DNA of 64,000 bases from Somniosus microcephalus (taxonomy: Eukaryota), in NCBI GenBank assembly GCA_052327205.1, contig CM126233.1:33294001-33358000 (forward strand), given 5' to 3'. Every line of letters begins with the position of its first letter. The first letter of the stretch is position 1. The notes beneath the pieces are model-generated. The model was not told the DNA's origin. It saw only the letters and a program-made list of their open reading frames with translations, and did not search any database. The translations under genes were made by a program, and so were the position numbers. This document shows positions 1-64,000 of this stretch, one piece after another.

Positions 1-930
1 GCCACACTTCCGATTCCGGGGCGGCGGCGGCGGCAGTTCCGGTTCCGGGGCGGGGTGCCGCGGCTCCAGTTCCGGTTCCGCCATGGCCTGTGAGGAGGGC
101 GGCGGCCGGAGCTGCGCTGTCCGCGGCTGCACCAACACCCAGGGCGGCCTGAGCGAGTGGCGGCAGACGGCGTGCGAGCAGCACCGGCCGCAGCGGCACG
201 GCGAGTGTCCGTGCCTGGAGCCCTTCTGCTTCTACCGCTTCCCGAGCGGCGCCGACGAGCGAGGCCGCTGGCTGCAGGCGCTGCGGGGCCGGGGCCTGCG
301 GGTGACGCCGGGGCCCGACCCGGGGCCCGAGGCCGCTGTCTGCTCGCTGCACCTGGAGGAAGGCACCTTGCTGCTGGGCTTGGGCCTGAGGAAGAAGCCG
401 CGGGCTGACCAGACCCCCGACCCCGACCTCGACGACTACCGGCCGGGCCGGGAGACGCGGGCGTCGCGGGCCCGCAAGAAGCAGCGGCCGCCCAGCCCCA
501 GCCCCCGGCGCCGGGTCCAGCCGCCTGCCCGGCCTCCGCCTCAGCCCTCGCCTCCCCCCCGGGCCCCGTCCCCCCCGCCTCCACCGCCGCCGCCGCCTCC
601 TCCTCCTCCCCCTCCGCCGCCGCTGCCCCTACCCGCCGCCTCCTCCTGGGAGCAGGCCGCTGTCCAGGCCATCATGCGGCTGCGCTGCGGCTCCAGCCAG
701 CGGGTGGCCCGCACCCTCATCGCCTGCCTCAAGGGCGAGAACGACCACCTGCGGCAGCGCAGCCGCCAGCTGGAGGCCGCCCTGGGCGCCACCGCCCGCC
801 AACTGGAGCGGATGCAGCGGGAGTGCCGCTGCCGGCACCGGCTGGGGGTCGAGGCGGGGCCCGGGCCCGAGAGCGCGGAGCCCCCCGAGCAAGTGCCGGG
901 TAACGAGGTGACGGTGGGCTGAGGCCTCTG
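1..930. promoter_or_regulatory. CpG island / TATA-less promoter and first exon of the THAP gene
   Basis: Very GC- and CpG-rich, with an abrupt drop after ~925. Several ETS-type TTCCG(G) cores in 5-80, including CAGTTCCGGTTCCG twice (34-47, 67-80). GC box GGGGCGGGG at 47-55. Strong Kozak CCGCCATGG at the ATG (83). Confidence 0.8.
83..922 (+). CDS. THAP-type (C2CH) zinc-finger protein with polyproline tract and C-terminal coiled coil, 279 aa if unspliced
   Basis: THAP signature CAVRGC...FYRFP...RWLQAL...VCSLH. Basic NLS-like RKKPR and RARKKQR, long poly-Pro, heptad-like LKGENDHLRQRSRQLEAALGATARQLERMQ. Open frame inside a CpG island with optimal Kozak. The 3' end may be spliced (donors at 900 or 908). 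Confidence 0.8.
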   Translation: MACEEGGGRSCAVRGCTNTQGGLSEWRQTACEQHRPQRHGECPCLEPFCFYRFPSGADERGRWLQALRGRGLRVTPGPDPGPEAAVCSLHLEEGTLLLGLGLRKKPRADQTPDPDLDDYRPGRETRASRARKKQRPPSPSPRRRVQPPARPPPQPSPPPRAPSPPPPPPPPPPPPPPPPPLPLPAASSWEQAAVQAIMRLRCGSSQRVARTLIACLKGENDHLRQRSRQLEAALGATARQLERMQRECRCRHRLGVEAGPGPESAEPPEQVPGNEVTVG

Positions 931-1100
931 CATTGGAGCTTATCCACCCGCTGCATTGGAGTTTATTTCCCCCCCCACACTGCATTGGAGCTTATCCTCA
1001 CCCCCCCAATCCTCAGGAACCACTTGCTGCTGCTGCTGCAGTCCCCACTCCAGTGCATTGGATCTTAAACCCACCCCAATCCGCATCCAGTGCATGGACC
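928..1100 (+). repeat. Short dispersed direct repeats (C)TGCATTGGAG(C/T)TTAT with variable spacers
   Basis: Close copies near 928, 952 and 980; degenerate copies near 1054 and 1091. Confidence 0.7.
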
Positions 1101-1257
1101 GACCGCCTCCCTCGGTGCAAACAACTCCTCGCCTGCAGCTCAAGATGGGGGCAGGAACCCCACTAACCCACCGCATCTGGGCAGAAAGGACGTTGGATTT
1201 CCCACCGACAGGCTGCGAACTTTAGGAGAGATGGGGGGGGGGGGGGTGTGGAGAAAT

Positions 1258-1515
1258 CTTCGACAGCACCTACCAAACCCGCCACCGCCTAGAAGGGCAG
1301 CGGGCGCGTGCGAACACCGCCACCTCCAAGTCTCTCCCGCCATGGAAATCTATCGGCCGTTCCTTCATCATCGCTGGGTCAAGATCCTGGAACTCCCTAA
1401 CAGCACTGAGGGAGAATCTTCAGCACACGGACTGCAGCGGTTCAAGAAAGCGGCTCACCGGGATGGGCAATAAATGCTGGCCTTGCCAGTGACGCCCACA
1501 TTGAACGAATAAAAG
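1258..1515 (+). mobile_element. 3' end of a non-LTR retrotransposon (shark LINE tail)
   Basis: Degenerate ORF2 C-terminus (...GSRSWNSL..., LQRFKKAAH) followed by the tail GGGATGGGCAATAAATGCTGGCCTTGCCAG. Family recognised from memory. Confidence 0.6.
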
Positions 1516-2469
1516 TTTGGATTTTCAGCTCTGGGGCAAAACCGCCCCTGCCTCTTTATGGGGTTGACATTAATATAAAAAGGATTTGAACAGTTCACAA
1601 ATCATCTTGCAAATGTTGGATGAGGATCCTTTGCTTGTAAACTCACATCAAAATGACCAAAGTCTTGAAATGGGAGAGAAGAGGTGAAAGGACATCTTGC
1701 TCCACGATTATGTTTTTGCAGCACCTGTGCCTTGGGATTGCCCTGGATGGTGGACCGTTTTTCATCTTTCCCAGACAGTGGGAGGCAGTATCGTGTCGAC
1801 CCAAGCGGTGAAGAAGGGATTTGAGTTTGACTGACTGCAGATGACGGCTGAATTTTAACAATTGGATTGTGTTGGTGGTTTGCAGACAGGTGCAGAATGT
1901 GAATCGTGGCTTTTTCTTTTTGAATACTTGAATGTTTCTTGCTGATCTGAATGGAACGTGCAAAGCCGAGCAGAACAGTTAGACCTGATGCACGACCCTT
2001 TCGCCAATGGTTCCTTCCAGATGAGATGGATTCCACATCGCTGCTGCTGCTGCTGGTCCCTTTCACATCTCCCATATAGTGCATGGCTTTAACCAGGACG
2101 TGTAAACGGAGTTCTTTTCAATTGAATGCCGCAGGAGGAGAACAGCTGAACCATAGGAGGGCACAACTCCCCTCAACATTTGGCAGCTGGGTCCTGGTGT
2201 GAGGCAGTAATGAATTGGTCATGAACCATCTTTATTCTGGGTCTGTACCTGTCAGCTTCGCTTTTGTATTAGGTGAGAGAGATGATACTTGGGGTGTCTG
2301 TTTAGTGTTGACACTAGGTTAATTTAACATTACAGCAGGAAAATTATACTCAAGCTCATAATTCACCACCCCAGTCACTTCCCACCACCAGTACTTCACT
2401 CGTTGCACAGCTCACCGTTTCTCTCTCTTTTTCCCCCCCCCCCCCCCCGAGATTGAGAATTCAAACCGC

Positions 2470-2715
2470 ACCGTGCAAGTTGTTAAATTGAATTCAATAA
2501 AATCTGGTATATTATGAGCTGGCTCCAACAAAGGCATGACCATAAGGCTGCTAGATTGTCATTTTAAAAACCCATCTGGTTCACTAACAAGGGGGAAAAG
2601 AAAACCCGACCCATCCCTATGTGGTCTGGCCTTTGTGACTGCAGTTCCATAAGGCAGCTCCGCAACGTCTAATTAGGGATGGGTAGTAAATGTTGCTTTG
2701 TCAGGGTTGCACCTC
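2470..2715 (+). mobile_element. Degenerate SINE sharing its tail with the LINE at 1258-1515
   Basis: Body AAAAACCCATCTGGTTCACTAA...GGTCTGGCCT and tail AATTAGGGATGGGTAGTAAATG, similar to 1460-1490. Confidence 0.5.
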
Positions 2716-4465
2716 ACACACACAGCCCCCCCGCCCCAACCGAAAAATAAACAAATTTGGAAGGACAGAATCTAGAATTGTACTGCTGCATGCCTAACTC
2801 AAATTTCACCATCACACTCAGTGACAACACTGGAATACCTAACAAATTAAGATGTACATTTTCATGGCATTTGGCATTGCAATATTTAATCGATATAATC
2901 AATGGAATACACTATTAAGATGGTCTGGTCTTAGACTGGCAGCAGTTCAGGTTTAAGGATTTGAGGTGTACTATTTCAGATTTCAGTACTACTGAAACGA
3001 GTGGACGATGCAGTGTCTTTCTCTTGCATATTGTGGGACCTGACTGCAGAGGTGTCCTTGTTTACTGTTGATTAACAACCAGTGAGAACATTAAGGAAAT
3101 TGTATGGCATAGAATTGCATTCAGATATTCCAAATTTTTTTGCGTGTATATATTGAATTATACTTCAGTTTTACTGTGAAGTGTTGTAAAGCAAACCACA
3201 GCAGATTTTCTTTTAATAGGTTTTAGGAGAAAACCTTGTGACCACATTAGCATTTGCAAACTGTGCTCAGTTAACTTCCACTTTTGTCTAAAGACTGTAC
3301 AGTTTAAAATTGGTTCGGTTGTATGTAAAATTCTGTTCAGATAAATATTTTTTTAAAAGCATTCTGTATTAATGCAAGACTTCATTAAAACCTGTGCTGC
3401 AACACTCCTTTTACTTGATCTCACTTCGCTGTGCCCCTGGGTGAATGGCCAAGTTTCAAACCCTCCCGTCAGGCATGACTTGACAAAGCAAGATTAGCAG
3501 GAGAGTTTCAACAGTCAGGGAAGGGCAAGAAGTGAGTCTGTGCCAGTGATCTCCCAGTGAAGCCTGTAGCGTGCAAAGGTGCTTCTTCGGATGAAAAAAA
3601 TGGGGAGCAATTCTACCCCTTGCACTTCACACCCTAGTAGGCGATCACAGAATAGCAACAGCAGAGGTTTTGGGAGCAAATCAAGCATCCATCCTCAGGA
3701 TTATGGATTCCAGCACTGAGGCAGGTGGGAGTTAGCCTGGGGAAAGCCAGCAGCACTGGCAGAGGGAGCTGTTTCTAACCAACTTTGTCACCTCTTGCTG
3801 CTGTTTGTGTGTGGGGGTGGGGGGGGGGGTGTTGCGATTGGTGTCAAAGCATAGCCAGCCTACTTTAGGAAAGCTGATACATTCAAAACAACCCTATCTC
3901 AGCCTGTTCTCCCCTCCCAAATCATGGAAGATTACCCGCTCCGAGAGTCATGGGTAGCCCCTGGCCCAGGGTTGTCGATGCTCCAGGAAGTAAAGGTTAA
4001 TCGCCAGGCCACTGCTGCGGGCAAACGGGAGGAAAATCATGACATTCACTTTTTTCCACCATTTTCTTTGATAACTTTAATTTATTAGTTATAAAAATAT
4101 TAGCTATTTGGGCCAACATTCCTCCCTCGAGCATCAGCACCAAAAGCAGATGAACTGATAAATCCGATTGTTGTTTGCGACATCTTGCTGACTCTTCATG
4201 CCAACAATTGCCGATTAAAAGCATATGTGCCCCCTTTTTAAAAGGGACACAACAAATAAAGACTGTAAATTAACAAATTTGAAAGGAACCTTAAATCAAA
4301 TTAAAATTTTGTTCCCGGGGTGATGATGCACTCCACTCCAGTCCCTCCGGTCACAGAAGGCCTCGTGTGCTGGTGGACACCACGCGCGACTTCTTGCTGT
4401 GCACAACATGGCTACTGCAATAACAGTTGCTGTATGGTAAATCATTGTAAGTGAAATGCTTGAGA

Positions 4466-4655
4466 TAATGGTGTTTCCCAAGGGTTCAGTACCAAGACCA
4501 CTGCTGTTTTTTTGATATACATTAATGACTTGGACTTGAGGGCACAATTTCAAAATTGGCAGAGGACATGAAACTCGAAAGTGTAGTAAACTATGAGGAA
4601 GATAGTAGTAGACCTCAAGAGGACATAGGCTGGTGGAATAGGCGGACACATGGCT
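4466..4655 (+). mobile_element. Decayed CR1 reverse-transcriptase fragment
   Basis: Broken versions of the GVPQGSVLGP / IYINDLD / SKFADD motifs that are intact at 28900-29030. Confidence 0.55.
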
Positions 4656-6489
4656 GTACTATTCTGTGTGATAATTGTTATATAAATGGAAGTCTTTCTT
4701 TCAGCCCCCATTCAGATACTGCTGGCTTGAAGCTTCGTCCGAAACTTAGAAAGGGATGCGAATGGCTACCTGCTGAAAACACAATTCTCTTTAAAAAATC
4801 AATCGCCGAACAGTTGAGTCACTTTTTTTTTAATAAAACATAACCATTTACATGATTGTTACACAACTGAATGATTACAAGAATCACACCAGATTAGAAT
4901 TTCATTTCCCATTTTGAAGTATTGCAGTTCACACACATACCTCTGTTTTCAGCTCACCACTCAAAAGCAGCAGAATATAAGTTCTGGGGTGGGCAGGGTG
5001 CTGCAGAATAAGTACACTGAATTATTTTAATACAGTAGATCAAGACTAGGTTATACATATCAGATATGGATGCTGATGGCTTGCATTTTCACAGAGAAAC
5101 AGTCATCAGCAGTACAGAATACAGAAAGCTATGTGCAGTCGCTGGGTCAGTTGCACAAAAGGTTTGATTGTTTATCTCCGACGGCTAAAAAAAAGGCACC
5201 ACTCTTAAACCGCACCCCTCCTCCATCACTAAGACAAAATTAATGACAGTACTTGACGGAAAATAAGGCAATCTTCACCTCTCACAGGAATGTGCTATTT
5301 ATAGAAAGAAAAAAACCCTGTTAACTCAAAGACAGAAACCACTGCAAAATATTCAACAGCTCAGTACCCACCTGAAATATTAACCTACCTTCTGTTTCAG
5401 ATGCTGACACACCTGGTGTGTATTTCCAGCATTTTTGATTTTGTGGGGACTGAATCAGATACTTGGATCAGATTCCTGTCCCCAATTCCAGTAGAGAACC
5501 TAGTGTGTTTAATAAACCAAAACTCTCCCATTTCCTGCTCTGAAGAGAAATTCTGCCAATGCATAATTTTAGTACCAGGAGAGCACATTCAACTAGGTCT
5601 TTCAGCAAAGGGAGCTAGATATTTCAAATAAGATACATAAAATGGTAGAACCCCCACCCCCCCCCCAAAAAAAAATATATATGTAAACACTAGTAATTTG
5701 GCTAGTTTTGACAGAAGCACATTAATGCACTCTGGCATTCAGTACACCAAAAATAAAACTTATTTTAAGAGTTACATTATGTGCTATTTCTTGTCTAATA
5801 CTGTTGTCTATATGCTAACTATAATCAGGCACTTCACTCACTATCGCCCTGTATTTGGGTTGCCACCTTTTCCCCCACCCCAAGTCCATGGCTTGGACTA
5901 GAGGTGGGATCGACGCAGGGAGTAGGATCACGACTCGGGTTCCGTTTGCTTTGCTAATGATGAAATTCATTTGAAAGTTTAATCATCAACAATCTTGCAT
6001 CATAGACACAGGAGTAAGTGGAGGGGGGGGGGGTGGGGTAACTGGCAAAGTCTGGTTTGGCATCTTTAGAAATTTACAAAGCTCACTTTCAAAACGTGGA
6101 CTGGCCAGTTCAAAACACCATCCCACCCAATTTAACAGGCAGCACGTACAAAGGAGGAACTTGTGCAGCTAATGTTCCATTAGGTAAACTCAACAGTTTG
6201 TACACAAGACCTGCTGTTCTACAGATAAGTACACATATTTTAAACAGAAACATTCAGGCCATCTATAAAATACTGATAATCCTCCGAGGTTTTCCATTGA
6301 CATGATTAGCCACAATAATCTTGGCAGAGAAAGGTTGGAATTTAACAAGAATAGCTAAAGCAGACAAAACATCCCCATTCTTTTGACAAGTCAAAACGAC
6401 TATCCTTGTCAATTGTACTTCACATGTGTAACTTTTCTCCGATGGAGAGAAAGCATAAACACTCTCTAGAATTCTTTATAACACAGGCT

Positions 6490-6750
6490 GGGGGGGATAT
6501 TTAGGACTGAGATGAGGAGAAATTCCTTCACTCGGAGGGTGGTGAACCTGTGGAATTCTCTACTGCAGAAGGCTGTGGAGACCAAGTCACTGAATATATT
6601 TAAGAAGTAGATGGATTTCTAGATGCAAAAGGCATCAAGGGGTATGGGGAGAGAGCGGGAATATAGTATTGAGATAGAGGATCAGCCATGATCACATTGA
6701 GTGGCGGAGCAGGCTCGAAGGGCCGACTCCTGCTCCTATTTTTCTATGAT
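6490..6750 (+). mobile_element. CR1 LINE 3' end
   Basis: FRTEMRRNSFTRRVVNLWNSL motif and a 3' UTR matching the CR1 copies at 22260-22520 and 29670-29930. Confidence 0.85.
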
Positions 6751-6779
6751 GGAGGTTGTTAAAATTCTGCCTTAGCAGA

Positions 6780-7235
6780 TTTGGATAAGATATTTGAAAT
6801 GGATGGTAGGACTAAAGGGCATGCCTACAAAATACAAAAAGTGTTACGTTGGAAGCCAGGAAGTATTTCTCTGAGCTCTCTGCAATCGGTTACTGGTAGA
6901 TGCAGTAAATATGGGTATGCGACATTCCTTAAGAGACTGGGCAAGTCCTTGCGGAGGGAGGGCATTGGGATGCATCTGAAGCGTGCGCACTTGTTTTAAG
7001 TTCATCTAGTGAGCCATCATGGGTAACCATGGTGTCCCAGAGCATACTCGAATGCCTCTTGGAGATGGGGAGGAATTTCCCAGCTTTTTTCCAGAAATTG
7101 GCCACCGGTTTTCTCCTGTTTTCTGACCTCCCCACGAGCAGTGACTGAGGAGGGTAGTGCATGAAGCTTCACTGTCTCTTGGACATGGTGAGCATTGATG
7201 GGTCCGACTGCCTTTTTCTGCCCTTTTTTAATGTT
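6780..7235 (+). mobile_element. Ancient, highly decayed CR1-like 3' end
   Basis: DGRTKGHAYKI resembles CR1 xRTRGHxxKI; CR1-like terminal motif ...GATGGGTCCGACTGCCTTTTTCTG. Confidence 0.45.
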
Positions 7236-8335
7236 TGTTAAATTCCCTACTTCGATAACGGAGTAAAATGCATCTGGGGATCTACAAAATGCAATTTGGG
7301 ATCATAAAAACTTTATTAAGAAAGTTCACTGTTTGAAGGTCACATATATAAAACCCAAATTGCATTGTGTGAAAGGGACTGAAGAGTAACAGAAAGCCAC
7401 AAACATTACCTGCAGCTTAAATATGATCTTTACAGAGTTAGACATGAATACCCTGAAACTACACCAAGCATTCAAACACATTGGGTTTGTATGAAATTCC
7501 TGTGCCATTTTAATGGAGGCTTTAACCTGTTTATTTTAGTAAGTACTTTCTTACAAAGTAGGGATCAAAAGAATTTCGTGCAATACCAGTTAACTATCCA
7601 TGCATTCGCATTTGAAGAGCTAAGTCTGAGTCAGAAGAGGATGAAGACCAAGTATGATTGCTTCCTCCCCACGGCAGTCAATTAAAACAAGCAGCATTGC
7701 CCAACTCCCATTTATACCACATAATAACTGGGTAAAATCCAGTTTTAGCTGATGGGTTATTGATTTTTTTAAAAAGGGGGGAAAATGACACCCATATGTA
7801 ACGCACTCAGGGCTGGCTGGCATTATGATACTCGAGCACGAGTCCACGTACAGCCCCAGACAGCAATACTTCACAGCACATGATAGCTTGGCAGCAAACT
7901 TAATAAATGTCTTTGTATTAATAATAAATGTCTTTAGCTGCACTAAAGTAATACTGAATTTTCAAGTCGTAACAATATATTAATGTAATTGCTCCTTTTA
8001 ATGTGAGTATAATAAAAAATATATACTTGATAAGGATAATATCCCCACACATTCACAATCACTTCAAAATACAGGGTTGGCGAGAATAGCCGTCACCATG
8101 CTGCCCTTACGAAGAAAAATTGGGAGCACAATTCAGTATCGTGTACCTCTTGGACTGAACTGACGCTTCAGACAGCTCATTATACTCTGAACAGAGCATT
8201 TGTAATGCTGGGACCAGGCATCATCCAGGTTGATCTAGTATGATAGCAAAATACTGCAGATGTTGGAAATCCGAAATAACAACAGAAAATGCTGGAAAAC
8301 TCAGCAGGTCAGGCAACATCCGTGGAGAGAAATTT

Positions 8336-8373
8336 GAGTTGACGTTTCGGGTCGAACCCTTCTTCAAAACTGG
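8336..8373 (-). ncRNA. Minimal type I hammerhead-ribozyme-like motif, sense to PEAK1 mRNA
   Basis: Minus strand reads AGUU-UUGAAGA-A-GGGU(UCG)ACCC-GAAACGUC-AACU: stem I AGUU/AACU, core box with C3U change, stem II, GAAA, palindromic ACGU and a GUC site. Confidence 0.5.
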
Positions 8374-8451
8374 AAAGAAAAGAAAATAGATCCAAGGCAG
8401 GGCTGCGATTTTTGTCCGATCGCAGCCCTGCCTTCGATCTATTTTCTTTTT

Positions 8452-8489
8452 CCAGTTTTGAAGAAGGGTTCGACCTGAAACGTCAACTC
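8452..8489 (+). ncRNA. Minimal type I hammerhead-ribozyme-like motif (mirror copy)
   Basis: AGTT-TTGAAGA-AGGGTTCGACCT-GAAACGTC-AACT; same architecture as the left arm, with one G-U pair in stem II. Confidence 0.45.
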
Positions 8490-9127
8490 AAATTTCTCTC
8501 CACGGATGTTGCCTGACCTGCTGAGTTTTTCCAGCATTTTCTGTTGTTATTCCAGGTTGATCTCTTGTTCCATTGTACCTTTTACGGAAGGAAAGTATAA
8601 TTCCTTCGGGACTCCCCGTGGCTACAATTTACCTGGTTTTGGTCTAATTTTCCATATGGTACACTGAAGCATTCATAGGAAGGAACACCGAGCTGATAAA
8701 TTCCCCCCCAAATACCCATGAAACTACCACCACCAATTCAGTCTATCCTTAACCCTTCAGTGTCACACTCAACGAAACAGTCCCAAACATTAAGTAAGCA
8801 AGCAAAGCGAGGCATTGTAACATTGCCACTGTGTTGTTAATTAATGTTCTTTCACTGTTGTTAAAGATTAACTAAAATATTTTTGCTGCATCAAAATAAA
8901 CTGGTAGAGACAGGAGTTGTAAAAGCAACTACAGGTATATAGATTCTGCATCTCAAGCTAGTATAAAGATCACTCTGTTGAGTATTATTACGGTTGACTA
9001 TAGTTCAATGAAATTACAATGAGTAACTATCAGAAAGGCCTTGGAAGATATCATGATCACCATATGATTAGAAGAAAGATTTGCACGATTTCTAACGCTG
9101 CATCCTTAATCACCAACATACTCAGTA

Positions 9128-9427
9128 CAGGAAACTTTGTGCTATCCGGCACCGACGGGACCGAGCTGTTGCCGTCCCATCAAAACTGCCGGACAAACCA
9201 GCGCTAATGTTAAAACATACGGAGCTTTTGAGCTCCGTATCTAGCAACAAACCCTGTTGCTTCTAAACAGTCGGCCGTAGCTTGCAAGCTTTAGCTAGAC
9301 CTTGCAGAGCCTGACTGGTGGAAAAAAAAGCAACGAAAAGAAAAAAAACACTGAACCGACTCCTGGATTTTGCCGGTGGATCGAGCATTCCGGACAGTTA
9401 AACCTCCGGATAAACCAAAGTTTCCTG
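9128..9427 (+). mobile_element. Tc1/mariner-pogo (Tigger-like) MITE, family A
   Basis: TIRs CAGGAAACTTTG / CAAAGTTTCCTG with TA on both sides. Reverse complement of the copies at 20049 and 32497 (strand label arbitrary). Confidence 0.9.
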
Positions 9428-10041
9428 TACCACCACACTCCAACCCCACCCCTCATTAACTCCCATCTTTCACCCTGGTTTGCCTGCCTTTATTCATCTT
9501 GCTTCAGTTGGGAGGTCAAGACAGGACAACGTGGGGGCTTCAAGTTCTCTATGATTGCCATCAACACCACCACCCTGTAATGGAGCAGCACACAGGCAAA
9601 ACAAGTTGGCCGACAGCAGGTTTTTCCCTCTTTCATCTAGCAGCCCTGCCGAGATCTGAAGAAGTAAGATTACATTTGCTTGACAATCTGTTTATGTGCA
9701 ACTGACCCACTAATGCAATTTTAGCAAAGTGGCTGTAGTTTTTTTTCAAGGCATGATATAAGTAAACATACAAATTGTCATAGCTTCAACAACAAACATC
9801 CGAGGATCCATTTTAAGAGCAAGTTACAGCTTGCATATGTGCCTAGGAAAGAAAAAAAACATTTGTTGCTTATTGTAGGCATCACGTTCCAAAAACGTAG
9901 AAATCTATTACATACACTTTAAATACTGCCATTTACAAAGTCGGAACATTTACAAAAAATTGCACATTAATCCAAATTTGGTGGGAGAGGGGAGGGGGGG
10001 GGGGAAGGGCGAGGAAGGGGAGCAAGCAGCAGTCACACAGG

Positions 10042-11163
10042 TTACTGGAGCTGGAGCAGCTTCACAATATGACTGAGGGATTCTACCGAGGCGAAGGCCA
10101 AGTACTGACAGCAAAGCCAGACCTCGAGGCTAACACTGCATTCGGTGTCTATGGCCTTCTCTGCGAATTTGATCATGAGCAGCGTCCGTTTTAGGTCCAG
10201 CCAGTTCTGCAGCACGCTGTGCCTCTCCGCGCTGCTGCTGCGCGAGTTGAGCGTCTGGAGCAGGTCGTCTCGTGGTCCCCAAAGGAGGCACTGCAAGTAC
10301 ACTTTGGCATCTGAAATAAGGATGCGCTCCGAGGGATTGGGGTGCAGGAGGAGACCCGCCAGCTGCTGAAGCCCCTGGGAGTAGACGGAGCGTTTAGGGA
10401 TGGCGGGAAGGTCTATTCGGGTGTACTCCTTCTCTTTCAGTTCTGGGTTTTCTTCAAATGGATTGGGCAGGTGCAACATTTCGTAAATGAGTATTCCCGT
10501 TTGAAACTCATCACACTTTTTGTACTGGGTAATGGTGATGATCTCGGGTGCCAGTCTGGACTGATCCCTTAGCACCTCTAGATCTACCACCTGACTCTTC
10601 TGCTTGGCCTGGGAGAAGTTACTGACGATCAGTCGTGCCAGCTGCGTGGCTGGGTTCGTGTTTTCCGATTCACAGTCTCCTGGGGTTCCGTGCCGACACC
10701 GCACCAAGAGCAGATTCTCCAACCTCAAGTCGCAGTGTGTAACGTGGTGTGGCTTTAAGTGATTGAGGCCGGCACAGAGTTGGAGCAGCAGTAAGCACAC
10801 CTGCCGCTCGTAGATATCTGGGTTTTTCGCATGCCGAGGCGCTGATTCACGCACAAAGTCGGCAACAGTCTGGTATGGAACCTCTCGAGTGATGACCACC
10901 ACACGACTTCGGTGTTTGCTGGAAGTTCCCTTGGTACTGGAGTTGTTCTTTTTTATGGCATTAGGAACATCTGAGCTCTCTTCCTCTTCCTCCTCTTCTA
11001 ACACTGGGGCGTTGGGATCCTCCCAGGGAAGCATGCGGACTGGGACCTCAGCTAGGAAGTGCCCGCAGTCCTGTTGGATGTTGAAGTGCACGGCAAGGCT
11101 TTGTCTTACAGCCAGACTGTGGTAATACAGCTGCTGGGATGCTTTTGCTTGACTTTTACAAAT
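10042..11163 (-). CDS. PEAK1: PEAK1 last coding exon: pseudokinase domain and C-terminal SHED helices
   Basis: Acceptor cttttcttttccag|ATT at 11163. Translates ICKSQAKASQQLYYHSLAVRQSLAVHFNIQQDCGHF...HCDLRLENLLL...SNFSQAK...RLAPE...WLDLKRTLLMIKFAE. HRD is HCD and DFG is NFS, as in PEAK1. Stop TAA at 10044-10042. Confidence 0.97.
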   Translation of the reverse strand: MCKSQAKASQQLYYHSLAVRQSLAVHFNIQQDCGHFLAEVPVRMLPWEDPNAPVLEEEEEEESSDVPNAIKKNNSSTKGTSSKHRSRVVVITREVPYQTVADFVRESAPRHAKNPDIYERQVCLLLLQLCAGLNHLKPHHVTHCDLRLENLLLVRCRHGTPGDCESENTNPATQLARLIVSNFSQAKQKSQVVDLEVLRDQSRLAPEIITITQYKKCDEFQTGILIYEMLHLPNPFEENPELKEKEYTRIDLPAIPKRSVYSQGLQQLAGLLLHPNPSERILISDAKVYLQCLLWGPRDDLLQTLNSRSSSAERHSVLQNWLDLKRTLLMIKFAEKAIDTECSVSLEVWLCCQYLAFASVESLSHIVKLLQLQ

Positions 11164-11334
11164 CTGGAAAAGAAAAGGTGGAAGCTAAAAGTTAAAATCT
11201 AGAGAAGAGGGCACCTTTCCCAGTGAGCACAAAAAACTAATTCCTGTAGCTGCACATTTCCACCACTAGATGGAGCTTCATAATCTGCAGATTCCCAGGG
11301 CTGTACGACAATAACTTGCATTTACAGTATTTAC

Positions 11335-11676
11335 ATAGAATTTACAACACAGAAATAGGCCCAACTGGTCTATGCTCCACACGAGCCTCCTCCCACCCTA
11401 CTTCATCTCACCCCATCAACATATCCTGCTATTCCTTCCTCCCTCGTGTTTATCTAGCTTCTGCTTAAATGTATCTATACTATTCGCTTCAACCACTCCC
11501 TGTGGTAGCGAGTTCCACATTCTCACCGCTCTCTGGGGAAAGAAGTTTCTCCCGAATTCCCTATTGGATTTATTAGTGACTACCTTATATTTATGGCCCC
11601 TAGTTCCCTCACAAGCGGAAACGTGGTCTCTACATCTACCTTGTCGAACCCCTTCATACTTTTAAAGACCTCTATC
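11335..11676 (-). mobile_element. CR1 LINE 3' end
   Basis: Reverse complement of the CR1 end at 41040-41375. Confidence 0.85.
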
Positions 11677-11998
11677 AGGCTTTTCCACTGTTAGGAGCAT
11701 TACAGCCAAGCCCAATGCTGTGGTTACCTGATAGTCTCACACAGACACACACCCACCCCACCCCACATACACCCACCCCACACACACAGATACACCCACC
11801 CCACCCCACCCCACACACACAGATACACCCACCCCCACCCCACACACACAGATACACCCACCCCCACCCCACACACACAGATACACCCACCCCACCCCAC
11901 ACACACAGATACACCCACCCCCACCCCACACACTCTTCCAGCAAGGGTCAGTGGGTACCAATCAGGAGCAGGATCCCTGGTTGATTTACCCTCCCTAA
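11677..11998 (-). mobile_element. LF-SINE-like element with an internal minisatellite expansion
   Basis: Minus strand GTTAGGGAGGGTAAATCAACCAGGGATCCTGCTCCTGAT ... GGGCTTGGCTGTAATGCTCC resembles the LF-SINE body as I recall it, and shares motifs with 12690-12960, 16030-16245 and 36395-36685. Confidence 0.5.
11736..11932. repeat. Minisatellite, ~28-33-nt unit CACACACAGATACACCCACCCC(C)ACCC
   Basis: About six to seven tandem units are directly visible; they explain the low-complexity ORFs at 11675-12086. Confidence 0.9.
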
Positions 11999-12004
11999 CA
12001 TACT

Positions 12005-12490
12005 TAGTGGCTTTAACATAGGAAAAGTCCCAAGGCACTTCACAGAGGTATAATCTTTTTTTAAATGGGCAGCGAACCAAAGACAATATTAGGAGTTGTA
12101 ACCAAAAGTATGGTCAGAGGTGGGTTATGAGGAAAATCTTAAAGGAGGGAGAGAGAGAGATGAAGGGGGTTTAGGGAGGGAATTCCAGACCATGGGGCAT
12201 TGTTGGCTGAAGGCAAGGCCACCAATGGTGGGGCAAGGGGAGAGGGGAGATACACAAGAGGCCAGGGTGAGAGGAACAGGGAATTTGGGGGAAGGTGGCT
12301 GTAGGGCAGGATGGAAGTTAGAGATAGGGAGGGACGAGGACAAGATGATTAGAATTTTAAATCTGATGCATGGTGGGCCAGGAGCCAACATAGGTCAGTG
12401 TGGACAGGGCCGATGGGTGTGCGGGACTTGGTACGGGGTAGGATATGGGAGCAGTTTTGGATGAGCTGAAGTTTACGGAGGATGGGACGC
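12005..12490 (-). mobile_element. L2-type LINE 3' fragment
   Basis: Translates CIRFKILII...PTIGGLAFS..PMVWNSLP; homologous to 63155-63650. Confidence 0.75.
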
Positions 12491-12689
12491 CAGATTGGAA
12501 TAGTTAACAATCCACTAGGTAATACTGGAAAATAAAACGTGGCAGACAAAATTATAAAAATGCAAATTTAGCAGCAGCATTTATTCAGCCAAAGCAGCAG
12601 CAGAGACACAACAAATGACCAATCTTCCTTGGCAAGGATCACGGGAGGAGGGGCGAAACATCCAGACAGCTTCCAGTTAGAAAATACAT

Positions 12690-12960
12690 TCCCAGCTGTG
12701 AAGCTGAACCAGAGAGATTCGGAAGATCCCAGGTTTGATCTGCAGTCTGTGCTGTATGAGCTGATCTCAGCTGTGATGGCAGTAAGAGCCCTTGATTGCG
12801 ATTGAATGGTATCTGTCGGTAGCATGAACATATGAGTGAGGGCACAACCAGGCTTGACTATGATGCCTCCAGCACCAAATAGCTTGCCAGTATTCACTGT
12901 CCAGGCTGAAACATACAGGAGGGTTACATTGGCAAGGTACTGAATGATGGGCGGTGCCCA
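12690..12960 (+). mobile_element. Degenerate LF-SINE-like element
   Basis: GGAAGATCCCAGGTTTGATC..TCTGTGCTG..AGCTGATCTCAGC head, shared with 17497-17550, and AAATAGCTTGCCA..CACTGTC, shared with 36555-36580. Confidence 0.5.
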
Positions 12961-13214
12961 TGGAAATATAACCCTGCACGAGTGACTGCTTTCAGGAGAG
13001 GGGAGAAAATTGGAGTTGGTTTTGGCAGGGGGGGGGGGGGGGGGGGGTGGTGTGCATGATTGATAACAAGAACTGCTGTACATGGGAACCACTTTCTCAA
13101 ACTGAAGATAGGTCAGACCGACAAACTTGACTGTGCGTCTCATCCCTCAGTCATCCAGTCCGTCTTTTTCTTGGGAAGACGCATCACAAACAGCCACACA
13201 GTCCACTCCTGATA

Positions 13215-13747
13215 CAGGAAACTCTCGTTTAAACAGCACCTAAATATCCGGAATTCTCTTATTAACCAGCAAAATTCTCGCTCCGAAAACAACACCTCAA
13301 TAACCAGCAATGTTGCCGAGTCCGAGTCTCCCGCGGTGGCCGAGTTAGTCAGTGGGGGTAGTTCTCCATACTGTCACTACTCGGCTTCTTGGCGCTGTCG
13401 GAAGTCCGAACACCTCAATAACAGGAGTCTGACTCTCCCGCGCTGCCGGTAGTCTCTTCTGATCTGCCATTTTACAGGGTTACTGTGTGTCTCCCACGCT
13501 GCTGGTAGTCATTGCATTGCATTACCCTCAACTGGCAGTACTGTACTTAATCAAGCATCTTCCACCATCCATTTAACACAACATTCTGTAGGTGAGTACC
13601 CAATTACTGTATACTGCACATTTCTTGATTTTTTAATTTTTCTTTGTTAAAAATAGCCTCGGTAGATAACCCTCTCCGTCATCCGGAATTTTTGATCAAC
13701 CGGCAACACGGCGGTCCCATCGGTGCCGGATACCAAAGAGTTTCCTG
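13215..13747. mobile_element. pogo/Tigger-like MITE related to family A, 533 bp
   Basis: TIRs CAGGAAACTCT / AGAGTTTCCTG. TA on the left; right TSD altered. Subterminal GGTCCCATCGGTGCCGGATA shared with family A. Internal direct repeats. Confidence 0.75.
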
Positions 13748-14642
13748 ATAATTCTAAGTTGTATAGTGCACGAAAAAGATGTAAATTTATCCGATCATGT
13801 GAGTTTAGTAAATAACACAGCAAAGTGGGAATTTAGTCCTAAAAATTGAATTATTGAATGTTTTGAATTAAGCATCTTTGCATTAAGACTAGGCTATCTG
13901 CTTAACAAATGCGCTGTAGTAATGTTCTACATCACACTAGGAACATAAAAAAACAACTTTATTATCCAAAGAATGGGTCAACAAGGATCTCGAATCCACT
14001 CTTGGTCACAAAAAGTTGTTAACAAGGCAATAAACCTGTATTTCAACTGACTGAATTGTCAATGAGGAACGGTTTGAGCTGGTCTCGAAGGAGTAAAGTG
14101 CTTTATAATTCACTGTAAACAACCTCTGGAGTTTCAAAGTTCAACCAGTCCAGCTGAAACCCTAATGGAAACCTCATACGACGGTGCTTGTGATCCATCA
14201 AAGTCACGCAGGGGGAAAATAACACAAAAAGAAAAATGACAGAAATGAAATATCTGCCAGCTCGGAGGTTGTTAAGTTTCTTTTATCCAAAAGGTAGTGG
14301 AATGAATTACCAGATAACTTAACTAGAACACCAATGCTGGAAGCAATAACCCTCAAAGACTCTCGGTTCATTAAGGGAGAAGTTTCAGTTAATCTTCGAA
14401 TGCTGAATCCCCTTTGTAGCTTCCCGAGAAATGCTTTTGTTCACAGTTATGAGCTATACTAACTAACTTGGTAAAATGACAAAAAATGAACAGGAAATTA
14501 GATATTTGATCAATTTTATCAGTGTAGCCAATTTGGTGCGTTACAGTACACACCACTCAGATCCTGGGGAAAGGAAGAGGTACCATTTTTAGTTGAGAGC
14601 CTGACCATAAGAGAGAGACAGGTGGAAAAAGGCCATACATGG

Positions 14643-14869
14643 TGACGTAAGAAAATAACTAGGCACTTGGTCTAAGCGTTAAACAAAGCTTTAATCAACT
14701 GTTTTACAACATGGAGGTCTGGTTGTGTCCTTCACTAGTTCCTGTTAAGAATGTCCTGCGCAAGCTGGGCCCGTGCCCGAGTATTTATACTCTCCCTGGA
14801 CAGCGCCAACCGCAGGCTGCTCAGTATTATTTCATAAGTCTTTCTTTCATGAATGGCTGATTCATGTCA
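14643..14869 (-). mobile_element. Solo LTR, 227 bp, 5-bp TSD CATGG
   Basis: TG...CA ends; CATGG at 14638-14642 and 14870-14874; TATAAATA box and ATTAAA on the minus strand; inverted homolog of 24731-24956. Confidence 0.8.
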
Positions 14870-16029
14870 CATGGCACTTCTTAGCTCATCCAACTGCCTT
14901 TTAAATCAGGAACGTCCAAAGCTTTTGTTTCCATGGTCTGTGCACCATTAAACCTCAGGGACACACAGATATTTATTCTTATTTATTTTTATAGAACTCA
15001 AATTGCTGATACTAACAGATCTTAAGAGTTCTGATTTAGAATCCATTCACCAATGAGGGAACAACAGCACTGAGAACAGCTCTTGCCAACTCTCCAGGCC
15101 CACAACATTCAAACAGGGCAGGCCAGCCAGTAAGCAGCACAAATGCAAACAGAGCCAAGTTGCCTGGGCTTTGTAAGCTGAATTGCCATGACTTTAAGGT
15201 CACATGTTGCCCACAGGCTGTAGTTTGAAGTCCTTTTATCTTAACTGACTCCGAAACTTTTGCCTTCACAGATCTAGCTGCAAGGGTTGCGCACTCTTTG
15301 AAGAACTTTCTAACATCAGTTCTACATTTGATAAGAAATATGTTTTAAAAAGATGGTGACTCGGCTCAGAGCAGAGATTGAGCCAAGGACATTCCTAGCT
15401 CAGAACCTCACCAGCAATGCATTAATTACTTGAAGCCATTGAGGAAATCCCACATTTAAAATCTCTTGACTGAACTAACAAACTTTAATTAACACAACAC
15501 TTAATACAATTGCCGGCAATTATTCCCTGCCCCCTTTAGCACGACCTTCCCTGTTGAAAGTATTTTACTAGTATATCCAAGGCTTGTCTCACATTACCCT
15601 CCTAGAGTATTCGCAGGCGCAGTGACAAGGCAGAGGCCAGACATTCTCCAGCTGGCATTATCTGCTTTTGTGAGGAGAAACACATTTTCATTTGGCTACT
15701 AATCAGGGCACAATCAAAACTGTATCTAGATGGAGAATTTTAAATCCCAGTCATTTTTTCAATCTGGTTAATTTCACAACATAAAATAATAAAAAAAAAT
15801 TGGAAGGAAGAATGAAAACCTTACTAAACGCAAAGAGTTAACAATTATATGTAAGCGAGACTCCATGCAATCGTGCAAAAACTAAGTGTAGAGGAAGTGG
15901 TCAGGCACCGAAGACTCATTGAAATGACACGACGATATATTAGTCTGGCACCTTCACCTTCCTGTTAGAGACGCAATTAGTGCAAATACTGTGTGACGAC
16001 GGGACTGATGTTCTTCCCTTTCGATTCCT

Positions 16030-16245
16030 TCAGAGGTTCCCACTGTTGCTCGCTGATCCAGCAATCCCAGCTGGAAAGTGGGCACGTGCGGACACCTTGG
16101 CTATCCACGATGCTACCCACTGTCAGATAGCCCATCAACACTCACTGGCTAGACTCACATAATGATCAGTCATTCGGGTGAGGTCGGAGATCTCTGGTGG
16201 TGTCTGTGTGAAACCCTATCCCAGCCCAGCATAAGTCAGCACCTT
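16030..16245 (+). mobile_element. Degenerate LF-SINE-like 3' half
   Basis: GCTGGAAAGTG..., ATAGCC..CAACACTCACTG.CTAGACTCACAT..., AGTCAGCACCTT; similar to 36510-36670. Confidence 0.4.
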
Positions 16246-17444
16246 TGTGTGTGTGTGGGGGGGGGGGGGGGGGAAAGAAGAGATAAAATGGTAAAATACT
16301 CGAGTAAACACAGGTGCACTTGGATAGGAGACTGTTTCTGTATTCCAATTGTTATGACTGTGTAACATTTACATTTCAGAAGAGATCGTGTTAGAACAAA
16401 ACATCCACAATCTTGCTTTCTGTAAACCCTTCAGTGCTGAAACAACACCATAAAATTACTGATTCATTAAATAAACATTATGCTGGCTGGTGGCCTTTAG
16501 ATACACACCTCCACTAGAGAATCTTCTTTTGCTAAAATAAAGGCCAGCACTGCAAATTCATTGTCATCAGACTACAATCTAATAAATTTCAATTGTGACC
16601 GAGTGAAACAAAGACACTGAATCAGCCAACCATCGTGTTCGACTCAAACTGAAGTTCCATTTCCACACCAACAGGTTCCATGAAGCATTAGTTAAACCTC
16701 ACCGAGTGTTACACATGTGCTCGAGGGTAGAACTCACTGTTGGCGACATTAATATACAAATGCTAAACACGTGTCAAATTGTTTTTAATGGCGCCGTTAA
16801 CTGGTTTAACATAAATGCGTTAATGCTTGTGTTAAAACAGGAGCGTGAGGTCTTGGATATGAACACATTAAGCAATCATGTGATAAAATAGCTCACAACA
16901 ATTTTCAGGCCACGGAGGCAGAGAACGGGAACAAGGATGGTCCCAAGTTTTAAATGATTGAACTTCAAAGGGAGGCTACAGAAGAGAAATCTATTCTCAT
17001 TAGAAAAAAAAGGGGAATTAAACTCATTTGTTTCATATAACAGAGACAATTAATAAAAGGTGACTCGAGAGAGGGATTCTGTACAAAAAGATAAAAGACC
17101 CAATGAACGAGATTATAGAGAAAATAACAAGTTTAAGGAATAATTTAACACTTCAGTGTCACTGATTTATGGAAAATCACAATAAATGTGGCTCGGCTAA
17201 CGCTAAGGGAATTGGATTGATTCCAGATGTAGCAGGGAGTTGTGGCGTATGGATTTAGGGTGGGAAAATAACAAAACAAATGGTTAGCTGGGCCTTGCTG
17301 TTGAAGTGAACGGACTTTACTGTTCTCACATTCTTTCGTTCTCGAGCTCTTCTAAAATTAGAACTCAGCGTGAATAATTTCAACAAGGAGGAGGCAATCA
17401 ACTGCAATGAAGATTATACTGTAGGCCTAAAGATCACTGCTGGC

Positions 17445-17585
17445 TTGCTGAGTTAAGTGCATCAGCATCCAGTGTGGTACAAAGCCATAAAGTCCAGGAA
17501 GGTGCCAGGTTTGATCATTGGACAGTGTTGTATTTGTTGATTCTAGCTGGGGCAGTGGTAGGCAGATTATAATTGGCCTCAGTGT
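17445..17585 (+). mobile_element. Degenerate LF-SINE-like 5' part
   Basis: CCAGGAAGGTGCCAGGTTTGATC...GGGGCAGTGGTAGG...AATTGGCCTCAG. Confidence 0.45.
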
Positions 17586-18141
17586 CTGGTCATTCATCCG
17601 AAACAATATGGTATAAACACTAGTCAGTATGTTATTTTACATTGTCATTTATAAATGATAAACTTTTGTACATTTCTTTCCCCCCATACAATGACGGCAG
17701 AAAATGGATCACAGAAAACGTCAAGTCACTGATCATTTCATTAGTTGGAGTCGGGTTCATTCGGTCAATCTGTCACTTTGGAGTGGGTTAGGTCTGTCTG
17801 AATAATGTCACTGCTGTTCGACTTTGTCAACTTTAAGAGTCAGGAAATTGTGGGTTCCTCTTAACAACCCGATAGTTTGAAGCCAAGTGCACACTAATTT
17901 ATTATCCAAGGGTGTTTCTCGACGAGGTTAGGGGACATGTAGCGCACGGTTACAACAGCAGATGCTAGGTTGCATAAAAATGACTCCGAGACTTCCGAAG
18001 AATTAACATATGGAGTGTATTGCCATTTTGTACAGCAAAGGTTTGAAAACTGGAGCCCACATACACTAGGGGTTCCTGAGTTCATCAGACTTCTAACCGT
18101 CCATAATCAGATTTGTGTATTTGTTGGCTTACTGCTGCATT

Positions 18142-18405
18142 ACAACAACAATTTGCATTAATATAGCACCTTTAACATGGAAACACTGCTCAAGGTGCTT
18201 CATAGAGGTCTAGTGAGACTAAAATGGATGTAGAGCCAAAGAAGGAGATGGTAGGAGAGCTCACCAGAAGCTTGGTCAAAGAGCTGTACAATCTGAAGGC
18301 ATGCCGCCAATGGTGGGGCAAAAGACACTGAAGTCGGAGGGGCGGAGAGCTCTGGGGGTGGGCGATGGAGATTGTAGGGCTGGAGGAGATTAGAGATAGG
18401 GTTGA
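18142..18405 (-). mobile_element. L2-type LINE 3' end
   Basis: (CAA)n-TTGCATT.ATATAGCACCTTTAAC tail and ISNLLQPYN motif; homologous to 38608-38975. Confidence 0.7.
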
Positions 18406-20048
18406 GCAAAGTTACAAAGGGTTAAGAAAGAAACTATAAGCCAGGTGATCATGTATTCCAACATACACTGTTAAAGCAGTAACTAGATTTTAAAAGTTGC
18501 TATAATACTTGCCAGCTAAGAAATCCCCATCCAAAAATGTGAAGTCTTTTAGAATTTGAATGCTAACAGATCTCTGGTCCATCAATGCATGGTCTTTCTC
18601 CAGTGAGAAGAAAGGAGAATTGGAGGGAAAGCTATTGTGGACCACTCGTTCTCCTCCTGGTGGGCAGATTAAGAGTATTGCAAATTGGAGTTTGCAAACG
18701 AGCACCTGCCTCTAACCAACAGTTTACCATGAAGACACCAATGATTGTGTGGGAGGAGGGAGGTGGGGGAACTGGAAATGAGGCAGGGTAAAGTTGTGGC
18801 ACTTCTACCGAGAAGGCAAAAGGGTTAATTTTGTTGTAGAATATTTTTGTTAATTTGAATATGTTAAAATAATTGTACTTAAATGTATAAAGATTATTCA
18901 CAAGACTGTAAAGCTGTGTTATGAAAAATAAAAGTGGCATGGAAATAAAAATTAACAGCAACTATCCTTAAAGTCACAGATACAGCAGGAAACAGAATGG
19001 ATGCAGTGCAAGTTGGGTACGGCAGGATGAGCTGAGGTATCACCTGAGGCATCGACAGCTAAAGTGTTGTAAAATTCAGAAATATATAATTTTCAAGAAG
19101 TTTGGGTTTGAATGCTTCGATTTAAAGCACTTTTGGAGTGAGGGTCTGAGGAGAGCACAGAATAAAAACTGTCTAAGCAAAATCTTGCAGGAATAAGCTG
19201 TTGCCAAGCAACCAAGGAAGTGGAAACTACAGACAAGTACTTAAGACCACCCAAGACAGAAATCTTAATACTGTATAAGCTGCCAAATCCTGTAACCAAC
19301 AGTCACAGTTAATGAGACTAAATTTTTAAATAAAGTTGCATTTTTGCTCCTTTATTCAAAGGCACTTATCCAACGACATGTGTTATTAATTATACCTAAA
19401 CTTGAAAGAATTTGACACTGCACTGCTTATTTCAAGTAATTCAAAAAGCATGTGAATTCTCACGATATTTTATGAGACAGGAAAAAGAAAAACTCTCTTT
19501 AAAATGTACAAGTTTGAAGCTCAAGTGGCTACATTCCCAGAGGAACACATGAAACCCATGGCTTTTTTTCTTATTCCTAGAGCTTGTCTGTTGAGCAGCA
19601 AGTCTCAAATATCACTAATCACATAAATACAGGTAGCTGGGAGGAAATTCCAAACCATGCTTGCTGCAGCAGTACCTAAACCCCCATCCGCACCAACATT
19701 GTCCACATTCTCCTCATAAGGAAATCGGTCTGAATTTGTGTTGACACAGTGGCCATACTTTGATCTCGAAGAGTGGTGACATATTGACTTCCCATCACAT
19801 TTAGATTACTGGCTTTACTTGCAGAATATAAGTGCGAGGAGAAAGATTGAATGGACTCGCACATCATATAACTGATTATAAATACTTCTGCCAGGTTAAA
19901 CAAGTTGATAGTCTGCTGGCTACAAACACCGTTGAAACTTTGAACCTGGACTGATATCCCTTTGTTCGAGTCCATCCAATAACCGTCGACTTTGAACAGA
20001 AGCACAACGTTGTCCTGCACTCTTGGGAGGGGCGAAAAAAATGGAGTA

Positions 20049-20366
20049 CAGGAAACTTTGGTTTATCCGGAGGTTAACTGTCCGGAATGTTCGAGTCACC
20101 GGCAAAAATCAGGAGCCGTTTCGTTAGGTTTTTTTTCTTTTCGTTGCTTTTTTTTTTCCACCAGTCAGGCTTTGCAAGGTCTCGCTGAAGCTGTTGCTAA
20201 GCTACAGAGACGCTTACAAGGTACGGCCGACTGCAACAGGGTTTGTTGCCAGATACGGAGCTCAAAAGCTTCCGTATGTTTCAACATTAGCGCTGGTTTG
20301 TCCGGCAGTTTTGATGGGACGGCAACAGCTCGGTCCCGTCGGTGCCGGATAGCACAAAGTTTCCTG
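20049..20366 (-). mobile_element. pogo/Tigger-like MITE, family A
   Basis: CAGGAAACTTTG TIRs, TA TSD, near-identical to 32497-32819. Confidence 0.9.
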
Positions 20367-20475
20367 TAGCTATAAACAACATCTCCCCGCCAGAAAAAAG
20401 TGCAAACTGTTTCTTTGGACACCGTCTAAATGGTGATTATTTGTGTGCGAGTATCGACAGCACCTGGCTGTTAGT

Positions 20476-20660
20476 ACATAGAATTAACAGCACAGAAACA
20501 GGCCATTCGGCCCAACTGGTCCATGCTGGTGTTTATGCTCCACACGAGCCTCCTCCCACCCCTCTTCATCTCACCCCATCAACATATCCTTCTATTCCTT
20601 TCTCCCTCCTGTGTTTATCCAGCTTCCCCTCAATGAATCCATGCTATGCGCCTCAATTAC
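20476..20660 (-). mobile_element. CR1 3' tail
   Basis: Same sequence type as 11335-11500 and 49012-49205. Confidence 0.75.
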
Positions 20661-20767
20661 TACAGTGATTCTGTCCAGTTTCCACAAAAACTGCCTTGGC
20701 TATGGTTTTTCGTGATGACCAAATTTTGGTACGCTAAAAAATGGTGAGAATCATTCTGAGCGCTTAC

Positions 20768-21549
20768 CTTGATTGCATATTGGTTATAGAGGTCCTTAGC
20801 ATAGGATGCTGTGTAGTAAACGGCATCACCTGCCTCACAGCAAGGTTTATCGCTCGTCAGTCTGAAGTCTGACCAGTTGTCCAGTCCAAAGCGAAGCTGG
20901 TTCTTTTGGCCCTCCATGAATTTGTCCTCACATTTAGCTGCCAGTTTCCGCAGCGAGTCTGTATGGAGATTTCGAATCTTTATCACCACCTCCTCTTTGT
21001 TCTCAATCCCTTTGTACAGTGCGTGCCTTTGTGGCTTTTGTATGCTTTTACCGGGTCTCTGAGGAAAACGATTCTTCTCGGATAGTGAATCCAAGCTATT
21101 TGAGCACCTTTCCTTACTGCTGCTCATGGCAAGGCTGCAGGTACTGTTGGCCATTGATGAAATGCTGGCCTTTGTCACTGACTTGCCCACTGCTCTGTCC
21201 AGTGAATCTCCCGACTCATTGTCACATATTCTGGCATCTGAGCTAAGTGAGGAACAAGCACTTGATGCATCCCAGTTTGCGTCCCCAGGATACTCTACAT
21301 CATACAGTGGGTTTGCCAAGTTAACATTGTGCCCAGAATTTCTCACTTCTATCATTTTGTGGACATAGTCCTTTGATGCTGGATCAGTGTTTGCTCGGAT
21401 TATGGTCTTTTTTGGAAGAGGGGGTGGTGTTGGCTGACTCTCGGACATGGTTTCCTGTTCTGTGGATCCCGAAAATGCAATGGCATCATCTGAAGCTCCT
21501 TTCACTTGTCTTGGCTGCTTCAGGGGTATCATGTTGGCCCGCGATTGCC
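20768..21549 (-). CDS. PEAK1: PEAK1 coding exon 3: Crk-SH3 and 14-3-3 motifs, N-terminal SHED helix, start of pseudokinase
   Basis: Acceptor ttgtatag|GG CAA TCG (phase 1) and donor ATC AAG|gtaagc (phase 0), 782 bp. Encodes GQSRANM...PPPLPKKTIIRANT...NPLY...LHTDSLRKLAAKCED...WSDFRLTSDKPCCEAGDAVYY...YAIK. Confidence 0.96.
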
Positions 21550-21857
21550 CTATACAATCACATAAAAAAAGCTTTAGAATCATAGTACTGTTCGACAACA
21601 TATGCACTTTACTGAACAACTGCACAGTTTTTAATAAAAACACACTTTGGATTGAACATGGCTTCTGAACACTAACTTCCGATACCGGTGAAAATGTATT
21701 TCTCAGTGTTCAATATAAATTTTGGAATTTCATAGATCAATTTAAGCGTTTAGCTTTCAGGCCATAAGAGGATTGCGAACCAGCACTTCTGATCAGTAAA
21801 GCACGATGAACATAATTGCAGTGCACTGGAGCCATAGTGCAGTCACAGTTCATTAAC

Positions 21858-22527
21858 TGCAGCAGGCGGTTAAGAAGGCAAATGGTATGTTGGCCTTCAT
21901 AGCGAGAGGGTTCGAGTACGGGAGCAAGGATGTCTTGCTGCAGTTGTACAGGGCCTTGGTGAGACCACACCTTCAGTATTGTGTGCAGTTTTGGTCGCCT
22001 TATCTGAGGAAGGATGTTCTTGCCATGGAGGGAGTGCAGCAAAGATTCACCAGACTGATACCTGGGATGGCAGGAATGACGTATGAGGAGAGATTGGATC
22101 GACTAGGCTTATAGTCGCTAGAGTTTAGAAGAATGAGAGGGGATCTCATTGAAACTTATAAAATTCTAACAGGACTAGACAGACTAGATGCAGGAAGGAT
22201 GTTCCCGATGGTGGGGGAGTCCAGAACCAGGGGTCACAGTCTAAGGATAAGGGGTAAGCCATTTAGGATTGAGATGAGGAGGAATTTCTTCACCCAGAAA
22301 GTGGTGAACCTGTGGAATTCTCTACCACAGAAGGCAGTTGAGGCCAATTCATTAAATATATTCAAGAAGGAGTTGGATATATTTCTTAAGGCTAAAGGGA
22401 TCAAGGGTATGGGGAGAAAGCAGGGACAGGGTACTGAGTTTGGATGATCAGCCATGATCTCATTAAATGGCGGAGCAGGCTCGAGGGGCCGAATGACCTA
22501 CTCCTGCTCCTATCTTCTATGTTTCTA
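21858..22527 (+). mobile_element. 5'-truncated CR1 LINE
   Basis: ORF2 C-terminus (LYRALVRPHL.YCVQFWSP; FFTQKVVNLWNSLP) with an in-frame stop, plus 3' UTR; very similar to 60825-61826. Confidence 0.92.
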
Positions 22528-24730
22528 TATTACCCTGCTATGAGTGTACGAAATCCTTTACATTTTAGATTTATAGTCTTACTGATCCATAAATTAGCAC
22601 CAAGTGAGTGGCACCACTTACAGTGAAAAACTTTATACTAGCAGCTGTATACTGCTGTTAGACACAGCAACTACAGTCCACCGACACTTCAATTTCAGTG
22701 GGGCTTATTTGAATTTTTCCACCTTCTCTCTGTAGGTAGTTCCGCGAGCACCAGCGATCCTCTATGCAGTACAGAGGGTAGATTTTTTTTTTAACAAAAT
22801 GAAATCAATGCATGCAGATATCAAGGCGGCAGCAAGATTGGTTTTAGACAGGGAGAACCAGTTTTGGTTACTGTTGTGATCACGGAGTTCAAGATTATTT
22901 GATTACATACCTGGCTGTGGAATGGAAATGGTTAGTCACGCAGCCAGTTAAAGAGTGGGTTATGTTGATTTTAATCATGGTATCAGGTATGAAGCAGGCA
23001 TGGCCATAAAGAGATTTTAAAGAATGCTGAGAGTAGCAGTGGATCGGGGGGATGAAGAGCCAGGGAGGGCTGAGGGATTAAAGAGTTGTTGAAAGCAATA
23101 AGAATAATATACGTGCTCAGAAACACTGAAGCTCTGGGCAAACTTCCAAAGAAGACAGAAGCTTTACAAAGAAAAACTGAAAGTGCTTCAAGAAAACCGC
23201 TAACTCAAATGATTTTCATAAAAATCTTTCTGAAAAGCTACATTTATGAAATAGCCATCTGCATAGATGCTTCACTGTGCTTACATTTAATGTGATTGCA
23301 TTTAATTGCCAAGCGTTTTTCACTGCATAGAATGTAGTTTTGAAGTCATGTTTCATCCTCCTGCAGAATATGAGTAACCCAACATACCTCTGCTCCAGTA
23401 ACCAGTTAGTGGAGATTGGCATTCTCCTCAAATTCAACATTGCCACAGACAATAAAAAGGTCTTACCTGGTGCCAGTCTGCAGTAACACAAACATTGTTC
23501 TCACAGGCATTCCCAATTAGACAATTATACATGGCCAGCACATAGATGCAGCACACATTTTCTACACTGCAAACACAAAGATGTGACCGTGATACAACGT
23601 CACGATCGCCATCATATCGCAGGGCCCCGAGACAAACTATGGGACAATCCCATCCATAGAACAATTTCAGTGACACCTGCAATTTGTATTTTTAACAATT
23701 AAAACTTTGATAAAATCTGAACTCAGAGGACGTAACTTACCAGGAAAAAGTATCTGTCTAAATAAGTTGGATGATCTTTACAAAATATAACAGTCACTGA
23801 TAATGACAAAAATTGAATAGGCTTTAAAAGGGGTCTCTCATCAACAGCCACCTCAACCCTACAAAGTTCGGAACCCTTCTGTGGCAGACTTGGTAATCTG
23901 ATCCTGAACCAGGCGGGTCTTCAGAACGACAGGGTATGGTTGATAATCAACTAGTCTGTCTCTTAATGGGACCTGGAGGTGTACACGGTCACTGAGAACT
24001 CAGATTCTTCCCACTCAGTTCCAGATAGTCCTTCTAGCAAGCAGTGTGGTCCCAGCTGGACAAGCAGTGAGATGCTTACAGTGCTCTATCCAGGCAAGAT
24101 CCAGTTTTACCTGGTTAAACTCCATCAGTACCCCTGTGCAAATTCAGGGGTTCTCTAAACCTTGGCCCTGCCAACAGTAAGCTCTCTGGCATTGGGTAAG
24201 TGGGGTGTGCTCCTCTGGGAGACAGGTGTTCTCCGTAATGGACAAAACAGAAATTTCTACACGTGTGGCTTTCTCTTGGTTTGGATACTCAAACAACACC
24301 GACTGATCCAAGACAAACTTTCAATGGCAGGTTTAAAACAAGCCAATCAGTGTTATTACTGTGCTTGATTACCAATCCAACAGCTCATTTCAAAAACCTC
24401 AAAACATTTAATTGGCACTTGAGTCAATAATTCCATGTAGTGAACAGTCATCAAGATGTCAAAGCCATTTCCGAGCCGCACCCACTGGAATCACTGAGAT
24501 ACATCAAAAAAAAACTGCAGATTTAGCTCAACCAAGTAATTTCTGCCCAAACTTCAGGATTACTCCCCCTGCTGGGCCGGTTAGACAGATACAGATTAGG
24601 AAGCCCAATGAGCAGCTCAACACATGCTGCAGAAGGGCAGGTTTCAAATTCTTAGCCCACCGGGACAACTTCTGTGGAAGGATAGGTTTTTTACCATTGG
24701 GATGGCACCACCTAAATGAGAAGGCATATT

Positions 24731-24956
24731 TGTCATCAATCTTATCACTCATGAAGAAATGACTCATGAACTAACACTGGGCGGCCAGCTGGTGGCGGCG
24801 TCCAAGGAGTATAAATACTCGGGCGTGGGCCCAGCTTGCCCAGGACATTTTTGTAACCAGGAACTAGTGATGTAGCTAGAATCTCATGGTTGTGAAACAG
24901 TTGATTAAAACCTTGTTTTATACTCAACCAAGTGCTCAGTGAGTTTTCTTACATCA
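24731..24956 (+). mobile_element. Solo LTR, 226 bp, 5-bp TSD ATATT
   Basis: TGTCAT...ACATCA ends; ATATT at 24726-24730 and 24957-24961; TATAAATA near 24810, ATTAAA near 24904; homolog of 14643-14869. Confidence 0.8.
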
Positions 24957-26867
24957 ATATTCACCTTTACTGATTCAATTAGGAAGGATTTAAACTGGGA
25001 AAGCAGGGAAAGGGTAACAGTGTGAAGCAATTTTTAGAAACGAGTCATGTGAATACAGCATGGAGAGCAATGAATGAACTGAGATGTATTTACATGAATG
25101 TCTGGAGCAGAAGAAATAAAATGGGTGAGTTGGAAGTGATGGTAAATAGGGGCCTAATGGATACTGTCGACGTTACTAACGAGAATGAGTGGTGAACAAA
25201 CCTGCAGGACTTGTGTGTGCTTCAGGAAAGGTAGGGAAGAAAAGAAAGGGTTGGAGTGACACTGTTTAATCAGGGAAAATGTGTATGTTGCTGAGAGGAA
25301 GGAACTGGGAATTGGCACAGTCTCTTTGGGTGGATCTAGAAGACAGTAAAGGGAAAAAGTTAGTAGTAGGAATATGTTACACGCCACCACAAAATAAAAT
25401 TATGAGGATAGACGTACTGTTGTGGCAAGTCATAAGAAATATTAGTGCAGAGAGCTTATTTGTACTCAAGGGATTTTGATTTTCCCGATATAAACCAGGG
25501 CTAATCTGCATATATGTGGGAGATTATTGAAGTACTTAAACAGCTACTGAGGGAACCCAAAAGGGGAAAAGTAATATTGGATTTAGTCCTTACTAGCGAG
25601 GAGGGAGTGATAAGCAAGCTGAAGTAAGAGAACATTTGGAGTCTAGTGATCATAACTTTTTTAATTTAAGAAGCTTAAGAAATTGGATTTCTGGATATCA
25701 GACTTTGAAGGAATGAAATGCTGTATGAAAGAAATACATTTTTTTAACAGAATGAAGGAGGGAAAATTATGGTGTTTTAAGACAATATTATTTACGTTGC
25801 AGGAGCAGTTTATCCCAGAAACCAGTTGAGAATTGGATAGTAAAGCAGACAACGATGAAAAGGGAAGTCATGGAGTGTATACAGGATAAAGAAAGGGCAT
25901 ATAAAACTCTGAAATGCACAGAGAAGGAAAATGATAATGAGAAAAATCAAGCAGAGGCAGGCCAAGAAACTGATGAGATGGAAAAAGTGAAGAGAAGAAC
26001 ATAGCAGAAAATATAAAAGGTAATAGCAAAAGTACATCAGGAGCAAAAGAATGGTGGAGAGAAGTTGGTCCGTTTACCAGCGGCATTGTGAAGGTGGTGT
26101 TTGAAAACATGGATGTGACGAATTCCTAGATTATTATTGTGACTTTTTTTGAACGGGCAGTGGGGGAAGAGAAGAAAATGAGGTGCCCGAGTTGAGAGGG
26201 GAGTACAAGGGGGAGAGCTGGTTGAAAAGGAAGGCATAGTTTAGAAAGGAACGTTGGAAGTAAACAAGGCTCTGAGCTCTCGCAATTTCCATCCAAGGAT
26301 GCGTGTGGATCTGGATGAAGAAACTGAAAATCCCCTGATATCTTTCAAAGTTCAGTAAAATCCCAAAGGTTTGGAAAGTAGCAAATATGATTCCCTTGTT
26401 TGAGAGGAGCAGGAATGAACTCTTAAATTTCAGACCTCAAACCCTCACCTCAACTAGGCAACTGAGATAGAATTGTGGAACAACCATCGAGTGGTGGGTT
26501 AGAAAGCCACAGCCAGTTTTAAAAAGGGACTGGAAAGGAGATACAGGGCTACTAGTTCCAGAATCACAGTAAGGAAACAGATGGTCCTTTTCCTGCCCAA
26601 ATATATTTCTATGTTTTAAATTACATTTCTTGACAAAGATCCAAAAGGACAACTAGTCTACATCACTTGTATGGGCATTTCTGGTTAACAACCCAACAAT
26701 TCAATCTACCACAGTTCTTTATTTCCTTTAGTCCACATGGTAGGAAAGCATGAGACAGCAGGAAAACCACTCAAGTGGATTGGAAATTGGTCAAACTGGA
26801 GAAAGCAAAGCATGGTGATAAATGAAGCTGCATCAACATGACAAGGGGTCAGCAGTGGGGTGCCACA

Positions 26868-26929
26868 GGGATCAGTGCTAGGGCCACGGGGATCAGTGCT
26901 AGGGCCACGGGGATCAGTGCTAGGGCCAC
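26868..26929 (+). repeat. 21-bp tandem triplication GGGATCAGTGCTAGGGCCACG
   Basis: Three consecutive units covering the GSVLGP RT motif of the old CR1. Confidence 0.9.
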
Positions 26930-27094
26930 TAGTGTTTACAGTGTACATAAAATGATTTGGAGCTAAGGACAGAAAACAAGCTAAGTTAACAGATGACGCC
27001 AAATTGTGATGGGGAATTGGCGGGCGGGGGGGGGGGGGGGGTTCCAACAATATCTAACAGATAAACCAAATACAAAGCGATCTGGCTACATTAG

Positions 27095-29934
27095 AAGTAA
27101 ATGGGTATGATGTAATTGCCATTACAGAGACATGGTTGCAGGGTAACCAAAGCTGGGAACTGAATGTTCCAGGGTACTCAACATTTAGGAAGGACAGACA
27201 AAAAGGAAAAGGAGGTGGCGTAGCGCTGTTAATAAGGGATGAGGTCGGTACGGTAGAGATAAAAGGTCTTGGCTTGGCAGTTCGTGATGTAGAACTGGAA
27301 TCAGTTTGGGTGGAGCTAAGAAACAGCAAAGGGCGGAAAACATTGGTGGGAGTTGTGTATAGGTCACCAAACAGTAATGGTAATGTAGGGCACAGTATCA
27401 ATCAAGAAATTAGAAGTGCATGTAACAAGGGCAATACAGTAATCATGGGGGACTTTAATCTACATATTGACTGGGCAAATCAAATTACCACTAATGGTGT
27501 GGAAGACAAATTCTTGGAATGCATGCGAGATGGTTTCCTGGATCAGTATGTGGAGGAACCAACCAGGGAACAGGCTATTCTGGATCTGATACTGTATAAT
27601 GAGAAAGGGCTAATCAATATTCTTGTGGTAAAGGGGCCTTTAGGGACAAGTGATCATAATATGATTGAATTTTACATTAAGTTTGTGAGTGATGTAGTCC
27701 AATCTGAAACTAAGGTCTTCAATCTAAACAGAGGAAACTACAAGGGTATGAGGGACAAGTTGGCCATGGTAGATTGGGAGACTACACTAAAAGGTATGAA
27801 GGTGGACATACAATGGCTAACATTCAAGGAAATAATGCATAATTTGCAACAAACATATATTCTTCTAGGGCATAAAAACCCAAAAGGAAAAGTGATCCAA
27901 CCATGGCTAACAAAAGAAATTAAAGCTAGTATTAAGTCAAAGGAGGAAGCTTATAAAGTTACCAGAAAAAGCGGTCAGCCCGAGGATTGGGATCTTTTTA
28001 GAAATCAGCAAAGGGGGACCAAGAAATTGATAAAGAAAGGGAAAATGGAATATGAGCACAAACCAGCGAAAAATATAAAAACAGATTCTAAAAGCTTCTA
28101 TAGGTATGTGAAAAGGAAAAGACTGGCGAAGGTAAATGTAGGTTCTTTACAGTCAGAGACGGGAGAATTTATAATGGGGAATGAGGAAATGGCAGAGAAA
28201 TTAAATAAATACTTTGTTTCTGTCTTCATGGAGGAAGACACAAAAAACCTCCCAGAAATACGAGAAAACCAAGGGTGTGGCGAGAATGAGGAACTTAAAG
28301 AAATTATTATTAGTAAAAAAAACAATACTAGCAAAATTAATGGGACTAAAAGTCAATATATCTCAAGGACCAGATGACCTACATCCTAGGGTTTTGAAAG
28401 AGGTGGCCATTGGAATAGTGGACGCATTGGTTGTCATCTTCCAAAATTCTATAGATTCTGGAACGGTTCCTGCAGATTGGAGGATAGCAAATGTAACCCC
28501 GCAATTTAAGAAGGGAGAGAGAAAATGGGGAACTACAGACCTGTTAGCCTCACATCAATAGTTGGGAAAATGCTGGAATCTATTATAAAGGATGCAATAA
28601 CTGGGCACTTAGAAACTAATAGTAAGATTGGGCAGAGTCAACATGGATTTATGAAAGGGAAATCCTGTTTCACCAAACCTATTGGAGTTCTTTGAGGATG
28701 TAACTAGTGGAGTAGACAAAGGGGAACCAGTAGATGTGGTGTATCTGGATTTTCAGAAGGCCTTCGATAAGGTCCCACACAAGAGGTTGGTGAACAAAAT
28801 TAGGGCACATGGAATTGGGGGTAATACACTAGCATGGATTGAGAATTGGTTAACAGACAGAAAACAAAGAGTAGGGATAAACGGGTCTTTTTCAGGATGG
28901 CAGGCTGTGACTAGTGGGGTACTGCAAGGATCGGTGCTTGGGCCCCAGCTATTCACAATCTATATCAATGATTTGGATGAGGGGACTAAATGTAACATTT
29001 CCAAATTTGTTGATGACTCAAAGCTAGGTGGCAGTGTCAGTTGCAAAGAGGATGTGAAGAGGCTTCAAGGGGATCTCAACAGGCTCAGTGAGTGGGCAAG
29101 AACATGGCAGATGGAATATAATGTGGATAAATGTGAAGTTATCCACTTTGGTAGAAAAAACAGAAAGGCAGAGTATTTCCTAAATAGTGAAAGATTGGGG
29201 AATGCAGATGCTCAAAGGGACCTGGGTGTCCTTGTACATGAGTCACTGAAAGTGAATGTGCAGGTGCAGCAAGTCATTAGGAAGGCAAATGGTATGCTGG
29301 CCTTCATTACAAGAGGATTTGAGTACAGGAGTAAAGAAGTCTTACTCCAATTATATAGGGCCTTGGTGAGACCACACCTGGAGTACTGTGTACAATTTTG
29401 GTCTCCTTACCTAAGGAAAGATATACTTGCCATAGAGGGAGTGCAACAAAGGTTCACGAGATTGATTCCTGGGATGGCGGGACTGTCATATGAGAAGAAA
29501 TTGAGTAAACTAGGCCTGTATTCTCTTGAATTCAGAAGAATGAGAGGGGATCTCATTGAAGCATACAAAATTATTACAGGGCTTGATAGGATGGATGCTA
29601 AGAGAATGTTTCCCTTAGCTGGGGAATCTAGAACCAGTGGCCACAGCCTCAAGATAAAGGGTAGGCCATTCTGGACTGAGATGAGGAGAAATTTCTTCAC
29701 ACAGAGGGTGGTGAATCTTTGGAATTCTCTACCCCAGAGGGCTGTAGAGGCTCAGTCATTGGGTATATTCGAAACAGAAGTCGATAGATTTCTGACTAGT
29801 AAGGGCATCAAGGGATATGGCGATAGGGCCGGTGAATGGAGTTGAGGCAGAAGATCAGCCATGATCTCATTGAATGGCGGAGCAAGCTCGAAGGGCCGAA
29901 TGGCCGACTCCTGCTCATATGTTATGTTCTTATG
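27095..29934 (+). mobile_element. Young CR1 LINE with nearly complete ORF2 (APE endonuclease + RT), frameshifted
   Basis: ORFs 27136-28377, 28214-28561 and 28682-29845 carry AITETW, GVVYRSP, MGDFN, SDH, YLDFQKAFDKVPH, QGSVLGP and FVDD. Frameshifts near 28320 and 28520. (TATGT)-type tail. Probable TTAG duplication at 27091-27094 and 29935-29938. Confidence 0.95.
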
Positions 29935-32496
29935 TTAGGAAGATGAGTGGCAAATGGCATTTAATGTGGGCAAATGCAGGTAATGAGACTAGGGAGGGCA
30001 AATTAACAGTAGAATTAAAAAATAAAGGCCTGAGGACACAGGACATAATACAGGCGAGGGATCTGGGGGTACAGGCAGATAATTGATTTAACCTGACAGT
30101 GCAGTGTGTGGCAGCTATACTTAGTTTAAGGCATCTGAGCCAAGAGGAAAGGTTGAAGAACCTGGGATCACTTACTCTGGAGAAAAGATGGCTTGCGGGA
30201 GATATTCCAAGTATTTACGATTCTTAAGGGAATTGATAAATGGAACCCAATAATCTGTTTGAGATTCCCACAGATTCGAGAACCAGGGGCACAGCCTCAT
30301 GCTTAGGAAAGAGAAAGTGCACAGGCAGTTTAGGTTACTATATGTAGAGGATAGGGTACTTTTGGACAGGACCACTCAAGGAAGAGGTGGAGACAGATAA
30401 GGTGGACCCATTTAAGAGAGGATTGGATAGATATTTGAGAGATGGTCAACTGATAGGTATTAGGCTTTTGGAACTGGCCAAATAGAATACAGTGTCTTTT
30501 CTGGTCTTGCACCTTCCTATGTTTACTCTATGGTCAGTTTGCTGTTCCACTCTTCTGGACATTTTAGTGAGAAAAAAAAACTACAATAGTGAATTGTCTG
30601 TATTACAAAAAACTGATTTCCAATTCTTCTCTCCACGCATGTGCTATTTCATGATTGATACAACATCCATGTTTCCAGATGCTACCAATTATGCTCTGTA
30701 ACCGAAGACATGCATGCACCATGCTTTAGATGTTCCCTCCCTCCCTCGACAGAATAGAAACTCACTATGCAGAGCAAGGGTTCTCAGAATGAAGCCCGGG
30801 GCCACTTACAGCCCACCTCCTCCTCACCTGTGGCCCTCAGCAGAGGCGTTGCTCCATCTGTCTCTGGGCCTCCATCCACAGCCCGCCAGCTCTGGGATTT
30901 TGCTGGAGCCAGGATTACATACATATAAAGAGAGAGAAAAATAGAGGAGAGAGAAAGAGAGAGAGCAAGATTGGGATTGTGACCCTTAACAAAAAAGTTA
31001 GTAACTCTGATGTACAAATTACTGCACAGTTACATCTTACCACTCAGCACTGCCGCCTTCTGCACCAGTGCATCACAAGAAACATTTTTATTTTTAAATC
31101 CTGACCTGAGCAATAATCATAGAATGAACATTCATGACGCAATAGTTTGAATGCTGTTCATTTGAGAGAAGCGCTTTGTGATGGGGCTACGGCATTGGTG
31201 CAAGTCATGGTGCATCAGTATTTGGTCAAACAGTGTATTACTAGAAGTGAATTTTTGACAAAAAATCTCGAGTAAAAAATATTTGATAGCTGACTGTAGG
31301 AATCATTCAAAAAGCAGGGAAAATTTCATTTGTCACCATGGAAAAAATGCCAAAAATCTCAGGTTTATTGCAGGACAAACTGAGAAGCTCGCACCAGGAA
31401 CGAGTGTAACTAGCTATTATTCTGGAATTAATTTATATGTATGCAGACCAACTCCTGATGGACTCTTGGTGTGACGTACCATTTGCATCATTTAGTGCGA
31501 TGTTTCTGAAAGAGTCAGTGAAAATGCTAGCTTCTGCCTGGTATGTCTGCAGAGGCCACTGCATGCTGGGCACCACCTAGCATGTGATTAATTGCGTAAA
31601 TCCACCGTCTCCATTCAAGCTGTTCTATAATGGACATACCATCAACATCTCATTGGCCAGGGATGTGCGTCACAGGAGCAGTTTGAGCGGGAATGAGGCG
31701 CTACATCATCAATCACGTGCGTGGTAATGTGTGGCGATCGATGAGTGGGCAGTCCAAATGGCAACAGAATCCAGTTGGATTCTTTCTGGCCTTTTTGGCT
31801 CAGTCCACACTAAACAGTACAATCACCCACTGAGCTATCAAGGTGGTTTCAAATATGCTTGCCACTTGCAGAAAGAACCCAGTGCTTATGAGAAAAGTAT
31901 TCTTAACATTTTTTCAACTCAGTTTAGCAATTTAAAGAAGGTGACATTGCCTGTTACAGGCCTGAATGAGATATATAGACAATTATGAGTGTGCCCATTT
32001 TGAAAATGAACAGGGTCAGTAGAAATCAACAGAGAAATTTGGTATGTTTTGTGAAGAACAGTAACATTTTCTGATAGAAAATCTATTTTCCCACAATTGA
32101 TAAGAAAATCAATGAACAGCAACAATTTGTAAATATTTGTAATTGTGGAGATAGGCAGGGTTAGGCTGTAGAGGGGTTTGAAGACAAGAATGAAGATTTT
32201 AAATTCAATGTGTTGGGTGACAGGGAGCCCATGTCGGTCAGCGAGGACCGGGGTGAAATTAAACATTATTTCACAAACCATCATGATTACACATTCATTC
32301 AAGATAGCAATTGGATTAAAATGGGTCTTTTATTCAATCTATCACACATCTATAACACAGCTTTTATGTCATAAGGGTCTCTATGCATTTTACTGCCATT
32401 TTTCACTGGCAATCTTAGTGCACAGATGCTGTCAAAACAGTGACCATTTTGTCTGAATGACTATGTAACAGAAACAGCCATCAGTAAGTCCAAATA

Positions 32497-32819
32497 CAGG
32501 AAACTTTGGTTTATCCGGAGGTTAACTGTCCGGAATGCTCGATCCACCGGCAAAAATCAGGAGCCGTTTCGTTAGGTTTTTTTTCTTTTCGTTGCCTTTT
32601 TTTCACCAGTCAGGCTCTGCAAGGTCTCGCTGAAGCTGTTGCTAAGCTACAGAGACGCTTGCAAGGTACGGCCGACTGTTTAGAAGCTAACAGGGTTTGT
32701 TGCCAGATACGGAGCTCAAAATCTCCGTATGTTTCAACATTAGCGCTGGTTTGTCCGGCAGTTTTGATGGGACAGCAACAGCTCGGTCCCGTCGGTGCCG
32801 GATAGCACAAAGTTTCCTG
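32497..32819 (-). mobile_element. pogo/Tigger-like MITE, family A
   Basis: CAGGAAACTTTG TIRs and TA TSD. Confidence 0.9.
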
Positions 32820-33546
32820 TATCAACATCTCAATGTGGTAGTGGTCATTTTGAGTTTGGTGGGTTAGTAGGAAAAGAAATTAAGATGCAGTCAAACAATT
32901 TCAAAACAGTAAGTGTGATCTTATTTGAAAGCTTAAGACTTGTTGATTTCAACTAGTAATTACCCTCTTTGGGAAGGAAGTGACAAATGGGATTTCTGTG
33001 GTATCAAGTCGGCTCCAAAATGACATGCCTGCCAATGGAAGGTTGGAACGGAGTCAATCTTCCGTGGTAGGCACAATAATCGGATACCTGAGCCAGGCAG
33101 GTCCACAGGGAACTGTTGACGATTGACCAGTCAGCATGGCGCGCTAATAGAGACCAGGAGGGCTAAACCTGTCACAGAGGGCGGATATGTTTCTCACTTG
33201 GCTGCAGATAACCCTAAACGTTCCAACAGGTAGGATTGTCCTGGTTGGCAAAGCAGTAGGACTCTTACCAGTGTTCCGTGCAGTTTTAACTTGATGAACT
33301 CCAGTAAACTCAGGGTCCTTAAGTCTCGGCTCTGGCCAATTTACGCCTAAACTCTCTGGACTTAGATAAGTGGGGAGTCCCCCTATGGGGCAAGAGTGTG
33401 CGCTCCATCAGATAAACAGAAACTCTGCCTCTGTGGCTTTCTCAACAGCTGGGTTTGGAGAAGTTTGAGCACGGTTATAGATTTCGGTGGATATCAGATA
33501 CCCATCTGATCAGAGAAATCACGTTGAAATATGCAGTAGTCACAGG

Positions 33547-33681
33547 CACTGTTCCCTTTAAGCTGCGCAGCGCTCTGGAGGTCCCGCGCAGCCAGCTCAC
33601 CGGCTTTTAAATGGAAAAGCCGCGCATGCGCAGAAATTTGAATGGACCGCGCTGCCCAAAAGAAAATTAGAGGGAACATTG
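33547..33681. mobile_element. hAT-superfamily MITE, 135 bp
   Basis: 15-bp imperfect TIRs CACTGTTCCCTTTAA / TTAGAGGGAACATTG; 8-bp TSD GTCACAGG / GTCACGGG (1 mismatch). Confidence 0.8.
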
Positions 33682-34608
33682 GTCACGGGGGGTCCATGCT
33701 TGCAGATTTCTACAGTCCTCATTGTAGGATAATTACTAAATTTGGTAAAGATGTGAAGTGTTTCTATGTTATTTACATAAATTTGTGTAGCTTGACAAAA
33801 AAAAATCGTCTTTTAATCTCGGAAAGTCAGTTGCTTGAAAGGCACATTTTGAATGATTTTGTAAAAGTTAGCATTTCACAATACACAGGAAGAGAGAGAA
33901 GAAAGAATTTGTAAGCATGTGCTGTGTCTGTACTCGTTCGCGTTTTTGGTTAAGAATCAAATTTTGTTTAAACGCATAATTCTTAAACAAAAGACAGCCT
34001 CCATAGCCTGCAAGTCAGATACTGATTATTTAGCACAGTTCTAAAAACTGGAACACGATGAATGAACACCGAATCTGAAACAATGAAGGTGTTCCTACTG
34101 TAGCAGTTAACGTGTTAAAAAGTGCACATTCCTGCCATATCACCCATAGCCTTTCTTTCCTCACCCAGTCTCTCTACTTTGGGTTGTTGAACAACATTTT
34201 CTGAAGTAGTATATTCACAAAGTTAAAAATATTACGATCCTACCTTTAATTAAACACAGAAGTCGTCGAGCAAGGGGATTGTGAGAGCTGCCGTCATGCT
34301 GGCCCTTTTTACACGGTACAGCATTTGATAGGGCGTTTAAGCTTTAATCTAATCTCTTCCTGCTTGCTCTACCTAAACAGGATTGCCCACATTACAGCTG
34401 CATTCCTCACTCTGTAACCTACAATACTCACTGGCAGCCAGCAGGGACACTCGCATCAATTAAACATTTTCCTTACACGTACGTAGCTAACAGTCTGAGG
34501 CTCGACTCTTAAAATTTTTAAGGTTTTGAAGTTACAATAAGCTGAGAGAAAGGAGAAACCAAGTCCTCTTCCCCCCACCTTGCTCCCCCAACTGCTGTAG
34601 TCTCTTAC

Positions 34609-34802
34609 CCAAATTACTGTAAGTCGCGCTGCTGATACTATCGTCAGCAGACTCGCTGCCTGTGTCTCTTTCGTCCTGAGATCCTGCGGTGGCCAGTATC
34701 AAAGTCATCGCGCCAGGTGTCTCTTGGCTCGCTGAGGATGACCTTTGAACTTCTGATACTTGTGGTGGCATGTCTTCAACGGTCATCTCACCCGGAAGGT
34801 TG
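34609..34802 (-). CDS. PEAK1: PEAK1 coding exon 2 (194 bp)
   Basis: Acceptor tttttttttcattcaag|C (phase 2) and donor TTG G|gtaaga (phase 1) join both neighbours in frame. Ends ...SSATYSNLG, which continues as QSRAN in the next exon. Confidence 0.92.
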
Positions 34803-36187
34803 CTTGAATGAAAAAAAAATTCTCGTCAGGGTTCATAATGCATTAAACATTCACATATAATTCTTGGCCTAATAAAACTGGGGCATTTATACTTAACGCT
34901 GCACTCCAAAAATATTCCTTAATGTAACTCAAGAATGCTTGAAAAAAAAAATATGCACAACTTGGGAACAGTTATGCAGAGTATATGTTGAAACTTATTA
35001 AGTAAAGACTTGCAAGAACTTGTTAGTTCAAGGATCCCTGGGCGATTTTAGCTTCATTTTACAGTGTCTTCAATTAATCTTGTTCCAAGGCAAGATCTGG
35101 TAAACCAGGTTTCTTTAATGTTTGTGCGTTTACCCTTATATAGCTGTAGAGAGAGTAAGTCCGAATTTGAAATCCATAATTCATTGCAATTTCTACAGGG
35201 CGCCATACCGCAACAAAGATTTATGCTTAACTAAAGTGTGTCCCAATTGATAATCGTGAAAAACCTTTGGTGTTTACACTGCATCTGGTCAAAGTGCCAA
35301 GTGAAATCTACAACATTTTAAATTAAAATTCTCAACATACTCTTAAGTGCTGAAAAACACTTTTTAAAGCTCATTCCCGAGGCAGTTTATCCCCCTTTTT
35401 TTTCAGCTACTCATTTAGGAATCTATTTGAAATTGTTTTAGTGCAAATTGAATTACAACTTCCAAGTTTCAAGTCAGCATTACTACCGCATAAGTCTGTC
35501 ACTGTACTATGCATCTCACTGCCTTAAAACAGATAGGCAGAAGTTTCAACTGTTAACTTACCTACTCAAGTCACTCACACAACTCCCCATTGAAACAAGT
35601 GTTTTTGAATTTGCTTCTCAACTTCATAAACATGTTTTGAAAGCTTCTGATTAACTTGCAGAGCTTTAAAGCTCTAACACACAGTGATATCATCAGCCAG
35701 ACCTTCCTACCTGGGGCTTAGTCTTGACAATCTGCCAGCATTATCTACCTATAGTATTTTAGTCACTAACTGAGTCAGATTTATTAACACTTACAGAGCT
35801 GCGGCACTCAACTTAATTTCAGCGACTCTCATTCAGTACAGTTGGAGAATAAAATAAAGGCAAGAAGTTCATGCCTCACGAGGAAGCTCAACTAATACTT
35901 TAAAATTTGAATGCATATTATGGAAATATTTTTCCAACTACAGTAGTAGTTCCTTGCTAACGTCCAGCATGTGCAAAAAAACAAATGTGCCATTAGTATA
36001 AAATAAATTGTATCAGAGTATCGAATGTCCTTTTCAATTTTCCCCAATAAGCAAATATTAAAGAACGTCTACAAAAAATGTAAATTTTCTTCTACTCCCT
36101 CCCTATTTTGTAAACTGTTTTCTTGCCTACTCGTGTCACTCTCCATTGCACTCGTCCTTTTCTCCCTCCCCCTACTACAATCTTCCC

Positions 36188-36332
36188 NNNNNNNNNNNNN
36201 NNNNNNNNNNNNNNNNNNNNNNNNNNNNNNNNNNNNNNNNNNNNNNNNNNNNNNNNNNNNNNNNNNNNNNNNNNNNNNNNNNNNNNNNNNNNNNNNNNNN
36301 NNNNNNNNNNNNNNNNNNNNNNNNNNNNNNNN
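36188..36332. other. Assembly gap (145 N)
   Basis: Run of N. Confidence 1.
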
Positions 36333-36394
36333 ATGGACTAGAACCAGTTGTTAAACACATGGGGTGATAGAGATTTCACATTTTGTTCCTTCTG

Positions 36395-36685
36395 GGGCAG
36401 AGTTGGGGAGGGTAGGTCAAGCACTTCACCTCTGCTATGTGCCTTTCCTGATGTCTCAGCAGAGGATAGGATGGGGCCAGTCTGTCAGATTCACAACTCC
36501 TGATCCGTTATCCAGTGGTCTCTCTTGGAAAGTACATGTGACATCCCCACGGTCAAATAGCTTGCCAATAGTCACTATCTAAACTCGTATATGAAGAATG
36601 GCCATTTTGGCCACGTACCTGACAGGGCCGTAACTCACAAGAAGATATCCCAAGAAGAGGCAGCACCTTTAGGAGGGGAAGGGAA
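36395..36685 (+). mobile_element. Degenerate LF-SINE-like element
   Basis: CTCCTGATCCGTTATCCAGTG...CCCCACGGTCAAATAGCTTGCCAA...ATGAAGAATGGCCA...CAGCACCTTTAGGAGGGGAAGGG. Confidence 0.5.
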
Positions 36686-36986
36686 ACATTTGTGTGGCAA
36701 AATAACTTGGAAGCAAGAGACAAAATAAACCTTACCATGCAGTATCACAAATCTAACAAAAAGCAAACCTTCACCTTCCCGACACACTGATTACCCCATA
36801 AAAGGCACAAGTATTGCTGTAATATTTGTTCTGAAGAGTTCCTTGTGCTCTACAGTTCAAAAGTTCACAGCATACATTAGCCTGAGTGCATAATTAGGGC
36901 AAAATAGCCAAAGCAATAGAGACTGCCCAACAATGTTGTTGTAGCAGAAATAAAGAACCTACAGTGTTGGAAAGCTGCAAAGGATA

Positions 36987-37427
36987 GAACAAATGAACTT
37001 GCATTTATACAGCTTTTCACCACCTCCGGTCATCCCAAAGTGCTGCACAGCCAGTGAAGTACTTTTGTAGCCACTGTTTTAGGAAATGCGGCAGCTAATT
37101 TGCACAAAGCAAGGTCCCACAAACAACGAGATAAATGGCCAGATAATTTGTTTTAACAATGTTGGCTGAAGGATAAATATTGGCCAGGACACCAGGAATA
37201 ACCCCCCCAGCTCTTCTTTTAATAGTTCCGTGGGATCTTTTACGTCCAGCTGAGGGGGCAGACGGGGCCTCGGTTTAACGTCTCATCCGAAAAACGGCAC
37301 CTCCGACAGTGCCACACTCCCTCAGTCCTGCACTGGGAGTGTCAGCCTGGATTATGTGCTGATCTTTGGAGTGGGGCTTGAAACCACAACCTACTGACTC
37401 AAAGGAGAGAGTGAGCCACAGCTGACA
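36987..37427 (-). mobile_element. tRNA-derived Deu-domain SINE (SacSINE1-like), near full length
   Basis: Minus strand has a tRNA-like head, the Deu core GATGAGACGTTAAACCGAGGCCCCGTCTGCCCC..GGACGTAAAAGATCCCACGG and an L2-like tail; inverted homolog of 49663-50568. Confidence 0.8.
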
Positions 37428-38607
37428 ACTATACAGTGTGTTTTATGAATATAGGAATCAGCATTAGATATGCTACACTTATTAACCTGTAACTTCTCAA
37501 CCTACGTTGAAAGGTGTAACTTAGGTCAGTGCTAGGTGCAGGGTGACTATCTCTTAACCTGGCAGATCACCTGATTTTTGCATCTTCCATTTTGCTGCCA
37601 CTTTTCTCAGCAGTCAGGACGTCCCAACTAAAACAGGGAAGTTGAGAAGTAGGGCATATATTGGGTAACAAAGAATTTGGACTAATAGTTGTTTGCCATT
37701 ATCCATCAACAAAATTGACGTGAAGCACCCATTATGAGAATTAGTTTAATTTTGCAGCCTCTTGAAGGTCAATGAGTCATGATGAATGTGTTTACAGCTG
37801 ATGGTTAACATATTAGTCACCTCTTCATTCAAATGCATATTGTGCTCCTCTTCGCTCAACTATTTCACAACATATAGAATAGGTTCATATTGATCATACA
37901 TCAGCAATAGGAAGTCACACAGACAGAAAATAAACAGTATGTGCTTGAATGTATGTGGAGGTTTTTTTTTTGGATTTCAGAGGAATTAAAGGTGATAAGT
38001 TTGGAGTTATAATATGCAACCTGACAACTGAGAGGTTTGTTCCATTCAATTGGAAACATAAAATGAGCAGGTACTCATACACTTACTCTCAGGTTAAGCT
38101 GCTAAAACATATGAAAAACTGAACTGCCACATCCTTAGTTTGTCCCCATTCTACAATTTTTATTTTCCCACACCTGCAGCTGGAACCATCCACATCATGC
38201 CTCCAGTAATGTGTACTTAATACTGATTCATTCACGGTATCCTAGCGACATAAACAGTTACACAATGTAGATTTTCTGTATCACCTGATTATCAAACGCA
38301 ACAAGACATGCAGATAAAAACACAAGGGGGTAGATTGTAACTCTTGGGGGCCGAATGCACCGGTTGTCCGGCCGTGACAGGAGCGAAGAGGTTGGATCTA
38401 TTTCGAGGCCTGGGCCTCATTTAAACAGAACCGGCGAGCCACCCACCCCAAACAGGTGTCCTGATGCAGCTTTCCGCATTTGGGTTGGTGCAGTATTGGG
38501 TGGCCCACAGCAAGGTTAGTCCTGGGAATTGGCTTTGCTGTTACCAGGGGGAACTCGGGGTGCCAGTGGACCAGATTATTTCTGGGGCCCGGAGGAACAC
38601 TCTTGAT

Positions 38608-38975
38608 CAACAACAACTTGCATTTATATTGTCCTTTTAATGTTGTAAAATGTCCCAATGCGCTTCACAGGAAAAATAATTGACACCGAGCCACAAAGAA
38701 ATATTAGGGCAGGTGACCAAAAGTTTGGTCAAAGTGGTTGGTTTTAAGGAGGAGAGAGAGGTAGAGAGGATGGTGAGGTTTAGGGAGGGAATTCCAGAGC
38801 TTAGGCAGCTGAAGGTATGGCATCAATGGTGGAGCGATAGAAATCAGGGATGTGCAAATAGCCAGAATTGGAGGAGCGTAGCGATCTCGGAGGGTCGTGG
38901 GCCTGGAGGAGGTTAGAGATTGGGAGGGGCAAGGCCATGGAGGGATTTGAAAACGAGGATGAGAATTTTAAAATC
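38608..38975 (-). mobile_element. L2-type LINE 3' end
   Basis: ISNLLQAHDPPRSLRSSNSG..IPDF.RSTI motif and (CAA)n tail. Confidence 0.8.
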
Positions 38976-39819
38976 AAAGCAAGGGGGGAAAAAGAAAAAA
39001 GGAATGAACAGATTTTCAATTCAATGGAGCATAAAAGGATATGGATTCTGCCATTCCCATTAGTGTATATTTATGGTTGCATTGTGCAACCAATAAGACA
39101 TTTATACAATAAACATCAGACAGGAAGCTCTACTTGCTATAAATATACTTTGCTTTTGAATCGTTTCCTCCACATTTACCAGCAATACAATTCCCTGCTA
39201 CATTAGTGGCAATTGTCCAAACTCCTGTCAACCGGTGCGGTTCAGGTTGATTGGGGGGGGGGGGGGGGGCGGAATACTGGGGCAGTGATCATATCCGATC
39301 CCCAATGCATTTTCCACTCATTCCTTGGCAGTCTAGGAACACTTGAGCGCCAGCCTGCAGAAACAGTTTTTGCTGATTCAATAGATTTGGTCATGTGCCA
39401 GCCAAGGGGAAATTTGAGCTAAGTTTAGGAAGGCATTGTTTCTTGCAGGCTCAACAATGTTTCATGCATAAAAGAATTTAACATTTTCAACTAAACATTT
39501 CAATGGAACATGAAAAGGTCACAGGAAAACTTTTGACCATTCTTCTCAGTGCTGCTGAAAAAATACTAAATAATTTATAAAACATTTGCAGGTTAAGAAT
39601 GCCTCCCAGCTTGCCGAGTCCCACCCCAAAATACCTCAGACTCAAATTTGTTCAAGATTACAGAGTATATGCTGTATCCAAGTTTACACAGGCCTGTGGT
39701 AGCCCTTTCACTCAGCACTCCTAGTATTGGTAGTGCAAGTTTAAAAAATTCAACAGTTTGGGACTGTCCGCTTCTGCCAAATATACTCCTGATTAAGAAT
39801 ATAAGTTACAGAAGGACAG

Positions 39820-41375
39820 AACCCCTGGCCTGGATGGATTGCATCGACGCGTATTAAAAGTAGTCAAGGAAGAGATAGCAGAGGCACTATTACATATATA
39901 TAAAAATTCATTAGAAAAGGGAATCGTGCCAGAGGCCCGGCAGACAGCTAATGTGATTACTACTGTATATATAAAACGGAAGTTAGAGGAAGTCCAGGGA
40001 ATTATAGACCAATTAGCTTAACATCGGTGGTAGGAAAAGATAATGGAGTTCTTACTCAAACATGCAATAGAAAAACATCTAGAAATTGAAAATATAGTAA
40101 AGATTAGTCAGCACAGATTCCAAAAGGGAAGGACATGCTTGATCAACCTTACTGAATTCTTTGAAGTGACAGAAAGGGTAGATAAGGGCAATGCAGTAGA
40201 CGTAATATATTTGGATTTCTAAAAAGCCCTCGACAAGGTACTGCATAGTAGACTCATGACTAAGGTCAGAACATGTGGAGTCAGGGGACAAGTAGTGGAA
40301 TGGATAGCAAGCTGGCTACAAAACAGAAGAGAGAGAGAGTAGGGGGTTAAAGGTAGTTACTCAGATTAGCAAAAGGTGGGAAGTGGTGTTCCACAAGGAT
40401 CGGTGCTGGGAACATTGTTGTCCACCATTTACATAAACAATTTGGACTCGGGAATCAGAAGTCCAATTTTGAAATTTGCAGATGACACCAAATTGGGGGT
40501 TGTAGTTAATACAGAGGACTGTGACAAAATACAGGAAGACATTAATAAACTTGCAAAATGGGCGTGTAATTGGCAAATGAACTTCAATATAGGTAAGTGT
40601 GGGGTGGTACATTTTGATAGAAAAATAAGGAGGCCACATGCTCCTTGGAAAACAAGTGTCTAAATGGGGTCGAGGAGCAGAGGGATCTGGAGGAGTAGAG
40701 GGATCTGGGGGCACAGATAAACAAATCACTAAAAGTAGCAATGCAGATTAATAAGGCCATAAAAAAAGCAAACAAAGCACTGGGGTTCATTTCTAATGGG
40801 ATAGAATTGAAAAGCAGAGAAGTTATGTTAAACTTGTACGAAACCTTGGTTAGACCACGAAGTACTATGAACAGTTCTGGTCACCATGGAAAAAAAAAGA
40901 TATAGAGGCACTGGAGAAGGTGCAAAAAAGATTGACTAGAATGATACCAGAACTCAGGTTATAACTATCAGGAAAGATTGAACAGTCTGGGGCTTTTTTT
41001 CCTCCAGAAATGAGAAGACTGAGGGGTGACCATATAGAGGTCATCAAGGTTATGAAAGGGTTTGACAGGGTAGACGTAGAGAAGGTGTTTCCACTTGCCG
41101 GCGATATCAGAACTAGGGGCCATAAATATAAAATAGTCACTAATAAATCCAATAGGGAATTCAGGAGAAACTTCTTTAGCCAGAGAATGGGAATGTGAAA
41201 CTCGCTACCACAAGGAGTAGTTGAGGCGAATAGCATAGATGGATTTAAGGGGAAGCTAGATAAGCACACGAGGAAAAAACGAATAGAAGGATACATTGAC
41301 GGGGTTAGATGAAAAAGAGTGGGAGGAGGCTCATGTGGAGCATTAACTTTTGGGTCAAACAGCCTGGTTCTGTGC
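39820..41375 (+). mobile_element. Decayed 5'-truncated CR1 LINE (RT domain to 3' UTR)
   Basis: GSGVPQGSVLG, KFADDTKLG, WQMNFN and RTRGHKYKI motifs with several stops and frameshifts. Confidence 0.9.
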
Positions 41376-41691
41376 TAAAAAGGACAAAAGACCATTCAAT
41401 CCATCAAGCTTACTGCCTCCAACAGATCATATACAATTTGTATCTTAAACTTACCCTGATTTCCTAAATGAGGCAAAAAAAAGGTAAAACTTCTGAGAGC
41501 ACCTATGAAATTCATTCTTGACCCTGAAGATAACGGAGCACAATACCCTAGGATATCAATTTAACGTTACTTAATCCTGAATTGCTGTATCATGCAGATG
41601 ATGTTGCTAAATTCATAATCGGCAGAGAACCATAGTGGTTCATGTGATATATGTTCACAACCAGTTTCTCAGTGAAACTATAATCAGATTA

Positions 41692-42010
41692 TCAGAGGCC
41701 AGAATTAGAGGTCTCCGAGGGTTGCAGGGCTGGAGGAGGTTACAGAATTAGGGAGGGGCGAGGGCCATGAAGGGATTTGAACCCCCCCCGAGGATGAGAA
41801 TTTTAAAATCGAGGCGTTGCTGGACCAGGAGCTCGTAAGTCAGCGAGCACAGGGGTGATGGGCGAGTGGGACTTGGTGCGAGTTAGGACACAGGCAGCAG
41901 AGATTTGAATGAGCTCAAGTTTATGGAGGGTGGAAAATGGGAGGCCGGCCAGGAGAGCGTTGGAATAGGAGAGTCTGGAGGTAACAACATCATGGATGAG
42001 GGTTTCAGCT
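41692..42010 (-). mobile_element. L2-type LINE fragment
   Basis: LIHDVVTSRLSYSNALLAGLP..TLHKLELIQ.SAA.VLTRTK.HSPITPVL motif. Confidence 0.8.
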
Positions 42011-43617
42011 TCCAGAATGAGAATCATATCTACCACCTCTGCTTTTATTTTTTATATGATTACCGTAAGTTCCAACGTGTCTGGGCATTGAAAATTCCAT
42101 CCATTCCTGCAGAATATCACTCATTACAAAATAGTCTGTGCAGAAAACTTCTGGGGGTTTTTTAAGCAGCAAATACAGGCATGCCTAATACAGTCCTAAA
42201 CCTGCAAAATTCAATAGCTGCACAATGAAGCACAACAATGTTTCTATATGGTCCATTGAAAAATCTGTAATTTCAATGCCATAATGTATAAAATATATTG
42301 TACACAAAATAAGCACAATATAATATTTAAAAAAAAATCACACAGCACGTTTACTTGCAATAACTGAATTGCAATCATACCCTGCCTTTTTTTTCCTTTT
42401 GCACATTACAAGTGATTACATCCTTCTGATGTTGTCAATTGGGATGAGTGTGAGGAAATAACAGATGAGTTCAACAGTGCAATGATTACTACTTTTTTTT
42501 TTAAACTGTCAGAACATATATAAACCTGTTGATACTGGGAAGCAAGTTAAAGATTGCAAATCAATCTCAAAATTCTCACAATGGAATTCAGTGTCGTCTT
42601 TCTTTCTCTTGCTGTCCAAGGAAAGAAAGCAGAGGAATGTTATTAGCTATGGGGTATTCCAGCACTGATAGAGCAAATGACAAGTCTCTATTAAAACCCA
42701 GAGCTATAATTGAACCATCAGTACTGTGACATCTCTCCCCGCCCCCTCTTCCTGTGGGGAAAGTGCCTACCCCTCCACTCAGCAAGTGTGTAGAGTGGCA
42801 CATTTGAAATAGGAGTGCAGCTGAGTAGAACTGCAGGACCGGTCCATCGCTCAATGATGCAGTGTGTTAAAACATTCCTGGGAATGGGCCTCAAGAACAC
42901 TACTTGGGATCGTGGCTCTTGACAAAAGGTTAGTGAATAATACCAAATTAAAATGTGTTCCAAATGTATGTTGTTACTTGGTTTGAAAAGATAAGTTGCC
43001 AACCTTGCACAGAGATGTCTTCATCTTTTCAGTTGAAGCATCCCTGCACAGTGTAGCAGTAGATTCAATCCCTCTGGAAGTTGACAATGGAGGGGAAAAC
43101 AACAGGGAAGGGCAATGTCTTTAAGACACCGATGTTCAGAACTTCGGCACATCAGCCTGGTGACTTTTTACCTTCCCACACAGTGTAAATGGAATACAAG
43201 GCTGGAGCCGTCATTTGTTTTGCCCTGGGAATGTAGGGGTTTCACAAAAAGCATAAGCGCTGCAAAGCAAAAGACCTAAGAGATGGTTGGTTGTGAACTC
43301 AGTGTATAGAGAACAGCTCAATTCAATGAAGGCCATCTTATAAAAGGTGAGTGATCTAGTTTTCATTTTCAGAATCCTCTACATACTGCAGAAGACTGAC
43401 CAAGTAGCACGCCTAGGAGGAGGAGGTGGAGGCGCACGGAAGTCCTTGTAAAAAATATTTATCTAGGAGCAATACACTGTAATAAATATAAAAATAAATA
43501 CACAGTTGAAAAACAGGTTTAAACACATTCACATGACTGGTGGAGAAGGATAGGGAAAAGTACTCGCTCCAACATTTGACAAATGAAAAAAATAAACTAA
43601 ATAAAGGCATCACTTAC

Positions 43618-46600
43618 TTGTTACATTTCTTTGGTGGGGGAGGTGGGGGAGAATTTTGACTGCCTGGACAGCAGATTTCTTTCTCACTTTCAGGCACACC
43701 CACTGCAGGCTTTCCATCATCTTTCGATCCAGGTACCAGGACCTGCGTTTCGTTGGGGGTAGAATGGATTTCAGTGTCTGTTGCAGCAGCATCCAGTTTG
43801 CCAGTCTCGGGCTTTACATCATCCAGTCCAAGCTCTTGTTTGTAACTCAGTATGGCGGTCAGCTTCTCAGATGGTTCTAATATCTTCTGGTCACTGCACA
43901 GGTGGTGTCGTTGTATGGGTGGCGGCGGCAGCATGTGTATCACTCGTCCATTCAGTCCAATTAACTTGTCTTTGTCTTTTTCTTTCTCCTCCTCTTCCTC
44001 AGTCTTACGGCGACGAAAGAAGCTTTTGAAGGAGATCCATCGTTTTGGTTTAGCCTCTTGTGGCCGTTGGCGACCCTCTGGGTTTAGCAGTGGAGATTCG
44101 GTCTCGGGTGTTCGTACAGGGCTTGTTGGCTTCCCCCAGTTACTGAAATGCTTGTGCAGAAGGTTGCTGGCATGGTATGGGGAAGATGTAGAACGTGGGG
44201 GTGGAAATGGAGGCAGTTGTTCACTCTTAGGACTCAGGCTAGTTGCACCGGGAGATTGTACTGTACCTGGTTTAGATGTGGGAACAGTGACCTGCTTTGT
44301 TAGAATGCTTTCTTTCTGTCCTTTTGCGAGAGTGCTGTCCATCACTTTGGACACTTCTGTTCCACCATTTGCCTGTGGGGAGAACAATGACTTTGGGCGA
44401 GTGTGAATCTCTCTGTTGCCTTCTGAGGTGGCAGGTGGCTGAGAGTACAGCTCTTCTGCACTGCTGGCTTTTGATTGTGCCTGGGGATTTTCGGGCGGCA
44501 GCTGCGGAGGCTGAATAGATGCAACAATTTGGGAAAGCACAGTGCTGGCATTTTCCCTACCTCCTGACGACATCTGCCTTTCTGGTGTTTCTTCTTTTCT
44601 GGCTGGTGAATCTTGAATAGATCTTTGAATTCTGGAAGGAGAGTTTTGATTGGATCCAAAGCTTTTGTGGGGTGAGGACTGTGACATGATTTGTGCTTTG
44701 TTTTGTGCATTGTTGAATTCCTGCACTTTCTGTGCAACAGAACCAAGCAGCTTTCGTTCTGTGCTGGTACTCACTCCTTTTGCTTGGGGCAAATCTACGG
44801 ATTTCCTTGCTGATGATCCAATTTCCTCATATGTGTGGCTCATTACATTTTCCGAAGTTTCTTTTTTCAAATGTGATCCACTAGGACCCAAGAAGCTTTT
44901 ATAAATGGCCAAGTTATCATAAGCATTTGGATTAATTACTATTGGTACTTTTATAGCCTTGTGCTTTGAACTCTGCGCATATGTTGGTTCATCGTGTATG
45001 ATGATAGGGAAAGGAGGCATCCCAGCATTGTTATAACTGTTGAACTTTATCTCAGACAGATTTGGAGACTTCACAGGAATAGTTTTTGAAATAATATTTG
45101 TAGTAGTAGGTGAAGTAGGAGCAGATTTATGACTAATCTGTCTTGGGGGAGGTGTAGGGCCAGAACTACTTGACATTAAAGCCACTCTGGGCATTTTTTG
45201 TCGAGGACTAGTGCTGGAAGTCCACACCTCTTGATATCTGGTGATACTTGACTTTTTCTGGTTGTTTATCTGGCTCGAGAGTGGTGTGGGTGGGTTTGTA
45301 CTCACTGGTGAAGTCTTTATGCCTTGAAGAGATTCGGGTGGACTGTCAGACTTTTTATTGTTCATTGCTGCAGACACATCGACTACAGTGTATGGTTTGC
45401 ACATACCTGGTGGTTCTAAATCCACAACTCTATATGGTTTTGCTTGTTCTTCCTTTGGAATAATGTTAATTGTCACAGTTTGCCCAGGGCTGTCTGTGGA
45501 ATTTATGGCGAATTCTTGCTTCTCACTTTGCAGGGCTATCTTTCTATCCTTCTCTTCCAACCTCAATGCAAGAACAGCTTTATGAGTTTCTAGAGATTTT
45601 ACCGCTGTGCCTCTTGCTGGCTTAAAGGGAGCCTGCTTTACTTGGGGAACCTGTTCATTTTCATTTATGCTTTCGTAATCGGGTTCAATAAACTTGGTGC
45701 TTTTGCAGTCGTTTGGAGTAAGGTCACCATTGCAAAGTTGTTGGTGGTGTGTAGTTTTTGTCGTCCCAGTTTGAGATCCCTCTGTCATTGAGGAATCAGG
45801 AGATGTAGATTCAGAAGATAATATGCTTGGCATACTGTCCTGGCCATATGGAATCAAGGCTTCATCACCATATCCATTTAGAATTTCATCATAACTATCA
45901 TCGTAGTCCACAGCACAAATTCTCTGCAGGGACTGCTTTCGTAATGGCACAGTGTTCCACTTTTTGTCACTGCAGAACCTGACAGGAGACAGTGTGTTGG
46001 CCCTAAAGTTAGCGAAACGTGGCTGACCGCGCATACGTATTTCCACTGCCAACAGCTCCTCATCACTTTCATCCCAACTTTCTCGTTCTTCTGTCACGTT
46101 CTCACTTGACTCATTGTCCACTCTTCGATCACCGCTGAAGGAGCAGTCTGGGTAGCAGAAGAGCCCTCCCTCATTGCTGATGACGTCCAAGCTGTTGCTG
46201 AGCATAACATGCTTACCCATATTCTCTTTCATACCCGCCACAATGCAGCTCGGAGGAAGCTTCCTTTCCAGTGAACGCTGATAGCATTTGTTGATCCTTC
46301 CAAGAAAGGACTCTCTGTCACATTCTCTGCCTTGCAAGTGGCGCTCAGGCTCAAATCCAACAATTTCCTTCAATACATCAGTTAATCCATTATTATTATT
46401 GTTGGGCATCCTATTATTAACAATTCTGTCTGGGCCACTAGCCCTCTGAGAATTGCTGTTGTTCTCTGCGTTGTTGTTGTTGTTCACCGGTTTCCTGTTG
46501 ATTAGAACACCATTCCTATTCCATCCTACAAACACATGCTTATTTTCACAGCTTTCCAATACCTCCATTTCTGCACTCACAGTTTGTCCATCCATGACCA

Positions 46601-46835
46601 TCATGGTGGGCTTCACAGCAATTGTTGGCTTCTTAGCAACAGGAGGTCGAAAGTTACCAGTGCCTGACCTACCCCGGTGGTTGTTGCTGTGGTTAGCATT
46701 AGTTTTTAAATTGTTACATGAAAGAGGGGGGGTTTCAGAGGCAGTAGTCAAACAATGCAAACTTTTGGGCTTAAAACAGTTCTTGCATTCACCAGGCTTC
46801 CAGACGTGTTCAGTGAAGGCGTTGCAGGCGGACAT
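43618..46835 (-). CDS. PEAK1: PEAK1 giant first coding exon: N-terminal disordered scaffold region
   Basis: Starts MSACNAFTEHVWKPGECKNCFKPKSLH (PEAK/pragmin N-terminus). Contains AKKPTIAVKPTM, NAYDNLAIYKSF, HTYEEI and PKRWISFKSFFRRRK. Donor AAC AA|gtaagtg at 43618. Confidence 0.97.
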
Positions 46836-46954
46836 TTTTCACAGAGCTGCTCATGAGATGCCCCTTGCTTACTGCATTGTAATACATTCATTGATAAGTC
46901 TCACTTTTTATTCATCACCAAGTTCTTTGATCAGTGCTCTGTGTCAACACATAC
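46836..46954 (-). other. PEAK1: 5' UTR part of the PEAK1 start-codon exon, with multiple uORFs
   Basis: Acceptor ttttgtttccatttccag|GTATGT at 46954; six ATGs in the 119 nt before the main ATG. Confidence 0.7.
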
Positions 46955-49011
46955 CTGGAAATGGAAACAAAATATTCATTAAGTAAGGGTGCATTGAAAG
47001 TCAGATTTTGACCTATATAGATGGGTACTAAAGTTTATCAGTCTGATTTCACTCCATTCCCCCCCTTCAAGTGTAAATCTGCTTATGAGTAGAGATAGCA
47101 ACCTTTTTTCATCTTTTTTTTTCTCCATCCAAAATCCTTCAGGCTGGGAATGTGAGATAATTCAGAGTGATCATCATCTCCTTCGAGGTTCCGTAAACCG
47201 GGAGCCAAGGGAGAAACAATGGTGGCATTTTCATTCTTTTAGAAGTAGAATGCTCCAGTATTACAAGGAATTCTATCGATTGCTTGACCAAGCACTATGC
47301 GAAGATAACTCACCGAGCAGGCCGATTAGACAGATACACACAGCCCTCAGTTTCAAACCCATGTTCACCTGAGCCACTGCCTATCTGGCCAGTTTAAAGC
47401 ACTGCTGTCACCAGCACACTTTGTAATGCAACCTACTTTCCCCATCTCGGATAGTGTTGGTGTAGGGGTTACGGGGATTGGGTGGGATATGTGTCGGTGC
47501 AGGCTCGATGGGCCGAAGTGGCCTCTATCTGCACTGTGGGGTTTCTATGATTCTGTGATATCCCCGTTCAAGAAAACCACATTGAACTATGCAATAGACT
47601 ATTGTCTAGAGTACAGAAAAACAAGTCATTTTCTCTGTTAAAAAAAACTTTTACTAGCAAAGACATATGTGGAATCAGTTCCAAGACTGCTAAATCTACA
47701 TTACTAGTAACAGAATAGCTGCTTAAATTGAACCTGCATATAAAGTGATGGAAGTGTTTCATTTTATTGAAATCAGTTTTCAACTCAAAGATACAAGACT
47801 GCTTTAAAATTCATTCTGAACATTTCTAACTTTTGACTATCACACCATAATTCCTCAATCTAACTTACCAACAGCAAACTTGCTAAGTGCAACAATTACC
47901 AGGTCCCTAACACTCAAACACTGAATAGTCTGAATGCTTTCATTTGGCTGCAAAAATGTACAATGCATGTTTTTAAAATCGGAAGGACAGCAACTCAGAG
48001 TTCACTACAGTTGGGATGGTTCAGCACACAGTGACTATAAACCCTGCCCCATTAGCAGTTTCACACAATTCTCATTGCTGCGTATGATATGGAGAGAAGC
48101 AAGACTGAACGAAATAATATATTGCTTCACATCTTTAGAAAAGCATGTTTGCAAATAAAATTTGTTTAAAATCCAGAATATATTTTTTCCCAATTATATT
48201 AGTGCTCCTCCTATTTAACCAAATCCTGTTGTGAAGTGACTCTCGGCTATCCTGTTTGCATTATTTGTTCCAGCTATAGCATAGGACACCAAACAGTTAA
48301 TTTGAAAATAACTTAATTTAGCGACACTTAAAAAGGTAGCAAGTAAAGTTTCTAAACTTTTAAAAACTGAATTTCAACAAGGGCCTCATTAGCTGTCAGG
48401 CCAGATATTCTTAGATTTACTGCAAGTATCATAGGAAAGATATGAGGAACCTAAAAGTTTTTTTCAGTTATTATGTGCAATGATCTCAATCTATATAAAC
48501 TGTAGCCTAGTCACTTCATGATTGAAAATGTTACCATAAGAATTAAGAATGTTTCATTTGTGAGTACATCTAGTTTTCATTTATTCCTAAGTAAGTTTGG
48601 TATTGCAGTTTGTTGTCCCGACCTTTCATTTAAAAAAGAATTATGCGTAAATGTTTGTGCTCATCAAGAACAGCTCCCTCTACTCGGCGCCAACGATGTG
48701 CCTCAACCTCAAAAGATCAACCCCCATGAACCAATTTGCCATATTTCCACTTCCTCACACTAGCCATTCCTCTGGTCCAAGTGGGATAGCCAGTTTAGTG
48801 CCACGGGGTCATGCTGGATTGATACTGGCCAAATGCATTTCATGTAGGACTCTTGCATCTTGCAGAGGGAAGACTTTCATCTCAGGTCCTAAAGATGAAA
48901 GGCAGCATCTAAATCAATCCACCACCATGCCCTCTCCGCCTCCCCCACCACCCACCCAGTTATCAAAGTCAACTGTTGTTAGTAACTATGTAAAAAGTGT
49001 CCTGTAAATAT

Positions 49012-49205
49012 ATTACATAGGATGAGCAGCAAAGAAACAGGCCATTCGGCCCAACCAGTCCATGCCGGTGTTTATTCTCCACTCGAGCCTCATCCCATCC
49101 TTCCTCATCTAACTCTCAGCATAACCCTCTGTTCCCTTTTCCCTCGTATGCTTATCTAGCCTCCCCTTAAATGCATCTATACTATTTGCCTCAACCACTC
49201 CATTT
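49012..49205 (-). mobile_element. CR1 3' tail
   Basis: Homologous to 20476-20660; reverse complement of 41210-41375. Confidence 0.75.
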
Positions 49206-49662
49206 GGAAGCACTTTTACATAAACAGAACCCAATGAGTAGATTCATTTTTTAAATAAAAAAAATGATTGCACATTTTTCTGGACATGGTATCCTAGATT
49301 TTCTGATGGTCGATGGAAATCCATTCATTTTAATGGGTTACTGTTAGTGTTACCATCGTTCTCTCTGTATCCAAGTGGTAAAGAAAAATGACACTGTTTT
49401 CATGGAAAAACATTTTGTAAATCTTTAAACATTTGTTTACAAAAGTACATATACTGATGTAAATTGAGTCAAAATGCATCAATGAGTCAATTGCATGCTG
49501 CATCAGTGTGACAAAGGTGACATACAGATCCTTTCAAAGAAAAGAATGTTTGCCAAATTCTTACTGAGAGCATTAGAAGGCATGAAATAATAAAGGATCA
49601 TCACCCCAAAACGTACAATTTACACCATTAAGGATTTTACTCTACTCATTTAATCTCCCTTA

Positions 49663-50568
49663 GTGTCAGCTGTGGCTCAGTTGGCAGCACTCTCATTTCT
49701 GAGTCAGAAGGTTGTGGGTTCAAGTCCCACTCCAGAGACTTCAGCACAAAAATCTAGGCTTTTGGATGAGACGTTAAACTGAGGTCCCATCTGCTCTCTC
49801 AGGTGGATGTAAAAAAATCCCATGGCACTACAGGTAGACTATCCTTTATCCGAAAACCTCGGGACCAGCCGAGTTTCGGATAAAGGAGAATTTCGGATTT
49901 CGGAAGGTGGGTCGGCAGGGGGGTCGTGCGCACGACTTACGCTGACGCTCAGCGTAAGTCAGTCGGGGTCCGCGGGGGGGATCGGCGGTTGTCGGGGCCG
50001 GCGGGGGGGTCGGCGGTTGTCGGGGTCGGCGGTTGTCAGGGCCGGCGGGGTCCGCGGGGTGGTCGGCGGTTGTCGGGGCCGGCGGGGGGGTCGGCGGTTG
50101 TCGGGGCTGGCGGTTGTCGGGGCCGGCGGGGTCCGCGGGGGGGGTCGGCGGTTGTCGGGGCCGGCGGGGTCCGCGGGGGGGTCGTGCGCACGACTTACCC
50201 TTTATCCGAACTTCCGAAACCGGAACCCTCTAAAAACCGAAGGTTTTTTCGTTGGTACGCACGACTTACGCTGAACGAAAAAACCTTCGGTTTTTAGAGG
50301 GTTTCGGTTTTCGGAAGTCCGGATAAAGGGTAGTCTACCTGTATTTCAAAGAGGAGTAGGGAAGTCCTGGCCAATATGTATCACTAAAAAACAGATTATC
50401 TGGTCATTATCACATTGCTGTTTGTGGGAGCTTGCTGTGCGCAAATTGGCTGCAGCTTTTCCTACATTTCGAGTGGCTAAACCGCAAAAAGTACTTCATT
50501 GGTTGTAAAGCGCTTTGGGACGTCCGGTGATCGTGAAAGGCGCTATATAAATGTAAGCCTTTCTTTCT
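49663..50568 (+). mobile_element. Deu-domain SINE (SacSINE1-like) interrupted by a MITE
   Basis: A box TGGCTCAGTTGG, B box GGTTCAAGTCC, Deu core, tail GAAAGGCGCTATATAAATG..CTTTCTTTC; split at the TA at 49829-49830. Confidence 0.8.
49831..50341. mobile_element. pogo/Tigger-like MITE, family B, with a GC-rich internal minisatellite
   Basis: 22-bp TIRs CAGGTAGACTA(T/C)CCTTTATCCG, TA TSD, tandem GGCGGTTGTCGGGG(C/T)CGGCGG units at ~49965-50180. Confidence 0.88.
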
Positions 50569-51147
50569 AAAGGACAAATTCTGAATTATTTCTCCCTGAC
50601 TGTAAAGGTAATCAAGTGAAACTCCAAAGTATCAATCCATCCCCACAACCTTGGCTGGTTGCTTTCCAAATATCATTTTCATTGTTCCAGCACCATGAGT
50701 TTCCTTGGCAGTTTTGATCATATCTGTAACTCATCCTTTTAATCTTCAATCATGAAGACAATGTCCCTATTGCGAACGATAGAATGTTCGTTTCTCAAGT
50801 GAATTAGATCACATTTTAGGGAATTCAACACAACCCATCTGTGCAACTGACAGGCAACACTGCATTCTTCTGATAATTTACAACTGTGACAGCAAACAGC
50901 AACATTACTTTGTAATAATAGTCTCATCAATAGAGGGCATGAAGTCGCATCACATTCCTGAGACACTACATGTATTCACATGAATTCACACAATTCTCAA
51001 TTAGAATACTACCCAACTTCAGAAGGTTGCCTGATAAAATCATGTTGGAGTCACAACTTTAGAGATGGTGTAGAAGGAAGGGTTCCAGATTTGTGGAGAA
51101 TTTGTTTCAGCTCTGGAATAGGGAGAAGCTGTAAAGATGGTACAGGC

Positions 51148-51476
51148 TTTCCCCTGGCTAGGGAGTCTAGAACCAAGGGTCACAGTCTCCGAATAAGCGG
51201 TCAGCCATTTAGGGCTGAGATGTGGAGAAATTTCTTCACTCAGAGGGTGGTGAATCTTTGGAATTCTCTACCCCAGAGGGCTGGGGAGGCTCAGTCATTG
51301 AGTATATTCAAGACAGAGATCGACAGATTTTTGAATATTAAGGGACTCAAGGGATATGGGGATAGTGCAGGAAAGTGGATATGAGGTGGAAGATCAGCCA
51401 TGATCTTATTGAATGGAGGAACAGGCTCGAAGGGTCAAATGGCCTACTCCTGCTCTTATTTCTTATGTTCTTATGT
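51148..51476 (+). mobile_element. CR1 LINE 3' end
   Basis: FPLARESRTKGHSLRI...FFTQRVVNLWNSLPQRA plus a 3' UTR like 29610-29934. Confidence 0.88.
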
Positions 51477-51894
51477 AAATTGAACCAGCATCGATTTTCG
51501 AACAGAGAGTAAAAAGAACAATGGTGGATGATTTACACTAACAAGGTAGGGGGTGGGGAAGAGCAAATCAAAAATTTTAACTTGACAGCATGAGAGGGGA
51601 GGGGGCAGAGGGATAAAGTTGGGGTAGTGGAAGTGGAAAGTTTTACAGAAAGATGGCAAGTTAACAGTAGCAATGGGACCAATAAGTAGGAAAGCAGTCA
51701 ACCAAAGAAATTGTCTTTATACCATTACTAGGGAGGGGTGTTACAAATAAGCAGAAATCCAGATAGAGAGGTTTAATGCAGTAGTAATTGCAGACTTTTC
51801 TGCAGCCTGGGAGCTAAATATTCCAGGATATTATTTATATATATTTGCAGTTGTCCAGCAAGATTCCATGGCAAAAGTGGAACTTCACAATTTT

Positions 51895-52275
51895 GGCCTT
51901 ATGTTACCTGGAGATATGACGGTTAAGATATGATCCATTCAAGGTGTTTAAAATAACAAAGGGTAGATGGAAAAAGAATCATCTCTCTAGTAGGGAAATT
52001 CAGATCAAAGTGACATGATCTTAGAATCCAAACTAAGACAGTAAAAAGCAAATCCAAGAAAAACTTCTTCACACAAAGGGCTGCAAGACTGTGGAACACA
52101 TTGCCCCGAAAACCACTGATGCAAAGTCAATTGAGACATTTTAAAGGGCTATAGGTACTTACTTGACAAGTAAGATGGAGAAAAGGCAAGGAATTGGAAT
52201 TAAAATTACACTAACATGGCTAACAAAATAATGGAGTGTGCACGATAACCCAAATGGCAGACTACTGTTCCTATG
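51895..52275 (+). mobile_element. Ancient CR1 3' end
   Basis: Decayed KNFFTQR...LWNTLP motif and a CR1-like tail. Confidence 0.5.
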
Positions 52276-52546
52276 TTCACCTCTTCCCATACACAATTAG
52301 GAAGAGAGTAGTACAGTACACACCTCAATATAGGAAGATGCAGTTCAGCAAACATTGCATTCAGGTCAGTTTTGTAGATTGCAGTTAAACATGACTAACA
52401 AAGTAAAAACATCCCAAAATGCTTCCAGTCTGTAAAAAATATTACATGGGTATTTATCAACATGACTCATTAACCACAACATGAAACCAAGAGTAGATCA
52501 CAAGTTCACTACTGTACAATGGAACTGAAAATATTTTGAACACATA

Positions 52547-52680
52547 GGCTATGAATTTCCGCGGTGCTGCTCCCGCTCCGCTACTGTAACTTTGTACGAA
52601 GTGCGGTGGAACATGGTTTCTACTAGATTTCCAGTAATGTTACGGTGGTGGTGCGGGAGCAAGTGAGGAAATTCCCAGGC
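52547..52680. mobile_element. Imperfect palindromic MITE, possibly PIF/Harbinger type
   Basis: Ends GGCTATGAATTTCC..TGCTCCCGC..GTAAC and GTTAC..GCGGGAGCA..GGAAATTCCCAGGC are complementary; 3-bp ATA on both sides. Confidence 0.55.
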
Positions 52681-54034
52681 ATAAGCTCCCTTACTATTAG
52701 TTACTTTACTCGATAGAATACAATTGTGCATTTGCTGCTTTTGAACAATATAACTGACCTGTAGTTTTGGTAAATATGAACTACTAGTATTGGTAGAATA
52801 AGGTAGTGAACTAGCGCATTCAAGCAGACACCACTGTAAACCAATTCTTCGCATAATATGCAATTGTTATGAAATAGCCATTAATCTCTGCTTTAAGCAA
52901 GCAAGCAATTAATGTACAGGAAAAAAAAAAATCAAGATTTTCCTATTTAAATAACCTTTTCATTATTAGGGTCTCAATAGTACACATTTGGCCCAGATAC
53001 ATTCGGCCGGCACAGACATGATGGGCCGAATGGCCTCCTTCTGTGCAGTAAATTTCGATGATTCTATAAAAACACAAATCTACTTATACTAGTTCCTGAT
53101 TTAAGAAATAGTAAAGGAACTGTCAAACTGAATTTTATAAGTGCTCAGTTTCATCACTATATTCTGAAACTTGTAAATTTGTTGAAACAAATTTAAATAC
53201 TGCAGTATTCGATATGGTTTTTCCTGACCACAAGTGAGATGGTCTGCATAAAACATGAGTGATGAAGTCAGAAACCATTGCTTCTCATAAAACAGTTTAA
53301 AACCTAGTGTTCATTTGTATCTCATTCCAGGCATGGGGAAGGATGAAATTATGTTCAAATCTAGCTCGAAGTAATGGGATGAAAAAGTCTCCTCTGTCTG
53401 TAACAATTCTATGCGAAATGAATGACCGTTTCAACCCTGTTCTCAATAAGTATAGCCAGGTACCATTAAAGCTGCTCTTAATTTGGCAATAAATTGGTAG
53501 TGCCACTCAGATAGGTCACAAGGATGGTTGGATATGAAATGGAAATTGTCTGATGTCGTAGGGGCTGGGGTGAAGGCGCATTGGTGCAAGAGTTCAAGGA
53601 ATTTTAGTTTACATCTAATCCATGCTACATGCTCAATTCCAACACGCTGTGCTTAGAATGGGAAAGTGTTCCATTTCCTAGTGCCTCCATAAGTAAAAAC
53701 ATTCACTAGGCATCTGGTACCAGTTTCTGGAGTTCTGATTTCGAAGTAGAAATGATAATTATACCAGCCTTTACTGTTCCTCATAAGCATGTTCCTTGAC
53801 CCGGAGGTCAAGAGTACATTCACTGTTAGCAACCACAAGGCTGACTGCCAGAAATTGGTTCAAAATCATACGACTACAGGATAAATGCTGGGAACTTGGC
53901 AGATAAAAAAATCAATTGAGCTGACCTGACCAAACAGTACACAAGTATCAATATTGCTGAATAATTATTCTCTCAGGTCCCATTAGATCCCCAAAATGTT
54001 TTCTGTTCATAAATTTTAAACGGTGAAGACTTAC

Positions 54035-54305
54035 CAGTAGTGAGGAGAGTTTGAAGCTTGGAGAGAGGTTTACAGCAATGTATTTTTGTCATAGTGGATG
54101 TGACACTCTTAATTTATCATTGCACATCTTTTTAAAAATGTGATTGTTCTGGATTGTCATTGCTGTATTTAGAACAGACCTTTTTATTGCTGTTCTGCTG
54201 CCTGTGTGGTGCTTGTGCAGTTGCTTAATACCGAAACCACAGTTTCAGTGTTTTGCTTACAGTGCTATGCTCAAGCAATGACGAAAGAAAAAGAAAACAA
54301 AATTC
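54035..54305 (-). other. PEAK1: Candidate non-coding 5' UTR exon of PEAK1 (271 bp)
   Basis: Acceptor tctgctttttacag|G and consensus donor CTG|gtaagt bracket unique sequence upstream of the start exon. Splice-site evidence only. Confidence 0.35.
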
Positions 54306-54367
54306 CTGTAAAAAGCAGATCCGAATTTTCTCGTATGGGCTATATTTCTCATTTGTTCTCAAAGAAT

Positions 54368-54540
54368 ATGGAGTAATTGAGGCGAACAACATCGATGCCT
54401 TTAACGGCAAGCTAGATAAGTACATGAGGGAGAAGGATATGCTGACAGGATTAGAAGTAGGGTGGGAAGAAGCTTGTGTGCAGCATATACATCAACATGG
54501 ACCAGTCGGCCTGTTTCTGTGCTGTTAATTCTATGTAATT
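54368..54540 (+). mobile_element. CR1 3' tail
   Basis: GVIEANNIDAFNGKLDKYM and a 3' UTR like 41215-41375. Confidence 0.7.
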
Positions 54541-56819
54541 CATTGCAGATATGCAGAGTGGTTGCAGATTGTAATAAATGAAATCGCTATGGTAATGACA
54601 TTCTGCCAGTAAACACAACTCTGCATTTAATTGCAAACATCCCATTCTGCAAAACCCCCTTTATGGAACATACTGTTAAAACTGTCAGTACTCTCATCAC
54701 CACTATGCCGAATACTCCATGGCTACATGCACTTCAAAGTTGAAGTGCATGCAAGTGCATGCTTAGAGTACATTCTATTGGAGTCAGACTGAATGAGGGA
54801 CAAAATTGGATAGATTTGGGATGCAGGGCAATTATGTAAATTCAGGCACATTCAGTTTGTGCATCTAATCATTGTGCTGTATGACTAAAATGAACATTTT
54901 TCCTGATCAAAACTATTTTTAAATTATGTTTCTCTCTGTTGGAGTAATGAAAGTTTAGAAATCATAATCGAAATAGCAGTGTACTGAACAAGAGGATTAG
55001 TTTCTGTTGTTTTATACAAATACATCATGATGGAACATCTGCAATCAGTGGCCCTCCCCACATTTGTGACGAGTGTCCCACTGTAAACTCAAATATAAAC
55101 AATCATACTCTTCTTGTCCCTTGTGTGAAAGGAGCAATGAGCGATTGGGTGCACAGAGTAAGCAGCGTACTGGATACTAGTTTTTTAAATTCAAATTGAC
55201 GGGTTGTGTAACTCAGTGCTCACACGGAACAGAGATTAAGGGCATCACGAGCATGCACGTGTATTTCCTGCCTGCATCTTTTCCATTAGGGCACGATTTC
55301 CATGCAACCACAACTTTGGCTACGTTGAAAGGTCAGTAAGCATCACTTGGAGTAATTTATATTTGTGCTCAGTCAGCATAGCTGCTGCTGCCGCCATTAA
55401 CTACAAATAGCTTACTTCAGTTTTTAAGAAATTGGGATGATGGCATTTTGGGATTTTTAAAAAAAATCCCACACAATCTGTGGCCCCCTTACATCATCTC
55501 CTGCCTTAGAAGAAAAAATTGAAAGCAGTTATTTTTGCCTTCAGGACAATGCATTCATGTAGCTAATCAAAAATGAAAACTTGAGAGGTAGTGAGATTTG
55601 TAGGAATCAAAGACACTTCTCAAGGTACAGCGCTATAGAATATGAATTTACCAAATGGCCAGGTGAGCTACCTGAAATGTCTTCTGGTCAACTGGATTGA
55701 TGCACACTATAATGAGAAGTGACCTAAGGCATTTTAGAATCGTTTAAAGAGCCAGAGACTACATTTTGTACAGCATTTTCCACACTTGACCCACTGTACA
55801 AAATCTGCTTTTCACCGATCCAAACCAAAATTGGCTGAAGTAGTGACAACTGCGGCAGTAATCCAGTCACCAGCACAATGGTTTTTTTCAAACCAGTCTT
55901 TTAATTAAATGGAAGACATTATAGGGCTGAGATAATCAAATACATTACAATCTCAGTGCACTTATTACACATGCAGCAAGTTTCAAATGACTATGAATGT
56001 CACATTGCATAAGACTTTCAAATTAGATAGTGATGCCTGCATAGCATCATATCCGTTTCTTCCATCTGTCAGCAAATGCAGAGTGCAGTAATGTTCTCTC
56101 TGAATGAGTAGAAAATAGTAAAGTCAGGAGAAAGAGGCCATGAGCTGAACAACAGAGATTAATGGATACTTGGGTACACGTTCAATACTTTAATCTAAGC
56201 AGGGTGTTCAGAAGACTTGTAACTGCAAGAACAAAGCTCAGGTGGTTTAGAACCATGCCCAAGTTCATACATTAGATTGCAACTCAGCAGTTTTTCTTCA
56301 ACACAACATCTACAGTGTGTTACAATGCAGTAACACGCCAATGAGTTGAGAGTTTAAGCTGTACAACGAATAGAAACATAGGTTTTTTTAAAAATAAAAA
56401 TATTTGCCCATGGTGTATATATGTTATATTACAATGAGTGTATAGGTGTTTGTGAACTTGCTGCACTTTGAGGGGCAATATTTTTGATCAGTATTGATTA
56501 ATAGTATCAAATCCCGATGCATAACAATTTTTTGAAATTGAGCCCAAGATAATTAACCCCCACTCGTTGTATTTTCGACCTGTCACTAATGTTAGTGAAA
56601 AGTTAGTGCCAGTATAAAACAGGGAAGGAAGCCTGTTCATGCTTGCACCAACTTTTTCAGTAGTAATAGTGACCAGAGAAATACTTATGTCTAGCCATGC
56701 CACATAGCTAAAGGCAACTGGGCAACCTGCTATTGGGCCTCGATTGCTCTGAAGCCAGTTCCCATTCCTCTCGAGTGCTATATTTTGTGGAAAAACTCCA
56801 TATTCTCAGCAGGCTTCTA

Positions 56820-57975
56820 GTCATAGAATCGCAGAATCATAGAATCTTACAGCACATAAGGAGGACATTCAGCCCGCCGTCTCTTTGATGGAGCTGTCAG
56901 TTTAGTCCCACACTCCAGTGCTTTCCTCATTACTCTGCAAATTAGTCCTCTTCAAGTACATGTTCATTTGCCTTTTGAAAGTTCTTATGGAATCTGCTTC
57001 CACCATCCCTTCAGGTAGTACGTTCCAGATCTTAACAACCCTCTGTGTGAAAGAAATTCTCCTCATTTCCCCTCTAGTTCTTTTGCCAATTATTTTAAAT
57101 CGACAACCTCTGATAACCAACCCACTTGCCAGAGGAAATGCTTTCTCCCTATTTGCTCTATCAAAAACACTCATTATTTTGAAATACCTCTACCTTAACC
57201 ACCTCTGCTCTAAGGAGAACAATCCCAGCTTCTCCAATCTATCAAGTCCCTCATCCCTGGCAACATCCTGGTAAGCCTCCTCCAAGGCCTTGATATCCTT
57301 TCTAAACGGTGGTGCCCAGAATTGTATACTAGCCAGTGATTTGTAAGGGTTTAGCATGACTTCCTTGCTTTTGTATTCAATGCCCCTATTTACAAAGACA
57401 AGTATCCCATACGCTTTCTTAACTGCTTTATCAAGCAACCTTTATCAACGAGGGGGCTCGACAGGGTAGATGCAGAGAGGATGTTTCCCCTCGTGGGGAA
57501 ATCTAGAACTCGGGGGCATAGTTTCAGAATAAAGGGTCGCCCTTTTAGAACTGAGATGAGGAGGAGGAATTTCTTCTCAGAGGGTCGTAAATCTGTGGAA
57601 TTCTCTGCCCCAGAGAGCCGTGGAGGCTGGGTCATTAAATACATTTAAGGTGGAGATAGACAGATTTTTGCAAGATAAGGGAGTGAAGGGTTATGGGGAG
57701 CGGGTGGGGAAGTGGCTTTGAGCCCAAGATCAGCCATGATCTTATTGAATGGCGGAGCAGGCTCGAGGAGCCAAGTGGCCTATTCCTGCTCCTATTTCTT
57801 ATGTTAACTACCCTGCTACCTTCATAGATTTGTGAATATTCACCCCCTCCAGGTACCTCTGCTTTTGCACAGTCCTCAAAATAGAACTACTTCGATTATA
57901 CAGCCTCTCCATGTTGTTCTACCCAAAGTGCATCACTTCACACTTATCCGCATTAAATTGCATCCGCCACGTTGT
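56820..57975 (-). mobile_element. Decayed CR1 (minus) interrupted by a younger plus-strand CR1 tail
   Basis: Minus ORFs KAVKKAYGILVFVNRGIEYKSKEV and FTQRVVKIWNVLP; resumes after 57805. Confidence 0.75.
57447..57805 (+). mobile_element. CR1 LINE 3' end (nested)
   Basis: LDRVDAERMFPLVGKSRTRGHS... and a complete 3' UTR. Confidence 0.85.
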
Positions 57976-59671
57976 CTCCCTTCGCTGCACACTGCCACTG
58001 AAATATCCATATTGTCTATCAACCGAGTTATTTTCCTTCAAGTTTTTGTTTTGCAATTCCAAAGGTAAATTATTTTTGTTTTATTTAATTGAACAATGGG
58101 ACTGATGATAATGCACTCCTAGCGCACTGGCAGCGAGGCCACTGCTTCTCGAGTGCCGGCAGTGAAATCAGCCGGCTTTGCACGAAAATGTCAGGTCAGC
58201 TTGTTAACATTTTAACACAGTGCACAGCACATGTGGTCACAGAAGGGTTGACATTTCAAGAGCAGTAGCTGCCCTGCAATAATGATGGGGAAAAAAACGC
58301 CCTCCCATACAGTGTGGCGAAAGGAAGTACAATTCTGAACACACCTGTACCACACAACATTCAAGTTCAGAAAAGGTGGGATCTCTGATCATGTATTGTA
58401 TACTAACAGTTCTTTTGCTATGAGGCCGATTAAAGTAATTGGTGAGAAATGGTGCTGTACTTAAGATATCCGATGTAAGGCTGAGGGTAATGGGGAATGA
58501 TGCTTTATAGTTGGCTAGGATAGGGTATTGTGCCACATGTGGATATGACTGTTGAGGTTGAGTCATACAGTTCTATTACAGGCGGTCCAATCACTGGGGC
58601 TGACTGGCCAATTGTTTAGCCAGATGTGTTTTCTAGTCGGAATCATCTTCTGCAACTGATGATGGCAGATGTCTTCTGGAGCCTGCTTCATGGTAAGACC
58701 CATTTTCAGGGCAAAGTTGTGCAAAAGGCAGCAGGTACACTCATTTTGGACACCTTTACATGGCTGTACTATAACATTTCCTTTGGTCAGTTCAGACATG
58801 TGGTTATTTGCTTTAAAATGTTAATAATTTCTCAACGCGGATATGGGTAACAGTATTTAATTTCCCTCTTCCTCTTGGCTTACTAAATTGGGCAATCAGT
58901 CATGCCCGAGGTGGATAGCCTTGCTCCTCCACCCATCCATCCTGTCTTGGTGGCCCTTCAAATAATGACGGAACCACCTCGTGCCATCAATAATGCCTTA
59001 ATGGCATGTTTCGGGAACCTTTGACCATTTCTCCCATAGAAAAAGTCTGATTTTTTAAAAACCTTTAAATGTTGGTTTTAAAGCACAATTTTGTGGTGTA
59101 TGTGCCTTTAAGAGCCCCTGTGTACTGTAATGCCGGTAGTGGCCACTCGGGCTATATAAGCCTGTATAGTGTCTTGTATCTTTTAGTTCACCTCCAGACT
59201 TTGTTCAGTAAACACCTGTTAAACCAACTCCTGCATTCCGTGTCTCCATTAACACACGGACACAACAAATTTATTGACATGTTAAATAAAGCTCTGCAAC
59301 AATAGGTAGTTGAGATGCTAATGAGCTAGCTTTGATGTTTCCCCACAGACTGTAAATAATAACTAATTTATTAGCCTGTGCTGGCAATCAAAAAATATCT
59401 CAACCACGGTGTTAGATAATCGCTGATCGTATCCTGGCTGTGAACGGAGGCAGATAAAATGCAAGTGACAGGGACACAAATAGTCCATCAGGTTTTTGAA
59501 AGAGAAAGCTGCAAGGCAGTCAGATCCAGCAAAGGCTGCGAGGAGGTTAAAATGCAGGAGAGTGTAGTCAGGAATTATTCTGTTTAAGTCAAGCAAGATA
59601 ACCCACTGGTGTGGCAGCGTAGCATGATCATTATTTTGTATTATTAAGTGAAGTCAAGTTGTACGGATTTA

Positions 59672-59926
59672 AATAATAATAATAATAATAATCAACTTTA
59701 TTGTCATTGTTAGTGCACAAGTGCAGTACAACGAAATGTAGGCTTGCGGCTCCTGAGAGAGTGTACATTTAGATTAAGACATTTAAACATTCAACATACA
59801 TTTGGCTTGTAATACATTAACATAAACATAACCATAATAAAGTGCATTGGCAGATGTGCAGGCTTTAGAGTTTATTTGTGGAGTTCAGTAGGATGACAGC
59901 CCTGGGAAAGAAGCTGTTCCTAAATC
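59672..59926 (-). mobile_element. Rex1/Babar-like LINE 3' end with (TAT)n tail
   Basis: (AAT)n, then CAACTTTATTGTCATTG and GAGTTCAGTAGGATGACAGCCCTGGGAAAGAAGCTGTTCCT; family recognised from memory. Confidence 0.5.
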
Positions 59927-60574
59927 ATAACTGCTGCTCTGCACATCAATCTACTGTGAAATAAAGCAACCAAGAATTGATTTCCGACTTTGTTTTACCC
60001 AGTGTTTGTTGGAGCTGCCTTTCAGGAGAGATTGAAGAAGCAAACATTTAAAAAACATGAAGATCCAAGTTCCAATCACAAGGGGGATACTATTGTCACA
60101 CCTCTAGGTTACACTATTGTGTAGGTAGATATTGGGCAAGGTGAGTTAACTCTGGAATGCAAGAAGGGCACGGTTTGCTTATGGGAGTACCCTGTGTCAC
60201 TGACATAGCGACAGCAGAGCTTACCGTTGACATTCTGGGTAATCCAGACAGGCAATAAAAGTGCAGAGCTGCTACTACCTGTTTTTCATAGGGGAACTGT
60301 TGAACTGAGACACCCAGGAAAACAAGGTTTTTGCCACCTGCATTTTGCAAACTTAGACTGCAGCTTCAGAGATTTGGCAGATATCTCCTGCAGTTGTTTG
60401 GATCAATCCCATGGCATAAAAATTCAGCTCTGCAGTCACCTTGATTGTGACCACTTAAGCTGTCCTGTTGCTGACATGATTTTCAGGTGTGGCTGCAAGA
60501 GTGTACAAAGTTCAGTAATGACCTCCTTGGGAGATCATAGTCTCCACAAACAGATTTCACCCAACATATCCAGG

Positions 60575-61826
60575 TACACAAAGCTGGGTGGGCATGTCTG
60601 CTGTGAGGAGGATGCAGAGAAACTCCAGGATGATTTGGACAGGTTGGGTGATTGGGCAAAAGCATGACAGATGCAATATAACGTGGATAAATGTGAGGTT
60701 ATCCACTTTGGTGGCAAAAACAGGAAGGCAGATTATTATCTGAACGGCAATAGATTGGGAGAAGGGGAAGTGCAACGAGACCTGGGTGTCCTTGTGCACC
60801 AGTCGCTGAAGGTAAGCATGCAGGTGCAGCAGGCGGTTAAGAAGGCAAATGGTATGTTGGCCTTCGTAGCAAGAGGGTTTGAGTACAGGAACAAGGATGT
60901 CTTGCTGCAGTTGTACAGGGCCTTGGTGAGACCACATCTTGAGTAGTGTGTGCAGTTTTGGTCGCCTTATCTGAGGAAGGATGTTCTTGCCATGGAAGGA
61001 GTTCAGCGAAGATTCACCAGGCTGATACCTGGGATGGCAGGAATGACGTATGAGGAGAGATTGGGACGATTGGGCTTGTACTCGCTGGAGTTTAGAAGAA
61101 TGAGGGGATCTCATTGAAACTTATAAAATTCTGACAGGACTGGACAGACTAGATGCAGGAAGGATGTTCCCGATGGTCAGGGAGTCCAGAACCAGGGGTC
61201 ACAGTCTAAGGATAAGGGATAAGCCATTTAGGACAGAGATGAGGAGGAATTTCTTCACCCAGAGCGTGGTGAACCTGTGGAATTCTCTACCACAGAAGGC
61301 AGTAGAGGCCAATTCATTAAATATATTCAAGGAGGAGTTGGATACAGGAAAAGTTCTGATATCCGGCACCGACGGGACCGGCGTGTTGCCGATATATCAA
61401 AACTGCCGGACATGCAAAGTTAACGTTGAAGCATACAGAGATGAAAATCTCCATATTTGATAACAAACACTGTTGCTCAGCAACAGCTTGTAAACACTCG
61501 GCCCGTACCTTGGAAGCGTCTCTGAAGCTGTTGCTAAGCTACAAAGACGCTTTCCAGAGCCTGCCTGTTAAAAGAATGCTAGGAGAAGAAAAAAAACCTA
61601 ACCAAAACGGCTGCTGATTTCTGCTGTTAGAGAGTGAGGTTTCCGGCCATACAACCTCCGGATAAACCAAAGTTTCCTGTATATTTCTTACGGCTAAAGG
61701 GATCAAGGGGTATGGGGAGAAAGCAGGGACTGGGTACTGAATTTGGATGATCAGCCATGATCGCATTGAATGGCGGAGCAGGCTCGAGGGGTCGAATGGC
61801 CTACTCCTGCTCCTATCTTCTATGTT
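60575..61826 (+). mobile_element. 5'-truncated CR1 LINE interrupted by a MITE
   Basis: TKLGG..QMQYNVDKCEVIHFG..LYRALVRPHLE with stops; collinear with 21858-22527 apart from the insertion. Confidence 0.92.
61345..61679 (+). mobile_element. pogo/Tigger-like MITE, divergent family A variant
   Basis: CAGGAAA..ATATCCGGCACCGACGGGACCG ... CCGGATAAACCAAAGTTTCCTG. TA duplicated relative to the empty site in the CR1 copy at ~22371-22390. Confidence 0.9.
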
Positions 61827-63154
61827 ACAAATGTCTGAACCTGTGAACATGGCTGTCAGCGTAAAAACAGGTACTGATTAATCAGTAGCACCCGCCGGGC
61901 ATACTCCGTGATCCTCCTTCTGCCAAAAGGGACTACCCATAGTTCTTCTAAAAGCAGCACACAATGACTGTTCTCAGGAGGAAACATGTACAGATAACAG
62001 ATGCAGCGAAACTTTGAAAACTCTCAGCAAGACTCCCATTTGTTTCATTAACTTTCTCCCACGACAGCAAAATAGCTCGTTACAAACAGCTACACAGAAA
62101 TCGGCAAAATACCTTTAATAACAAAGTTCTAACTTGAAGAATGAAACTTTCTGTGCAGTGCTCATTTTATATGGATGCTGTGCATCTGGAGTGCTATGTA
62201 GACACGCACTCTCATTACAGGACATTACCGACAGAGCTGTTAACACCAGGCAAATGTTCGGAGTAATATTTATCAGCAGCAAGTACAACACGTATTGAAT
62301 ATTCATTTAAACATAGCGGCATTTTTAAAAACAGCCAAAACAGTCAACGAATAGAGCGGCTGTCATTCTTTGTAAGTGATACTTGCTGGATCTAGATACT
62401 TTTGTTGTCAGGAAACCTTAAAAGTTATTGCTGGAATGAGAATCAACTATTTACATGACCCAAACTAGTATTTGCATGATATTCCCTACGAGAGTTGTTA
62501 ATGCCTGTGCTCGAATGTCTCCAGAATGCACTTCAGTAGGGCTTTCAATTTCTGCATAATCTTTTCACCATCAGAATCCCTTCAATAGTTTGAAGTGAGT
62601 GTCTTGAGGATAGCAGTAATGAGAAACAAAGCGAGCAAATGGGCGAAACATGCATTTATATAGCGCCTTATCCAGTCTCTCAAACATCCAAAAGTGCTTC
62701 ACAAACAATGAATTACCTTTTGGAGTGTAATTACCGTCACATGGGAAACTTATATACTTAGGCTTGCATCATTAACATGGTTTATGCACATAGTAACACA
62801 ATAGTTGTGTGACAGATCAAAGAAATGTAAGCATTAAAACATTTTGAAAAGGAAAAACAGATTGCACGAAAGCACATTTTACATTGGACTTAACGAATCT
62901 AAATCCTACGGTATTATTTAACAAGAAGTTTTCCGGTCACAGCAACATGCTGGCACTGAAAGATATGCATCGCACAGCACATGTGAAACAGATCGACCGG
63001 TCATTGGCAGTTAGATCCATGTTGGCGCCTCTCACCCTGCCAACTTAAAAAAAAAAGCATGAAGAAACACCTGTTGTGAAATTGAGATGAGCATCACCCA
63101 CTCCAGTGCAGTAGTGGTGTAAAAATACTTCAGCCACGTAACCCCTTCACAACT

Positions 63155-63650
63155 ACCTCTAGACTTGACTATTCCAACGCTCTCCTGACAGACCTTACAA
63201 CTTCCACCCTCCATAAACTTGAGCTCATTCAAAACTGTGCTGCCCCCGTGTCCCAACTCACACCAAATCCCATTCATCCATCACCCCTGTGCTCGCTGAC
63301 ATTACACTGGCTCCCAGTCCGGCAACGCCTCCATTTTAAAATTCTCATCCTTGTTTTCAAATCCCTCCATGGCCTCACCCCTCCGTACCTCTAACTTCCT
63401 CCAGCCCTACAATCCTTCAAACTCTCTGCGCTCCTCTAATTCTGACCTCGTGCTCATTCACGATTTTAATCGCTCCACCATTGGTGGCCGTGCCTTCAGC
63501 TGCCTGGGCCCTAAGCTCTGGAATTCCCTCCCTAAACCACTCCACTTCTCCCTCTTCCTTTAAGATACTCCTTAAAACCTACCTCTTTGGCCAAGCTTTT
63601 GGTCACCTGGCCTAAATCTCCTTATGTGGCTCAGTGTCAAATCTTGTTTG
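63155..63650 (+). mobile_element. L2-type LINE 3' part
   Basis: LHWLPVRQRLHFKILILVFKSLHGL and NFLQPYNPSNSLRSSNS...STIGGRAFSCLGPKLWNSLP. Confidence 0.85.
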
Positions 63651-64000
63651 ATATTGTTTGATAAAAGACAATCAAGGTCCTTGCCCCTAATGACTTCCAG
63701 GGTGTGGTTGTCCAATTAGGGCAAGATTGGGCTGGACAGTGATATCCCAGATAATGCTCAGAACCCATGTACCACTGCAAGGAATCAATATCTTTAGGGG
63801 ATAGTGGGAAGGGGTGGGGAATGGAGAGAGAAAATAAACAGACACAGCACAAACATATAGTAAAATAGAGACTCTACTGCAGTAACAAGCTCCGTGTTTT
63901 CATAGTTGCAAACTTTGCTTAAAATATTAAAAGAGGTGATATTATAGGTATCTTACAGGACGTTAAAACAGGTGTAATGATATGTTTTGCTCTGAATTTA

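What the first reader, a model, noticed from the sequence alone, without database searches (positions are those of the whole stretch)
1..922. CpG-island THAP zinc-finger gene with an extra Cys/His insert: candidate domesticated transposon gene next to PEAK1
Seen: an intact 279-aa ORF with optimal Kozak in a CpG island with ETS and GC-box motifs. The THAP C2CH core is interrupted by W-x4-C-x2-H-x4-H-x2-C-x-C (WRQTACEQHRPQRHGECPC), which could bind a second zinc. The usual AVPTIF box is replaced by GTLLLGL. NLS-like, poly-Pro and coiled-coil segments follow. No DDE domain, TIRs or clear D/E-H-x-Y HCF-1 motif is visible. Knowledge: THAP domains derive from transposase DNA-binding domains. From memory, this insert and a PTLxLGY-like ending occur in THAP domains tied to PIF/Harbinger elements rather than in mammalian THAP genes, and the human PEAK1 3' neighbour is TSPAN3. 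Inference: a lineage-restricted, host-adopted transcription factor.
Basis: partly seen in the sequence, partly recalled or inferred. Interest (0 to 1): 0.8.

Follow-up and report, generated by a model that had tools for sequence, protein, structure and literature searches.

The report
Ancient fish gene from transposon zinc-finger
This is an intact, single-copy shark gene, shared with skates, coelacanth and gar, whose zinc-finger domain likely came from a jumping DNA element long ago and is predicted to hold a second zinc ion; it likely works as a paired regulator in the nucleus, though the shark version has lost much of the usual DNA-gripping surface.

Summary
The ORF (83-922, 279 aa) is real: Pfam THAP over cut-off, one match in a 6.4-Gb genome, no transposase or terminal repeats. 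It is a host gene, but not shark-restricted. Orthologues share a C-terminal helix/coiled coil in sharks, skates, coelacanth, gar and teleosts. NCBI already lists two as the uncharacterised si:ch211-113p18.3. Linkage to PEAK1 holds in five species, and THAP pN/pS is 0.14 against one relative. The insert's conserved core is C-x2-H-x7-C-x-C; the second His is variable. It marks a large animal THAP subfamily whose transposase-bearing members have THAP+HTH+DDE_Tnp_4, the ISL2EU layout rather than PIF/Harbinger proper. GTLLLGL is the family's P-T-L-x-L-G box after a 9-residue deletion. Elasmobranch copies also lost the invariant Phe, the last Pro and the basic charge, so canonical DNA binding is doubtful. 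The coiled coil is predicted to homodimerise. In teleost models the same C-terminal module carries other THAP domains. The THAP+PEAK1 block may be inverted in this assembly. No paper on the gene or insert turned up. The scan noted ISL2EU-derived host genes on other DNA, not this one. Verdict: new variant of a known kind.

The parts
7..82 (+). 5' part of the CpG island with five ETS-like CTTCCG/TTCCGG sites and two GC boxes; likely promoter/5' UTR, possibly shared head-to-head with UBL7 (inferred)
   Evidence: protein words implying GTTCCG repeats also precede the ATG in catshark and bamboo-shark models; UBL7 adjacency
83..922 (+). single-exon ORF, 279 aa, orthologue of si:ch211-113p18.3
   Evidence: orthologues end in the same EVTVG; reads and a contig cross 900-922 unspliced
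113..388 (+). divergent THAP zinc-finger domain, residues 11-102 (C11, C16, C87, H90; P54, W63)
   Evidence: Pfam PF05485 25.7 bits; family profile hits five solved THAP sequences, best THAP11 E 3.6e-12
158..214 (+). insert W26-C44 with predicted second zinc site C31, H34, C42, C44
   Evidence: C31 79 of 79, H34 79 of 79, C42 77 of 79, C44 78 of 79 rows; H39 only 40 of 79
362..382 (+). GTLLLGL: the family's P-T-L-x-L-G box after an elasmobranch 9-residue deletion of loop 4, which removes the last invariant Pro
389..487 (+). basic stretches RKKPR (103-107) and RASRARKKQR (126-135); NLS-like (inferred)
   Evidence: RARK(K/R) kept in all six elasmobranch rows
488..634 (+). poly-proline linker, residues 136-184, about 30 residues longer than in the other sharks and skates
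647..832 (+). conserved C-terminal module W189-C250: short helix plus long helix, predicted parallel homodimeric coiled coil ending in C-x-C
923..3390 (+). likely 3' UTR with candidate poly(A) signals at 2496, 2746 and 3384 (end not determined)
   Evidence: sparse same-strand reads in run X15; motifs
10042..46835 (-). neighbouring PEAK1 coding exons (context, tail-to-tail)

Best explanation
This is a conserved single-copy gene of jawed fishes whose THAP zinc finger was likely taken from an ISL2EU-type transposase and is predicted to bind a second zinc, and whose product likely works in the nucleus as a coiled-coil homodimer that regulates transcription. Shown: intact single-copy ORF, orthologue clade, linkage to PEAK1, purifying selection, and homology of the N-terminal domain to THAP+HTH+DDE_Tnp_4 transposases. 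Inferred history: an ancestor of jawed vertebrates kept the DNA-binding end of such a transposase, lost the HTH and catalytic DDE parts, and joined it to a dimerising helix of unknown origin. Inferred mechanism: the coiled coil pairs two chains, and C31/H34/C42/C44 fold the loop-1 insert round a second zinc. In bony fishes the basic THAP domains likely grip DNA. In sharks and skates the domain keeps all eight metal ligands but has lost the invariant Phe, loop 4 with its Pro and its positive charge, so it most likely binds DNA weakly or not at all and acts mainly through protein contacts.
For: One match each for the THAP and C-terminal parts in G000. Twelve core orthologue rows sit on one branch, 95/95, with one unlabelled long-branch row (P0041) on the same branch, and the branching follows the species tree. 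PEAK1 and the orthologue share contig length in whale shark, bamboo shark, two skates and coelacanth, with consecutive accessions in little skate; a bamboo-shark draft model chains PEAK1 to the antisense of this exon. 13 synonymous against 5 non-synonymous differences in residues 8-105, pN/pS 0.14, p 6e-5. Profile match to transposase-bearing family members, probability 99.8, over the THAP domain only. 9 of the 17 family hits of 400 aa or more carry the transposase core. THAP+HTH+DDE is the ISL2EU layout. Homodimer score 0.35 against best control 0.00, runs agree in at least 95% of contacts, pLDDT at least 78; the mark was reached by 17 of 29 eukaryote homodimers and 0 of 30 single chains. THAP net charge is -4 to +1 in 8 elasmobranch rows against +4 to +13 in 87 other family rows.
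Against: No function, localisation or DNA binding was tested. The deeper tree is unresolved and names no transposase sister; many family members are host THAP or THAP-C2H2 genes. Only 15 of 150 hits match the transposase core, though most are short. The C-terminal module has no match in the transposase alignment. The second zinc site rests on conservation among hits that were found by likeness to this insert; the fold tool gave no coordinates. Fold matches to THAP are weak (E 0.39; Z 2.9, rmsd 3.4-4.4, 59-69 aligned). The dimer score only just passes the mark of 0.32, and coiled coils may pass from memory. With 25 more residues counted, the charge gap narrows: elasmobranchs -4 to +2, bony orthologues 0 to +11. 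pN/pS rests on one pair, from a run whose RNA status is a guess. Same-species expression is a few reads in one of two runs, with none over 1-367.
Confidence: 0.68

Rival explanations
1. It is an ordinary sequence-specific THAP transcription factor in sharks too: the basic RKKPR tail replaces the deleted loop 4 and the dimer restores affinity.
For: All zinc ligands, P54 and W63 are kept. The domain is under purifying selection. RKKPR or CKKP follows the box directly. One basic residue in loop 4 may suffice (bioRxiv 2021.02.01.429122 passage).
Against: The invariant Phe is Leu, the last invariant Pro is gone, and the N-terminal tail is acidic; net charge stays -4 to +2 with the tail counted; the elasmobranch stem branch is long, 0.91.
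Confidence: 0.3
2. The THAP domain came from an older host THAP gene (for example a THAP-C2H2 gene or the THAP11 line), so the transposon link is only remote.
For: Insert-type THAP also occurs on host-like C2H2 proteins in ticks and fish. THAP11 is the closest solved sequence and has the same short loop 4. No transposase sister is resolved.
Against: Transposase-bearing rows are scattered through the family tree. The genome has its own THAP11-like gene on another contig, without the insert and with no C-terminal likeness. No non-fish protein carried the C-terminal module.
Confidence: 0.2
3. It is a live or recently dead transposon piece.
For: Homology to transposase N-termini.
Against: Single match in the genome. 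A full transposase query found only this locus and one broken, distant DDE piece, under a stricter first look. No DDE, no TIR. Shared position and purifying selection.
Confidence: 0.02

Closest known systems
si:ch211-113p18.3 (uncharacterised; NCBI name on whale shark XP_048472951 and coelacanth XP_014353998)
   Same: Same gene: insert-type THAP plus the same C-terminal module, on the PEAK1 contig.
   Different: Only a predicted, clone-named record; no paper found. The zebrafish protein itself was not among my hits.
ISL2EU transposases (PHIS / Harbinger-like superfamily; PMC4482050, PMC4122938, PMC9179366, passages read)
   Same: N-terminal THAP; family hits with THAP+HTH_Tnp_4+DDE_Tnp_4 carry the same insert and P-T-L-x-L-G box.
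   Different: No HTH, no DDE, no TIRs, single copy. 12 of 16 transposase-core rows have a [DE]HxY motif against 0 of 12 core orthologues. The C-terminal module is not found in them.
THAP11/Ronin and the other vertebrate THAP proteins
   Same: Works-like comparison: N-terminal THAP, low-complexity linker, C-terminal coiled coil. THAP11 is the best solved match of the family profile.
   Different: No loop-1 Cys/His insert in THAP11, which has DHSY and a VPTIF box and sits on another contig; no C-terminal likeness.
HARBI1, NAIF1, MSANTD1-4 (Harbinger-derived vertebrate genes; PMC9392472, passages read)
   Same: Domestication from the same transposon superfamily at about the base of jawed vertebrates; single-copy, syntenic.
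   Different: Those derive from the DDE transposase or the Myb-like ORF of Harbinger proper and persist in mammals. That paper's main text has no 'THAP' or 'ISL2EU', and no tetrapod orthologue of this gene appeared.

Membership tests
Canonical THAP domain | Pfam PF05485 over curated cut-off | tested here: met
   25.7 and 28.4 bits against 23.9, profile positions 1-62 of 87 only
Canonical THAP domain | C2CH ligands Cys-x2-4-Cys ... Cys-x2-His | tested here: met
   C11, C16, C87, H90; definition
Canonical THAP domain | 35-50 residues between second and third Cys | tested here: not met
   70 residues, because of the insert
Canonical THAP domain | invariant P, W, F, P | tested here: not met
   P54 and W63 kept; Phe is L91 (F in 68 of 79 rows); last Pro deleted
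Canonical THAP domain | C-terminal AVPTIF box | tested here: not met
   0 of 103 family rows have it; 68 of 103 have P-x-hydrophobic-x-L/M-G instead
Canonical THAP domain | beta-alpha-beta THAP fold | tested here: inconclusive
   model pLDDT 72; top four Foldseek rows are THAP domains but E 0.39 or worse; VIA Z 2.9
Canonical THAP domain | zinc-dependent sequence-specific DNA binding | not testable with these tools
   only indirect: charge and loop 4 lost in elasmobranchs
ISL2EU transposon | transposase with THAP, HTH and DDE | tested here: not met
   THAP only
ISL2EU transposon | second ORF with YqaJ exonuclease | not tested
   the other window ORFs were not scanned against Pfam
ISL2EU transposon | terminal inverted repeats, usually starting GG, and AT target duplication | tested here: not met
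   no flanking pair beyond short or low-complexity matches among the 25 longest of 99; a target duplication cannot be read without ends
ISL2EU transposon | dispersed copies | tested here: not met
   1 match of 102 and 1 of 25 scored candidates
Domesticated transposon-derived gene | homology to a transposon protein | tested here: met
   THAP part only, probability 99.8; C-terminal module unmatched
Domesticated transposon-derived gene | single copy at a conserved position | tested here: met
   position read from contig lengths, accession order and fused gene models, not from genome alignments
Domesticated transposon-derived gene | purifying selection | tested here: met
   pN/pS 0.14 in one pair; invariant residues across 24 rows
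Domesticated transposon-derived gene | expression | tested here: inconclusive
   6-7 sense reads deep near the stop in run X15, almost none in X14, none over 1-367; contigs in probable-RNA run X1 but not X5
Named vertebrate THAP genes (THAP11 as test case) | orthology | tested here: not met
   a separate THAP11-like gene lies on contig C6 with only a 45-residue, 36% match; other classical THAP loci lie on other contigs (their names recalled)

The most novel reading that the evidence does not exclude
A two-zinc THAP class, made by a C-x2-H-x7-C-x-C insert and native to ISL2EU transposases, has gone undescribed. Jawed vertebrates tamed one member into a dimerising platform that tetrapods lost, sharks turned into a DNA-blind version, and teleosts re-armed several times by splicing new transposon THAP domains onto the same C-terminal exon. 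The gene would also be a fossil of ISL2EU-type activity in the jawed-vertebrate ancestor, before the proposed horizontal entry at the base of teleosts.
Probability: 0.35. Interest if true: 0.72.

Novelty: new variant of a known kind. Interest (0 to 1): 0.5.

Why it matters
Transposon-derived THAP regulators are a known kind, so the existence of one more is modest news. Three things lift it. The insert defines a large THAP subfamily with no solved member and a likely second zinc site, testable with one small protein. The gene is an old, unstudied vertebrate innovation from ISL2EU-type elements, which papers report as undetected in shark, gar and coelacanth genomes. And one gene offers a natural series (basic domain in bony fish, eroded domain in sharks, swapped domains in teleosts) for asking how a captured DNA-binding domain is kept, disarmed or replaced.

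Tried and rejected
Splice donor near 900 extending the ORF: rejected; orthologues end at the same EVTVG and reads run through. Five-ligand insert: rejected. Shark-restricted gene: rejected. THAP11 orthology: rejected. Transposase origin of the C-terminal module: no support; best non-orthologue E 0.026 in a local set and no profile match. Its fold search and Atlas search named nothing usable (CCDC3 at 0.87 is a lead only). A single-sequence search of solved structures gave no significant hit. The Atlas search with the coelacanth protein gave generic THAP clusters. No listed run holding the stretch is on record as RNA. Whether an upstream exon at about -4.2 to -4.0 kb splices into this ORF stayed untested; the possible inversion offers another reading, as a PEAK1 5' exon. 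Direct gene-neighbour look-up in other species was not available. A 15q24 paper gave no gene-order passages, so the human gene order is recalled. The Kolobok paper has no THAP mention. The HMG20 label of the upstream exon got no Pfam or PDB support and is recalled. The first large tree finished only in quick mode with 62 of 136 forks open.

Full report
Observation. The window opens on a CpG island (1-922: GC 0.775, CpG o/e 0.85) holding an intact ORF, ATG 83 to TGA 922, 279 aa. Pfam THAP scores 25.7 bits against a cut-off of 23.9. The neighbour is PEAK1, 93% identical to a sawshark PEAK1, so the genome is a shark's.

Copy number. In the 6.4-Gb genome the THAP part gave 1 match among 102 scored candidates and the C-terminal part 1 among 25. 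A full transposase of the family found this locus and one distant, stop-ridden DDE piece, under a stricter first look. The 25 longest of 99 inverted pairs from -2.5 to +4 kb include no credible terminal repeat. Eleven classical THAP matches lie on other contigs. One is THAP11-like (name recalled), with DHSY, and shares only 45 residues at 36% with the query.

Orthologues. A first search gave five elasmobranch proteins at 60-81% identity; the whale-shark one is named si:ch211-113p18.3. The wider search gave 285 proteins at E up to 0.001, of which 150 were listed; the best non-elasmobranch one is the coelacanth protein of the same name. A profile search listed 30 proteins at E up to 1e-10 among 8000 scored: sharks, skates, coelacanth, gar, tarpon, eels, bonefishes, arowana, shads, sardine, unnamed records and one mussel transposase, but none labelled tetrapod, chimaera or jawless fish. 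That absence is limited by word sharing and a 134-539 aa window. The orthologues share a C-terminal module, W-E-Q-A-x-V-x-A-I-M ... I-A-x-L-K-x-E-N-D-x-L-R. In a 47-row tree of the THAP domain (a subset of 141 rows: all module carriers and transposase-bearing rows less three near-duplicates, plus 19 chosen others) 12 core orthologues sit on one branch at 95/95, with one unlabelled long-branch row beside them, and split into elasmobranchs and bony fish.

Synteny. PEAK1 and the orthologue lie on contigs of identical length in whale shark, brownbanded bamboo shark, thorny skate, little skate and coelacanth. In little skate the accessions are consecutive, XP_055518527-28 and 529-30. A draft bamboo-shark model chains PEAK1 exons, the antisense of this exon and UBL7. 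Eel-group models fuse the C-terminal module to a CD276-like protein, and CD276 is on the window's contig, 11 Mb away. In this assembly UBL7 lies beyond PEAK1's 5' end, and the THAP+PEAK1 block is bounded by two runs of exactly 500 N at -1398..-899 and 176506..177005. Flipping the block gives the bamboo-shark order. I infer a mis-oriented contig or a real inversion, and that the island is likely head-to-head with UBL7; N runs may also be withheld sequence.

Selection and expression. Contigs of run X1 (RNA by guess; a related species) cover 80-526 and 640-961 at about 95% identity. In residues 8-105 they differ at 13 synonymous and 5 non-synonymous places, pN/pS 0.14, p 6e-5 (20 of 21 differences of that contig were listed). 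Same-species raw reads: X15 has 6-7 reads deep at 898-931 on the strand opposite to PEAK1's reads, so the sense strand, and none at 1-367; X14 has next to none; X5 has no contig there. Only 31% and 24% of the raw runs were read, and no silent control stretch was laid. Expression is likely but thinly shown.

The insert. 125 of 150 hits match C-x2-H-x(5-10)-C-x-C; the extra His is present in 68. In a 79-row alignment C31 and H34 are invariant, C42 is in 77, C44 in 78 and H39 in 40. Four near-invariant ligands beside the C2CH set suggest a second zinc. This is inferred, the hits were chosen by likeness to the insert, and the model (pLDDT 72; insert blocks 82-87) came without coordinates. Fold searches rank THAP structures first but weakly. 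The family profile hits five solved THAP sequences over the part after the insert, so no solved member with the insert was found.

Origin. Of 30 long hits scanned, 8 carry DDE_Tnp_4 with HTH_Tnp_4 and 3 more carry HTH_Tnp_4 alone. 15 of 150 hits, and 9 of 17 of 400 aa or more, match a transposase-core profile; others are THAP-C2H2 or short proteins. Orthologue and transposase profiles align over the THAP domain at probability 99.8 and nowhere else. THAP+HTH+DDE is the ISL2EU transposase layout (PMC4482050, PMC4122938, PMC9179366; passages). These papers report ISL2EU or all PHIS elements as undetected in sharks and coelacanth. No transposase sister is resolved, so direct descent is likely, not shown.

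The shark version. The family ends H-F-x-x-G-x-P-T-x-x-N-P-x-P-x-L-x-L-G; elasmobranchs read H-L-E-E-G-T-L-L-L-G, a 9-residue loss. This removes loop 4 and the last invariant Pro, and the invariant Phe is Leu. These signatures and the basic loop 4 are described as needed for DNA binding (bioRxiv 2021.02.01.429122 and PMC2879526, passages). Net charge up to the C2CH His is -4 to +1 in 8 elasmobranch rows, +4 to +8 in 5 core bony-fish orthologues and +4 to +13 in 87 others. With 25 more residues it is -4 to +2, 0 to +11 and 0 to +14. The 8 rows are close kin, so this is one event.

C-terminal module. It is predicted as a short helix plus a 53-residue helix, pLDDT 83. The homodimer model scores 0.35 against a best control of 0.00 and a mark of 0.32, with in-register contacts over residues 199-251; runs agree in at least 95% of contacts, pLDDT at least 78. 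The mark was reached by 21 of 30 microbial and 17 of 29 eukaryote homodimers and by 0 of 23 and 0 of 30 single chains; a coiled coil may pass from memory. This supports dimerisation and does not show it.

Domain swapping in teleosts. Of 37 proteins with the module (many are isoforms or near-copies), 17 have an insert-type THAP, 12 a classical THAP and 8 none by pattern (Pfam confirms full-length classical THAP in 6 of 8 checked). Shad insert-type domains group with other teleost THAPs at 100/97, and a single clade of all carriers is rejected (p-AU 0.003; group named after seeing the tree). Tarpon and arowana models keep the PVLN-like tail of the old domain behind a classical THAP. These are gene models that I could not check against reads.

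Literature. 'ch211-113p18.3' and '113p18' gave 0 papers. Searches on THAP with Harbinger, ISL2EU, second zinc, fish-specific families and ISL2EU domestication (listings) showed no paper on this gene or insert. Passages were read of PMC9179366, PMC10027918, PMC4482050, PMC4122938, PMC2879526, PMC9392472, PMC9587614 and the bioRxiv paper; PMC3261729 gave no hits for my terms. No supplements were read, the library lacks most subscription papers, and expression tables may list the gene. The scan's notes hold two ISL2EU-derived host genes in other genomes and nothing like this sequence.

Verdict. A real, old, conserved host gene of jawed fishes, already annotated but unstudied. It is a THAP-derived variant rather than a canonical THAP member, and not a transposon. 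New variant of a known kind; interest 0.5.

Noticed in passing
G000:C32, window -1398..-899 and 176506..177005 (L002:8602-9101, L048:2506-3005): Two runs of exactly 500 N bound a 177-kb block holding this gene and PEAK1; flipping it restores the bamboo-shark order PEAK1, THAP gene, UBL7. Possible mis-oriented contig or real inversion.
   Followed up: partly
L002:5760-6026 (window about -4240..-3975): CpG-rich plus-strand element ending in a strong donor GAG|GTAAGA; may be a non-coding first exon of PEAK1 if the block is flipped, or of this gene.
   Followed up: partly
L002:9701-9838, minus strand (window about -300..-160): Short ferritin-like coding fragment (PDB ferritin E 1.6e-5) between two 54-bp direct repeats, just upstream of the island; likely a retrocopy piece.
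   Followed up: partly
L009:1672-2031, minus strand (window about -78.3 kb): Exon resembling the HMG20A/B coiled coil (recalled; no library support), with a CpG island at about -66.5 kb.
   Followed up: partly
L003, window about -18.0 to -14.1 kb, minus strand: Broken gag/pol-like ORFs of an LTR retroelement (label from recalled motifs).
   Followed up: no
window 27058-29845, plus strand: Long CR1-type LINE with endonuclease and reverse-transcriptase-like frames inside a PEAK1 intron (label recalled).
   Followed up: no
window about 4800-10041, minus strand: PEAK1 3' UTR about 5 kb long, covered by contigs of runs X1 and X5, ending roughly 1.5-2 kb from the likely 3' end of the THAP gene.
   Followed up: no
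proteins P0126, P0160-P0171, P0174-P0176 (shads, sardine, tarpon, arowana): The C-terminal module is duplicated in clupeids and joined to different THAP domains, classical or insert-type: repeated THAP capture.
   Followed up: partly
L022 (G000:C9:115518143-115518328, minus): A second THAP11-like domain with the short loop 4 besides L020; identity unresolved.
   Followed up: no
protein P0006 (little skate, XP_055518529): The record changes frame after the linker and is misnamed 'translation initiation factor IF-2-like'; an unnamed, near-identical protein (P0008) is intact, so likely an assembly error.
   Followed up: partly

Follow-up and report, generated by a model that had tools for sequence, protein, structure and literature searches.

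The window analysed here is a 64,000-nucleotide stretch of the Somniosus microcephalus genome (assembly GCA_052327205.1, contig CM126233.1, forward strand positions 33,294,001 to 33,358,000). It carries a real, young, single-copy fold-back insertion in the likely 3' UTR of PEAK1. Very probably, an abundant Penelope-like element (PLE) inserted its 3' end here once, without further propagation, in the layout of a tail with an adjacent inverted truncated copy and likely through two-strand-primed reverse transcription. Its one-off PLE origin, taken by itself, we regard as even more probable. The layout is already known from published PLE insertions, and the insertion is, in itself, of little weight, being one of many such products. 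The part worth keeping is a countable rule. The two arms of inverted insertions in this family end at two different preferred start sites of the element, A and B, with one arm per site in nearly all cases, and this near-strict pairing bears on how Penelope inversions form.

Architecture of the insert

As the sequence-only reading of this DNA had claimed, 314 bp are enclosed by perfect 13-bp direct repeats and include two inverted arms, of 135 bp (8275-8409) and 132 bp (8419-8550), with 9 nt between them (Table 1). The arms show 4 differences over 128 aligned bases. The 9-nt loop described in that reading is present, but it consists of element sequence, the right arm being 9 nt longer than the left. 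Moreover, arms and loop account for only 276 bp. The remaining 38 bp form an unpaired tail outside the hairpin, which had been missed and which is the diagnostic part of the insert. The site-B arm measures 173 bases with its tail and the site-A arm 141, and the two are bluntly joined between 8409 and 8410. It is correct that the insert contains no ORF, yet the arm lies in frame with the ORF start of its parent element and retains the parent's first in-frame Met.

Both strands are predicted to fold at -263 kcal/mol (z -28.9 for the plus strand and -30.5 for the minus strand), and none of 100 shuffles was equally stable in either case. A transcript of the site would, on this modelling, form a duplex of ~130 bp in which a hammerhead motif is buried.

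Table 1. Features of the insert and of its PEAK1 surroundings (window coordinates).
Feature	Position	Strand	Basis
Inferred PEAK1 3' UTR, ~5.2 kb, hosting the insertion; ATTAAA at 4829-4834	4814..10041	-	Stranded reads and relatives' contigs
Left target-site duplication, 13 bp	8224..8236	.	Repeat match and single copy at the organism A empty site
38-bp tail between the two preferred family 3' ends (sites A and B)	8237..8274	-	3'-end counts, 96 arms
Site-B arm: 5'-truncated element 3' end (pLTR), element-sense on the PEAK1 strand	8275..8409	-	
Putative hammerhead motif with U3; predicted cut between 8341 and 8340; sense in PEAK1 RNA	8337..8371	-	Sequence compared with the description in PMC4209133
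Site-A arm: inverted, 5'-truncated, tail-less copy; 8410-8418 is a 9-nt overhang forming the loop	8410..8550	+	
Second putative hammerhead motif with U3 and C11.1U at 8476; antisense in PEAK1 RNA	8454..8488	+	Sequence compared with the description in PMC4209133
Right target-site duplication, 13 bp	8551..8563	.	Repeat match and organism A empty site
PEAK1 last coding exon (pseudokinase C-lobe), stop at 10042-10044	10042..11184	-	

Empty site and age

The proposal that the direct repeats are a true target-site duplication was confirmed by an empty site in a relative. In run X1 (organism A), one 4630-nt contig aligns with bases 2532-3099 to 8551-9124 and with bases 3087-4630 to 6698-8236. The overlap (bases 3087-3099) is a single copy of the 13-base repeat, mapping to both 8224-8236 and 8551-8563, and the site is therefore empty in organism A. 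A contig from organism B (run X3) follows the window only up to 8236 and has 165 further bases beyond that point, which is consistent with an empty site. The UTRs of both organisms differ from the window at ~4% of letters. In organism F (run X15), less than 1% different, contigs enter the insert by 22 and 28 bases at its two junctions; overlaps of this length lie below the 31-base bridging rule and fit presence of the insert. Absent in organisms A and B, the insertion is young.

The parent element

Exact matches to the final 51 bases of the right arm number 9,048 in the 6.4-Gb genome, while a reversed control has none. The surrounding loci contain long open frames with reverse transcriptase (RT, motif YIDD), a C-X4-CxxC linker and a GIY-YIG/CCHH endonuclease motif; in the natural copies L117, L081 and L095, YIDD is found together with LVY-C-x-x-C-x-x-C-GLLYIG...H...H. 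Pfam RVT_1 is matched at E 9e-6 and 26 bits, below its curated cut-off of 29.6, and no GIY-YIG family of Pfam was matched in the parent ORF, so that the endonuclease is called by motif. As in canonical EN+ PLEs, a single ORF holds RT followed by a C-terminal GIY-YIG with CCHH (by motif), and the linker upstream of the endonuclease, C-KRRR-C-NT-C, has the CX2-5CxxC form of Neptune and Nematis. By the definitions in the accessible text of PMC8557442, the parent would be a canonical C-terminal-endonuclease PLE of Neptune or Nematis type. Penelope and Poseidon are given there as being without the CX2-5CxxC linker, in contrast to the parent of the window's insert.

The arm itself corresponds to the 3' repeat (pLTR) of the element, and 4 of 96 sampled arms extend more than 1.4 kb into the ORF, as expected of a pLTR in partial tandem. 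The suggested Penelope-like origin of the insert is borne out by these copies, which continue into the ORF encoding RT and GIY-YIG. Open frames resembling pol and gag of LTR elements were also seen beside some Penelope copies (L094:2665-5001, L082:3733-5001, L101 and L108).

Start sites and inverted pairs

Family anatomy was read from the first 100 of the 9,048 matches (contig C1), unselected for shape; four duplicate rows were dropped, leaving 96 arms. Their 3' ends fall largely into two groups, with 55 at 0 to +9 past site A, 35 at +33 to +47 (site B) and 6 further on, the two sites being ~38 nt apart. Their 5' ends are ragged, at 56 to more than 2500 nt. An apparent truncation hot spot ~173 nt from the 3' end was rejected as a ranking bias of the best matches, as the 96 unselected arms scatter.

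The 96 arms include 15 exact-core inverted pairs, whose arms measure 56-1523 nt and whose flanks share repeats 8-20 nt long. Fourteen of these join an A arm to a B arm and one joins A to A (P 2.5e-4 under independent ends). When the partner was allowed to be diverged, 9 more pairs came up, all of them A+B. Seven other neighbours (3 B+B, 1 A+A, 3 other) share no flanking duplication and were left out of the count; four of them were inspected by eye and proved to be separate or nested insertions (3) and an internal pLTR of a counted pair (1). A further 18 likely fold-backs were picked by eye among the matches listed (100 of 849), of which 15 could be called, all A+B, and 3 could not; 14 of the 15 called loci have duplications of 10-15 bases. 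Over all three sets, A+B makes up 38 of the 39 inverted insertions that could be called, the one A+A pair counting against strict pairing. Sizes of the other inverted copies lie between ~120 bp and 2.6 kb, and every one of them has a junction of its own. With thousands of near-identical copies, the rule is countable genome-wide, and some 2,000 inverted insertions may be extrapolated for the genome if the proportion found over 45 Mb of a single contig, 24 of ~75 insertions, holds.

Arms of the same insertion are more alike than arms of different ones, which suggests a single template. In the 12 of 15 pairs long enough for comparison, arms of one insertion differ at 62 places in 2136 bases altogether, whereas the medians to other arms add up to 151. 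The likeness is weak in 3 of the 12 pairs, where over 20% of other arms are equally close, and the left arm of the window shows 2 differences to the right arm of another copy (L003) against 4 to its own partner. Later gene conversion could be an alternative source of the likeness.

A one-off insertion rather than a mobile unit

The sequence-only reading saw in the insert a non-autonomous hairpin retroelement that moved as one unit, which would mean transcription and reinsertion as a whole. In favour of this, five other near-symmetrical fold-backs of 307-320 bp with their own duplications occur among the best matches (40 of 2652 candidates scored). However, these rank high because the query had that shape, and their similar size reflects the ranking. 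None shares the centre junction of the window, whose 32 bases match only themselves in the 6.4-Gb genome at up to 1 mismatch. The centres of all six similar-sized fold-backs differ from one another, several with different subfamily letters on both arms, and arm lengths vary continuously in the unselected sample. Copies with a common internal structure and a common junction, as a unit element should leave, were thus not seen in this set, and we consider propagation as a unit very unlikely. Still less credible, to the point of being almost negligible, is an inverted duplication at the DNA level or a MITE, unrelated to reverse transcription. The hairpin shape and the lack of an ORF would suit such an origin, but duplications vary between 8 and 20 nt, fixed 3' ends contrast with ragged 5' ends, a tail is present on one side only, the parent codes for RT and GIY-YIG, and neither arm is present at the empty site.

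A one-off PLE insertion, on the other hand, is what the insert resembles, with its adjacent inverted truncated copy, its tail at one end and a duplication of the variable kind seen in EN+ PLEs. The accessible texts of PMC8557442 and PMC3846280 describe insertion units with a head-to-head inverted truncated copy, a one-sided tail, a target duplication and a pLTR overlapping the ORF start. The published tail, next to an inverted 5'-truncated copy, is 30-40 bp long (38 bp here), and target duplications in the rotifer examples are given as 8-10 bp (13 here) in the accessible part of the literature. The window differs from these units in that both copies are cut to the last 141-173 nt, so that the whole insertion is a near-symmetrical hairpin.

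Identity with non-LTR retrozymes was considered and rejected. The accessible text of bioRxiv 10.64898/2026.07.22.740005 describes these as non-coding, derived from PLE pLTRs and equipped with a type I hammerhead, all of which is shared here, and mentions that their rare exonic copies fall in 3' UTRs. Retrozymes are, however, arranged head-to-tail and amplify as a unit according to the same text, whereas the motifs of the window lie on opposite strands in a head-to-head, single-copy arrangement.

How the inversion may arise

The A+B insertion in the window may be pictured as follows. The GIY-YIG endonuclease of the element would cut the two target strands ~13 nt apart. One freed end would prime at the downstream site B and copy 173 nt, while the other would prime at site A and copy 141 nt of the same RNA region. 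Both copies would stop early and be joined end to end, leaving a hairpin, a one-sided tail and a 13-bp duplication. We lean towards reverse transcription primed from both nicked target strands, a reading drawn from genomic end patterns only. For the narrower version, a coupled reaction in which RT primes each nicked strand, obligatorily one per start site, and copies the same RNA, we put the chances only slightly above even.

Biochemical work on Poseidon PAc of Anolis carolinensis offers a comparison. In its accessible text, PMC11167929 describes two neighbouring internal sites at which RT starts, with the tail as the 30-40 bp between them, a ribozyme near the ORF start and uncut RNA as the main template, features that are similar in the present family. 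Both strands were cut and extended in vitro, and a dimer was predicted. The two strands were not seen to differ in start site in vitro, and this result does not, by itself, predict strict A+B pairing.

Another parallel is offered by other retroelements. In L1 twin-priming, two strands are primed during insertion, and the inversion that forms lies inside the target duplication, its join showing little microhomology or none. The present case would, by analogy, share inversion from two primed strands within the target duplication. L1, however, inverts a different, upstream part of the RNA, whereas here the same region is represented twice and both start points are fixed.

The same one-off element may instead have been inverted by self-priming or snap-back, in which the cDNA or an antisense template folds back upon itself, with the intermediate trimmed by the endonuclease at site A. 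The accessible text of PMC3846280 puts forward self-priming on an antisense template as the origin of head-to-head inversions in Penelope, and tail formation through resolution by the endonuclease was suggested in PMC8557442, which, in the part accessible, calls the formation of these inversions undefined. Self-priming would also account for variants common to both arms. Under it, however, the second arm could neither exceed the first nor gain a tail that the first lacks, and in the 14 exact-core A+B pairs the tail-less A arm is the longer in 9, the tailed B arm in 4, with one pair equal. As either arm can be longer, the pattern is not what copying back along a single first cDNA would give. 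Junction overlaps ranged from -6 to +4 nt, without a consistent long palindrome, where our script gave a usable value (12 of 32 junctions, the junction of the window not among them). We judge self-priming unlikely, although it is the most serious of the alternatives considered here. If true, the coupled two-strand reaction would account for both the inverted repeats and the one-sided tail of PLEs and would displace the idea of self-priming on an antisense template. A two-strand (twin-priming) model for PLEs was not found in our literature search, which covered subscription papers and supplements incompletely, nor was a strict count of one arm per start site found in the literature covered, though uncovered papers or supplements may hold one.

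Hammerhead motifs

In agreement with the sequence-only reading, each arm appears to contain one minimal type I hammerhead motif, one per strand. Its order is stem I AGUU / UUGAAGA / A / stem II GGGU-UCG-ACCC / GAAAC GUC / AACU, a layout that comprises helix I, an unpaired base after position 9, G10.1-C11.1, GAAA, a palindromic 15.2/16.2 and H17. The motif of the left arm is complete. That of the right arm has G10.1-U11.1, with C11.1 changed to U at 8476, a position at which C prevails in the reads of other copies. Core positions 3 and 8 (U3 with G8) form no Watson-Crick pair, unlike what is expected of minimal type I motifs. A search of positions 7000-10200 against Rfam with E up to 10 returned 12 matches, all below the gathering score and none to a hammerhead family, those to the hairpin being miRNA and snoRNA models; the motif call thus depends on pattern comparison with PMC4209133.

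The minimal PLE hammerheads in the accessible text of that paper likewise have no helix III, a palindromic 15.2-16.2, G10.1-C11.1, a 4-bp helix I and an extra base between 9 and 10.1. They include dual motifs on opposite strands, 100-700 bp apart, the same arrangement as here. They differ in having C3-G8 or a covariant U3-A8, against UUGAAGA with U3-G8 in the window, and a helix II of 6-8 bp against 4 bp. Natural U3-A8 covariation is known (accessible text of PMC3088659), and a halophile U3/G8 core with an insertion is mentioned in the accessible text of PMC7151607. Our literature search, incomplete in coverage and without supplements, found neither a PLE family with U3 opposite G8 nor a study of shark PLE hammerheads, and the accessible part of PMC6155905 added nothing on sharks.

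The substitution C3U had been described as a weakening change in both copies. U3 is indeed present in both arms, but it is not peculiar to the copy in the window, as core position 3 is T in 77 of 78 family arms and C in none, and TTGAAGA is found in 70 of 78. U3 is fixed in the active family and is not a decay of this copy. The fixation of U3 opposite G8 in a very successful family fits cleavage being weak or dispensable for spreading. The activity of PLE minimal hammerheads in vitro was low even as dimers (accessible text of PMC4209133). Hammerhead variants evidently coexist in the genome, as one copy of an older related family (L086, G000:C1 near 29663000) has the canonical C at core position 3, and a further related family has GAGAC instead of GAAAC.

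When monomers are folded, the hammerhead stems lie 3.3 and 4.1 kcal/mol above the best fold, with pair probabilities of 0.007-0.10. Disfavoured stems in the monomer are expected of dimer-type motifs and say nothing on activity. In a 401-nt context of the mRNA strand, pair probabilities of the hammerhead stems drop below 1e-15, so that the earlier suggestion that the hairpin sequesters the motif holds as a prediction.

In the unselected sample, copying went past the predicted cut site in 90 of 96 arms. Both arms of the window also run through it, and their template RNA was thus uncut. For shorter copies, the matches listed (100 of 849) were reduced by eye to 59 truncations by removing 36 of a related family, 2 duplicates and 3 internal deletions. 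No clear peak of cDNA run-off at the predicted cut site was seen among these 59, with 8-9 ending within one base of it against 5.5 if evenly spread. Truncations within the stem II region number 17 of the 59 listed, against ~9 if even, possibly from pausing at the hairpin. Judged from sequence, the hammerhead motifs are likely passengers of the pLTR, inherited from the parent element.

The PEAK1 3' UTR

The ORF at 10042-11184 is that of PEAK1, with PDB entry 6bhc as its best match (E 9e-161, against 4.5e-97 for SgK223). Stranded reads of run X18 in the direction of the coding exon have a depth of 5-13 at 8604-9107, 0-4 at 6820-8107 and 1-10 at 4888-5531. This coverage is thin and patchy, falling to zero at 9486-9611 and 7625-7785. 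Contigs of runs X1 and X3 (presumed to be RNA) end at 4846 and 4814, beside ATTAAA, where depth also falls. With X18 reads on both sides and continuous contigs from relatives, the earlier placement of the insert within the PEAK1 3' UTR is likely correct. Dominant polyadenylation at 9489-9494, which would exclude the insert from the mRNA, is contradicted by same-strand reads and a continuous contig that extend past the signal. None of 11 X18 reads at 8556 carries the window's own letter, and no junction-spanning transcript was seen in that run; run X17 left the unique flanks uncovered. On the arms, any locus-specific A-to-I signal is masked by reads that stem from other copies and number in the hundreds to thousands.

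Inverted Alu pairs in human 3' UTRs are a parallel for regulatory double-stranded RNA elements. By this analogy, the hairpin may have been retained as a regulatory duplex of PEAK1 mRNA, acting through A-to-I editing, Staufen binding or nuclear retention. We find this doubtful, more so than self-priming, in spite of a site inside the inferred 3' UTR, a predicted duplex of ~130 bp on the mRNA strand and, below the 31-base rule, the fit of the organism F contigs with presence in a second organism. Against these stand the youth of the insertion and its absence in organisms A and B, arms that are drifting apart (4 differences) and the presence of another young insertion at 9125-9430 of this UTR. 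The insert is most likely tolerated rather than functional. Were the hairpin found to be edited or to alter PEAK1 output, it would constitute a cartilaginous-fish parallel to the inverted Alu pairs.

Other features of the window

The second insertion in the UTR is ~305 bp long and MITE-like, with 25-bp terminal inverted repeats and TA flanks; it is absent from the organism A contig and presumably of Tc1/mariner type. Related copies lie at 20047-20368, 32495-32821 and 61343-61681. A related Penelope-like 3' end has left a short, diverged piece at 5365-5435 (81% over 36 bases), and the contigs of organisms A and B break or differ in letters at 5435. LINE fragments, presumably of CR1/L2 type, occur at 6499-6748, 21858-22540, 27058-29937, 51148-51476, 57454-57818 and 60576-61826, with long open frames of endonuclease-like and RT-like sequence at 27058-28377 and 28655-29845. 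More PEAK1-like coding exons lie on the minus strand at 43614-46838 and 20660-21709, including an open frame of 1074 codons without a Pfam match. Another palindromic stretch, 86% self-complementary over 139 bases, is located at 50196-50332.
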